A stretch of DNA of 64,000 nucleotides from the NCBI GenBank assembly GCA_965655095.1, contig OZ296648.1, positions 37,138,001 to 37,202,000 on the forward strand, given 5' to 3'. The position numbers and the translations under genes were made by a program. This document shows, one piece after another, positions 1 to 64,000 of this stretch. The DNA comes from Haplodiscus bocki. Taxonomy: Eukaryota. The notes under the pieces were generated by a model, which saw nothing but the letters and a program-made list of their open reading frames with translations, searched no databases and had not been told where the DNA came from. Numbering within the stretch: position 1 is the first letter of the stretch; each line of letters begins with the position of its first letter.

Positions 1-400
1 ATTCGGAACAAATACCAAATCCGGACAAGAGACAGATTCGGACCAAAGATAAATTCAGCCCAAAATTTTAATACCTCTAGTGCTAATTAGCAGCGTTTAA
101 AAAATCTTTAACAATTGTACATAATCACAGTAATTATCGTGAATTAGAAGTGTAAATGAATACGAACCAAAATACCACACAAGCAATTTGATCTTCTCAT
201 TTTCAAAATTTTGGCATTCCCAATGCCCTAAAATCTACCCCAATATTTTTCGTTTTCTAATTTTTTCAAAATGCAATAAAGACAAGAAAAACAAGACACC
301 CAGCCACCACGCGGATATTTTACTCGTTCTAACTCCGTTAAAAGTGTGTTTACAAAAAAAAATGGTCCGAATTTGTCTTTGGTCCAAATTGTCGTAGAGC
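1..400. mobile_element. MITE-like element with subterminal ~17-18 bp repeats (left end outside window)
   Basis: Tandem ATTCGGA(A/C)CAAA-type units at 1-60 recur in inverted orientation at 362-400 (TGGTCCGAATTTGTCTTTGGTCCAAATTGTCGTAGAGCC). Confidence 0.55.
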
Positions 401-821
401 CTATCTTTTTTTTATTTCTATAGTTCTGCAAAAAAATGGTTAAAAAAGAAGCTCACTAGCGATTTAAAGATATCCGCAATGGGTTTAGCTTTTTGCTCGC
501 TTAGTGGATTTAACAATTGTTACTTTTGCTCGGAGCTTAATAACGATACCAAAGTAAATTTTCGAGTTTCCAGTCTTTTCGAAGCAGCTTCATTCGTCAT
601 TTTTACACGCACACAAGCCGGAAAACAATTTTCGCAATTTTTTTCACCGCTACAAATCGAGTTCCATTCAGATTCACGAAATTTATCAGTAGCAAAAGTG
701 CCCGATAGCTCAACGCGCATCACACCGACATATATGGGCACGGCATTTTCAGATACTGGATCACAGAAATTATCAATCCCCATATGGCTGAAGCATCTCT
801 TTGCAGCCCATTTAGACTAAC

Positions 822-1380
822 CTCAATAGAAGCAGGGCTACCAGATCTTCTTTCTCTCGCATGACACCCTGGCAACGAAATTTCCTCATCAAACAACACT
901 CGGCGCTTCTTGAGATCCGAATTTGTGGGAGATTTATCATTTTGCAAAAATCTTTTCATCACCATGGGCGACTTTGTTTTCATCTTGGGGCTCAAATATT
1001 CATTTTGCGTGGCCTCTTTACTTTCGATAAACTCTTTTTTGATTTTCAAAGGAGTAGCGTAACGGTTCTCAAAAGACACACTTATTTCATCATTGTCAAA
1101 ACTACATTTAGGCATCTTCCTATTATATTGCTCTTGAACCAAACTTTTGCCCATATTATGATAGTTCTCATCTTTGAATGATCCAAAATCAGCATCGTCG
1201 AATAACGAAGTCGACACTTTGACCGGTGCTTTTTTATTTGCTTGATTTACAGCATCACCAGAAGGTTTCTTTGGGAATTCTTCAGCAGCAAATTCAGACA
1301 TGAACCCTTGCAGTTCTCCCGCAGCTTCAAAGCCCCGAGTTCCTCGGTTTTCCACGTAATCAAAACCTCCCTCAATCGAC
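822..1380 (-). CDS. Same unidentified protein, second coding exon (3' boundary uncertain)
   Basis: 66-bp GT..AG intron 1381-1446 joins ORF 1398..2051 in frame to ORF 720..1355 (EVSK-R-SIEGGFDYVENR). Candidate donor GAG|GTTAGT at 821; the next exon was not resolved. Confidence 0.6.
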
Positions 1381-1446
1381 CTAAAATTTCAATCACATCA
1401 TCTACACGGCAACAAGCTTTCATCCAACTTAATCCTAACTATTAAC

Positions 1447-1922
1447 CTTTTCGACACCTCGGAATTTCCCAAAAGAAACGAGTCATCCGTATTATTGAAC
1501 TCCCCGAACTTAGCTTTTCCTTTTTTCTCCATTTCCAAGCCAAATTCGGCATCAGACCACTGATCTTTGATAGTACGGGGTCCTTTAGAAATTTCCTTGT
1601 CTTCGTCTTTATCACAGGCGTTTTTGGCATTGGAATGTTCTTCAGAGCGCTTGTTTCGTTCAAGAGTGATAGAATTCTCACAATCAGAGAATTCATCATT
1701 TCCCCCAAAATCAAAAGCCATAAAAGAAGACTTTGTAGATTTTTTGTTGGTATCATTGCTATTGACGTTCATATTGAAATCAACGCCCGCACTATCATCT
1801 TGATTGAAAAATTTAGATTGAGCACAATCCTCGTTTTCCCAGAAAGAGAACGAAGAAAATCTCTCTCCACTGGTCGAAGATTCATCGTGGTCATCTCCAA
1901 AATTAAAATCGAAAGTAGACAT
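1447..1922 (-). CDS. Unidentified low-complexity (S/D/E/F-rich) protein, probable first coding exon
   Basis: ATG at 1922 (MSTFDFNFGDD...) downstream of a cag acceptor near 1947; open to a phase-2 donor AG|GTTAAT at 1446. Confidence 0.65.
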
Positions 1923-3384
1923 TGATTTTGAAGCGTTGAAAATCCAACCTGAAGTATTATTTGTCAGAACTAGAAAATGAAATTCACTTAATCTCCCAAG
2001 ACACATTTTGGAAAATACCTTCAGCAGAAAGCAATAAAATTTTTCAATCACTGCCTCTCTTATTCGAACACCCTTTCAGATATGGGATTTCGAAGGGCAA
2101 AAAAACAGTACCACACGGCACCCTGCATGGTTCCATAGTGTGAAAGAGAAGTCACCCTCCAAAGCGTTTTCACACATCATTTTCTCTGAACGCATCAGAT
2201 ATTTCAGTAAGAAAAGTTTTTTTTTCAGAATATTACCTTGCTTACATCCGTTTTTATGAAATTTTGCGATATTTTTTTCAGAAGTTCGAAATCAGTTTTC
2301 CAGTTTTTAGTGATATTTCATTAAATTTAGGTTTGTCAATTTATTGACTGTTTACAAACCGATTATCCATAATTTTTGTTTTCAAAGGAATCCCTCGACT
2401 TTATCGAAGTCGATGATAAATTAATATTACAAAAAATTAAGGAAATGCAAAATATAAGCGTTCGGTGTCGAAATTTTTAAGCTATTTCCTCAAAACATCA
2501 ATTTACCAAAGTAAGAGAGCGATATGAGCATCCTGAAATCTAACTCTCGGAAATTCTTTGAACCTGAAGCCAGCTGACTCAAAAATGCCAGGACTTGAAA
2601 AATGAGCAAAAATAATTACCATCTTTTCACACACTCATGTATAAAATTGTCAAAACGATATCACTAAATTGTTAATCAACACTGCCTTCAATTATTAAAC
2701 CATTCAAAGTTATTTGTGAAAACAAAATAATTTATAAAATTTCAACAAAACACTACCGATTGTTTTGAAGTTAGATGGCACTGAAAACATTAATGGAGAC
2801 ATCAACTTAGGCATAAAAGTTTCTGGGAAGCCATTTGGAACACATACAACTGAAAAGATGAACGATATCTTGAAAAATAAAGACCTTTATTCCTGAGAAA
2901 TTGGACCCCTTCAATTATATCGTGCATGTTTGAGGCTAACTTTGGGCTCAAATGAGTGTTAACAGAGGCAATTGAAAGAGAGACCAATTTCACAAAAGTG
3001 TTTGTAAAATTTCGGACCAATATTACAGAATTTGGAATTTTCTACTACCTCTCATTTGGATCAAAGTTTCTATCTGAAAACAATACTTTTCCCGGTAGTT
3101 TCAGGCACAATTGTTATTATCATTAAAACTATCAAATGCTTTGAAAAGATTTATTTTCAATGAAAAAGCCTTCATTTCAATTTTCCTCAAAGATCCGAGC
3201 GGAAATTTTAGATATATAAAATCTACTCGGTTACTTACAACTTGAGTTCACATTATTATTTTGCACCTATATTTATAATATGGAAAAAAACCATCCAATC
3301 AAAGCGGTAAGTTTTTTTACGTTTACTTGCCAATTGTCCGGGCAGAATGCCCAGAGTCTGAATTTGGAAATTTTCTTTCGCCAA

Positions 3385-3690
3385 ATTGTAGCAAATTTGC
3401 CGTAGAATGCGACTGCAATAGTAAGATTTCTCAAATACGCAAGAAATTTTTTTGAAAAAAAAGTTGGAATTTTCTTTTAAAACCTTTTTTTTTCAAAATT
3501 GGTAATGGTGGCAAATTTGCCGTAGAATGCGTATCAAATGATATTATTTCTTGAAAATGTCTTTTCCACCTTAATTGATAGATTTTTTGCAAAATTTTAA
3601 CTTTGGAAAAATTACAAAATTTGATGAGTATTTTTTGAAGAAAAACGCTTCAATGCTTCCAAAAGGCATCAACGAAATAGGCCGGTGGCA
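3385..3690 (+). repeat. Interspersed repeat family A (also 56165-56450 and its 3' part at 49830-49930)
   Basis: Shared GGTGGCAAATTTGC(C/T)GTAGAATGCGTATCAA, GTAAGATTTCTCA and AAAAACGCTT..AAAAGGCATC blocks among the three loci. Confidence 0.7.
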
Positions 3691-4944
3691 GCCTCATGTA
3701 CGGAGGTTTCAGTTGCACAGAGGGCTCATTTTTGAGTTAATCGTACACTAAAAGCAGGGGAAAGCCGCACGTTGGTGAGCCACCAACGGCCATAACCCGC
3801 TCCAAAAATATTAGAGGTTTTCAGCATAGAAAAGATCAATTCCGATCAGCTGCATAATTCGCAGTTTCATTTGGTCTATTAAATGCAAAAAGATCGATTC
3901 ATAAACGTCCACATTCCAACTGAAACATTTGAAATTTACATTCGAGTCATTCAAAGCATTAGTTTGATCAATATTTATACACATCAATGCCCTCTATATG
4001 TGTAGGTATTATAAACTACTGAAAAAACATGAGAAATCAATCTACATCCGCTACTTTTGAAGCGCATTTTCATTTCGTGTCAGAAAGGTAATTGAGTTTG
4101 AAAGGCAATTTTCAAACAATTTCCTTTGCATAATCGATAACTCTTTCCCTACGTTCCAAAAAGCAATTGAGCATGAGAAAACTTGCGGGCTCTTGCATCT
4201 ACAATATGCATGCACATACATGATCCTATTCACGGCGTGTAATGGTTAACACTAGCATTAATAACGAAAATAAAACGTTACATGGCATATTGCAACAGGT
4301 TATTTTTTTGACATGAATATCAATGGTGAATGTATAAAACATAGGACTGTCGCGTTATAACTAACGCTTAAACAAATGTATTATATTTCTTAAATACGTG
4401 CAGTAAGCTATTAAATAGGAAATGACTAATGTTCAACAAGAGAACTGCAGACGTTATTGACTAACCTGGGAGCTTGGCTGGAATAACTGTACGCATAGCA
4501 AAGAATAAATATGCAGTATAAAAGAAAGATGAAGGATTGGAATTGCACAAAAGGAAGGATAAGGAAAATTTCTAAATGCGTTGGAATGTGGTTCAACGCG
4601 ATTGGCTCAATATTCAAATCTAGACATGCACCATGCTTGCATGATCACGTGACTAGTCTCTTCATGCTTAAACATTTTTTATCATTTCAACCTTTACCTA
4701 AAATTTTGCTTTCTTTTAAACAATTAAAAATTAAATTGTAAACCTTATATTCTCTTTTGATGCTTTTTACTTCGGTTATTTACACTACTATTAGTTGACG
4801 AGTATAACCACTAATGGAGTTTTTTTTCTGTCAAATGGGGTGAGTTGTATCAATGCGCTACCGTTTAATTTATTTATTTTTCCTAAAGGAGATTATCCAG
4901 GGAAATTGACTCAGAGAGAAATAACATCCGAAGAGGAAGGTATA

Positions 4945-5362
4945 GCTGGGTATAAATACCCCGCACACTCTCATTCTTCAGAGCCGCTGCCTACAGTCAA
5001 CTGGTCTATTTCCCCGAGGCGAAACTCTCTTTCACTTTCATCTCATCATAATTCTGGAATTCAATCCTAACTCCAAAATTATTCCAAGACAATCTCAAAA
5101 TTTGTCTTAGCCAAAATTCCTCATCGCTTCAACGGAATTGGTCTTGGCCGCAAACTCTGCTCTACAGAGCCAACCTACTCGCTCTCGGTTTCTCACCAAA
5201 TGATCCTATTGGCTCTCGCTCAAAACTGAAAGAACCCGTAACCATTCGGGTATAAATACCCAGTGCGCAACCATAATATTCATTCGCTTGCTACCATCAA
5301 CTACCCTACTTCCCCGAGGCGAAACTCTCTTCCACCTACCTCTCACTCATATCCTGGAAATA
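4945..5362 (+). repeat. Two ~115-bp direct repeats 300 bp apart, each with a TATA-containing near-palindrome
   Basis: GGGTATAAATACCC at 4948 and 5248; TTCCCCGAGGCGAAACTCTCTT at 5010 and 5310. Confidence 0.8.
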
Positions 5363-5375
5363 TTAAGACTTTCCA

Positions 5376-5670
5376 GCCAGCAAAAGCAATCTACAGCAGC
5401 AACCAGCAATAGCAACCAACAGCAGCAACCAGCAATAGCAACCAACAGCAGCAACGAGCAATCATCCAGCAAGCAGTATCCCAGCAGCAAGCAGTATTCC
5501 AGCCGCAACCAGCAATCATCCAGCAACCAGCAGCAGCATCCAACAGCAGCAATCAACAGCAGCAATCAACAACCACAACCAGCAGCAACAACCAGCTTTC
5601 GTCCTACCAGCAGTACCTACACGATCAACACCGGCATCTATATTCCAGCTTCGACAACAGCAGCAGCAAT
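5376..5670. repeat. Degenerate (CAG/CAA)n microsatellite
   Basis: Runs of cagcagcaa/caaccagca, followed by a very AT-rich tract at 5690-5990. Confidence 0.9.
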
Positions 5671-8291
5671 CGTGGATGTGGATCGTCTTTAATCTTAATA
5701 TTTTATAATTTATGATTTATTGGAACTAAATTTGCATAGTCCAATTTTTTGTAATTTTGATAATTCAATTTAATTGGGCTAAAATAAAGGAGTCCAATTT
5801 TTACCCATGATTTTATAGATTCTTAATTTAATTCAATTCTATAAATTCAACGTTTATATTTAATTTTATAAATTCAGTTCAGACTAAATTAAACTAGTCT
5901 AAATTAGTGTGATGTTATTTGTACTTTCACTCCTAAAGTGAAATTAATTTAACGTTATTTAATTTTCAATTTTTATAAATTCTAACAATTTGTGGCATTC
6001 CCTCTTAACCCATCTTTGAAATTCCTGACTTCTTGCTGAAAAAATCCTTCGTTTCAAATTCAAGATGTTGCTGGTTAATTAACTAAATTTTTATACAGTT
6101 TGCTAAAGCTAGAATTGTGTTGAATGAAGGAGAAAGCAGAATATATAGAACAACTGAACGGCATAAATTTAAAGACCATATGGCAATCTCCCCTACGCTG
6201 TCCCACGTTTACAGCCTCAGACAGAGCTGAGTAATTTCCCCTTACGTACGTGCAGTCATTTTCCTTTTCCACAATTCAACATATTGGAATACCTTCACTG
6301 ATAATTTAACTTTCCTTTGTATTATTCTCCACTATAGCTCACAAGTCCTTGCTTGAATTCACGCAATCCCTTTGTTCGCACGGTTAAGCAAGGCACACTA
6401 TTGAGACTTACAAATAATAGCCGTCGCTACAACGCAGCACTGCTGACTGAGTCAACCGTCAGCACAACTAAGTAAATATTAGATTTGCAATACCACTACC
6501 ACGTGCGACAGGACTTTGGTCAATACCCTATCGCAGACAGCTGTTTGCAATCAATTAAGTTCATCTGCACTAAATGCATTGCCTCGTTAATGCCCGCCCC
6601 TTCTCGAGCAGGGAGATAACACGGTAGATCGATAATACAAACTTAAGATTGACAGTACAGTTGTGATGAAAAAAAACCCTTTTTTCAAACTGAAGGTTGG
6701 AACGATACGTAGTTGCGTAATACTCAAAAATCGCAAGATACGGTCAAAATAAAAGTTTAAAACTTTATCTAGTTTACATAGGTGTGTATTTGATCCTTCT
6801 AGGATCATTATTATAGAAGTTAGATTTTGTATCGATATGCATTAAGATGGGAGTTTAATTTTGCATCAGCATTTTCGATGTTGTAAGTACCGTCTACTCG
6901 CTTTTTGTTTACATTTTTTATTCTATCAAGGGTCCTAGGTTTTATCACACTACTGTAGACCTCTGATTTCCTATAAATTATGGCTTTAAAATAGATTTTT
7001 TTTTAAAAAAAGGATGGCTCCCGGAATAAAACTGCGAGTACTTATCTATTATATCGATCCAATGTTTTTCAAACAAAAATCATTGAATCAAAATAAGAAG
7101 CTTTTGTTCCTGAAACTTCCTTGTAAGTCGTTTGCTAGATTTTTAGACATTCAGCTGTCCCATTTCTTTTTCACAGCTTTATGGTCCATTTCTTTATCAC
7201 AGTATTGAATGTTCGAGCCGTGAATAAAGGAAACCCAATTCCAAGCACCGAATCTCAATGGAGTGTCATGAATGATCTTCACTTAGTCTCAGAAAAGGTG
7301 ATTTTTGCGCAAAAATTCCTCAAATTGCGCAAAAAGGACCCTAAAATATTTAATGCGTTCGTTTTGAATTTTCTGTTATGCAGCGTAATATCGGAGAGTT
7401 AACACTCTTAGCTTCTTGAGTTAAGAAAAGGGTGGCGCTATTCAAAGACAGATAAAATCATACAAATGACATTGGTTTGAAGAAATTTCATCCAAAAATG
7501 ATCTTAGAGCGCGACAATTTAACTTCCTATAAATCCAACTCCGATTCTCAGTGTATGTGTTCGAAATGATAAATGCTAAGCCAACCAAGCTGCATGAATA
7601 TTACTTGGAAGGTTCGTTGGATTAATCAGCTGCTGAGGCTCAATTGCATTTCTCAATCATTGAATGCATTGGGGGAGGGCAAAGCACGTGGTTGGTTGAC
7701 CGACTGAACGCTGAAACACTCTTTTTTTGAGGCCATGTCAACATTTTGTCCACGAACAACTCAATTACCTCCAAAATGCATTTGAGAAGATACCTGTACA
7801 ATCCATACAGTTTTACTTTATGGTAGGCATAGTGCGCAGTAGTTGGCATTAATTGTCAAGTGCTAGGCAGGAAAGATGAAATTGAAATATCAAAGAGGAC
7901 ACAACGGGAGCATGAACAACATACAGTAGATTGAAACTGGTCCAAAATCAACATCATGTCATTTCTGCCTGCTCAAGTGAACAAAATTGTATTTCTAATG
8001 CACTTTGTATCTAGAGCAGCTGGCCTAGAAAATTGATGAGCGGTGTTGCTGTTACAGAGGAGGGGGGAGAAAGAAGATCAAGAGGACCAGGGAGGTAGCG
8101 GTAAGTTTGCCAACGACTGCATAAAACATTCACCCAAAACTATTTAACGTCCCAAACTGATGGGTGACAATTAATGGACAAGAAGAATGAGAATTTACTG
8201 AGAAATTTCAATAAAAAGTATAATAATAATTTGAATGTTTTAAACACCGATGATGAACACATAAATAGATCTATTGTTGACAACAACGACA

Positions 8292-8523
8292 TCAAACGTC
8301 TGATTCTGTTCCCTGAACAGGAGCCGAAGATCCCGTGGCATGTTCTGCTCCCGGGTCAGCGTTCATGAATCTTGGGCTCAATCCCTGTTTCACTCTGTCG
8401 AGAGTTACTGCCGAATAAAAATTAGAAGGTGATCCATCTTCAGAAACGTTGACAGCTTTGAAGTCATTCAAAAGTGAATCTGAATCGATGTCGTCGAAGT
8501 CTTGATCTCCATAAATAGGGCCA
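8292..8523 (-). CDS. VAC14: VAC14 inferred terminal coding exon (..NGPIYGDQDFDDIDSDSLLNDFKAVN...QGTESDV*)
   Basis: Strong T-run+CAG acceptor at 8524-8536; phase 2 matches the donor AA|GTGCGT at 46468. 77 open codons to TGA at 8292. IDSDSLLNDFKAV resembles the conserved VAC14 C-terminal helix (IDYAELLQHFEKV in human, from memory), which is otherwise missing from exon 46469-46718. Confidence 0.7.
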
Positions 8524-9889
8524 CTGAAAAAAAAAACAGATCCTCAAATAAAAGTTACACTAGAGTCAAATACCCTAGCATAAAGCATAAATTTCACAAC
8601 AATCGTCATAACTTTTTACACGCTAAACAGTACAGAAAGCAACGATTTCTCCATTTTCCACAAAGTTAAACGTTCAAACCTGAAGTAATTTCTGGATTTT
8701 TAGGACGCAGCTTCAAGAAACATTTCTAGATATGGAGGAAAAATCCTTCATTCAATAGGGCCGTTTTTTTTCAGACAAGTTTTATCAATTTATAAATTTA
8801 AATATACATCGGCAGAGGGGCTAGGAAGACTAAGAGTGTCAAGCAGTAGGTCCGGGTTCAAATCTCTACCTTGCCATATAGGTATATGTTTTCGCTGAAA
8901 TCTGAAACTTGTTAGAAATTCCCATAGCACAAGTGGGTAGGACAACAAGGTTCTGAAGCGCTGCATATGCGTTTGAATCTCAGCATTATTTCAATGCACT
9001 TTTCACTTCATTATTACGATTTTGAGGTCTGTTTTTTTTACTCCCATCAAAACTATAAATCTCTGCACCAATTTTTTGAACCTGCCGGAAAAAAAAACGG
9101 GTCAAAACATAATCTTCTCAATTTCTGTCCGAAAAAAGTTAACTGACAAATTAACTAATTCAGTAATGTAGTGTTTTCTTTTTCCAGAATGTGCCATAGT
9201 GACACAGACTTCGTGTTGCAGAATTCCAGCAATAAAGATGAAGTGTCGCCGCAATTAGGTATTCTATAGGTGGCGGGATCGAACCCTTTTACAAGCCGGG
9301 TTTTTTTCAAAAAGAATACTTTTTGTCCCAAACCCATCCTTTGCCATACTTCAGGGCGTATTGACAAATTAGCTTGTTTTCCAGAGGGTCTCCCTTTTTC
9401 CACCTTAGGGAAACAACGCAACGCTTTTCAAACTTTGGAAAAAAGGACCGCCCGATAATTTTCGAGGTTCGAAAACAATATGTTCATTATGAAAAGTGAG
9501 TTCCGCTTGAAAAATTTGAAGTTCTTCCTGAAACACCCCTTTTCGAGTATTTACAATTTCATTTATCTGGGCACCAAATATTAAATTCAAAAATTTCGCT
9601 TGGATCACGTCGTTGCGTAGTCCCTAAAGTGACACAAGTCTTGAAAAACATTGGATATATAGTATATGGTATACATTCAAAGTATATGGCATTCAAAGTC
9701 GCCTTCTCAAAAACTACCAATTGGACTTGTTCCATCAATGTCTCAAGCAACAATTTTATAACTGTACAAGATCCTTGACTAGTTCAGTTTGAACACCTAG
9801 CATCTGAAGGATCGCATTCGCTAAAAACCGCAGTCATGCTTTGCAAAATTCAAGAACTTTCTTTGAAAAACTACCGGCTGATTTTCAGT

Positions 9890-11330
9890 CGAAATTGCCT
9901 CAATCGACTGTTGTCAACATGTAACGGAGTAATCAATGAAAAGCCTCCGGGATTTCGACCTTTGCAACTGAAACTACTTTCTCCGAAATTGGAAAAAACT
10001 CAATTTAGGCATGACTATTCTTGATATGAAAACTGATTGGCCTTTAGAACGATCAGCTGAAATTCCTCCATCTAGGTCTAAACCGACAGTATTATAGTGG
10101 TAGAACCTTGTTCGAAAACCTTATCTTCAGTTAAGCTCCTTCCATCGGCAACCTTACGGACCGAAATTGCCTAGAGGGAAGATTCTCCGAAGCTACAGGC
10201 TGCATTTCTTCAATCAGGGTGTCAATCGACACATTCAGAGCGAACAAACTCTATTTAATCACCCTTCAATGCATTTCCATCCTAGAGACTGAAACCTGAC
10301 TGGCCGAAATTGTCTAGTCTAAAGTCTCATAAATGTATGAATCTTTTTTATATACAAACTCATTTTCCTAAAATACCGGCTGCAATTCTTACATCAAGGT
10401 CTCCAACAATACTCATTTTGAAACATTTATTCACAAACGTTATTTTCGATTACGGTTCTTGCATCGGTAACTTTATGGTACGAAATAGCCAAAAAGTGCA
10501 TACAGGTATGATTTCTCTAGGAATTGAACAATAATTTCCTCCAAAACTAGCGGCCGCATTTCTTGCAACGATGTCGCAGTCGACACTTCATCATCTAAAA
10601 AGACAATCGACTGAGAAATATTGCGTTTGGATTCTCGGAACGTAAACCTGATAGGCAGAAAATGCCAATACTTGAATATTTTTGTGATTCGTTTTCATAA
10701 TCAACATCGACTCTTGAAAAATGACTGGTTTTCAGGTTCAAGCTCTCGATAAACTTTTATTTGTAAAACATCAATGAATGATGATATGTTGGAATTATTT
10801 CCTTGCACTGCAAACTTCATGAGCCGAAAAAGTCATTTTTTCCCTAAAAATCAAACCTGGTTTTCATATCTTCTTGTTAAATTTCATCAATCAAATCATC
10901 AATCGACATTTCTCTACGCGTAAAAGATTAATCCAACGCCAAATAATCGGTTTTTTTACAACGGATACACGATTCATGGAAGATGCGATTTCGTTGATTT
11001 AATTTTCACATCTTGGTGTTCCATCTGCTGAAAGAAAACCAGACAGGCCACAATAGGCACAGTTTTCAAACTTGTATGATGCTTCTTTAGAATGATACTA
11101 ATTTGTTCCCCAAAATAACCGACTGTTTTCTTTTCAACAAGGTGTCAACAAACAAGTTTTCGTTTGTACGCAATTTTCAGGGAAAAAATCTCGTTTGATG
11201 CTTCAAATAGAATATTGATTGGCTCAGAAGGCCAAAATTCGTATGGTTCTCCCTGAGGTTGCAATTTATCTCCAGAGCTACCGTCTGGAGTCATTCATTG
11301 AGGTCTCAGTCGACGATTTTCTACATTTAA
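9890..11330 (+). repeat. Highly degenerate ~170-bp tandem repeat (family B)
   Basis: CAAGGTGTCAATCGACA-like core recurs near 10072, 10216, 10395, 10568, 10739, 10898, 11138 and 11300. Confidence 0.55.
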
Positions 11331-13019
11331 TCGATAAACAAATTGAAAATATTTTCCCTACATTGGTACAACCAAAGGCTGAAAACGTGAAAACGGCAAG
11401 GAATGGGATTTTTATTCGTTCTACTCTAGTCAATCTCATTTTCCTCGAAAAATTACTTTTCAAGTAGACAGTTTCGTATTTTCAGAAAATAACTTGAAAA
11501 AATTAAGTCTTTGCACTTTGCTCCAAAGTCCTGAAAAATTTTGCCCCGATTTTGCCGAGAAATGCCGAAAGCAAGAAATCGCGCTGCGACTGGACGCAAA
11601 AGATTAAAACGAGCGCTTCGAAAAAATACAAGTTACAGACATATCTCACATTAAAGTCGCTAATCGCAAAAACTGCTGGAAAACAACCATTTATGCTGGT
11701 TATAGCAGCAACTTGTAGCTCATCCCATACTTTTTATAAGATAAGTAAAAGCTTGCAACCAGTGGTCGAAAGCCTCACAACTGTCAACACTGAAAAATTG
11801 TAAAAAGAAATTGTACTTTTTCTGGAACACCTCATACAGAAAAATCAGTGAACAATTGATCGAATTTCTAGGCCATGAATTAGGCGTTTCATTCACAATT
11901 ATTGTACATAAATTAACCCAGTTCCCGACAATGCTGAGAAAACTCGGAATCTCCATACATTCCGTGTTTTTTTCCATTGATAGCTCCCAAAAAAAAGTGA
12001 GAGCCGAAACTAATATGAATGGTGGAACATAATTTTTTTAAACAATGATTCACATTCATACTAGGTACTGGGTGACTCACAGATTCTGGGAGCGCGTAGA
12101 AAAAGCATTTTTTGTCAAAGAACTCAAAGAAAATTCCAAGAAATTTGGAAGTAAAATTTACCAACATAATCCAGACACGCAAAACGCATTGCGAATTATG
12201 GTGAACATCGCAATTTGCCCACTCCAGGTATTTGGACGCAATATGGGAGCCTGGGAGGCCCTAGAAGTGACAATATTGAACCTGTGATAACTACAAGAAG
12301 ACTCTGTTCGCAACAACGCACTGTTCTTCGTCGAAAACAGCAAATTTTGGAACTCAAAAAAAATTAGTGCAAGTAGAACAATTTTGCCAAGAGCTTTTCG
12401 CATGATTGGCAAGACTGCCGGCGTGTCAAATGATGTAAGAAAACTAACGTTAAAGATGTGGCAAAAGCCGAGACAAAAATTGAAAAATTTCGTTCATTTT
12501 GTCGAACAGTTCCTGAAAAAAGGCTGTCAAAAAAAGATCGATCCAAAATGCTTCATTCAATGGTCCGTCAACGATTAGCGCAAAAATATTTCCATTTCCG
12601 CATTTCTAAGGTTCCTGCAGAGACAAAAGTCAAAAATATAGCACTTGCCCTCCAAAAAATCCGAAAACCTCAAGTTTTGTCGCCTATTACGCGCTAAAAA
12701 AAGTGAGAGCCGAGAGTTTGGGATGACAGATCGCTAACACATAGTTGTGTTTTTTCAACCCAATCAGAAAAACGCAATCAAAAGGTGCCTAGATATTTCG
12801 TTTTCTAGGAAAAAACGCAGGGAAGTTAAGTGACAGGAAAAAAACGACACTCATTTGAGGTGTTGATGGCGGAGAAAAAATGGGCTTCGCTCAGCTCGCT
12901 GTAACCTAGTCGGAACGAGCGTTGCAATCGGGCTTCGAGTGAACAGGCCCAGAAAAACAGAGCTCCAAACGTTGTGAAGAAAAGGCTGGCTTCTACAGCA
13001 CCCAAACATGTACACTTCG

Positions 13020-14025
13020 GTTAGAAATGAAGCGAAGATAACCAACGAAACTTTATCTGGGCTAATAACTCGGGCGCAGAAAATTCATTCTGAAAACAAG
13101 TAGAACGTGTAAATGAAAACCAAAGTCCACGATTCAATGCGCAAACATTATTTGATCAAAACTAATTCGTTATGACTCTCTTGAAAACACGCAATACTCT
13201 TAAGTTGAAAAACGTAATTATTGTCCAAAAAACTACATAGTATAAGAGTTTCGGCGGCAGAAAAGTTCACCCAACGTGCTGCTGAAGATAAATAGGCTCG
13301 GAGATAAGGCGTTTTGAGAAAACTGTGGGAGATGTCACGTTTTTCTGCAAAAATTTGGTTGTGCCACAATGAAACCAAGAAGGCATTCTCGCTGCAATCG
13401 AAGCTCTCAAAAATATTTTGAGAGGAAACAATAAGCGCTTAGCAACTTAGCGCGCTGTTTTCGAGTAGCAACTCCGGCACACAGGTTGTGAGTGGAACGC
13501 AGGGCGCATACAAGCGCAGAAAGGCTCTGAAAAGAAAACTATACAATAGATTGGTTAAGTGATTCAGCAAGCCGGATTTCGGAGAAAACAATTGATTTTC
13601 TGAGTACGAATTGAAGTTTCGGACAAACTTACGGCTGACGGAAAAGTTTCCGCAATTCCATAAAATACCATGGAAGCAGTAGGAAAACATAAGACCCCAT
13701 TCATCCAGTTTAAAGTACTCCGCTTGGAGGTACCACTCGCAAAATTACCATTTTAGTAGTGAAAGTGTCCGAATTTTCTCTTTGGCTCATCATCAAAAAA
13801 GCTAAGATTGTTCTAAGATTCATGGTATGCCCATCACACGACGCACACTATGACACAAACTGTGTTTTCCCCAGTTAATCAAAAGTGCACCCGTCGGGTT
13901 GAAATGAAGCGAAGCAATGAAAACTTTTTGTGTGGGCTGATAGTTCGGCGCCGAAAAGTCATTCGGAAAACAAGTCGAACGTGTAATTGAAAACCAATGC
14001 TCACAGTCTAATGCGCATACATTAG
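13020..14025 (+). repeat. Two diverged copies of an interspersed repeat (~13020-13150 and ~13900-14025)
   Basis: GAAATGAAGCGAAG...TCATTC(T/G)GAAAACAAGT(A/C)GAACGTGTAA(A/T)TGAAAACCAA...AATGCGCA(A/T)ACATTA in both copies. Confidence 0.65.
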
Positions 14026-14801
14026 GTTCTAGCGCTGGAAACAGGTTCCAAATACCGCAAGTTTCAAAATATCTATAAAATTGAAGTCGGAAATTTTTGT
14101 GATGACCCCCCACGCCAATCAGAAGAGCCCCGGAAACATAGGTTGTAGCTACACTCCTATCCTGAATAAGGCCTATGATTTTTTAACTTAAATCAACTGT
14201 GTAATAGTGGTGGCCAGAGTCCGCACATTTAGGAGTTATAACTTGACTTCAGAATGTAAAAAGATGGATATTTTCTATCTTTTTGTGGTACTCCTACATC
14301 AGAAGACTAGTCCATTGCAACAGATAGTCCTTTGACTGTGTCAATATATGGTAATGGTAGAAGGACACAAATGGCGACTGAGGACAGGATCGTACTGTAG
14401 GTTTGAGGGACAACTCGACTTAAACTGGTAAAAATGCTGGGAAAGTTTTTGTTTGGACTAATAACGCCAGCGCGGAAAAAAATTCGAGAAATTCTTTGCA
14501 CCATCCGGAAGCCCCTTTCAATCTACTAAATAAAACCCAAAACCAATTTGCTCTTATATTTCACGGAAAAGTTATCGGCGTTCATAAAATGGTTCAAAAA
14601 GCTGGAGAATGTCACGCAAAGAACAAAAACTTGCTCGAAGCCCCCAAACCCGTTTGCGATGTTGAAAGTCCTTTGAAGTGTTTTAATAGGTTTCACTTCG
14701 CTCACCTAAAAACAAAAAGTTGAGTAACACTATAGAACTTCGTAAAATTAAAGTTTTCAAAGTTGCAAGAAGAAATATTTTCAGCAGCTTCGTGCCACAG
14801 T

Positions 14802-14879
14802 AGTAGTAAAGGAAGGGGGGTTTGCTGCAATTTTTGACTCCCAAACCGAAAATTTTCTAAGTTAGAAAGGTCAAAGTAC
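14802..14879 (+). repeat. Left terminal inverted repeat of Polinton 1
   Basis: AGTAGTAAAGGAAGGGGGGTTTGCTGCAATTTTTGAC...GGTCAAAGTAC is the reverse complement of 46098-46174 with about 5 differences; weaker similarity extends ~40 bp further in. Confidence 0.95.
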
Positions 14880-15341
14880 CGAATCAACCGAAAGTGGAAT
14901 TTGTTGACCAAGCACACAGTAAGTAAACCAGTAAAAACAGCTGTCAAAAATCTTTCACAATGAAAATTTTCTACGTTGAACTCACTGTTGGAAACCGAAA
15001 CTGAACGAAACCAACAAAATTGATTGTCGACTGTCTTTTTAGACAATTTCTATCTGATAATTCCTTTTCTTGACTATTGTAACGAAAGCAAGAATCAACT
15101 TCTCGAACTATTAGCAGCCAACAAACTAGCTAGACATCTTCTCTTTTACTTTTATTTAAATTCATTATATCGGAAAACGGGAACAAGCAGAAAAAGTCGT
15201 GGTCCATTGAAAATGGAAAATGAAAATAAATAAACACAAAAATTTCGAACGTTTCCGGCATGTTTCGCGTGAAGCTGAGAACTGAACACTTCGGGACCAC
15301 GACTTTTGCGAGCTACACAATTGTTATTTTCAACCTGTACA

Positions 15342-16727
15342 ATGTTTCCCTGTTGTAAATGTGATAAATTGTTGAACTCAAAACGTGCTTTAAATGATCA
15401 CCAGCGAAAGAAGCACAATTTTGAAGCCATTGATCTGGCCCAAGTTTTCATATATGTTCATTGAGCGGTTTCCTTCACAAAATCTTGCAATTTATTGTGC
15501 CATCTAAAATACCAACACAAATCATCGGGCAACTATCGATGTTTCTCTTGTTTAACCTACTCTGGAAACCTCTCAATATTGACTCAACACCAAAAGTATC
15601 ATAGCGACGTATCTCTTGGTATCAACGTCTCCGATCTGCTCGATTTCATAACTGAAGCCGTTAATTCTAAATTCCAAATACATCGACTGAAGCTTGAGGG
15701 CTCTGATGGTTTGGAACGGTTCAACTACATTATTTCTCAGAAAGATAGAATCATTGCGTTTGTGAATTCTTTATTGAGCGTGACTCCAAACGTTAAAATC
15801 GGTCTAAGCATTGCAGTGAAACCACGAAAACCTTTGGAGAGCGAGGTAGTAGAAGCTTTTTTCAATTCGGCTGTGTCTCGAGTTTCTTCTCAGCTCACCG
15901 ATGTCGATTATATGCAGCATGTGGATGCCTTGATGACACAGTTGAAAGTCTTCGCCACAGGTGGCTCGGGATGGGTGGTGGGAACATTGACACGGTTGGA
16001 AATCAAAACAATCTCCTGTAGTAAAGTTAGTGGCGGCTCATATATAGAAACGCCAATTCTCAAACCACTGAATCTCTCGATTTTGAATACTTTTAATAAA
16101 CGTGATAACTTCTGCTTCTTGTATTGTGTTGTAGCTGCTCTATCCTCATTCATCGGAAGAGCTAATACTCCAAAGACCCATAAGAAAAACATGAACCGGC
16201 TCTCTTTCAACTCAAAGCTAATGCCGATGCCTCTGTCTACCATTCCTTCCTTTGAGAAACTGAATCGTTGCTCAATCAATGTCTATCAGATGGAGAACTC
16301 CAAGTTGGTGTCCGTGTATCACAGTAAAAATCGAAGAGGAAGACACCAAACTGATCTTCTCCGCCTAATGGATAACCAAAACAGTTATTAATCCCTGATT
16401 TAAAAATTCTCGAATCTTATTCATTTACTAACTAGGTCCAGAATGAAGCACGAAAAGGGACCAAAATCGCGCCTCTGCCGAAACTGCATTCAACCGATAA
16501 TTTGAAAGAACTTCAAAACCACGTTTCGTTTTGCAAAAGTAACGCACCACTTGAAATTCGAATGCCTCTTGAATCACCAACAATTGAGTTCGTCAATTGG
16601 GAGAAAACAGAAAAGTGTCGCTTTGTTGTTTATGCTGACCCTGAAGCAATCAATGTGGCTGCAGCATAATTTCCTCAAACTAAATGTCGGACACGAGAAA
16701 TTGAAAGGCAGTATGCAGCCAGCTTTG
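15342..16727 (+). pseudogene. Protein-primed family B DNA polymerase (pPolB), N-terminal part with three C2H2-type zinc fingers; truncated after Exo I
   Basis: MFPCCKCDKLLNSKRALNDHQRKKH and YRCFSCLTYSGNLSILTQHQKYH fingers; Polinton pPolB N-terminal motifs GSGWVV, GGSYIETP and NKRDNFCFLYCVVAAL; Exo I-like FVVYADPEAIN; frameshifts and stops. Confidence 0.85.
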
Positions 16728-17523
16728 AAACTTTTGTTCAAATTTTCAAAGTAGGGGTAAATAGCCGATCTCCTTACGAGAGCTCTCTCAATCGACAATT
16801 TCACACTCTGCGTAACCACTACTTTCCTCACAAAAAGAGAAGCTTTCTCAATATTTGCTTGCACTTTACTATCAAGTGCCTACGCTTCGTCATCGGTTCC
16901 CTTCAAAAAAAGCATCGTGTTATTGGGAGAACGGACAAGTCGTAAATGAAGTGTCACGCCGGGCACCAAAATTTTCTCGCAGTCAGAAAAGTCAATATGT
17001 AATGCTCCATAGAGCTCGGTCGCGCATTGTTTTAGGCGGTCAAAATCACCGTACAATTTATTGAACTGTTGATTTTGCTCACTTGTTTTTGCCAAGTAAT
17101 CTTATCCCTGACACCTTGTTCAAGTTTGCTTTGCGTCGGTGTTAGCTGTAAGTTCGGGTTCGATGAACGTAGCAGGAAAAAAAAACAGTTCGTGCTGTGT
17201 GAAACGAGTTTACCGTTCAAATACAAATCAACGTGAGAGAACAATGCGTGAAGCGTGTTGTTCGAAAAAATTATTGGATGCTCTTTGACTTTGGCGCAGG
17301 GTCTTCCCGTCCTCCGTGTAGAGGACAACTTTTACACTCAACAGAATACGATTCAAGTCAATCAAGTTTTTTGCTTCAGCTGTTGCAAAAAAGTCCAACT
17401 GGAGGTTTCTACATCCTACATGTGGGAAAACCTATTGATCGCAAGAACCTTCGTAATTGATTAAAATGTTGAGCTTCTCAAAAAATCTAGAGCGCTGTGA
17501 GTGACCGGGGTCGCAGTTTCCAT
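16726..17523 (-). pseudogene. Polinton major capsid protein (double jelly-roll), N-terminal half, truncated
   Basis: HSALDFFEK, NNTLHALFSHVDLYLNGKLVS, LYGALHIDFSDCEKILVPGVTLHLRLVRS and ASLFVRKVVV...ALVRRSAIYPY across several frames. Confidence 0.85.
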
Positions 17524-17609
17524 CGCATAACCAGAAAACGTCGTTGTTGTTGCTGCTGTTGTTGGGGCCAGACTGCTTGCTCTTTTCCTTTATTGTTGTG
17601 GTTTTCCTA

Positions 17610-18192
17610 TCAAGCAAACTGAAATTCAGACAGAATATCTGACCGACTTCTCTTGGCGGGACTTGATTTGGAAGAGATTCGTGTCGTTGTTGATTCGGGC
17701 AATGATGCTGCTGAAAAGTTCCGTCGCTTTCGATTTGTACTGCCGGTCCACTCCGGCCACCCACTCGAGCCATCCGGCCGCCTGACACCCGTCCGCCTCC
17801 GGAACGTACCGCCTGCTGCGGTGCAACGCTCACCCCGACCGAGCGGCCAGAAAAACTCGCCGCCGAAGTCTACAGTTTTCTTGGTAGCAGTCTCAGCAAC
17901 ATGTTTTAACATCTTGCCACTGGGTCTCTTCCCGCCGGCCAAAACCTGACCAATTTCAGGTACTGCCACTTCGAACAAATTTCTTCCAAGTTGTTTAGCT
18001 ACCGGCAGAATGTACAACTGGATTTGCCACTCTTCCCAGTCGCATGGCAAACGCGCCCAAGCCACCAGCACCCGCTCCCATTTGACGTGCCGGGCCGCTA
18101 AAGGAGACTTTTTGGTGAGTTGCACAATGATGATTGCGATAACTTCGTATTTGAGAATCACAAGGATCATCCCTCTTTTTGTGTGCGACCAC
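17610..18192 (-). pseudogene. Polinton basic core-like protein
   Basis: FSGPARQMGAGAGGLGAFAMRLGRVANP, then after a frameshift ILPVAKQLGRNLFEVAVPEIGQVLAGG. Gly-rich Q-x-G-x-G-x-GGLG motif and R/S-rich tail, located between mCP and MCP as in other Polintons. Confidence 0.6.
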
Positions 18193-18339
18193 CTAATTTA
18201 ACATTCATACACACGACTGATTTATGATAAAGATGATTAAACGGTTGGTACAACTGTTTGGTTCCGTGACTGATTGTCAAATGGCGTCGACTAGAGAGAA
18301 GAACCTTTTGGTTGGTTGCCTCTTGGCCAATCGTTCTCG

Positions 18340-19425
18340 TCAAGACGGCCTGCGCCTAAGTGCCAAAGTAATGCTGGTGCGCCCGCAGCTCAAAAAGGGC
18401 ATCCTTTGACCCAATTCATTGGCCAGAGTCAGAGTGATTGCCAGAAATTGTGATTTGTATATCCACTTCAGCTGCAAGTTTGAAAAGCTCGTGTGGTTCA
18501 CTTCTTTCCTTTGTCGTTGGTCCGTCCATGACAAGCTTTCAAGGGGAATGGAACGCAACAACGCTGTTTGTGAGTCACGCAGGATCTCATTTTGAACCAA
18601 GTCGCAATACAAAAACACTGTGTGACTTCCGGCTATCAAGTCAACCGGCCATTGACCTTTTACAACTGCGATCTCTTTGATTTTGCTGATCGCCTCGGCA
18701 GTTGCCATCAAAGTTCTTTTTTGACTCCTGTCTCTGCTCGCCGTGTTGGCAGTCTATGACTGTGGTCAAGCCCAGTGTGTTTTTCACATCCTGTCATCTT
18801 CCTCGGATAACCAAACCGTTTTGCTCCACATTCCCCCAAAACTTAACGTGAAGTTCTTGCATCGCCTCATCAACCTTCCACGAAATAGTTGTTGATCGCC
18901 ATGTTGCATCTGTAGGGTGCTGAGTTGTTTGCGGGAGTTTTTCATTGTCGTTTCTTGTCGCACTTCTGACTATTGCCTCCATGATATCATCAATGGATGA
19001 ACAGCAACCTGGCTTTATATAGCGTACTTCTGGAGCAGTGAACGTCAATGCTGGTTTCATTTCTCTAAACTGCCGCGGCACTCTCATTGAGACAACTCCT
19101 GGTCGTCTGCTGGGAAAAAATTTGCTCGGTGATTGATGTGGCGGCGGTGACTTTCAATTGGCGATCTGGCCCTCAGTTTTATTGCAAACCATTGCCGGCC
19201 AAGAAATCTCCAGCAAAGCCACCTGCCAATCCCCGGAGAGAGTCACAGGCGTGGGTAGGAGTGTTGTGAAACTTGACAGTTTGTTTCCTGGAAAAGTTTC
19301 CATGGACGCATTGGAAATGAAGTTTAGCGTGAATTCAGCACTGCCGGAAGCACTGATGTCTTGGGGAGATGAAAGTGTCTGGTTTTGACAGATTGATTTT
19401 ACGCGGCTTGGTAATTTCAGACACG
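18340..19425 (-). pseudogene. Polinton minor capsid protein (penton-like)
   Basis: FTLNFISNASMETFPGNKLSSFTTLLPTPVTLSGDWQVALLEISWP; YIKPGCCSSIDDIM; VFLYCDLVQNEILRDSQTALLRSIPL...GQRMPFLSCGRTSITLALR. Confidence 0.85.
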
Positions 19426-19449
19426 TGCGCTGCTCTTATTCGCTTGATC

Positions 19450-20610
19450 AATTTGTTGGTGACAAATTTCACAAGTTCAGGTTCATAAAATTTACCTTGT
19501 ATGATTTCGTTGTTTACGTCCTCATAAAAAACGTACGTCGGCGGATTTTTTGAAGGTATGTGTGAAATTGTAAGAAGCTCTTCAATGAACTGTATCCTGT
19601 AACCACATTGAAATGTTTCCATTTTCTTTCGTATGCGAACTCGATCGTCGACTTTGAACTTTGGTCATTGTGGTGGCACAGTGTTGCAAAGAGAGATTAA
19701 GTAAGGAACGTCTTTCTTGGACACTTCGATTGGAGCCAACTCAGTCATACGATTGATCCTATTGTTAATGATTGAGAAGAACTTTCCAAGTTGGTCAACG
19801 TATCGATTTGTGTCACGCTCATGTAAGTATTTGAAAACGATAGTTTTAAAGGTTCTTATGCATCTCTCAGCCACAACAGAATATGTCTCGCTTCTTGTTG
19901 AGTAAATTTTGATAACATTCTTTTTGCAAAATTCTACGAATTCTTTGGCAAACTTCTTACCTTGATCAGCCCGTATCTTTTCGGGATATTTTTTGGTTGC
20001 ACAATTTTTTGGAGCAATTCGTTGCTTATTAGTTGAGAAAATTTTTTTCAGCGCTACTGAACATGCTTGAGATGTCCTCGACTTCTCGGCCACGACCCAT
20101 AGAAAGCGACTCAAAGTGTCGACCGCCACAAAAAGATACCTAACTATCAAATTTTCGCTGGAAAGTTGCTGCATATCAGCCAAGTGAATAGACCAAACCT
20201 CATTCAGTCAATAACTGATAGCTTTACGTCTCGGAAAAAGTTTTTCGGGTAAGTTTAGACTCCGTATAAGTTTCACTCGAGTTCAAGGAGCGATTAACAT
20301 GTTTGAGCGAGCAGTTCGTTGACCCGGCTAAATCTACTTGAATACCAAACGTCGTTGCTTTTTCTGGCTTTGTATAGGCATCGTGAATCTTGGTATACGC
20401 AACTGCGAACGGATCATCATCTTCAATCATAACTCGACTTCTTGAAAATTTTGAACAGAGAAAGTTGTCATTATAATCAGTTTTGTTTTCCAACCCTGAA
20501 CAAGTGAAGTGAACCCAACCACACATATGGCACCACAACGTAGGGTTTTGTTTTGATCCTTTACCCAACCGCTTTCGGCAGCACCCGCAGAACCACTTCC
20601 TTGGCACCAT
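19450..20610 (-). pseudogene. Retroviral-like (rve) Polinton integrase with N-terminal PHD finger
   Basis: NEVWSIHLADM, RYLFVAVDTLSRF, RADQGKKF, SVVAERCIRTFK, PKFKVDDRVRI and QGKFYEPEL. N-terminal CGCC..WCHMCGWVHFTC..FLCSK is in frame with the integrase N-terminal domain. One frameshift (~20235) and two TGA stops. Confidence 0.88.
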
Positions 20611-20626
20611 TTGTCGAACAGTAGAT

Positions 20627-21312
20627 TCAGTGAGTCAACCAACTGCTGGCGGCTTCAGTGTCGAGTTTGAGACGTTTGCTTGGGGATTCTCCGTACACTG
20701 TCCGGTTTTGGATTCTAGAACTCGTCTGTCTAGCGTAGGTGTTTGCCAGCAGAAATTGCGGCAGAGCAAGTATCTCAACCAAATTGAGAAAGTGTTTGGG
20801 CAGCTGTTTAGTATTCACTTGGAGAGCGCGCTTAAAAAGTTAGTTATAACTATTGATGTATCTTGTTCATCGCGGAAAATGTCTTGATTTATCTCGTCAA
20901 CGATGACACGGTCGTTTTTTTGGATGGCCTTTAGATTTGTCTTGACCGTTGAATTTTTCCGCCAGCTATTCCCGATTGAAGTAGGCCGGCTAAAAGTTTG
21001 TCTGGTGTATTGTTCTGTTGATAGTCCGTGTTTACTTGTGACGTCGATGTTTCTTTACCTGGCTTCTTGTGATCCTGAAACCTTGAGTTTCAGATGATTT
21101 GAGCAATCAACGCTTGTTCCTTGTCGATTGGCGGATTCGTGGTCCCGTCAATTTCGCTGTTTCAAGAGGTTGATGCTGGTACCTGAGCGAGGAATTGCTG
21201 CTTCTGTTTTTCGCAAAAATCCAGACGTTTGCTTTCGTGTTGTGGTTGATTTTTCAGTAAGCAGTACTCGGCGCTAGTTATTAGAATAAACTCTTTAAAG
21301 CAACCGTTTGAT
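20627..21312 (-). pseudogene. Degraded Polinton ORF of unknown function
   Basis: Fragments FKEFILITSAEY, LLAGLLQSGIAGGKIQRSRQI and QLPKHFLNLVEILALPQFLLANTYA; occupies the usual slot upstream of the integrase. Confidence 0.5.
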
Positions 21313-21329
21313 GTCAAGGTAGGACTTTG

Positions 21330-21642
21330 AATGACTTAGCACCGACGGAAGAAAGAATTTCAATGAACGTAAACCTGTAGGAGAATCCAGCAGCTGACGC
21401 TTACGTTTAAGTGAAATGTTTTTCTTTGAACAGAGACTCGCTATAATGCTCTTTTCTCGTTAAAGTATTGATATTATTGCTTGCATTTTTTTGTCTAGTT
21501 TAACAATTCCTTTCATCACGTTTAACGTGCAGTCGCAGAATAATTTAATTACTTCTTCAGAGCAGTTCAAATTGAAACATCTTTTCAGTGTGAGAGGAAA
21601 CATATCGTACAAATCAACTGTATAAAAAGTTCGTATACTCAT
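21330..21642 (-). pseudogene. Small conserved Polinton protein
   Basis: VIKLFCDCTLNVMKGIVKL...SLCSKKNISLKRKRQLL resembles the I-C-E-C-x-LN-x-L-x-GNV...K-x-KR pattern of the Polinton gene following the ATPase. Confidence 0.55.
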
Positions 21643-22210
21643 TGCCTAAGTTCAGGTATAGTTGATTTGTTGAACAGTAGAACAGCGAAGGTTCGTCACG
21701 AGAACACTTGGAAGAACACCCCAGTGTTTTACTATTTCTCACGTCTAAATCAATCAACAAATGAGCGAACGGTCTGCGTGAGATTCAAGTCGATTAGTTT
21801 TGAACTTTTTGTCTGTTGAAATAGATTGTGTCTTAAAACCACCAAATGGATGTTGCGATGTCTACCGGCAATATCTAATGCCAGAGAAATTCTCTGCCTT
21901 CCGCCGCTTCTTCGAACAAATCATCGAGAACTAACAAGATTCATAACTTCTGCGCTTCAGCTTTTTCCAAAGACTTCCACTCTAATCCTTGAGTAAATTC
22001 AATATCAACAAGTGTGGACTCGCAATTAATAAAAATAGTTCCATAATGTTCTTGATAATGATTATAAAAGTAAATAATTTTGTCAAAGCTAGGTGAAAAT
22101 ATTTTTGCCTGATTGACAATCATACTCCCAATCCGTCTGGTTTTCCCCGATCCTGCAGGACCCACAACAGAAACAAAGCAGTGGGGTTGAATAGTTATTC
22201 GCTTGTTCAT
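21614..22210 (-). pseudogene. A32/FtsK-HerA family DNA packaging ATPase
   Basis: Walker A GPAGSGKT, Walker B ILLVLDD, AGRHRNIHL and PFAHLLIDL; one TGA stop, a frameshift and an internal deletion. Confidence 0.9.
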
Positions 22211-22686
22211 TAATTTGGAGTGGGTAAAATATGACCTAAACAAGCTGACAAGAGAGCTAGTATCCCTGATGCGAATCTATTGTCCGCCTCGCAAAATGTG
22301 AGGAAAGTTATAAAAAATGACAAAAATCAAAATAACTAAGTGATGAATTAATATTACGAGTAAAAACTGATCGAGCTTTAAATCTTAACCGCCGCAAAGC
22401 TTTACACAAATTGGTGGTCGCTCTTGATTATTTTCATCAAAAAACAAGGCGATCGATGTTACATTGAGAAACGTTTGCGAAATCAGGTTAATCCACCACC
22501 TGTTGTTCTTGATCTACACAAAGTTCACTGTAATAACCACTGGAACGTTTCGTTTCAACGTCTTGCATGGCAAACAAAATGTCCGCTGGAAACTTTGCCT
22601 GTGCTGGAGAAACATTTATTTTCCACTTCCAAAAAATTGAAATGGTTAGAACGGAAAGTTATCGAAATAATCAGGCTTCAAAAATT

Positions 22687-23052
22687 TCAAAACGTCCAAA
22701 AAAAAATTCCTGAAAGAGGACTCAATAGCATGCTGTTTTTGAAACACTTTTCAGTAGTTAAGGTATAAACATAACCAGGTCCCAAGTTGTTGACACTCCT
22801 AATATAACCAAAGGCATCATGAAAGATTGCATGCATTCGTAAAACTTTGGAAAACTGCAAGTAGTTGTGTAGAAGGCTGTCGCCTGCTTCAATATTGCCG
22901 CCCAAAGATGCCCGTGAATTAACATGATTCAAATCTATTGTTTTGTCTACATAGAGACATACTGCAAGAAAAACGTTTTTGGATGTTGTGTTTTTTGGGA
23001 ACCAGTATGTTACTTTCACAAAGTCTTCGCAAATGTCCTTCGAAGAAAACAT
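22687..23052 (-). CDS. 121-aa HD-motif protein, putative PLA2-like (copy 1; also intact at 24349, 32663, 34325, 35986, 37647, 39308)
   Basis: ATG-to-stop ORF with GGNIEAGD...LRMHAIFHDAFGY...GPGYVY...SPLSGI(L/F)FW; the functional call is inference. Confidence 0.55.
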   Translation of the reverse strand: MFSSKDICEDFVKVTYWFPKNTTSKNVFLAVCLYVDKTIDLNHVNSRASLGGNIEAGDSLLHNYLQFSKVLRMHAIFHDAFGYIRSVNNLGPGYVYTLTTEKCFKNSMLLSPLSGIFFWTF

Positions 23053-23129
23053 TTAAGTAAGCAAGTTTGAATTAGGAGAAGCGTCTGTCTGAGAACAAAA
23101 CTTTTACAGAAATGATGTATCAATAATTG

Positions 23130-24270
23130 TTAAACAGAAAAAAGCTGCAAAGCGTAGTTGTTGCCTTCTTGAGCCGTCGAACCGATGATTCGAAGTGGTT
23201 GAGTCATACATCCGAAGCACGTGCATTGAGAATTTGTTACCCCTAAATCAAAATCTAATGACCGGCTGTGCTCAGTTACGTGAAATCGCCCAAACTCTTT
23301 CTGAAGAAGATCAATGTATGACAATATGCTGTCTTTGAAAGGTGCATCTGAACTTTCAAGCTCGAGCAGACGTTGAAAAAGAAACAATGCTTTCTCTGAC
23401 CCAACGGATGCTCCCAGTGAATTGTTTTTCGTACTCCCACACACTTTTGAATTTGCAACCAAGTCCTTCTGTGGTCTTCTGATTCATGAAGGATTGCATC
23501 TACTTGCCTCTGACTGCAATGGAACTGGCGGCTGATTTGTTGTTTGTTTCTGCTCGGAGAAAGTTTTCCGGATGAGACTGTCATCAATTTTACATGCGCA
23601 TTGTTTGTTGTCGACAGAACTTGAAAAATAGTCTGCTCCAGAAAAGTTTCCGCTTCAGCACAAGCAGGAAGATGAAGCAGAGTATGATGATGGTTCGAGG
23701 GCATCGTTTGGCAAATTTCTTCGAATTGCCCACACCTGAACTCATTCTACAGGTTTTCTCGGCTTTAGTACTGAGCGTTGTGTGAGCACACGAGAATTGG
23801 TAGAGCATTGCACAGACTGGGAGGCATCGACTCAGGAAACGTATTTCGTGTGCTTTCAGAAAGCTTCTCAATAGTGGTAGTTTCGTCCGTAAGAAACAGG
23901 AGCAACCAAAAGTTCGACGGAACTTCTCTGAAAACAGTTGTCATTTGTTTCAACCAGCGAATTTTTTCAGCAACTGATTGTGGTATTAAATCTTTCAAAA
24001 ATGAAGCGTCTCACAGTTGTTATCTCACCCACCTCTTAATAGGGAATTTTCCATTCGGTCTCTAGGAGTTTTCCATCAAAATGGAAGAAAAGCATACTTG
24101 GCACATTCACGATCTTTGATAAGTCCCTGTTTGCAGCTGGTCCACGTAAGTGTGCCAAGTGTGCTAGCAACTGTAATGTAAGAACGCGATACTGCTGTTA
24201 CCGTTTTTCCTAGGTTCACTTATCGAATGCTCGAGAAAAAAATTAGTTTTACGACGTTGGTTATTCATGA
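23130..24270 (-). pseudogene. Degraded longer Polinton accessory ORF within the repeat unit (77-aa, 142/149-aa and 110-aa fragments)
   Basis: The 77-aa and 149-aa ORFs are in the same frame, separated by 13 codons including a further stop. The disruptions recur in each unit. No recognisable domain. Confidence 0.5.
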
Positions 24271-27200
24271 TTTGGAAGGTTAGTTTAGCACCAATAAACT
24301 GAAATGGTTAGAACGGAAAGTTATCGAAATAATCAGGCTTCAAAAAATTCAAAACGTCCAAAATAAAATTCCTGAAAGAGGACTCAATAGCATGCTGTTT
24401 TTGAAATACTTTTCAGTAGTTAAGGTATAAACATAACCAGGTCCCACGTTGTTGACACTCCTAATATAACCAAAGGCATCATGAAAGATTGCATGCATTC
24501 GTAAAACTTTGGAAAACTGCAAGTAGTTGTGTAGAAGGCTGTCGCCTGCTTCAATATTGCCGCCCAAAGATGCCCGTGAATTAACTTGATTCAAATCTAT
24601 TGTTTTGTCTACATAGAGACATACTGCAAGAAAAACGTTTTTGGATGTTGTGTTTTTTGGGAACCAGTATGTTACTTTCACAAAGTCTTCGCAAATGTCC
24701 TTCGAAGAAAACATTTAAGTAAGCAAGTTTGAATTAGGAGAAGCGTCCGTCTGAGAACAAAACTTTTACAGAAATGATGTATCAAAAATTGTTAAACAGA
24801 AAAAAGCTGCAAAGCGTAGTTGTTGCCTTCTTGAGCCGTCGAACCGATGATTTGAAGTGGTTGAGTCATACATCCGAAGCACGTGCAATGAGAATTTGTT
24901 ACCCCTAAATCAAAATCCAATGTCCGGCTGTGCTCAGTTACGTGAAATCGCTCAAACTCTTTCTGAAGAAGATCAATGTATGACAATATGCTGTCTTTGA
25001 AAGGTGCATCTGAACTTTCAAGCTCGAGCAGACGTTGAAAAAGAAACAATGCTTTCTCTGACCCAACGGATGCTCCCAGTGAATTGTTTTTCGTACTCCC
25101 ACACACTTTTGAATTTGCAACCAAGTCCTTCTGTGGTCTTCTGATTCATGAAGGATTGCATCTACTTGCCTCTGACTGCAATGGAACTGGCGGCTGATTT
25201 GTTGTTTGTTTCTGCTCGGAGAAAGTTTTCCGGATGAGACTGTCATCAATTTTACATGCGCATTGTTTGTTGTCGACAGAACTTGAAAAATAGTCTGCTC
25301 CAGAAAAGTTTCCGCTTCAGCACAAGCAGGAAGATAAAGCAGAGTATGATGATGGTTCGAGGGCATCGTTTGGCAAATTTCTTCCAATTGCCCACACCTG
25401 AACTCATTCTACAGGTTTTCTCGGCTTTAGTACTGAGCGTTGTGTGAGCACACGAGAATTGGTAGAGCATTGCACAGACTGGGAGGCATCGACTCAGGAA
25501 ACGTATTTCGTGTGCTTTCAGAAAGCTTCTCAATAGTGGTAGTTTCGTCCGTAAGAAACAGGAGCAACCAAAAGTTCGACGGAACTTCTCTGAAAACAGT
25601 TGTCATTTGTTTCAACCAGCGAATTTTTTCAGCAACTGATTGTGGTATTAAATCTTTCAAAAATGAAGCGTCTCACAGTTGTTATCTCACCCACCTCTTA
25701 ATAGGGAATTTTCCATTCGGTCTCTAGGAGTTTTCCATCAAAATGGAAGAAAAGCATACTTGGCACATTCACGATCTTTGATAAGTCCCCGTTTGCAGCT
25801 GGTCCACGTAAGTGTGCCAAGTGTGCGAGCAACTGTAATGTAAGAACGCGATAGTGCTGTTACCGTTTTTCCTAGGTTCACTTATCGAATGCTCGAGAAA
25901 AAAATTAGTTTTACGACGTTGGTGATTCATGATTTGGAAGGTTAGTTTAGCACCAATAAATTGAAATGGTTAGAACGGAAAGTTATCGAAATAATCAGGC
26001 TTCAAAAATTTCAAAACGTCCAAAATAAAATTCCTGAAAGAGGACTCAATAGCATGCTGTTTTTGAAATACTTTTCAGTAGTTAAGGTATAAACATAATC
26101 AGGTCCCACGTTGTTGACACTCCTAATATAACCAAAGGCATCATGAAAGATTGCATGCATTCGTAAAACTTTGGAAAACTGCAAGTAGTTGTGTAGAAGG
26201 CTGTCGCCTGCTTCAATATTGCCGCCCAAAGATGCCCGTGAATTAGCTTGATTCAAATCTATTGTTTTTGTCTACATAGAGACATACTGCAAGAAAAACG
26301 TTTTTGGATGTTGTGTTTTTTGGGAACCAGTATGTTACTTTCACAAAGTCTTCGCAAATGTCCTTCGAAGAAAACATTTAAGTAAGCAAGTTTGAATTAG
26401 GAGAAGCGTCTGTCTGAGAACAAAACTTTTACAGAAATGATGTATCAATAATTGTTAAACAGAAAAAAGCTGCAAAGCGTAGTTGTTGCCTTCTTGAGCC
26501 GTCGAACCGATGATTTGAAGTGGTTGAGTCATACATCCGAAGCACGTGCATTGAGAATTTGTTACCCCTAAATCAAAATCCAATGCCCGGCTGTGCTCAG
26601 TTACGTGAAATCGCCCAAACTCTTTCTGAAGAAGATCAATGTATGACAATATGCTGTCTTTGAAAGGTGCATCTGAACTTTCAAGCTCGAGCAGACGTTG
26701 AAAAAGAAACAATGCTTTCTCTGACCCAACGGATGCTCCCAGTGAATTGTTTTTCGTACTCCCACACACTTTTGAATTTGCAACCAAGTCCTTCTGTGGT
26801 CTTCTGATTCATGAAGGATTGCATCTACTTGCCTCTGACTGCAATGGAACTGGCGGCTGATTTGTTGTTTGTTTCTGCTCGGAGAAAGTTTTCCGGATGA
26901 GACTGTCATCAATTTTACATGCGCATTGTTTGTTGTCGACAGAACTTGAAAAATAGTCTGCTCCAGAAAAGTTTCCGCTTCAGCACAAGCAGGAAGATAA
27001 AGCAGAGTATGATGATGGTTCGAGGGCATCGTTTGGCAAATTTCTTCCAATTGCCCACACCTGAACTCATTCTACAGGTTTTCTCGGCTTTAGTACTGAG
27101 CGTTGTGTGAGCACACGAGAATTGGTAGAGCATTGCACAGACTGGGAGGCATCGACTCAGGAAACGTATTTCGTGTGCTTTCAGAAAGCTTCTCAATAGT

Positions 27201-30200
27201 GGTAGTTTCGTCCGTAAGAAACAGGAGCAACCAAAAGTTCGACGGAACTTCTCTGAAAACAGTTGTCATTTGTTTCAACCAGCGAATTTTTTCAGCAACT
27301 GATTGTGGTATTAAATCTTTCAAAAATGAAGCGTCTCACAGTTGTTATCTCACCCACCTCTTAATAGGGAATTTTCCATTCGGTCTCTAGGAGTTTTCCA
27401 TCAAAATGGAAGAAAAGCATACTTGGCACATTCACGATCTTTGATAAGTCCCCGTTTGCAGCTGGTCCACGTAAGTGTGCCAAGTGTGCGAGCAACTGTA
27501 ATGTAAGAACGCGATAGTGCTGTTACCGTTTTTCCTAGGTTCACTTATCGAATGCTCGAGAAAAAAATTAGTTTTACGACGTTGGTGATTCATGATTTGG
27601 AAGGTTAGTTTAGCACCAATAAATTGAAATGGTTAGAACGGAAAGTTATCGAAATAATCAGGCTTCAAAAATTTCAAAACGTCCAAAATAAAATTCCTGA
27701 AAGAGGACTCAATAGCATGCTGTTTTTGAAATACTTTTCAGTAGTTAAGGTATAAACATAACCAGGTCCCACGTTGTTGACACTCCTAATATAACCAAAG
27801 GCATCATGAAAGATTGCATGCATTCGTAAAACTTTGGAAAACTGCAAGTAGTTGTGTAGAAGGCTGTCGCCTGCTTCAATATTGCCGCCCAAAGATGCCC
27901 GTGAATTAGCTTGATTCAAATCTATTGTTTTTGTCTACATAGAGACATACTGCAAGAAAAACGTTTTTGGATGTTGTGTTTTTTGGGAACCAGTATGTTA
28001 CTTTCACAAAGTCTTCGCAAATGTCCTTCGAAGAAAACATTTAAGTAAGCAAGTTTGAATTAGGAGAAGCGTCTGTCTGAGAACAAAACTTTTACAGAAA
28101 TGATGTATCAATAATTGTTAAACAGAAAAAAGCTGCAAAGCGTAGTTGTTGCCTTCTTGAGCCGTCGAACCGATGATTTGAAGTGGTTGAGTCATACATC
28201 CGAAGCACGTGCATTGAGAATTTGTTACCCCTAAATCAAAATCCAATGCCCGGCTGTGCTCAGTTACGTGAAATCGCCCAAACTCTTTCTGAAGAAGATC
28301 AATGTATGACAATATGCTGTCTTTGAAAGGTGCATCTGAACTTTCAAGCTCGAGCAGACGTTGAAAAAGAAACAATGCTTTCTCTGACCCAACGGATGCT
28401 CCCAGTGAATTGTTTTTCGTACTCCCACACACTTTTGAATTTGCAACCAAGTCCTTCTGTGGTCTTCTGATTCATGAAGGATTGCATCTACTTGCCTCTG
28501 ACTGCAATGGAACTGGCGGCTGATTTGTTGTTTGTTTCTGCTCGGAGAAAGTTTTCCGGATGAGACTGTCATCAATTTTACATGCGCATTGTTTGTTGTC
28601 GACAGAACTTGAAAAATAGTCTGCTCCAGAAAAGTTTCCGCTTCAGCACAAGCAGGAAGATAAAGCAGAGTATGATGATGGTTCGAGGGCATCGTTTGGC
28701 AAATTTCTTCCAATTGCCCACACCTGAACTCATTCTACAGGTTTTCTCGGCTTTAGTACTGAGCGTTGTGTGAGCACACGAGAATTGGTAGAGCATTGCA
28801 CAGACTGGGAGGCATCGACTCAGGAAACGTATTTCGTGTGCTTTCAGAAAGCTTCTCAATAGTGGTAGTTTCGTCCGTAAGAAACAGGAGCAACCAAAAG
28901 TTCGACGGAACTTCTCTGAAAACAGTTGTCATTTGTTTCAACCAGCGAATTTTTTCAGCAACTGATTGTGGTATTAAATCTTTCAAAAATGAAGCGTCTC
29001 ACAGTTGTTATCTCACCCACCTCTTAATAGGGAATTTTCCATTCGGTCTCTAGGAGTTTTCCATCAAAATGGAAGAAAAGCATACTTGGCACATTCACGA
29101 TCTTTGATAAGTCCCCGTTTGCAGCTGGTCCACGTAAGTGTGCCAAGTGTGCGAGCAACTGTAATGTAAGAACGCGATAGTGCTGTTACCGTTTTTCCTA
29201 GGTTCACTTATCGAATGCTCGAGAAAAAAATTAGTTTTACGACGTTGGTGATTCATGATTTGGAAGGTTAGTTTAGCACCAATAAATTGAAATGGTTAGA
29301 ACGGAAAGTTATCGAAATAATCAGGCTTCAAAAATTTCAAAACGTCCAAAATAAAATTCCTGAAAGAGGACTCATTAGCATGCTGTTTTTGAAATACTTT
29401 TCAGTAGTTAAGGTATAAACATAACCAGGTCCCACGTTGTTGACACTCCTAATATAACCAAAGGCATCATGAAAGATTGCATGCATTCGTAAAACTTTGG
29501 AAAACTGCAAGTAGTTGTGTAGAAGGCTGTCGCCTGCTTCAATATTGCCGCCCAAAGATGCCCGTGAATTAGCTTGATTCAAATCTATTGTTTTTGTCTA
29601 CATAGAGACATACTGCAAGAAAAACGTTTTTGGATGTTGTGTTTTTTGGGAACCAGTATGTTACTTTCACAAAGTCTTCGCAAATGTCCTTCGAAGAAAA
29701 CATTTAAGTAAGCAAGTTTGAATTAGGAGAAGCGTCTGTCTGAGAACAAAACTTTTACAGAAATGATGTATCAAAAATTGTTAAACAGAAAAAAGCTGCA
29801 AAGCGTAGTTGTTGCCTTCTTGAGCCGTCGAACCGCTGATTTGAAGTGGTTGAGTCATACATCCGAAGCACGTGCATTGAGAATTTGTTACCCCTAAATC
29901 AAAATCCAATGCCCGGCTGTGCTCAGTTACGTGAAATCGCCCAAACTCTTTCTGAAGAAGATCAATGTATGACAATATGCTGTCTTTGAAAGGTGCATCT
30001 GAACTTTCAAGCTCGAGCAGACGTTGAAAAAGAAACAATGCTTTCTCTGACCCAACGGATGCTCCCAGTGAATTGTTTTTCGTACTCCCACACACTTTTG
30101 AATTTGCAACCAAGTCCTTCTGTGGTCTTCTGATTCATGAAGGATTGCATCTACTTGCCTCTGACTGCAATGGAACTGGCGGCTGATTTGTTGTTTGTTT

Positions 30201-33200
30201 CTGCTCGGAGAAAGTTTTCCGGATGAGACTGTCATCAATTTTACATGCGCATTGTTTGTTGTCGACAGAACTTGAAAAATAGTCTGCTCCAGAAAAGTTT
30301 CCGCTTCAGCACAAGCAGGAAGATAAAGCAGAGTATGATGATGGTTCGAGGGCATCGTTTGGCAAATTTCTTCCAATTGCCCACACCTGAACTCATTCTA
30401 CAGGTTTTCTCGGCTTTAGTACTGAGCGTTGTGTGAGCACACGAGAATTGGTAGAGCATTGCACAGACTGGGAGGCATCGACTCAGGAAACGTATTTCGT
30501 GTGCTTTCAGAAAGCTTCTCAATAGTGGTAGTTTCGTCCGTAAGAAACAGGAGCAACCAAAAGTTCGACGGAACTTCTCTGAAAACAGTTGTCATTTGTT
30601 TCAACCAGCGAATTTTTTCAGCAACTGATTGTGGTATTAAATCTTTCAAAAATGAAGCGTCTCACAGTTGTTATCTCACCCACCTCTTAATAGGGAATTT
30701 TCCATTCGGTCTCTAGGAGTTTTCCATCAAAATGGAAGAAAAGCATACTTGGCATATTCACGATCTTTGATAAGTCCCTGTTTGCAGCTGGTCCACGTAA
30801 GTGTGCCAAGTGTGCGAGCAACTGTAATGTAAGAACGCGATAGTGCTGTTACCGTTTTTCCTAGGTTCACTTATCGAATGCTCGAGAAAAAAAATAGTTT
30901 TACGACGTTGCTGATTCATGATTTGGAAGGTTAGTTTAGCACCAATAAATTGAAATGGTTAGAACGGAAAGTTATCGAAATAATCAGGCTTCAAAAATTT
31001 CAAAACGTCCAAAATAAAATTGCTGAAAGAGGACTCAATAGCATGCTGTTTTTGAAATACTTTTCAGTAGTTAAGGTATAAACATAACCAGGTCCCACGT
31101 TGTTGACACTCCTAATATAACCAAAGGCATCATGAAAGATTGCATGCATTCGTAAAACTTTGGAAAACTGCAAGTAGTTGTGTAGAAGGCTGTCGCCTGC
31201 TTCAATATTGCCGCCCAAAGATGCCCGTGAATTAGCTTGATTCAAATCTATTGTTTTTGTCTACATAGAGACATACTGCAAGAAAAACGTTTTTGGATGT
31301 TGTGTTTTTTGGGAACCAGTATGTTACTTTCACAAAGTCTTCGCAAATGTCCTTCGAAGAAAACATTTAAGTAAGCAAGTTTGAATTAGGAGAAGCGTCT
31401 GTCTGAGAACAAAACTTTTACAGAAATGATGTATCAATAATTGTTAAACAGAAAAAAGCTGCAAAGCGTAGTTGTTGCCTTCTTGAGCCGTCGAACCGAT
31501 GATTTGAAGTGGTTGAGTCATACATCCGAAGCACGTGCATTGAGAATTTGTTACCCCTAAATCAAAATCCAATGTCCGGCTGTGCTCAGTTACGTGAAAT
31601 CGCCCAAACTCTTTCTGAAGAAGATCAATGTGTGACAATATGCTGTCTTTGAAAGGTGCATCTGAACTTTCAAGCTCGAGCAGACGTTGAAAAAGAAACA
31701 ATGCTTTCTCTGACCCAACGGATGCTCCCAGTGAATTGTTTTTCGTACTCCCACACACTTTTGAATTTGCAACCAAGTCCTTCTGTGGTCTTCTGATTCA
31801 TGAAGGATTGCATCTACTTGCCTCTGACTGCAATGGAACTGGCGGCTGATTTGTTGTTTGTTTCTGCTCGGAGAAAGTTTTCCGGATGAGACTGTCATCA
31901 ATTTTACATGCGCATTGTTTGTTGTCGACAGAACTTGAAAAATAGTCTGCTCCAGAAAAGTTTCCGCTTCAGCACAAGCAGGAAGACAAAGCAGAGTATG
32001 ATGATGGTTCGAGGGCATCGTTTGGCAAATTTCTTCCAATTGCCCACACCTGAACTCATTCTACAGGTTTTCTCGGCTTTAGTACTGAGCGTTGTGTGAG
32101 CACACGAGAATTGGTAGAGCATTGCACAGACTGGGAGGCATCGACTCAGGAAACGTATTTCGTGTGCTTTCAGAAAGCTTCTCAATAGTGGTAGTTTCGT
32201 CCGTAAGAAACAGGAGCAACCAAAAGTTCGACGGAACTTCTCTGAAAACAGTTGTCATTTGTTTCAACCAGCGAATTTTTTCAGCAACTGATTGTGGTAT
32301 TAAATCTTTCAAAAATGAAGCGTCTCACAGTTGTTATCTCACCCACCTCTTAATAGGGAATTTTCCATTCGGTCTCTAGGAGTTTTCCATCAAAATGGAA
32401 GAAAAGCATACTTGGCACATTCACGATCTTTGATAAGTCCCCGTTTGCAGCTGGTCCACGTAAGTGTGCCAAGTGTGCTAGCAACTGTAATGTAAGAACG
32501 CGATACTGCTGTTACCGTTTTCCCTAGGTTCACTTATCGAATGCTCGAGAAAAAAATTAGTTTTACGACGTTGGTGATTCATGATTTGGAAGGTTAGTTT
32601 AGCACCAATAAATTGAAATGGTTAGAACGGAAAGTTATCGAAATAATCAGGCTTCAAAAATTTCAAAACGTCCAAAATAAAATTCCTGAAAGAGAACTCA
32701 AAAGCATGCTGTTTTTGAAATACTTTTCAGTAGTTAAGGTATAAACATAACCAGGTCCCACGTTGTTGACACTCCTAATATAACCAAAGGCATCATGAAA
32801 GATTGCATGCATTCGTAAAACTTTGGAAAACTGCAGGTAGTTGTGTAGAAGGCTGTCGCCTGCTTCAATATTGCCGCCCAAAGATGCCCGTGAATTAACT
32901 TGATTCAAATCTATTGTTTTGTCTACATAGAGACATACTGCAAGAAAAACGTTTTTGGATGTTGTGTTTTTTGGGAACCAGTATGTTACTTTCACAAAGT
33001 CTTCGCAAATGTCCTTCGAAGAAAACATTTAAGTAAGCAAGTTTGAATTAGGAGAAGCGTCTGTCTGAGAACAAAACTTTTACAGAAATGATGTATCAAT
33101 AATTGTTAAACAGAAAAAAGCTGCAAAGCGTAGTTGTTGCCTTCTTGAGCCGTCGGACCGATGATTTGAAGTGGTTGAGTCATACATCCGAAGCACGTGC

Positions 33201-36200
33201 ATTGAGAATTTGTTACCCCTAAATCAAAATCCAATGCCCGGCTGTGCTCAGTTACGTGAAATCGCCCAAACTCTTTCTGAAGAAGATCAATGTATGACAA
33301 TATGCTGTCTTTGAAAGGTGCATCTGAACTTTCAAGCTCGAGCAGACGTTGAAAAAGAAACAATGCTTTCTCTGACCCAACGGATGCTCCCAGTGAATTG
33401 TTTTTCGTACTCCCACACACTTTTGAATTTGCAACCAAGTCCTTCTGTGGTCTTCTGATTCATGAAGGATTGCATCTACTTGCCTCTGACTGCAATGGAA
33501 CTGGCGGCTGATTTGTTGTTTGTTTCTGCTCGGAGAAAGTTTTCCGGATGAGACTGTCATCAATTTTACATGCGCATTGTTTGTTGTCGACAGAACTTGA
33601 AAAATAGTCTGCTCCAGAAAAGTTGCCGCTTCAGCACAAGCAGGAAGACAAAGCAGAGTATGATGATGGTTCGAGGGCATCGTTTGGCAAATTTCTTCCA
33701 ATTGCCCACACCTGAACTCATTCTACAGGTTTTCTCGGCTTCAGTACTGAGCGTTGTGTGAGCACACGAGAATTGGTAGAGCATTGCACAGACTGGGAGG
33801 CATCGACTCAGGAAACGTATTTCGTGTGCTTTCAGAAAGCTTCTCAATAGTGGTAGTTTCGTCCGTAAGAAACAGGAGCAACCAAAAGTTCGACGGAACT
33901 TCTCTGAAAACAGTTGTCATTTGTTTCAACCAGCGAATTTTTTCAGCAACTGATTGTGGTATTAAATCTTTCAAAAATGAAGCGTCTCACAGTTGTTATC
34001 TCACCCACCTCTTAATAGGGAATTTTCCATTCGGTCTCTAGGAGTTTTCCATCAAAATGGAAGAAAAGCATACTTGGCACATTCACGATCTTTGATAAGT
34101 CCCCGTTTGCAGCTGGTCCACGTAAGTGTGCCAAGTGTGCTAGCAACTGTAATGTAAGAACGCGATACTGCTGTTACCGTTTTTCCTAGGTTCACTTATC
34201 GAATGCTCGAGAAAAAAATTAGTTTTACGACGTTGCTGATTCATGATTTGGAAGGTTATTTTAGCACCAATAAATTGAAATGGTTAGAACGGAAAGTTAT
34301 CGAAATAATCAGGCTTCAAAAATTTCAAAACGTCCAAAATAAAATTCCTGAAAGAGGACTCAATAGCATGCTGTTTTTGAAATACTTTTCAGTAGTTAAG
34401 GTATAAACATAACCAGGTCCCACGTTGTTGACACTCCTAATATAGCCAAAGGCATCATGAAAGATTGCATGCATTCGTAAAACTTTGGAAAACTGCAAGT
34501 AGTTGTGTAGAAGGCTGTCGCCTGCTTCAATATTGCCGCCCAAAGATGCCCGTGAATTAACTTGATTCAAATCTATTGTTTTGTCTACATAGAGACATAC
34601 TGCAAGAAAAACGTTTTTGGATGTTGTGTTTTTTGGGAACCAGTATGTTACTTTCACAAAGTCTTCGCAAATGTCCTTCGAAGAAAACATTTAAGTAAGC
34701 AAGTTTGAATTAGGAGAAGCGTCTGTCTGAGAACAAAACTTTTACAGAAATGATGTATCAATAATTGTTAAACAGAAAAAAGCTGCAAAGCGTAGTTGTT
34801 GCCTTCTTGAGCCGTCGAACCGATGATTCGAAGTGGTTGAGTCATACATCCGAAGCACGTGCATTGAGAATTTGTTACCCCTACATCAAAATCTAATGAC
34901 CGGCTGTGCTCAGTTACGTGAAATCGCCCAAACTCTTTCTGAAGAAGATCAATGTATGACAATATGCTGTCTTTGAAAGGTGCATCTGAACTTTCAAGCT
35001 CGAGCAGACGTTGAAAAAGAAACAATGCTTTCTCTGACCCAACGGATGCTCCCAGTGAATTGTTTTTCGTACTCCCACACACTTTTGAATTTGCAACCAA
35101 GACCTTCTGTGGTCTTCTGATTCATGAAGGATTGCATCTACTTGCCTCTGACTGCAATGGAACTGGCGGCTGATTTGTTGTTTGTTTCTGCTCGGAGAAA
35201 GTTTTCCGGATGAGACTGTCATCAATTTTACATGCGCATTGTTTGTTGTCGACAGAACTTGAAAAATAGTCTGCTCCAGAAAAGTTGCCGCTTCAGCACA
35301 AGCAGGAAGACAAAGCAGAGTATGATGATGGTTCGAGGGCATCGTTTGGCAAATTTCTTCCAATTGCCCACACCTGAACTCATTCTACAGGTTTTCTCGG
35401 CTTCAGTACTGAGCGTTGTGTGAGCACACGAGAATTGGTAGAGCATTGCACAGACTGGGAGGCATCGACTCAGGAAACGTATTTCGTGTGCTTTCAGAAA
35501 GCTTCTCAATAGTGGTAGTTTCGTCCGTAAGAAACAGGAGCAACCAAAAGTTCGACGGAACTTCTCTGAAAACAGTTGTCATTTGTTTCAACCAGCGAAT
35601 TTTTTCAGCAACTGATTGTGGTATTAAATCTTTCAAAAATGAAGCGTCTCACAGTTGTTATCTCACCCACCTCTTAATAGGGAATTTTCCATTCGGTCTC
35701 TAGGAGTTTTCCATCAAAATGGAAGAAAAGCATACTTGGCACATTCACGATCTTTGATAAGTCCCCGTTTGCAGCTGGTCCACTAAGTGTGCCAAGTGTG
35801 CTAGCAACTGTAATGTAAGAACGCGATACTGCTGTTACCGTTTTTCCTAGGTTCACTTATCGAATGCTCGAGAAAAAAATTAGTTTTACGACGTTGGTGA
35901 TTCATGATTTGGAAGGTTATTTTAGCACCAATAAATTGAAATGGTTAGAACGGAAAGTTATCGAAATAATCAGGCTTCAAAAATTTCAAAACGTCCAAAA
36001 TAAAATTCCTGAAAGAGGACTCAATAGCATGCTGTTTTTGAAATACTTTTCAGTAGTTAAGGTATAAACATAACCAGGTCCCACGTTGTTGACACTCCTA
36101 ATATAACCAAAGGCATCATGAAAGATTGCATGCATTCGTAAAACTTTGGAAAACTGCAAGTAGTTGTGTAGAAGGCTGTCGCCTGCTTCAATATTGCCGC

Positions 36201-39200
36201 CCAAAGATGCCCGTGAATTAACTTGATTCAAATCTATTGTTTTGTCTACATAGAGACATACTGCAAGAAAAACGTTTTTGGATGTTGTGTTTTTTGGGAA
36301 CCAGTATGTTACTTTCACAAAGTCTTCGCAAATGTCCTTCGAAGAAAACATTTAAGTAAGCAAGTTTGAATTAGGAGAAGCGTCTGTCTGAGAACAAAAC
36401 TTTTACAGAAATGATGTATCAATAATTGTTAAACAGAAAAAAGCTGCAAAGCGTAGTTGTTGCCTTCTTGAGCCGTCGAACCGATGATTCGAAGTGGTTG
36501 AGTCATACATCCGAAGCACGTGCATTGAGAATTTGTTACCCCTAAATCAAAATCTAATGACCGGCTGTGCTCAGTTACGTGAAATCGCCCAAACTCTTTC
36601 TGAAGAAGATCAATGTATGACAATATGCTGTCTTTGAAAGGTGCATCTGAACTTTCAAGCTCGAGCAGACGTTGAAAAAGAAACAATGCTTTCTCTGACC
36701 CAACGGATGCTCCCAGTGAATTGTTTTTCGTACTCCCACACACTTTTGAATTTGCAACCAAGTCCTTCTGTGGTCTTCTGATTCATGAAGGATTGCATCT
36801 ACTTGCCTCTGACTGCAATGGAACTGGCGGCTGATTTGTTGTTTGTTTCTGCTCGGAGAAAGTTTTCCGGATGAGACTGTCATCAATTTTACATGCGCAT
36901 TGTTTGTTGTCGACAGAACTTGAAAAATAGTCTGCTCCAGAAAAGTTTCCGCTTCAGCACAAGCAGGAAGATAAAGCAGAGTATGATGATGGTTCAAGGG
37001 CATCGTTTGGCAAATTTCTTCCAATTGCCCACACCTGAACTCATTCTACAGGTTTTCTCGGCTTTAGTATTGAGCGTTGTGTGAGCACACGAGAATTGGT
37101 AGAGCATTGCACAGACTGGGAGGCATCGACTCAGGAAACGTATTTCGTGTGCTTTCAGAAAGCTTCTCATTAGTGGTAGTTTCGTCCGTAAGAAACAGGA
37201 GCAAGCAAAAGTTCGACGGAACTTCTCTGAAAACAGTTGTCATTTGTTTCAACCAGCGATTTTTTTCAGCAACTGATTGTGGTATTAAATCTTTCAAAAA
37301 TGAAGCGTCTCACAGTTGTTATCTCACCCACCTCTTAATAGGGAATTTTCCATTCGGTCTCTAGGAGTTTTCCATCAAAATGGAAGAAAAGCATACTTGG
37401 CACATTCACGATCTTTGATAAGTCCCTGTTTGCAGCTGGTCCACGTAAGTGTGCCAAGTGTGCTAGCAACTGTAATGTAAGAACGCGATACTGCTGTTAC
37501 CGTTTTTCCTAGGTTCACTTATCGAATGCTCGAGAAAAAAATTAGTTTTACGACGTTGGTGATTATGATTTGGAAGGTTATTTTAGCACCAATAAATTGA
37601 AATGGTTAGAACGGAAAGTTATCGAAATAATCAGGCTTCAAAAATTTCAAAACGTCCAAAATAAAATTCCTGAAAGAGGACTCAATAGCATGCTGTTTTT
37701 GAAATACTTTTCAGTAGTTAAGGTATAAACATAACCAGGTCCCACGTTGTTGACACTCCTAATATAACCAAAGGCATCATGAAAGATTGCATGCATTCGT
37801 AAAACTTTGGAAAACTGCAAGTAGTTGTGTAGAAGGCTGTCGCCTGCTTCAATATTGCCGCCCAAAGATGCCCGTGAATTAACTTGATTCAAATCTATTG
37901 TTTTGTCTACATAGAGACATACTGCAAGAAAAACGTTTTTGGATGTTGTGTTTTTTGGGAACCAGTATGTTACTTTCACAAAGTCTTCGCAAATGTCCTT
38001 CGAAGAAAACATTTAAGTAAGCAAGTTTGAATTAGGAGAAGCGTCTGTCTGAGAACAAAACTTTTACAGAAATGATGTATCAATAATTGTTAAACAGAAA
38101 AAAGCTGCAAAGCGTAGTTGTTGCCTTCTTGAGCCGTCGAACCGATGATTCGAAGTGGTTGAGTCATACATCCGAAGCACGTGCATTGAGAATTTGTTAC
38201 CCCTAAATCAAAATCTAATGACCGGCTGTGCTCAGTTACGTGAAATCGCCCAAACTCTTTCTGAAGAAGATCAATGTATGACAATATGCTGTCTTTGAAA
38301 GGTGCATCTGAACTTTCAAGCTCGAGCAGACGTTGAAAAAGAAACAATGCTTTCTCTGACCCAACGGATGCTCCCAGTGAATTGTTTTTCGTACTCCCAC
38401 ACACTTTTGAATTTGCAACCAAGTCCTTCTGTGGTCTTCTGATTCATGAAGGATTGCATCTACTTGCCTCTGACTGCAATGGAACTGGCGGCTGATTTGT
38501 TGTTTGTTTCTGCTCGGAGAAAGTTTTCCGGATGAGACTGTCATCAATTTTACATGCGCATTGTTTGTTGTCGACAGAACTTGAAAAATAGTCTGCTCCA
38601 GAAAAGTTTCCGCTTCAGCACAAGCAGGAAGATAAAGCAGAGTATGATGATGGTTCAAGGGCATCGTTTGGCAAATTTCTTCCAATTGCCCACACCTGAA
38701 CTCATTCTACAGGTTTTCTCGGCTTTAGTATTGAGCGTTGTGTGAGCACACGAGAATTGGTAGAGCATTGCACAGACTGGGAGGCATCGACTCAGGAAAC
38801 GTATTTCGTGTGCTTTCAGAAAGCTTCTCATTAGTGGTAGTTTCGTCCGTAAGAAACAGGAGCAAGCAAAAGTTCGACGGAACTTCTCTGAAAACAGTTG
38901 TCATTTGTTTCAACCAGCGATTTTTTTCAGCAACTGATTGTGGTATTAAATCTTTCAAAAATGAAGCGTCTCACAGTTGTTATCTCACCCACCTCTTAAT
39001 AGGGAATTTTCCATTCGGTCTCTAGGAGTTTTCCATCAAAATGGAAGAAAAGCATACTTGGCACATTCACGATCTTTGATAAGTCCCTGTTTGCAGCTGG
39101 TCCACGTAAGTGTGCCAAGTGTGCTAGCAACTGTAATGTAAGAACGCGATACTGCTGTTACCGTTTTTCCTAGGTTCACTTATCGAATGCTCGAGAAAAA

Positions 39201-42200
39201 AATTAGTTTTACGACGTTGGTGATTATGATTTGGAAGGTTATTTTAGCACCAATAAATTGAAATGGTTAGAACGGAAAGTTATCGAAATAATCAGGCTTC
39301 AAAAATTTCAAAACGTCCAAAATAAAATTCCTGAAAGAGGACTCAATAGCATGCTGTTTTTGAAATACTTTTCAGTAGTTAAGGTATAAACATAACCAGG
39401 TCCCACGTTGTTGACACTCCTAATATAACCAAAGGCATCATGAAAGATTGCATGCATTCGTAAAACTTTGGAAAACTGCAAGTAGTTGTGTAGAAGGCTG
39501 TCGCCTGCTTCAATATTGCCGCCCAAAGATGCCCGTGAATTAACTTGATTCAAATCTATTGTTTTGTCTACATAGAGACATACTGCAAGAAAAACGTTTT
39601 TGGATGTTGTGTTTTTTGGGAACCAGTATGTTACTTTCACAAAGTCTTCGCAAATGTCCTTCGAAGAAAACATTTAAGTAAGCAAGTTTGAATTAGGAGA
39701 AGCGTCTGTCTGAGAACAAAACTTTTACAGAAATGATGTATCAATAATTGTTAAACAGAAAAAAGCTGCAAAGCGTAGTTGTTGCCTTCTTGAGCCGTCG
39801 AACCGATGATTCGAAGTGGTTGAGTCATACATCCGAAGCACGTGCATTGAGAATTTGTTACCCCTAAATCAAAATCTAATGACCGGCTGTGCTCAGTTAC
39901 GTGAAATCGCCCAAACTCTTTCTGAAGAAGATCAATGTATGACAATATGCTGTCTTTGAAAGGTGCATCTGAACTTTCAAGCTCGAGCAGACGTTGAAAA
40001 AGAAACAATGCTTTCTCTGACCCAACGGATGCTCCCAGTGAATTGTTTTTCGTACTCCCACACACTTTTGAATTTGCAACCAAGTCCTTCTGTGGTCTTC
40101 TGATTCATGAAGGATTGCATCTACTTGCCTCTGACTGCAATGGAACTGGCGGCTGATTTGTTGTTTGTTTCTGCTCGGAGAAAGTTTTCCGGATGAGACT
40201 GTCATCAATTTTACATGCGCATTGTTTGTTGTCGACAGAACTTGAAAAATAGTCTGCTCCAGAAAAGTTTCCGCTTCAGCACAAGCAGGAAGATAAAGCA
40301 GAGTATGATGATGGTTCAAGGGCATCGTTTGGCAAATTTCTTCCAATTGCCCACACCTGAACTCATTCTACAGGTTTTCTCGGCTTTAGTATTGAGCGTT
40401 GTGTGAGCACACGAGAATTGGTAGAGCATTGCACAGACTGGGAGGCATCGACTCAGGAAACGTATTTCGTGTGCTTTCAGAAAGCTTCTCATTAGTGGTA
40501 GTTTCGTCCGTAAGAAACAGGAGCAAGCAAAAGTTCGACGGAACTTCTCTGAAAACAGTTGTCATTTGTTTCAACCAGCGATTTTTTTCAGCAACTGATT
40601 GTGGTATTAAATCTTTCAAAAATGAAGCGTCTCACAGTTGTTATCTCACCCACCTCTTAATAGGGAATTTTCCATTCGGTCTCTAGGAGTTTTCCATCAA
40701 AATGGAAGAAAAGCATACTTGGCACATTCACGATCTTTGATAAGTCCCTGTTTGCAGCTGGTCCACGTAAGTGAGCCAAGTGTGCTAGCAACTGTAATGT
40801 AAGAACGCGATACTGCTGTTACCGTTTTTCCTAGGTTCACTTATCGAATGCTCGAGAAAAAAATTAGTTTTACGACGTTGGTGATTCATGATTTGGAAGG
40901 TTAGTTTAGCACCAATAAATTGAAATGGTTAGAACGGAAAGTTATCGAAATAATCAGGCTTCAAAAATTTCAAAACGTCCAAAATAAAATTCCGGAAAGA
41001 GGACTCAATAGCATGCTGTTTTTGAAATACTTTTCAGTAGTTAAGGTGTAAACATAACCAGGTCCCAAGTTGTTGACACTCCTAATATAACCAAAGGCAA
41101 CATGAAAGATTGCATGCATTCCTAAAACTTTGGAAAACTGCAAGTAGTTGTGTAGAAGGCTGTCGCTTGCTTCAATATTGCCGCCCAAAGATGCCCGTGA
41201 ATTAACATGATTCAAATCTATTGTTTTGTCTACATAGAGACATACTGCAAGAAAAACGTTTTTGGATGTTGTGTTTTTTGGGAACCATTATGTTACTTTC
41301 ACAAAGTCTTCGCAAATGTCCTTCGAAGAAAACATTTAAGTAAGCAAGTTTGAATTAGGAGAAGCGTCTGTCTGAGAACAAAACTTTTACAGAAATGATG
41401 TATCAAAAATTGTTAAACAGAAAAAAGCTGCAAAGCGTAGTTGTTGCCTTCTTGAGCCGTCGAACCGCTGATTTGAAGTGGTTGAGTCATACATCCGAAG
41501 CACGTGCATTGAGAATTTGTTACCCCTAAATCAAAATCCAATGCCCGGCTGTGCTCAGTTACGTGAAATCGCCCAAACTCTTTCTGAAGAAGATCAATGT
41601 ATGACAATATGCTGTCTTTGAAAGGTGCATCTGAACTTTCAAGCTCGAGCAGACGTTGAAAAAGAAACAATGCTTTCTCTGACCCAACGGATGCTCCCAG
41701 TGAATTGTTTTTCGTACTCCCACACACTTTTGAATTTGCAACCAAGTCCTTCTGTGGTCTTCTGATTCATGAAGGATTGCATCTACTTGCCTCTGACTGC
41801 AATGGAACTGGCGGCTGATTTGTTGTTTGTTTCTGCTCGGAGAAAGTTTTCCGGATGAGACTGTCATCAATTTTACATGCGCATTGTTTGTTGTCGACAG
41901 AACTTGAAAAATAGTCTGCTCCAGAAAAGTTTCCGCTTCAGCACAAGCAGGAAGATGAAGCAGAGTATGATGATGGTTCGAGGGCATCGTTTGGCAAATT
42001 TCTTCGAATTGCCCACACCTGAACTCATTCTACAGGTTTTCTCGGCTTTAGTACTGAGCGTTGTGTGAGCACACGAGAATTGGTAGAGCATTGCACAGAC
42101 TGGGAGGCATCGACTCAGGAAACGTATTTCGTGTGCTTTCAGAAAGCTTCTCAATAGTGGTAGTTTCGTCCGTAAGAAACAGGAGCAACCAAAAGTTCGA

Positions 42201-45200
42201 CGGAACTTCTCTGAAAACAGTTGTCATTTGTTTCAACCAGCGAATTTTTTCAGCAACTGATTGTGGTATTAAATCTTTCAAAAATGAAGCGTCTCACAGT
42301 TGTTATCTCACCCACCTCTTAATAGGGAATTTTCCATTCGGTCTCTAGGAGTTTTCCATCAAAATGGAAGAAAAGCATACTTGGCATATTCACGATCTTT
42401 GATAAGTCCCTGTTTGCAGCTGGTCCACGTAAGTGTGCCAAGTGTGCTAGCAACTGTAATAAGAACGCGATACTGCTGTTACCGTTTTTCCTAGGTTCAC
42501 TTATCGAATGCTCGAGAAAAAAATTAGTTTTACGACGTTGGTGATTCATGATTTGGAAGGTTAGTTTAGCACCAATAAATTGAAATGGTTAGAACGGAAA
42601 GTTATCGAAATAATCAGGCTTCAAAAATTTCAAAACGTCCAAAATAAAATTCCTGAAAGAGGACTCAATAGCATGCTGTTTTTGAATTACTTTTCAGTAG
42701 TTAAGGTATAAACATAACCAGGTCCCAAGTTGTTGACACTCCCAATATAACCATAGGCATCATGAAAGATTGCATGCATTCGTAAAACTTTTGAAAACTG
42801 CAAGTAGTTGTGTAGAAGGCTGTCGCCTGCTTCAATATTGCCGCCCAAAGATGCCCGTGAATTAACTTGATTCAAATCTATTGTTTTGTCTACATAGAGA
42901 CATACTGCAAGAAAAACGTTTTTGGATGTTGTGTTTTTTGGGAACCAGTATGTTACTTTCACAAAGTCTTCGCAAATGTCCTTCGAAGAAAACATTTAAG
43001 TAAGCAAGTTTGAATTAGGAGAAGCGTCTGTCTGAGAACAACACTTTTACAGAAATGATGTATCAAAAATTGTTAAACAGAAAAAAGCTGCAAAGCGTAG
43101 TTGTTGCCTTCTTGAGCCGTCGAACCGATGATTGGAAGTGGTTGAGTCATACATCCGAAGCAAGTGCATTGAGAATTTGTTGCCCCTAAATCAAAATCCA
43201 ATGTCCGGCTGTGCTCAGTTACGTGAAATCGCCCAAACTCTTTCTGAAGAAGATCAATGTGTGACAATATGCTGTCTTTGAAAGGTGCATCTGAACTTTC
43301 AAGCTCGAGCAGACGTTGAAAAAGAACCAATGCTTTCTCTGACCCAACGGATGCTCCCAGTGAATTGTTTTTCGTACTCCCACACACTTTTGAATTTGCA
43401 ACCAAGTCCTTCTGTGGTCTTCTGATTCATGAAGGATTGCATCTACTTGCCTCTGACTGCAATGGAACTGGCGGCTGATTTGTTGTTTGTTTCTGCTCGG
43501 AGAAAGTTTTCCGGATGAGACTGTCATCAATTTTACATGCGCATTGTTTGTTGTTGACAGAACTTGAAAAATAGTCTGCTCCAGAAAAGTTTCCGCTTCA
43601 GCACAAGCAGGAAGATAAAGCAGAGTATGATGATGGTTCGAGGGCATCGTTTGGCAAATTTCTTCCAATTGCCCACACCTGAACTCATTCTACAGGTTTT
43701 CTCGGCTTTAGTATTGAGCGTTGTGTGAGCACACGAGAATTGGTAGAGCATTGCACAGACTGGGAGGCATCGACTCAGGAAACGTATTTCGTGTGCTTTC
43801 AGAAAGCTTCTCAATAGTGGTAGTTTCGTCCGTAAGAAACAGGAGCAAGCAAAAGTTCGACGGAACTTCTCTGAAAACAGTTGTCATTTGTTTCAACCAG
43901 CGATTTTTTTCAGCAACTGATTGTGGTATTAAATCTTTCAAAAATGAAGCGTCTCACAGTTGTTATCTCACCCACCTCTTAATAGGGAATTTTCCATTCG
44001 GTCTCTAGGAGTTTTCCATCAAAATGGAAGAAAAGCATACTTGGCACATTCACGATCTTTGATAAGTCCCTGTTTGCAGCTGGTCCACGTAAGTGTGCCA
44101 AGTGTGCTAGCAACTGTAATGTAAGAACGCGATACTGCTGTTACCGTTTTTCCTAGGTTCACTTATCGAATGCTCGAGAAAAAAATTAGTTTTACGACGT
44201 TGGTGATTCATGATTTGGAAGGTTATTTTAGCACCAATAAATTGAAATGGTTAGAACGGAAAGTTATCGAAATAATCAGGCTTCAAAAATTTCAAAACGT
44301 CCAAAATAAAATTCCTGAAAGAGGACTCAATAGCATGCTGTTTTTGAATTACTTTTCAGTAGTTAAGGTATAAACATAACCAGGTCCCAAGTTGTTGACA
44401 CTCCTAATATAACCATAGGCATCATGAAAGATTGCATGCATTCGTAAAACTTTTGAAAACTGCAAGTAGTTGTGTAGAAGGCTGTCGCCTGCTTCAATAT
44501 TGCCGCCAAGATGCCCGTGAATTAACTTGATTCAAATCTATTGTTTTGTCTACATAGAGACATACTGCAAGAAAAACGTTTTTGGATGTTGTGTTTTTTG
44601 GGAACCAGTATGTTACTTTCACAAAGTCTTCGCAAATGTCCTTCGAAGAAAACATTTAAGTAAGCAAGTTTGAATTAGGAGAAGCGTCTGTCTGAGAACA
44701 AAACTTTTACAGAAATGATGTATCAATAATTGTTAAACAGAAAAAAGCTGCAAAGCGTAGTTGTTGCCTTCTTGAGCCGTCGAACCGATGATTCGAAGTG
44801 GTTGAGTCATACATCCGAAGCACGTGCATTGAGAATTTGTTACCCCTAAATCAAAATCTAATGACCGGCTGTGCTCAGTTACGTGAAATCGCCCAAACTC
44901 TTTCTGAAGAAGATCAATGTATGACAATATGCTGTCTTTGAAAGGTGCATCTGAACTTTCAAGCTCGAGCAGACGTTGAAAAAGAAACAATGCTTTCTCT
45001 GACCCAACGGATGCTCCCAGTGAATTGTTTTTCGTACTCCCACACACTTTTGAATTTGCAACCAAGTCCTTCTGTGGTCTTCTGATTCATGAAGGATTGC
45101 ATCTACTTGCCTCTGACTGCAATGGAACTGGCGGCTGATTTGTTGTTTGTTTCTGCTCGGAGAAAGTTTTCCGGATGAGACTGTCATCAATTTTACATGC

Positions 45201-46097
45201 GCATTGTTTGTTGTCGACAGAACTTGAAAAATAGTCTGCTCCAGAAAAGTTTCCGCTTCAGCACAAGCAGGAAGATAAAGCAGAGTATGATGATGGTTCA
45301 AGGGCATCGTTTGGCAAATTTCTTCCAATTGCCCACACCTGAACTCATTCTACAGGTTTTCTCGGCTTTAGTATTGAGCGTTGTGTGAGCACACGAGAAT
45401 TGGTAGAGCATTGCACAGACTGGGAGGCATCGACTCAGGAAACGTATTTCGTGTGCTTTCAGAAAGCTTCTCATTAGTGGTAGTTTCGTCCGTAAGAAAC
45501 AGGAGCAAGCAAAAGTTCGACGGAACTTCTCTGAAAACAGTTGTCATTTGTTTCAACCAGCGATTTTTTTCAGCAACTGATTGTGGTATTAAATCTTTCA
45601 AAAATGAAGCGTCTCACAGTTGTTATCTCACCCACCTCTTAATAGGGAATTTTCCATTCGGTCTCTAGGAGTTTTCCATCAAAATGGAAGAAAAGCATAC
45701 TTGGCACATTCACGATCTTTGATAAGTCCCTGTTTGCAGCTGGTCCACGTAAGTGTGCCAAGTGTGCTAGCAACTGTAATGTAAGAACGCGATACTGCTG
45801 TTACCGTTTTTCCTAGGTTCACGTATCGAATGCTCGAGAAAAAAATTAGTTTTACGACGTTGGTGATTCATGATTTGGAAGGTTAGTTTAGCATCATTTA
45901 GTCTTTTGTCAGGGGGTCCAATGCTTTATTTCCACTCTCTGAATCGATAAATTCTCGAAAGTGAAATATTTCACTCTTTGTAGAACCAGTTGCCACAGTT
46001 TGATTGATGAACAAATAAGTGTCAAAAGAATCGAAGCGATGTGTCAGAAACGACATTCAGTGTACTCAGTCAACAAAATTCAGCTTCAGATGGTTTT

Positions 46098-46174
46098 GTA
46101 CTTTGACCTTTTTGACTTGGAAAATTTTCGGTTTGGAAGTCAAAAATTGCAGCAAACCCCCTTCCTTTACTACT
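46098..46174 (-). repeat. Right terminal inverted repeat of Polinton 1
   Basis: ...GCAGCAAACCCCCTTCCTTTACTACT followed by TSD CACAGT. Confidence 0.95.
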
Positions 46175-46468
46175 CACAGTTTTGACGAAAAGGTTATTTT
46201 AATTTCTGTTCACCGTGCTCGCATTCAGTATTGTTCCTCAAATGAATAGTAATAGTTTTGCACAATCGGACTAATAATATTCAGCATTTCTATTTTATAT
46301 GTTTGCTCCGCTTAACATGTAAAAAAGTAACATAAAATTACTATTCATTCAATGAAAAAGCTAAATGCCAGCATTATGTGAACAGGAAACAGCTTCTACG
46401 TGGGCATGATGATTATTTCATGATTTTGTTCTTCATAAAAAAGGACTTGTGCCTGTGGTGGTACGCAC

Positions 46469-46718
46469 TTGCACATTTTAGTGGAGTCTGCGATGGTCAT
46501 GTCTCCACTGTTGAGTTGACCTTGGAAGGACAGAGGTAATTGCTGATTTGAAGGTGGTTGAGGGGGAGGCATCAATTGTGGGGAAGGTACACAAGACAGC
46601 CTGTTCCTCAACTGAGCGTAGGCAGCTGTCTGTGGCAATAACATCAACAAAGAATACATTGCCTTCACTAAATGTGGTTGTTCACTGTCTCCTGTTTCCA
46701 ACATCTGAAGCCTCAAAT
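46469..46718 (-). CDS. VAC14: VAC14 exon
   Basis: LRLQMLE...HLVKAMYSLLMLLPQTAAYAQLRNRLSCVP matches the VAC14 C-terminal Fig4-binding region; cag acceptor at 46719-46721, phase 1 with the previous exon. Confidence 0.93.
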
Positions 46719-47083
46719 CTGAAATACAAAGTTACAGTCAACAAAAAAGTCTTAATAATTCATGATTCATCACAAAGTCAATTATTGAGAAAGATTCAAT
46801 GCCGCATGGTTTCTTAGCTTAGCTAGTACAAAATTTTAAATTCCAGATGATGAAAACAGCAAATCCTACTCAGCAAGACAAAACGGCGAGTTTATTTTCT
46901 TCCCTAACCAATTCAAAAACAAAAATATAATCAATAATATCGATTTTTCACTTTGATCATAAAAAACAGGAGAAATTCGAGCTCGAAACATTCCAAAAAA
47001 GGCCTTTGAAGATTGGGGCCTTATTGACAATTTCCTTATTTTTGGAGTCTTTGCAAACGGAGCTAGAGGCCAAAGCTACTAAC

Positions 47084-47282
47084 TGGCAAAAATAGGACTT
47101 TCAAGTAGCTGGACTAGTTTATCGACTTCATTGAGGATTTCCACATCTATTTCTAAGGATCCAAACAGATGCAGCAAGCGACAAGCATGTCGATATTTCC
47201 CAGACAGCAGACATAAACTGACAGTTGCGACTGGGCATAAACACCATGTTCGGTAAACACAGCAAAACAAGTCTTTTGTATC
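47084..47282 (-). CDS. VAC14: VAC14 exon
   Basis: [23 protein letters not shown]...[15 protein letters not shown]; tag acceptor at 47283, GTTAGT donor at 47083. Confidence 0.95.
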
Positions 47283-47360
47283 CTAAACAAACAATCAAGA
47301 AGCTACCTTGAGATCTAAAATAAATAACTGCGTTTAAGTTGACAATTTCTGGCTACTTAC

Positions 47361-47541
47361 GGGCAGTTTGAAATGTTTCAGTTCATCACGTAAATGGTAA
47401 AGTTCATGAGTTGTCATCAAAATAGTATTAAGGAGGTTAACCATTCCAGCTACAAAAGCGCGATCTTCGTTAGCTCTGAGAAACAAGATTTCTGATAACG
47501 TGCGATAAATATCTCTTGCACTCAGCAGAGCACATAGGTTC
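47361..47541 (-). CDS. VAC14: VAC14 exon
   Basis: RNLCALLSARDIYRTLSEIL...MVNLLNTILMTTHELYHLRDELK; cag acceptor at 47542, GTAAGT donor at 47360. Confidence 0.95.
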
Positions 47542-47993
47542 CTGAAACATAGCAGCATTGTCAAACCCTCAAGTTTGAAGCAGAAACTCAGCGACACGTT
47601 CTGATCATTAATTGACAATTATTTTAAAATCGTGTAAAGTTCTGACTTTTAGGCGAGCTGAGCTGCAATTAACCGAGTGCTCTTCTGTTTGCACCGCTGC
47701 ATACTTTTTATATTTATAAATTATCGGATAAATTTTATTAGAATTAGATGAATTTTAATCTTAGGAAACGTCTGCTATTTAAAAATATATGATTGGATTG
47801 AATCCATTTTCGAAAAAATTCGATTTCATCTCAGATATCTTGACAGCCTTGACAAATGTGACGGCAATTTTATGCTTGGAATGTCTGTTAATGTTACAAG
47901 ACGCCCGACTACCTATAGGATTTTGCGCCCAGTCTAAATTGTCAAAATCTTCTACTCCTCCTGAGACGTGAACTCACCAACTTTGTAGTTCCA

Positions 47994-49149
47994 CGGGGGC
48001 GTCTCATTTGTCCGAAGTGCCATAACTCCGAAATTAAATAACTAGTTAAATACTCAAATCCTATTGGCTGACGCATTACCACCAAAATTCGAACTAATCG
48101 GAACATCAATTTTTATTGGTCCATACAAAACACGAACAGCCGACGAAAAAAACGAACCGATCAGTTTAAGCTAAAAATAAACCTATGCCAATTTTTTATT
48201 GGTCACGATTAATTTCTGAACCAAATTGACAAAAATAAACGAGTCTGTTCTAAACGTCAACTTGGCGAAAATGGTTTCCGATTTCAGAATTGTCGAAGTC
48301 AAAAAACTAAAAATCAAAGTTCGTAATTTACGATAAATATGAATTTGGAATTTGTTGGATATTTTCTGTTCTGTTAACAACGCTCCCCTCCCCCCCCCAC
48401 ACACACACTTGTAGTAATTGATAATTTCGCATATCCATCAATGTGTGTGTGTGTGTGGGGGGGGGGGGGGTGGGGGGGTTTAATTTGGTGGGGGGGGGGG
48501 TTAATTTGGTGGTGGTGGTGGGGGGGGGGGGTTAACAGAAAAGATCCAGTGTTATTACTTAAGAAAAACAGCGTAGTAAAACGATGCTTCAACAAATCTG
48601 GTGAAACAATGAACGCTGACTCAACATTTTCGCAAATTTTGAGTTAATCCGGAACATCTAACAAGGATGACGGCAAAGAAAATCTGCGCCGGGAAGTTTT
48701 TAAAAACATAAATCCAAGAAAAATTTTCTGGGGTCTTTTCCGTTGTCCGTCCCCCCCCCCTCCTCCCCCCCCCAGTTGAAGCTGTAGCTACTTCTGCAGG
48801 GTGGAGGAGAATAACGGAAAAGACCCATTTTCTGAAACGTGATAACATATAGGAAAAACTTGAAAATTATTGAAAGTTGGGGATTGTCAAGCAATTAAAT
48901 TTCAAATTGGCTAATTAACGTCATAAAACGCTAAGGAGGACGATTTCTTTCTATCACTACTGTATGGTTGTAGTCTGAATTAATTTTCGAAAATACGAGA
49001 CGCATTTTTCATTTTCGGAGTAATGAGACGCAAAATTAATTTTCGGAGTTATGAGACTCAAAATTTATTTTCGGAGTTATGAGACTCAAAAATTTATTTT
49101 CGGAGTAATGACACAGAATTTTTAAATTCGGACAAATGAAGCGCAACCG
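47994..49149. mobile_element. MITE-like non-autonomous DNA transposon
   Basis: Imperfect TIRs CGGGGGCGTCTCATTTGTCCGAA / TTCGGACAAATGAAGCGCAACCG; GTTCCACG duplicated at 47988 and 49149 (TSD 5-8 bp depending on end placement). Confidence 0.75.
49012..49115. repeat. 28-29 bp minisatellite, ~4 copies, subterminal in the MITE
   Basis: TTTTCGGAGT(A/T)ATGAGAC(G/T)CAAAATT(A/T)A units with CGGAG at 49016, 49044, 49072 and 49101. Confidence 0.9.
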
Positions 49150-50164
49150 TTCCACGTGGCCGTACAAGCACTATTGCTCAAACCTCATCTAACTCCGACA
49201 GCCGCGATATTTAAATTGGAACACTCGATTCCTATTGGCTAAAATTTTCCTCGACCAACCAGATTCGAATATTCGGTGATAGCAAGCTATTTTTAGTAAC
49301 AGTGCACTGCGTCATCGTTCACAAGACGATCGTTCAATTGGCCGATTATGTAAAAAAACACCGAAGGTTGAATTGAATTAATGATTTTATTAACATATAT
49401 GCAATATGGGCGGAAAACATTAAGGTACATTTCTATACGAGCATCGAAATTCTGCAACAAAAAACAAAATCATTTCCTCATCGGTTCCAATACTAATAAC
49501 GAGTTTTCATTGAATCAAGATAGATTTATTGTTATTTTCCGCCATATTTGAAATATGGAAAGAAAATCCACTCAAATGGTGCGTTTTTTTGCCCGATGTT
49601 TGCCAAGTGCGTTGATGTTTTTAAACAATGTTGCGTTCACGTTTGGAAAAACTTTTCGAAAACCCTCAAAGGTTCGTCTGAAGTTGTAGAATGCAGTTTT
49701 GACAAACTTGGCGAATATTTTTTGTGATAAGTCCGAAAATTTTTCGCTGAAAGTCCGAAAACAATAACAAAATTACATTTTTTTCACAAAAAATACTTTT
49801 CCTCAAAAAGTACTCCTCGAAGAAACAGCATTTTTATAAAAAACGCTTTCATCCTTTCAAAAGGCATCTTTAACAGAGTTGGTGGGCAGAAAATATGCCG
49901 GTGCTAGCCGGCCGTCATATTTATTCTAGAGAACAAAAGTGCTGTAGATAAGCGGTCACAAGCTACAAATCGCTCAAGTCGGAGCTAACTTGAGAAATTT
50001 AAAATATTTGTTAATGGCTGTAGTGTTCGGGAAATTTTTATTGCTTGCCATCCTGCAATCTGATAACGTTTCAAAACATTTTTGTTGACCTAATGGCATA
50101 AAACTAAACAAAACGCTCGGCTAACTCTGGGATATTTTACGCCGCAAAAATTTTCTACACAGAG

Positions 50165-50555
50165 GCGAAGCTGCGCTTCGCAAAACTTGCGCCAAGGGAA
50201 TACTAGTGATCAAATCGAACAAGAGTAACTGATTTTGAAGGGGCCACAGTAGTACAAAAGCTACTCATTAACCAATGAAACTGAGATGTTCACTCCGTTA
50301 ATTATTATTTATTTATATGCAAATGTAAAAAGTACAAACGGCTATAGCCGTCAAATCGCTTTATATTTAAAACAACCGCGGATGCTTTAAAACAATCCCC
50401 GTGAAAGCGCACGAATAAATTATGGCAAGAAAGCGCGAGCGCATGAACAAAATCTTGGAAACATCAGAATGTAGGCACAAATGCGAGTTGTGAATGGATC
50501 GAAGAAAAGAAAACGAAGCCTGTGATATAACACTTGCTTGCGCAAGTGTAACAAG
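50165..50555 (+). repeat. Hairpin-ended interspersed repeat family C, copy 1
   Basis: 5' GCGAAGC-TGC-GCTTCGC and 3' ACACTTGC-TTGC-GCAAGTGT hairpins; homologous to 51464-51843 and 57224-57460. Confidence 0.8.
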
Positions 50556-50727
50556 AGCTTCAAAAAACGTGCATTTTCACCTTCCAGATTTTTTTCAATG
50601 TTCTGTCAGAATTTTTCATCGAATAAAAGCACATTTCCTTTTGAGAAAAGAGTCAATTTATTATGCAATCTGTGAAAAATTTGGTACTGTTTCCAATTTG
50701 AAAAAAAAAATGACTTGAAATTTTAAA

Positions 50728-50857
50728 NNNNNNNNNNNNNNNNNNNNNNNNNNNNNNNNNNNNNNNNNNNNNNNNNNNNNNNNNNNNNNNNNNNNNNNNN
50801 NNNNNNNNNNNNNNNNNNNNNNNNNNNNNNNNNNNNNNNNNNNNNNNNNNNNNNNNN
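50728..50857. other. Assembly gap (130 N)
   Basis: Run of N characters. Confidence 1.
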
Positions 50858-51186
50858 AGTTTTTTGGTCGCGAAAGTTTTTAAGTTTTTCAGGAGACTCG
50901 AACACGCATCCTTTGTCCACCTACACACACATTGCATTTTCGCCCATGCCAAGTTTCCGAAACGTCGAGGTGCACAAAATTTGCATCGATCAATTGGAAA
51001 ACTTCATGTTGAAAAACCTGAATGTTGATAGATTGATTTTCCCTCGATATGGGCGAAAACAATAATGTTCCGTTTGTACTGAAATGCCATAAAAATTGAA
51101 CTTTGGGCCTAAAATTTTTGGGAACAAGTACGGTTAGGAATTCCATGTTTTCATTCTTTCGAGGCAGGCGTAAACCAAGAGGCTAC

Positions 51187-51386
51187 CTGATGATGAAGAG
51201 ACCATGAGGTCGCTCGACGTCCATCAGTTCTTGGTTGCAAGAGAAACTGTCAAGAAGCTGTTTGAGAAGACTGCGGAAATAAGCATTGCGTTGGGATGGA
51301 CATGTGATTTCAGTCGTCTCCAAATCTCTGGGCGCTGCGTCTGATGAAGCTATTTCCGCCAGAACTTTCAACACCTTTAGATGTAC
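51187..51386 (-). CDS. VAC14: VAC14 exon (most 5' exon seen in window)
   Basis: VHLKVLKVLAEIASS...YFRSLLKQLLDSF...GLFIIR; cag acceptor at 51387; phase-2 donor AG|GTAGCC joins to the exon at 47541 giving FIIRNLC. Confidence 0.93.
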
Positions 51387-51463
51387 CTGCAAAGATATCC
51401 CAAATCAAAATCGGGATAACAAAACATTGCAATGAAAGGTATTCATTAACTTTCAAATTAAAG

Positions 51464-51843
51464 GCAAAGCTAGGCTTCGCAACAATTCCGCCAACGCAAA
51501 ACTAGTGAAAAAATCGAACAAGTCTTACTGATTTTGAAGGGGACACGGCACTAAGAAAACTAATGATTAAACAATTATACAGAAATTTAATTAACTCAGT
51601 TAATTCATATAGTTTATTTGTTGTAAATGTAACAAATGCCAACGGCTATAGGAGTTAATTCAATTTATATTTAATTAAAACAAGCGGGCAGGCTGGAAAT
51701 CAGGCAACGTGAACAAATTTTTGCAAGAACGTGAGAGCGCATGAACAAAAGCTAGGCAACACTAAAATGTAGGCACAAACGCGAAAAAAGCACGGATCGG
51801 AAAAAAACTGTGATGTAACACTTGCTTGGGCAAGTGTAACTAG
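51464..51843 (+). repeat. Hairpin-ended interspersed repeat family C, copy 2
   Basis: Same blocks as copy 1; ends ACACTTGCTTGGGCAAGTGTAACTAG. Confidence 0.8.
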
Positions 51844-53099
51844 GTGAACTCCTGAGTTAAAGCAAGCGCTTTGACAACTCAAAATTTCGAAAACTAGAAG
51901 GTTTTGAAAAGAAGCACCAAGAAGAAAAGTTTCTTCTATTTTCGATAAAATTACAAACGTCTCTGTTCCATTAACATCGGAAAAGTCAAAAAGTTTCAGA
52001 TCACCAATTTTGGAAGCTTTTAGCTATTTCTGCACTTGCAATTTTCAATGACTAAATGGATGAATAATCTAGATTAATAGGGCTGAAAAATTTTACAATC
52101 CACTCGAAGCTATGATGATTAAATTTGATCCCCATTTCGATTTCTTTGACTCGTTCTTTCACGTGATATCTCGTTGTCCATGCATTACAATTTCAAAATC
52201 TGAACCATTGAAAAAGGCGAAAGAACACAGTACACACCGTTTTACAGCTTTGAATCGCTGCTAAATTTTCGGATTTTACAAATTCCCCAGATTTGAAATC
52301 CAAAAAAGAAGAACTTTTCATAGCTGAATGTTGATAAGTTTGACTTCAATTCAGAAACGTAAACTTTTCAGGACTTCATTTTCCAGAAAACTGTAAAATT
52401 CAATGATTTTAGGGAAATATTCAAAGCAACGAAATTGTATCTGAACGTATTTCAGTATCTTTTATAATTCATGACCTTACCTTTTCGAAAAAAGCTCAAG
52501 TTTGGCCAAAAACAGCCTAAATCGGAGTAGCCAGGATGCTTTAAGCAATGCATAGAGTTCCATAGAAAAAGCAGAACTAATTATTTTTGAAAAAAATCAT
52601 TTTTTCCACTTTCTGGTTAACAAAATTTGTTTCGAGAAAATGACCAACAAAGTTGTTTATTTTTGGCCCCGGCGTTCACTTAATTAAAAATATGAGCTAA
52701 CAAATTTCAAATTTGCTACTTCGGAACTGAAAATATTGAAGAACTCAATTTGAAATCATTTTTCGTGGTGAAGAAACTTCATCTTTGTTATTTTCCGTCC
52801 AGAAATTCTTTAGAAAAATATTCAATTCAGTAGGAGTTTTTTCATTGAAACTGCCCATGACGCGCAGAATTCGTATCTGCAGAGTCGTTGGAGACTTGCA
52901 TAATACATATGTCGGATGGCACAGCGGTTAGGTAACCCACAGGTAGGGTGTGCCAATCCCGCTATCGACTAAAAATTTTACGCCTTTTCAGATACTCCTT
53001 AACCGGTTCTTAATTTTTAAAAGCAAAAAATTCGGGTTTTTTCAACGGAAGATTTTTTTGGCAATGATGACAAAAGCTCGATGACAAAAGCAAAGATTG

Positions 53100-55330
53100 G
53101 GAGTCAGAAGTTCCTCTTTGTCGGACTGATCAGCGACATGAGAAGTTTGCTTTTTTCTCAAAAATTACTGCTTTCACGACAAACTGAAACAAAATTGCAA
53201 TGTTTTTCCAAAAATACGTCTCCAGCATCATATCGTTCAGTCATATCGACATTGAGATCATGCCAAAAAACCCGATTAGTAATCGAATTCCTCAATTTTG
53301 AAACTAATTTGTCTGCAATATTAAATGTTTGTATCTCTGAGCTAGGTCTCAATCTGATGCTCTCCACTCATGAAAACTTTTATAGGAAAAGTATCGATTT
53401 TGTCCCTTGAATCAGAATTCTGTCAGTCATAAAACTATAGAAAGTGCTATTCATAATTTTTATCGATATTCAAACAATTATAAGCTTGTTTTTTTTCCAT
53501 CAAAGCCCCAAGCAAAAGCCTGACATTTGTAGACAATGATTCGATTGAAAACAAAAATATTTCTGATCCTTCCATCACAATCTCGATAATCAGAAGTTCG
53601 AAAAATGTTTAATTAGTCTCGATATTCAAACTCACATTTCTCAATAACAAAAGGTTATGATTTCTCCAACCAAGGTTTCTATCGAAAAGTTTCCTCTTGC
53701 GGAGGAAGACTTCATAAACAAATCTTTCGTTTTGATCCATGCACCAGATTCGTGAAAGTCCAAATATTTCAAAAAAGTGATATTTATTTTGATTTCGCTC
53801 GATATTCTAACTTTAATTTCTCAGCTACTACAATTTCAAATTCCTCCATCAAGATTTCAATCGAAAAGACAGCACTTATAGACGAGTATTCAACCAAAAA
53901 AGCCTGATAGTCCGAAAAATCCACAGAAAACCATTCAATCTCAAATTTTCTCGATACTCAAACTCACATTTCCCCGAGACTACAAGCTTCATATCTTCCA
54001 CCAGGGTCGGCATAGAAAACATTCCACTAGTAGACAACTTGTCGATGAGAGAATTGTCAATTTCTGTTCCTTGCTTAAGAGTTTTGACTTAATATTCAAT
54101 ATTCATTTCGCTCAATATTCAAAGATGTAATCCTCGGCCACTACAAGTTCGAATTCTTCAATCAAAAACTCAATCTAAATTATAACATTCGTAGAGGAGT
54201 ATTCAGGTAAATAACCGTTTTGTTCGTTGCATCAGAACCTTGATAGAAACTTCCAGAAAAAACCTTTTGATCACTTTTCTCGACATTTAAACTCAGCCTC
54301 ATTTGTCACCCATAACTACAGGCCTTAATTCTGCTATCAAGGTGTCAATCCACAGCTGCTCAGTTCTAGAAACATTGTCCATAGAAATATTGTCAATTTT
54401 ATTCTTTGCATTGGAATACTGACAGCCCGATATTCCAAATATTGCTATTTATAATGTTTCATCTCGATAGTGAAACTCTTAACTCGCCGTAGCAAGAGGC
54501 TTGGTATTTTCTATCTTGCTCACTACCGAAAGCTTCAAACTTGTGCAGGAAACTCGATTGACAAAACAAATAAATGATATTTTCCTCTCAGTAGAATCTT
54601 GACAGTCCGAAAATTCCAAACTATGCTTTCATTTTCGATTTATCTCGGCATTCAAAGTCATCTATGTCCGCAGCTACAGGCTACATCTCTTCCGCCCAGG
54701 TTGCGATGGAAAGGTTTCTGCTTGTGAGGAACATTAGTGGTAATAACTATCATTTCCGGTCCTTGCGAGTGATTTCTGATAGTCCAAAAATGCCAAGAAG
54801 TATTCTTCAATAAAGAGTTCTGGATTTTCTAACCCGGGTTTCCCCATAACTACTAACTTGATGTCATGCTTCAAAGTCTCAATCTAATGCTTCGTACTTG
54901 AGTTCGATTATTCGATAAAGAAATCATTGAACTTGTACCCTTCTGTGGAATCTTGATGGACCAGAAATGCCAGAAGGTATTCAAACTTATACTTCTTCAA
55001 CTCTAAGTATTTTATTCTTGTTTTCATCAGGGTGTCAATCGATAGCTTTACAGTTGAAGCGGATTGTTCGTTTTTAAATATCTTAAAGTTTGATCTCTAG
55101 ATCGGAATTGGAATCCTCATTAGCCAGAGTGGCAAAAATGCTTTTAATTAGACATTTCTCGAAATTCCAACTCCTCCTTCTCCAAAACTACAGCTTTGAA
55201 TTCTAGTAGCAAGTTCTGAATTGACGCTTTCATAGTACTACATGACTCTTACACTGAATAATCTCTGGTTTAATTCCTTATATCGGCTTGAATTCTTCCA
55301 TCAAGATCTCCATCGACAACTTTTTTCTCT
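53100..55330 (+). repeat. Degenerate ~170-bp tandem repeat (family B), ~13 units
   Basis: TCTCGATATTCAAAC...CTACAAG...CAAGGTGTCAATCGA-like motifs recurring near 53340, 53500, 53671, 53850, 54002, 54165, 54338, 54520, 54697, 54872, 55028 and 55210. Confidence 0.7.
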
Positions 55331-57223
55331 CATAAATGCGTTTCTTTTTTGAAATCAATTGTTGTATATTCACTCTATCATTTCTGCGCCGCTTTGATGG
55401 AAGCCATCGCAGTGCACCTGCGCCTCCTGTTTTTTTTTAAAAAAAGTCCAATTAATTCAAAAAACAAGGTCAAAAGAATAATTCGCACTTTTCATCCGCA
55501 CTTTCTCTTATGACGAAAGTTTGTTACTTCCGAGAAAAATAAAGTGTGCAAAGGCAGTTAAAATAAAGTTTCTGGAAAGTATAAGAATTCACATTTACAC
55601 ACCATTCACGATGAAATTCACATCCAAGATGTCAATTTTCCAAAAATTCGTTTCAAGGTTTGAATAAAATACGAAAAAAGCAGGGGTGTAATTAAAACAA
55701 TGGTAGTGATGTCAGATAAGTTTGTAATATTTTGTATCACCTGGTAATATTCACGTAACTAAAGTGGCACGCTTTCGCTTTTAGAATATTCTGCTAATCA
55801 CACCCGTTGGTGAAATGAATGTGGGGTGAAAAAAGCTTGAGGTGAAATGATACCTAACCCAGGAAAGCAAAAAAACATTAATTTTCTCCGGAGACAAAAA
55901 AACATTTCAGCGAAGAAAATTTCAAATTGAAACAAGTTGAAAAATAGCCTCGTCAGTGATTTGGAACATGTTTTTATTTCTTCATTTCAAAGTCAGAATC
56001 ATCGGTCGAATGAACATACAGTAGTATGATCACCTTATAAATTTCACTTTCAAAAACTATGCTCCAAAAAATGATTTAATAAATATGTGGTCATTCTACT
56101 GTTCTTCTCAATTCATTCTTTGATCAGATCAAACTTTCTACTGTATGTGATCTTCAAATGATATCTGTAGAATGCGGCTGAGATTGTAAGATTTCTCATA
56201 CGAACTAAATTTTTTTTTGAAAAAATTGATCGAATTTTTGAAAGAAAACTTAAATTTTTCAAAATCGTTAAAGGTGGCAAATTTGCTGTAGAATGCGTAT
56301 CAAGTTATCTATTTTTTTTAGAAATGTCTCCCTTCCACCCAAACTGACGTTTAAAAAAATCAAAAGCTTTCAGTCTTGGAAAAGTTGAGAAATTTGATGA
56401 AAATTTTCGTCCAAAAATAACGGCTTTATTCTTTTAAAAACCATCTTTAACACATTCTGACTTGACAGTCGAGATCAAAAATAAACAGTAGACATCAACG
56501 ATCCTGGAAAAAAAACTCTTGAAACCATATCGTATACATGATACACTTTTATAATTACTACACCGTCTCCAAAACAAAATTGGTTCGAAGAAGTCGAATT
56601 GAGAAAAATATACTTGTCATAGTGTCTCATAGTCAAATATATGACCTGTCAATCATGTTTGTTTAAGTTATACCATTTTACAGCCCGCTGCTCAAGTGAT
56701 TCGCTAAGTAAACGACGCAAGAATGAACCACAATTCACTGACCTAACTGACTCCAAACATCAACAAGATGGCCGGCTACCACCCGCATAATTTCCGCCCT
56801 CCAAGTCTGTTCAAGATTTCTTTTGAAAGATGAAAGCGTTCTTTTCAAAAACCATTCTTCGTCAAATTTTCTAAATTTTCGAAATTTAAAACTCCTTTTT
56901 CCAAAATATCCAATTTTTTTCGAAGAACTTCTAATTTCTTACGTATTTGAGCTGGTCTATTATTTCAGTCGCTTTTTACGACATATTTGCGATAATATGG
57001 CCATGAAACACATTCAAATTCGGAATCGTCTGGACATTCGGAAAATTTCAATTGCCATGTAAACGCGAAAGAAACACATACGTTGAGTGGATGATTTTCC
57101 TTAGACATTACTAATATGGGCGGAAAGTAATATTTAGCAAGAAATAAACGAACATGGCCGAAACTATGGAACGCTAACCCGCTTTAAATTAACAAAGTAT
57201 CTAAAGTTCATAATTTAACACAA

Positions 57224-57460
57224 GCGAAGCTGGGTTTCGCATCACTTGCACCCACGAAAAACTGAACTAATCGAAGAAGTATAACTGATTTTGAACGGGC
57301 TAGGTACTACAAACTAATGTTAAACAAATAAACAGAAATTCACTTAACTCAGTAAAATCTGATAAATTTATATACCAGTGAAACAAGTTCGAACAACTGC
57401 AGCAGTTAATTGGTGTTATATTTATTGAAACAAGCGCGCAGGCTGAAAAACAGGCCACGT
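57224..57460 (+). repeat. Family C repeat, copy 3, 3'-truncated or interrupted
   Basis: Matches copies 1 and 2 up to CAGGCTGAAAAACAGGCCACGT, then similarity stops abruptly. Confidence 0.7.
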
Positions 57461-58254
57461 CTCATAAAGTCTAATTTAGCTTCATATACTGTTGACTTCT
57501 TGATTTGCCGCAAAACTGAGAAGACGTCAATAATATAATAGCAACTGATGTTGATGTTACCAATGTCAATAATATACTAAATTGCGGATACACCAGTAAC
57601 TCGCCTGACGGCTCCTTACTAATGTACCCGACAATATAGCCGCTCGCCCGTTCGCTTTGCTCACTCGCCTCTCGCTTATATTATTGTTCAGCTCTTCGAG
57701 CTCCGCCTTTTTCGACTAGCTTCTACGAACCTCGTGGGATTCTCGACTGACGTCTCGCATAACAGATATACAATCATTTACCCGTGACTTTCCACCACAT
57801 AAAATCATGCTCGAACTAAGCATAAATGCATGAAATCGTGTAAAAATAATTCCACATTTATGTGAACATAGAATTACCAAAAATTTTGCACGTGCACTTT
57901 TTACGTTGAAGCGAAACTGAAAAAGTCTTCATTACCACATACCAATGATGTATATATATTCTAGTTTTTCTCCCTGTATTTTGCCTCCGCTTGTTGAATG
58001 GTACGTGAATGATATTGATAAAAGTTAAGGCATAGCCGCAGTGTTTGGGGTTCGCTGCTTCATACGTATCCCCAGTCGTTGTCATACACTACCTGTGATT
58101 CTCCGAAGGAACTGTCTTGCCATAACTTGGTATAGAGGGGGAACTGTCACCAGTGATGCAGCTGTGGCTAGGATGGTACACTGAGCAAGTTCGGTTTTAG
58201 TAAAAATTTTTCAACCTCGCATCTATTATAATCCTCGACAAAATTAACAGACCT

Positions 58255-58540
58255 TAAACATGTAGAGATTATACAATTTTAACCCAGCTTGACGTGTGAT
58301 ATGTCATTCGATAACCTATTAAAAAATTAGTTTACCCTGAAAATTTCAACTTTGTATCTATCACCATCTTCGAGAAAACCCAAAAAATCCAATTAACAAC
58401 TTTTTTCCGTAGATAATTAGCTTAAGCATGTAGAGATTACAACGAAGTGTGATACATCATTCGATAGATCAATAAAAGACTAGCTTACCGTGAAATTTTG
58501 AACCCTATATCTAATACCATTTTCGAAGAAACAAAAAATA
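58255..58540 (+). repeat. Two diverged ~120-135 bp direct repeats
   Basis: TTAA(A/G)CATGTAGAGATTA...GTGTGATA...TCATTCGATA...TAG(T/C)TTACC..GAAA..TATCTA..ACCAT.TTCGA at ~58255 and ~58422. Confidence 0.7.
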
Positions 58541-58681
58541 TTTGTACAAGTAGACGAATAATTATATTACTATAATATTCGTACAAGTATAAGAATAACT
58601 ATATCATTACTCATATTCGAATACGTGTTAATATCTGGTTTCATTCACAATATTTGTACAAGAATAAGTGTTGTTATACTT

Positions 58682-59161
58682 GTCAACGTTGTGGATTATT
58701 ATAAAAATACCATTTACGACATGCAAAATCAAAAGGATTATTTAAAATATTACAATGTGTTTCTAAATATTCAGGATTTTGAGATGGTTTTCTGAGAAAG
58801 AGACGATGCATAATTGGTATCGATGTCTTAGATAATATTGTATATTTATATTTGATAGATTACTATAAATTTTTATTGTTAGTTTATTTATTTGATTAAA
58901 TATAAAACCATTTTCTCGAGCAATTGTTAACTTTTTATTTAATTCATACAAACTCATGTTTGTTATATTAATTATTTCATTATTAGTAATATTTGTAAAT
59001 TTAATATCATATACACATATATGACCAAATGTATGGAAATATTTATTATGACAATCTCTAATACAATCATCGATTATAGAATCTATCTTTTGAATGAGTG
59101 GTTTATCAAATTCATATTCTTTAACAATGGTTAACTGATTTTAGTTCATTATACCATTCAT
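58682..59161 (-). pseudogene. Degraded ORF of Polinton-like element 2 (MNGIMN*NQLTIVKEYEFDKPLIQKIDSIIDDCIRDCHNKYFH...)
   Basis: Nearly open frame from ATG 59161 into track ORF 58763..58957; one stop and frameshifts. Confidence 0.55.
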
Positions 59162-59200
59162 TTATTAAAGAAAATTCTTTTCAATAAAACATAACAAAAA

Positions 59201-59647
59201 TTGAACTACTATTTAGATATTCAAATGGGAGCGTGGACTAATCTTATGATAGAGTCACAATCTCCTAGATATTGTTATTCTACAGAAGATTATAACGAGA
59301 AACGAAACGATTACACAAACATAATTGAGAAAAAAGTAATTCCTGATTGGTTTTATTTACCTTATTGTGATGAATGTGAAAAATATATAGAGTTTGTAAA
59401 TAATATACGATCTAATCATCGCTCACATAGACCTTTAGTTACATGTAACTATTGTTTAAAAGATTTCAAAACGTTTAATAAGAGACAATTAGGATATTCA
59501 TCTTGTTGTCGCCTAAATGAACGTAAAATAAAAACATACACTTTTGAGAAATTAGGAAAACTAGCTAATGTATATAATATAAAAAGAAGAAGAACAGATT
59601 ACATAATAGATGATTTAGTACAAAAAGTTGAAAATTATATTTTATAA
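59201..59647 (+). CDS. 148-aa hypothetical protein with CxxC pairs (possible zinc ribbon)
   Basis: Open 148 codons in very AT-rich DNA; YCDECEK, TCNYC and SCC; converges on the pPolB 3' end. Confidence 0.6.
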   Translation: MNYYLDIQMGAWTNLMIESQSPRYCYSTEDYNEKRNDYTNIIEKKVIPDWFYLPYCDECEKYIEFVNNIRSNHRSHRPLVTCNYCLKDFKTFNKRQLGYSSCCRLNERKIKTYTFEKLGKLANVYNIKRRRTDYIIDDLVQKVENYIL

Positions 59648-62600
59648 TAATGAAGCATTGACCAAATTCGTTAAGTGGGTGTTTTTTTAATTCGTTTAAA
59701 CTAGCTTCGAATTCTTTATTTTCGTAAACTTGATTATTATTTGTTGTACATAATATTCCATTTTTACATTCATTACAATGTCTCATTTTTGATGGTATTA
59801 ACGATGCCATTATTAAATGATTTTTTTTCCACGATCTTGGTAGCATAGCTGTTATTTTTTTACCTTCTAACATATCAAAATATGGAGATCGATCTAATAA
59901 TCGTTTACTATCATTAAATCCCTTAAAAGTCATATGTTGTTGAATGATTCCGTATTCACCTATAGTTAAAATGTATTTTAATTTAGGAGCTAAGAATAAA
60001 CCATAAAAGATACCACCTGTTTTCTAATCATTTTTACCTTGGCATAAATTTTTACCTACTAACTTTGCTTTATCTAACACATCCCAATATTTTTTCTCTA
60101 TTTTCAAACTATCCGTGTCTCCATCGTATAAACTATTATTATAAAATCCGGTGATTTCTCTGACAAAATTATTCATAATTCGCTTACTATTACTTAAAAA
60201 AGAACCTAAATGACTTGGTAATGTAATTTTCACGTCGTTATCACCATCTAAACCGTCGTCTTTATTTAATTTTACTATATAATTACCGTTCGGTAATTTC
60301 GAATAATCTAGCACATTCTCATCGTATTCTGATTCCATCCAATGTTGTGATTTACATTTATAAGATTGATCAATGTCTTTGCGTACCTGAACTCCATACA
60401 AACTGTTCATGATTAATTTAACTAATCCTTGCATTGAATTGTCTGTGTATTTTTGTCTCAAAGCAAACAATTTTTCTATGACTTTTCTAAATGGAGATAA
60501 TCTAAAGTTTTCTCGATAAAAACTCCTTCGTGAATTTCAATTGCGTTTCCTCCGATTTTAACAATTTCTTGAAAGTCAACTGATGTTAACGTGTCAATGA
60601 TATATCCATTGCTCGTACGATTAACTTCTATGTTTTTCTATTTTTCTTTAACTGGTAGATGTTGAAATATAAGATTAGGAGCATTGTAAAATTTTATTCG
60701 TAATATAGCAGATTCATCACCACCATCGTTAAAGTTTGATTGTTGAATGCGTCTACAAAAGTTTTATTCATATGTGGTTCAAAAGCAAACCCTGTTTCTA
60801 CTTTAGGATATACTGAATTTTCATCCCACATAGCAGAAGGATATAACGAAGAAATCCATCATAAAATCATTAAGATTTAGTTTTCGTAATTTTTTGTGTG
60901 TTGGTAGTTTATTAAGTTCTTTGTTAAAATGTTCGGCTTTTTCTTCTTCATCGTTATCGCGATAGTCATCAAATTGTGAATCATATTCGTCTTCTATTAT
61001 TTTTTTTTATTGTATACTCAAAATATTTATCTAAAATCTCGCATATGTTACCATCAACACCTAATTCTTGTGACATTATATTAACTACTTAATCTGATAT
61101 GTTTGCTTTATAATATTGATTGTAACTTCCACATCTACCGCCTTTCATGCTTTGTCTTACAAAATGTCTCATAAATTCATCGTTATAAGTGTAGATTGGT
61201 TTGTCATTTTCGTCTCTTAAACTATTAAAATATTTATTTGCAAGAGACGGTAAAGTTGAATTATTCTTCATCCCAAATCCTGTTAATTCTTCCATTCGTT
61301 TTGAATATCTAGCATAACTTAAAGCTGTCGATAACACATCGTTTTCAAGATAAGGCAACCATTCATTTTCTTTTGCTTCCCATGTATCTTCGAAAATTTC
61401 ATCGTGTTCTAATTCTTTTTAAAGTAAACTTCCTTGTAATTTATATCTTCCTATTTTTTGAAGGAATCTTCAATATGCAATAAACCACATCTGAAATGAA
61501 CATATTGAGGTATTTTTTAAGTGGGTCTACATAACCGTTGAATATTTTGAGAGATACAATACTTGATCCGTTTTTAATCAAACTAACAGCAGTTCTCCAT
61601 TGAGGTAGATTGTTTATTACAATATAACTATCAAAACCACTTCCTTTGTGTGCCATTAAGTATAAATTATATTTAACAAATTTGTTATTAATTCTTTTAC
61701 GTTCTCCTTTGAATTGTAAAACATAGTCTAACATTTCGTTAATATTATCTAACCCTTTAAAAACAAAACAATCATTTAAACACTTTTGATATTCTTTCTC
61801 TGATATATCTCGGTTGTATTTACCTGAAATTTTACTTAATCTATATATACAATCAGAATAAGGTACACATTTGATAGTATTAAAAATTTCTATATCATAA
61901 ACAACCATGTTAGTTAATTGAGATTGAACTTTTTTAGGTTTGTATTCATAATTAATAAAACTTTTAACATGTTTATCAGATATAACACTATCAACAACTT
62001 TGAAGTTATCTTTTAATTCTTCTATTGCTTTGTCAAAACTAATACCATCTGATTTCCAACTTAAACAGAAACGGTTTTCGTGTATATTTATTGCTGTATT
62101 TCTTTCTGTAAAACTTCCAGGATATACTCTATAACCATCATAGTAACCTATATTGATATGTTTTCTACAGAATAGTTTAATTCTAGCAGATGTCATTACG
62201 TTCGATCTTCTTTGTTCAGTTCGAATAAAAGTTGAAAATTCTTGTGTATATTCTTTTTTAGTAAAACAATTAATACACTTTTATAAAACAATTACCACTT
62301 GTAGGAATACAACAATTGTTGCCTATATATTCAACAATATTTTGTTTGAAATCTGTACCTCTAGCAAATTGAGATCGGTTTACTTTTTTAAATTCAGGTG
62401 TGTTTAATTTATACAAACATCCTGTCAAAATAATATCGTCACTATCGTAACCACTAATATCTATAACGTTAATATAAGTTTCGAAATCATCAACATTTTT
62501 GAACCTAATATTTGTTTTTTGTTCTATTTCACCAACCAACATAGATTCAATCAATTCAAAATAACCTGTACAATCTTCTAAAATTTCATATTAAATTTCA

Positions 62601-62733
62601 TGTAAATTTAATCCGTTAACATGTTTTCTTTTAGTTGTTGCTAATTCAAAAAATCTACCTAAATCAATATCTTCTTCTATATTTTCTCTTTTCTGTTTTC
62701 TTTCAATTTGTTTTATTTCTTTATTTGATTCAT
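59640..62733 (-). pseudogene. Protein-primed family B DNA polymerase, near full-length, multiply frameshifted
   Basis: Exo I VVYDIE, Exo II AHKGSGFD, Exo III YLENDV, KGGRC, motif A SSLYPSAM (~60830-60855), motif B KLIMNSLYG, motif C DGDTDS, FLAPKLKY. Confidence 0.92.
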
Positions 62734-63030
62734 TTTGTTATGTAAATAAAGTTCTTCTTTTACTCCATATTGTTTTTTCTTTTGTAATTTTGTTGTCTTT
62801 TTTGGTTTTTGCAATTGATGATTAAACTTTTTACAATCTTCTTTTTTTCAAATTTTTTCATTTTGTCTTTTATGTTATTTAGTATTTGATATTATTTCTT
62901 ATTTTACCTTTTTTTAGTTCATACCTACATCGTTTTTCAGCTAATCGAGTTTTGTTCATTACACCGTTCATTTATAAGGAATGAATTTATTCAAATAAAA
63001 ATTCCTTTTCAATAAAAACATATTAACCAA

Positions 63031-63305
63031 ATGGACACTAAAACGTGTACAATGTGTAATATTGACAAACATAACAAAAAACTTAACAAAAATTATCCAG
63101 AATGCATAGACAGTAATCGTGCAAGAGGATTAAAACGTTACTATGAAAATAAAGATGAAATATCAAATCAACAAAAAATTTATTATAAAAAAATAGAGAA
63201 AAAATATTAATACAGAATCAAAACAATAGATGTATACAATTTAGAGATTTAGTTATATCTTATGCTGAATTAGAAAAAATCTTAAAAGCGTTGGAAAAAT
63301 ATTGA
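63031..63305 (+). pseudogene. Small zinc-finger/coiled-coil protein, frameshifted
   Basis: MDTKTCTMCNIDK...PECIDSNRARGLKRYYENKDEI. Confidence 0.5.
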
Positions 63306-63311
63306 AAACAA

Positions 63312-64000
63312 TTGACTCAGAAAAACTTTAAAATATTTGTAAACGAAGTTCATAGCAAAGGACCGAAACAGAATTATAACACAAACAAAACAGATGTTTA
63401 TCATATCGATGATGTTTGGAGTCTAGATATTTTAGACTTGAAAGACTACGGTCCTGAAAACAATGGAGGATATAGATATGTTTTAGTTCTAATTGACAAT
63501 TTCATTGAATTTGGTCGGACAGTACCTCTCAAAAATAAAAATCCTCCAACAATAAAAGACTCTTTCGAAAATATTTTGATAAGTTCAAAAAGAAAACAAA
63601 ATTTAATCGAAAGTGATCGTGGTAAGGAAGTTTATAACAATATTTTTCAAGACTTCCTAAATAAAAATAATATCAAAAATTATTCCAGAAATACTTCTAT
63701 AGGAGCTGTTTTTGCCGAAGGCTTAAACCGTACTATTAGAGACCTACTTAAAAAAACCTGTTTCTGAAGAAGGTGACGGTAATTGGGTTGACGTATTGCC
63801 CACAATAACAAAACAATATAATAATAGAAAACATTCATTGACTAAGTTGACGCCGATTCAAGCTAGTTTAAAAAAGAACGAAAGTTATGTTTAAAAAAAC
63901 TTATCAAACGTAAAACAAAACCAAAATTTCAAGTAAACGATTTGGTTCGAGTTGCAGATTTAAAGAAAACGTTTTCAAAAGGTGATACAAGTAATTGGTC
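63312..64000 (+). pseudogene. rve integrase of Polinton-like element 2 (runs off window)
   Basis: VWSLDILDL, YRYVLVLIDNF, IESDRGKE and VFAEGLNRTIR; after a frameshift NWVDVLPTITKQYNN and KPKFQVNDLVRVAD..FSKG. Confidence 0.92.

Follow-up and report, generated by a model that had tools for sequence, protein, structure and literature searches.

The window, a 64,000-nucleotide stretch, holds a decayed Polinton/Maverick element (14802..46174, no strand assigned) with AGTAGT...ACTACT ends, TIRs (left 14802..14924, plus strand; right 46053..46174, minus strand) and an internal tandem array. It is bracketed by two copies of the 6-bp TSD CACAGT (14796..14801 and 46175..46180, both plus strand), and the element thus shows the (AGT)2-ended TIRs and 6-bp TSD that, with gene order, serve as Polinton criteria in passages of PMC8097293. 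Of the protein-primed PolB gene a 5' remnant survives (15465..16727, plus strand), most of the gene having been removed from this copy by an internal deletion of ~4.3 kb at ~16727, and a piece of the A32-like packaging ATPase is found at 21941..22276 (minus strand). Copies of the same family fill in the picture, with PolB in L161 matching DNA_pol_B_2 (E 3.5e-12), Pox_A32 over the Pfam cut-off for the ATPase, and rve over the cut-off in these copies as well as in the window piece. A candidate cysteine protease matches Peptidase_C48 in L071 slightly under the cut-off (E 8e-4) and has no Pfam match in L163. Candidate major and minor jelly-roll capsid ORFs fit the Polinton layout by size and order, and Pfam and PDB sequence searches with them returned zero matches. 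At 22629..45893 (minus strand) a 1663-bp segment from inside the Polinton is repeated in tandem ~14 times. The array units are 98.6-99.3% identical, though the window Polinton itself is ~10% diverged from its relatives, and the array is a recent, satellite-like, head-to-tail amplification of the decayed element.

The integrase gene lies on the minus strand. An ORF at 20224..20634, with a Met at 20610, encodes a PHD-like C4HC3 finger (20446..20589) of the form C-x2-C-x15-C-x2-C-x-W-x-H-x2-C-x14-C-x2-F, in which the C4-x3-H spacing is short and ligand 8 is Phe, followed by a helical N-terminal region (20224..20610 from the Met). As originally noted, this frame stays open from the finger into the N-terminal region of the integrase (AYTKPEKATTFG...SSETYTESKLTRKTF), and the frameshift near 20235, where the ORF leaves the gene frame, is likewise present. 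The catalytic core piece (19668..20207) scores above the Pfam cut-off as rve (E 1.2e-9) and is flanked by in-frame stops at 20210-20208 and 19667-19665; where the first catalytic Asp is expected, the gene encodes His. The C-terminal region (19464..19664) runs to GKFYEPELVKF with no chromodomain after it, and a stop codon directly after ELVKFV is absent from the window copy. The N-terminal ORF had zero Pfam matches. The next gene downstream, preserved in three pieces (18340..19435, minus strand), is presumably the minor capsid gene, a putative assignment made partly by a motif that we take to be typical of it and with no library match. Its place also follows the Polinton gene order (PMC8097293). 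The close adjoining of the two genes that had been claimed is seen both in the window, where GKFYEPELVKF ends at ~19464 and the following frame starts from 19435, and in the unbroken copy L029, where the integrase stop lies ~90 nt upstream of the next Met.

Since the window copy is broken, the fusion of finger and integrase was examined in natural copies, with a DNA search giving at least 43 matches (40 of 199 candidates scored) and 30 loci analysed. The N-terminal part and the start of the core share a common frame in 23 of the 29 other copies, and in six of the 29 the finger motif and core start lie in one frame with no stop between them, as the predicted fusion demands. The genome has several further subfamilies, of which many keep a frame of 408-431 aa open, and the gene order is constant. 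Of 28 other copies scored for ligand 8, 27 have Cys and one has a stop (one further copy is unscored), so the Phe, correctly flagged at the outset as a weak point, is evidently decay private to the window copy. The second caveat, a C4-to-His spacing one residue short, was equally accurate and describes a clade trait, since all 135 stored proteins with either spacing (near-duplicates included) have C4-x3-H. When 20 finger proteins were aligned, the ligands were invariant wherever shown. All 25 full-length finger relatives have only 5-17 residues beyond GxFYExEL, and therefore a chromodomain cannot fit; none of 20 finger integrases scanned had a Chromo match at E<=1, and three control relatives scored over the Chromo cut-off, so that the predicted lack of a chromodomain extends to intact relatives. 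The stored protein P0001 and the L021 frame are identical, and the homologue set may largely stem from this one host species.

Divergence between subfamilies gave pS 0.80 and pN 0.27 for the finger and pS 0.80 and pN 0.28 for the core (80 between-subfamily pairs from 14 natural ORFs, the pairs being non-independent), values by which the finger is evidently under purifying selection and equals the core in conservation. That the Cys-rich frame arose by chance, or that a small gene of its own became joined here to a decayed integrase, would account for the several breaks in the window copy and for its N-terminal ORF without a Pfam match, and is ruled out by unbroken fusions across many subfamilies and the purifying selection acting on them. 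The fusion is real, though the window copy itself is decayed.

The identity of the finger was approached by sequence, language-model and fold searches. Across 18 aligned natural copies the eight ligands, in Cys4-His-Cys3 order, are invariant, as is a Trp two positions before the His. The best PDB sequence match is the PHD of PHF23 (E 6.6e-5), and the gap left by the short Cys4-His spacing is visible in PHD alignments, including that with PHF23. The top ESM Atlas matches were PHD/PHD_Pygo clusters at 0.90. For the cross-braced two-zinc fold expected of a PHD, a finger model of low confidence (pLDDT 58) was compared with known structures: all 44 Foldseek matches listed were PHD-finger proteins, none reaching E 0.001, and the best VIA fold match was the BPTF PHD (Z 3.8), with FYVE domains also at Z 2-3; a full-length integrase model (pLDDT 62) matched only retroviral integrases and is uninformative on the finger. 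No RING domain appeared among the listed fold matches, an absence that in itself excludes nothing. The view that the domain is PHD-like and not a RING is nevertheless borne out by its C4HC3 order and by the first, though weakly scored, rank of PHDs in all three kinds of search. Comparison with the Pfam PHD family had a mixed outcome: matches spanned the whole PHD model in 12 of 20 proteins (E 0.017-0.87) and PHD was top-ranked, but no integrase scanned reached the PF00628 cut-off (best E 0.003-0.005, 17.4 bits against 24). We describe the domain as PHD-like, a variant with short spacing, and do not assign it to the Pfam PHD family.

The finger-bearing integrases were then placed among their relatives. 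In a FastTree analysis of 122 full-length integrases (cluster duplicates, partial and split matches excluded; rows P0252 and P0304 counted as reader-less; sample biased to the closest matches), 24 finger-family rows formed one clade. Among the 98 finger-less rows, a pattern match identified a chromodomain-like tail in 47; a further 9 end in a different long tail, in most cases chromodomain-like to the eye, and 42 have neither, a count that may include truncated tails. A second tree, built with IQ-TREE on the catalytic core alone of 48 hand-picked rows, placed a finger clade of 26 rows (support 100/99) inside a 38-row clade (100/99), the remaining 12 rows of which have neither finger nor chromodomain. 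Since the finger clade nests among reader-less integrases, the chromodomain was most likely gone before the finger arrived, and since 42 of the 98 finger-less relatives also have neither domain, loss and gain would be separate events.

This order of events bears on the original prediction of a swap of chromatin readers, in which a C-terminal chromodomain was traded for an H3K4-reading PHD and integration thereby redirected to active chromatin. Finger and chromodomain were not found together in any protein examined, the nearest solved structures are H3K4me3 readers, and the divider Trp is invariant, all of which would agree with such a trade. A single exchange is, however, contradicted by the closest finger-less relatives (the 12 rows of the 38-row clade), which already lack the chromodomain; chromodomain loss is frequent across the tree, and crude proxies from insertion flanks (below) give no sign of targeting, be it to active chromatin or, as first proposed, to gene bodies. 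We consider the swap improbable. Chromodomain-bearing integrases are described for adintoviruses in parts of PMC8502044 and bioRxiv 10.1101/2021.11.30.470311. Such Polinton/Maverick (adintovirus) integrases share with the finger clade the rve core, the C-terminal GxFYExEL, the pre-capsid position, AGT-type termini and a 6-bp TSD, whereas the finger clade has no chromodomain, an N-terminal PHD-like finger and, in its earliest branches, a 2A-like leader. A role of the chromodomain in the choice of Polinton insertion sites is only assumed.

This leader also bears on the source of the finger. In the two earliest branches (P0395/P0402 and P0046/P0374/P0378/P0393; a further row among them, P0411, is N-truncated) the finger is directly preceded by a leader of hydrophobic character, which closes with G[IV]ExNPGP or a near variant of it, and a 2A-like leader of ~40-60 aa is present in L031-L041 and in P0374, P0378, P0395, P0400 and P0404. 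The motif lacks the canonical Asp and fits the expanded 2A core (D/G/C/N)(V/I)ExNPGP given in passages of bioRxiv 10.64898/2026.09.24.754024; 2A activity depends on upstream context, according to part of PMC3708506. It is absent from a 19-row crown that includes the window family (100/94 in the IQ-TREE analysis), for which a single gain and a single loss would be the simplest reading. Sections of PMC3708506 describe a PHD that sits between a 2A-like stretch and the APE domain of Crack/CR1 ORF2p, the same order of leader, ExNPGP, PHD and catalytic protein; the Polinton version differs from it in having a DDE integrase and not APE-RT, no canonical Asp, and a finger one residue short.

A comparable finger also exists in a retroelement of the same genome. 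A multi-copy, single-ORF non-LTR element with RVT_1 (L093-L099; 1096-aa frame in L093), which we take to belong to a CRE-like clade, carries an N-terminal finger with the identical short spacing; the last two ligands of this finger deviate, and the element lacks a 2A-like motif. In L060, a relative of this element with 33% identity downstream, the PHD has normal spacing. Scored against a profile of the integrase finger, the short-spaced RT element reached 28.9 bits, compared with 0-23 for seven other transposon PHDs, -1 to 15 for four host-type PHDs, 22 for PHF23 and 46 for P0419, whose context is unknown; outside integrases, the retroelement family and P0419 were the only cases in which the short spacing appeared. 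Because a 2A-like motif precedes the finger and the genome's retroelement has a finger of the same spacing, the finger was probably captured from a retroelement. This reading is weakened by the missing 2A-like motif and deviating last ligands of the short-spaced element, by the 22 bits of PHF23, a cellular PHD, and by the search for a protein with both marks: none of the matches listed (best 120 of 129) combines a 2A-like motif with a short-spaced finger outside integrases, and no longer protein (747-2130 aa) shares the 2A-plus-finger region of P0136, which is weak evidence. Viral contigs scanned with the finger alignment gave 32 pattern matches, zero of them confirmed.

The finger could instead derive from a host chromatin gene of the PHF13/PHF23/SET3 type, with the 2A-like leader gained separately, or the retroelement finger could itself be Polinton-derived. 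PHF23 is the best PDB match, and the R-P-L-F-Y/W-C of the early branches resembles the R-P-M-I-E-C of PHF13/23. However, host-type PHDs in this genome score below retroelement PHDs, the short spacing appeared only with the retroelement family and P0419, and a 2A-like sequence directly before a PHD is a retroelement layout described in parts of PMC3708506, leaving a host origin unlikely and capture from a retroelement the reading we retain.

What the finger does was assessed against the features of PHD histone readers listed in passages of PMC3241642, namely an acidic cluster, an aromatic cage of 2-4 residues and a divider Trp. The acidic cluster before C1 is absent, the N-termini being rich in Lys/Arg, and for that reason the finger is, judged by its sequence, not an H3K4me0 reader. 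Of an H3K4me3 pocket, the divider Trp is present throughout; a Trp or Tyr two positions before C1 is found in 21 of 21 crown proteins and replaced by Leu in all eight 2A-bearing early proteins; no acid follows C3, and the position of the PHF13/PHF23 Met is S/T/P/C/L. Mapping cage positions onto the finger is partly our assumption, as is the correspondence of the crown aromatic to a cage position in TAF3-type PHDs. On this mapping, a methyl-lysine pocket would be present only in part. PHDs of PHF13, PHF23, SET3, BPTF, TAF3 and ING share with the finger the C4HC3 order and the Trp two before His and provide its best sequence and fold matches. The finger differs from these H3K4me3 readers in its shortened C4-to-His distance, in lacking both a Met/Tyr cage residue ahead of C3 and the acidic residue of the Arg2 pocket, and in being net basic. 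Co-modelling of the finger, two Zn and residues 2-36 of the H3 tail of the host gave an uninformative score of 0.01.

Insertion flanks were compared at 23 of the 30 loci (7 had no terminus by pattern; 3 of those kept are one duplicated locus) with 40 control stretches from 20 arbitrary sites. Flank CpG o/e was 0.95 against 0.90 (p 0.30) and the longest ORF was equal (p 0.94), both crude proxies for targeting, the CpG one weak given that the window has little CpG depletion; GC was 0.378 against 0.361 (p 0.025, with three tests made). The 23 flanks had no target sequence in common.

The finger may alternatively have a non-histone job, as a basic zinc module for viral DNA ends or for target DNA/RNA, as a partner-binding module, or in stabilising the N-terminus. 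It is net basic (+2 to +7) in 29 of 29 proteins, with few acidic reader residues, and the earliest branches lack the N-terminal aromatic; in addition, parts of PMC2836005 report that the usual N-terminal zinc finger is missing in Polinton integrases, and parts of PMC3241642 that some PHDs bind non-histone proteins. Basic charge was rejected as an argument against histone binding, being weak given the overlapping range of host PHDs (-8 to +5). Against a non-histone job, sister integrases exist without any finger, one host PHD that has cage-type residues is likewise basic (+5), and the crown aromatic sits at what we take to be the TAF3-type cage position. Such a job is plausible if short of probable. 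We rank it close behind the role of an accessory chromatin tether; that the finger reads methylated H3K4 is a tentative suggestion, less likely than not.

Taken together, finger-clade integrases are proteins of ~380-440 aa with a PHD-like finger at the N-terminus and no chromodomain. On balance we favour an account in which a Polinton integrase clade acquired its finger by capture from a retroelement after losing the chromodomain, and uses it as an accessory chromatin tether. An ancestral integrase would likely have lost its chromodomain first; the finger would have been captured once from a non-LTR retroelement, along with the 2A-like leader; the crown that includes the window family would later have dropped the leader; and the finger may since have tethered the integrase to chromatin. 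A longer chain, running from 2A-plus-PHD capture through ribosome skipping that freed the integrase, 2A loss and the building of a methyl-lysine pocket to H3K4me-aimed insertion, seems rather unlikely. If true, a Polinton lineage aimed at H3K4-methylated chromatin would have diversified into numerous subfamilies within a single animal genome.

Transposons have commonly captured PHDs, among them CR1, Rehavkus and Chlamys (passages of PMC8557442), and Pygo-type fusions in cnidarians are described in part of bioRxiv 10.1101/2021.11.30.470311. A close enzyme-level parallel in the sections of PMC2836005 on Ginger1-9_HM is a Ginger1 transposase, in which a DDE enzyme of the integrase type is likewise joined to a PHD. 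That PHD, however, stands at the C-terminus next to Ulp1, and the element is a cut-and-paste transposon, while in the Polinton it is N-terminal and in a virus-like element. The literature searched (outside Repbase, subscription papers and an 823-fusion TE-chromatin supplement) held no report of a PHD-Polinton integrase fusion, nor any of 2A in Polintons, and the passages of the 2A survey bioRxiv 10.64898/2026.09.24.754024 mention neither Polintons nor DNA viruses. The PHD-like finger integrase architecture is real, selected and apparently unreported. Integrases with a chromodomain, with none and with a PHD offer a natural comparison against chromatin maps, for which the many finger subfamilies of this genome and their close reader-less relatives form the basis, and the 2A-like leader would be an uncommon trace of genes passing from retrotransposons into an integrating DNA virus.

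The genome is rich in transposon PHDs. In a Penelope-like RT/GIY-YIG frame (L062:4721-6427; G000:C11 near 89.899 Mb) a PHD, over the Pfam cut-off, lies directly before YVDD; in the Chlamys elements of algae, PHDs inserted elsewhere have been described (part of PMC8557442). Abundant CR1/L2-like elements (L053-L059) have a PHD-bearing ORF1 of 246-282 aa. Near-identical finger-plus-integrase fragments spaced ~3.6-7 kb apart (L089-L092; G000:C6:2.108-2.131 Mb) are another tandem amplification of a Polinton piece. A full-span copy of ~14.8 kb (L162/L163; G000:C4:54917200-54931957), whose integrase frame (L029) has an in-frame internal duplication of ~63 aa, sits inside an older, ~74% identical Polinton relative. 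Just beyond the window Polinton, at 48385-49146, G/C-run inverted arms accompany a 28-bp tandem repeat, together possibly the end of another transposon.
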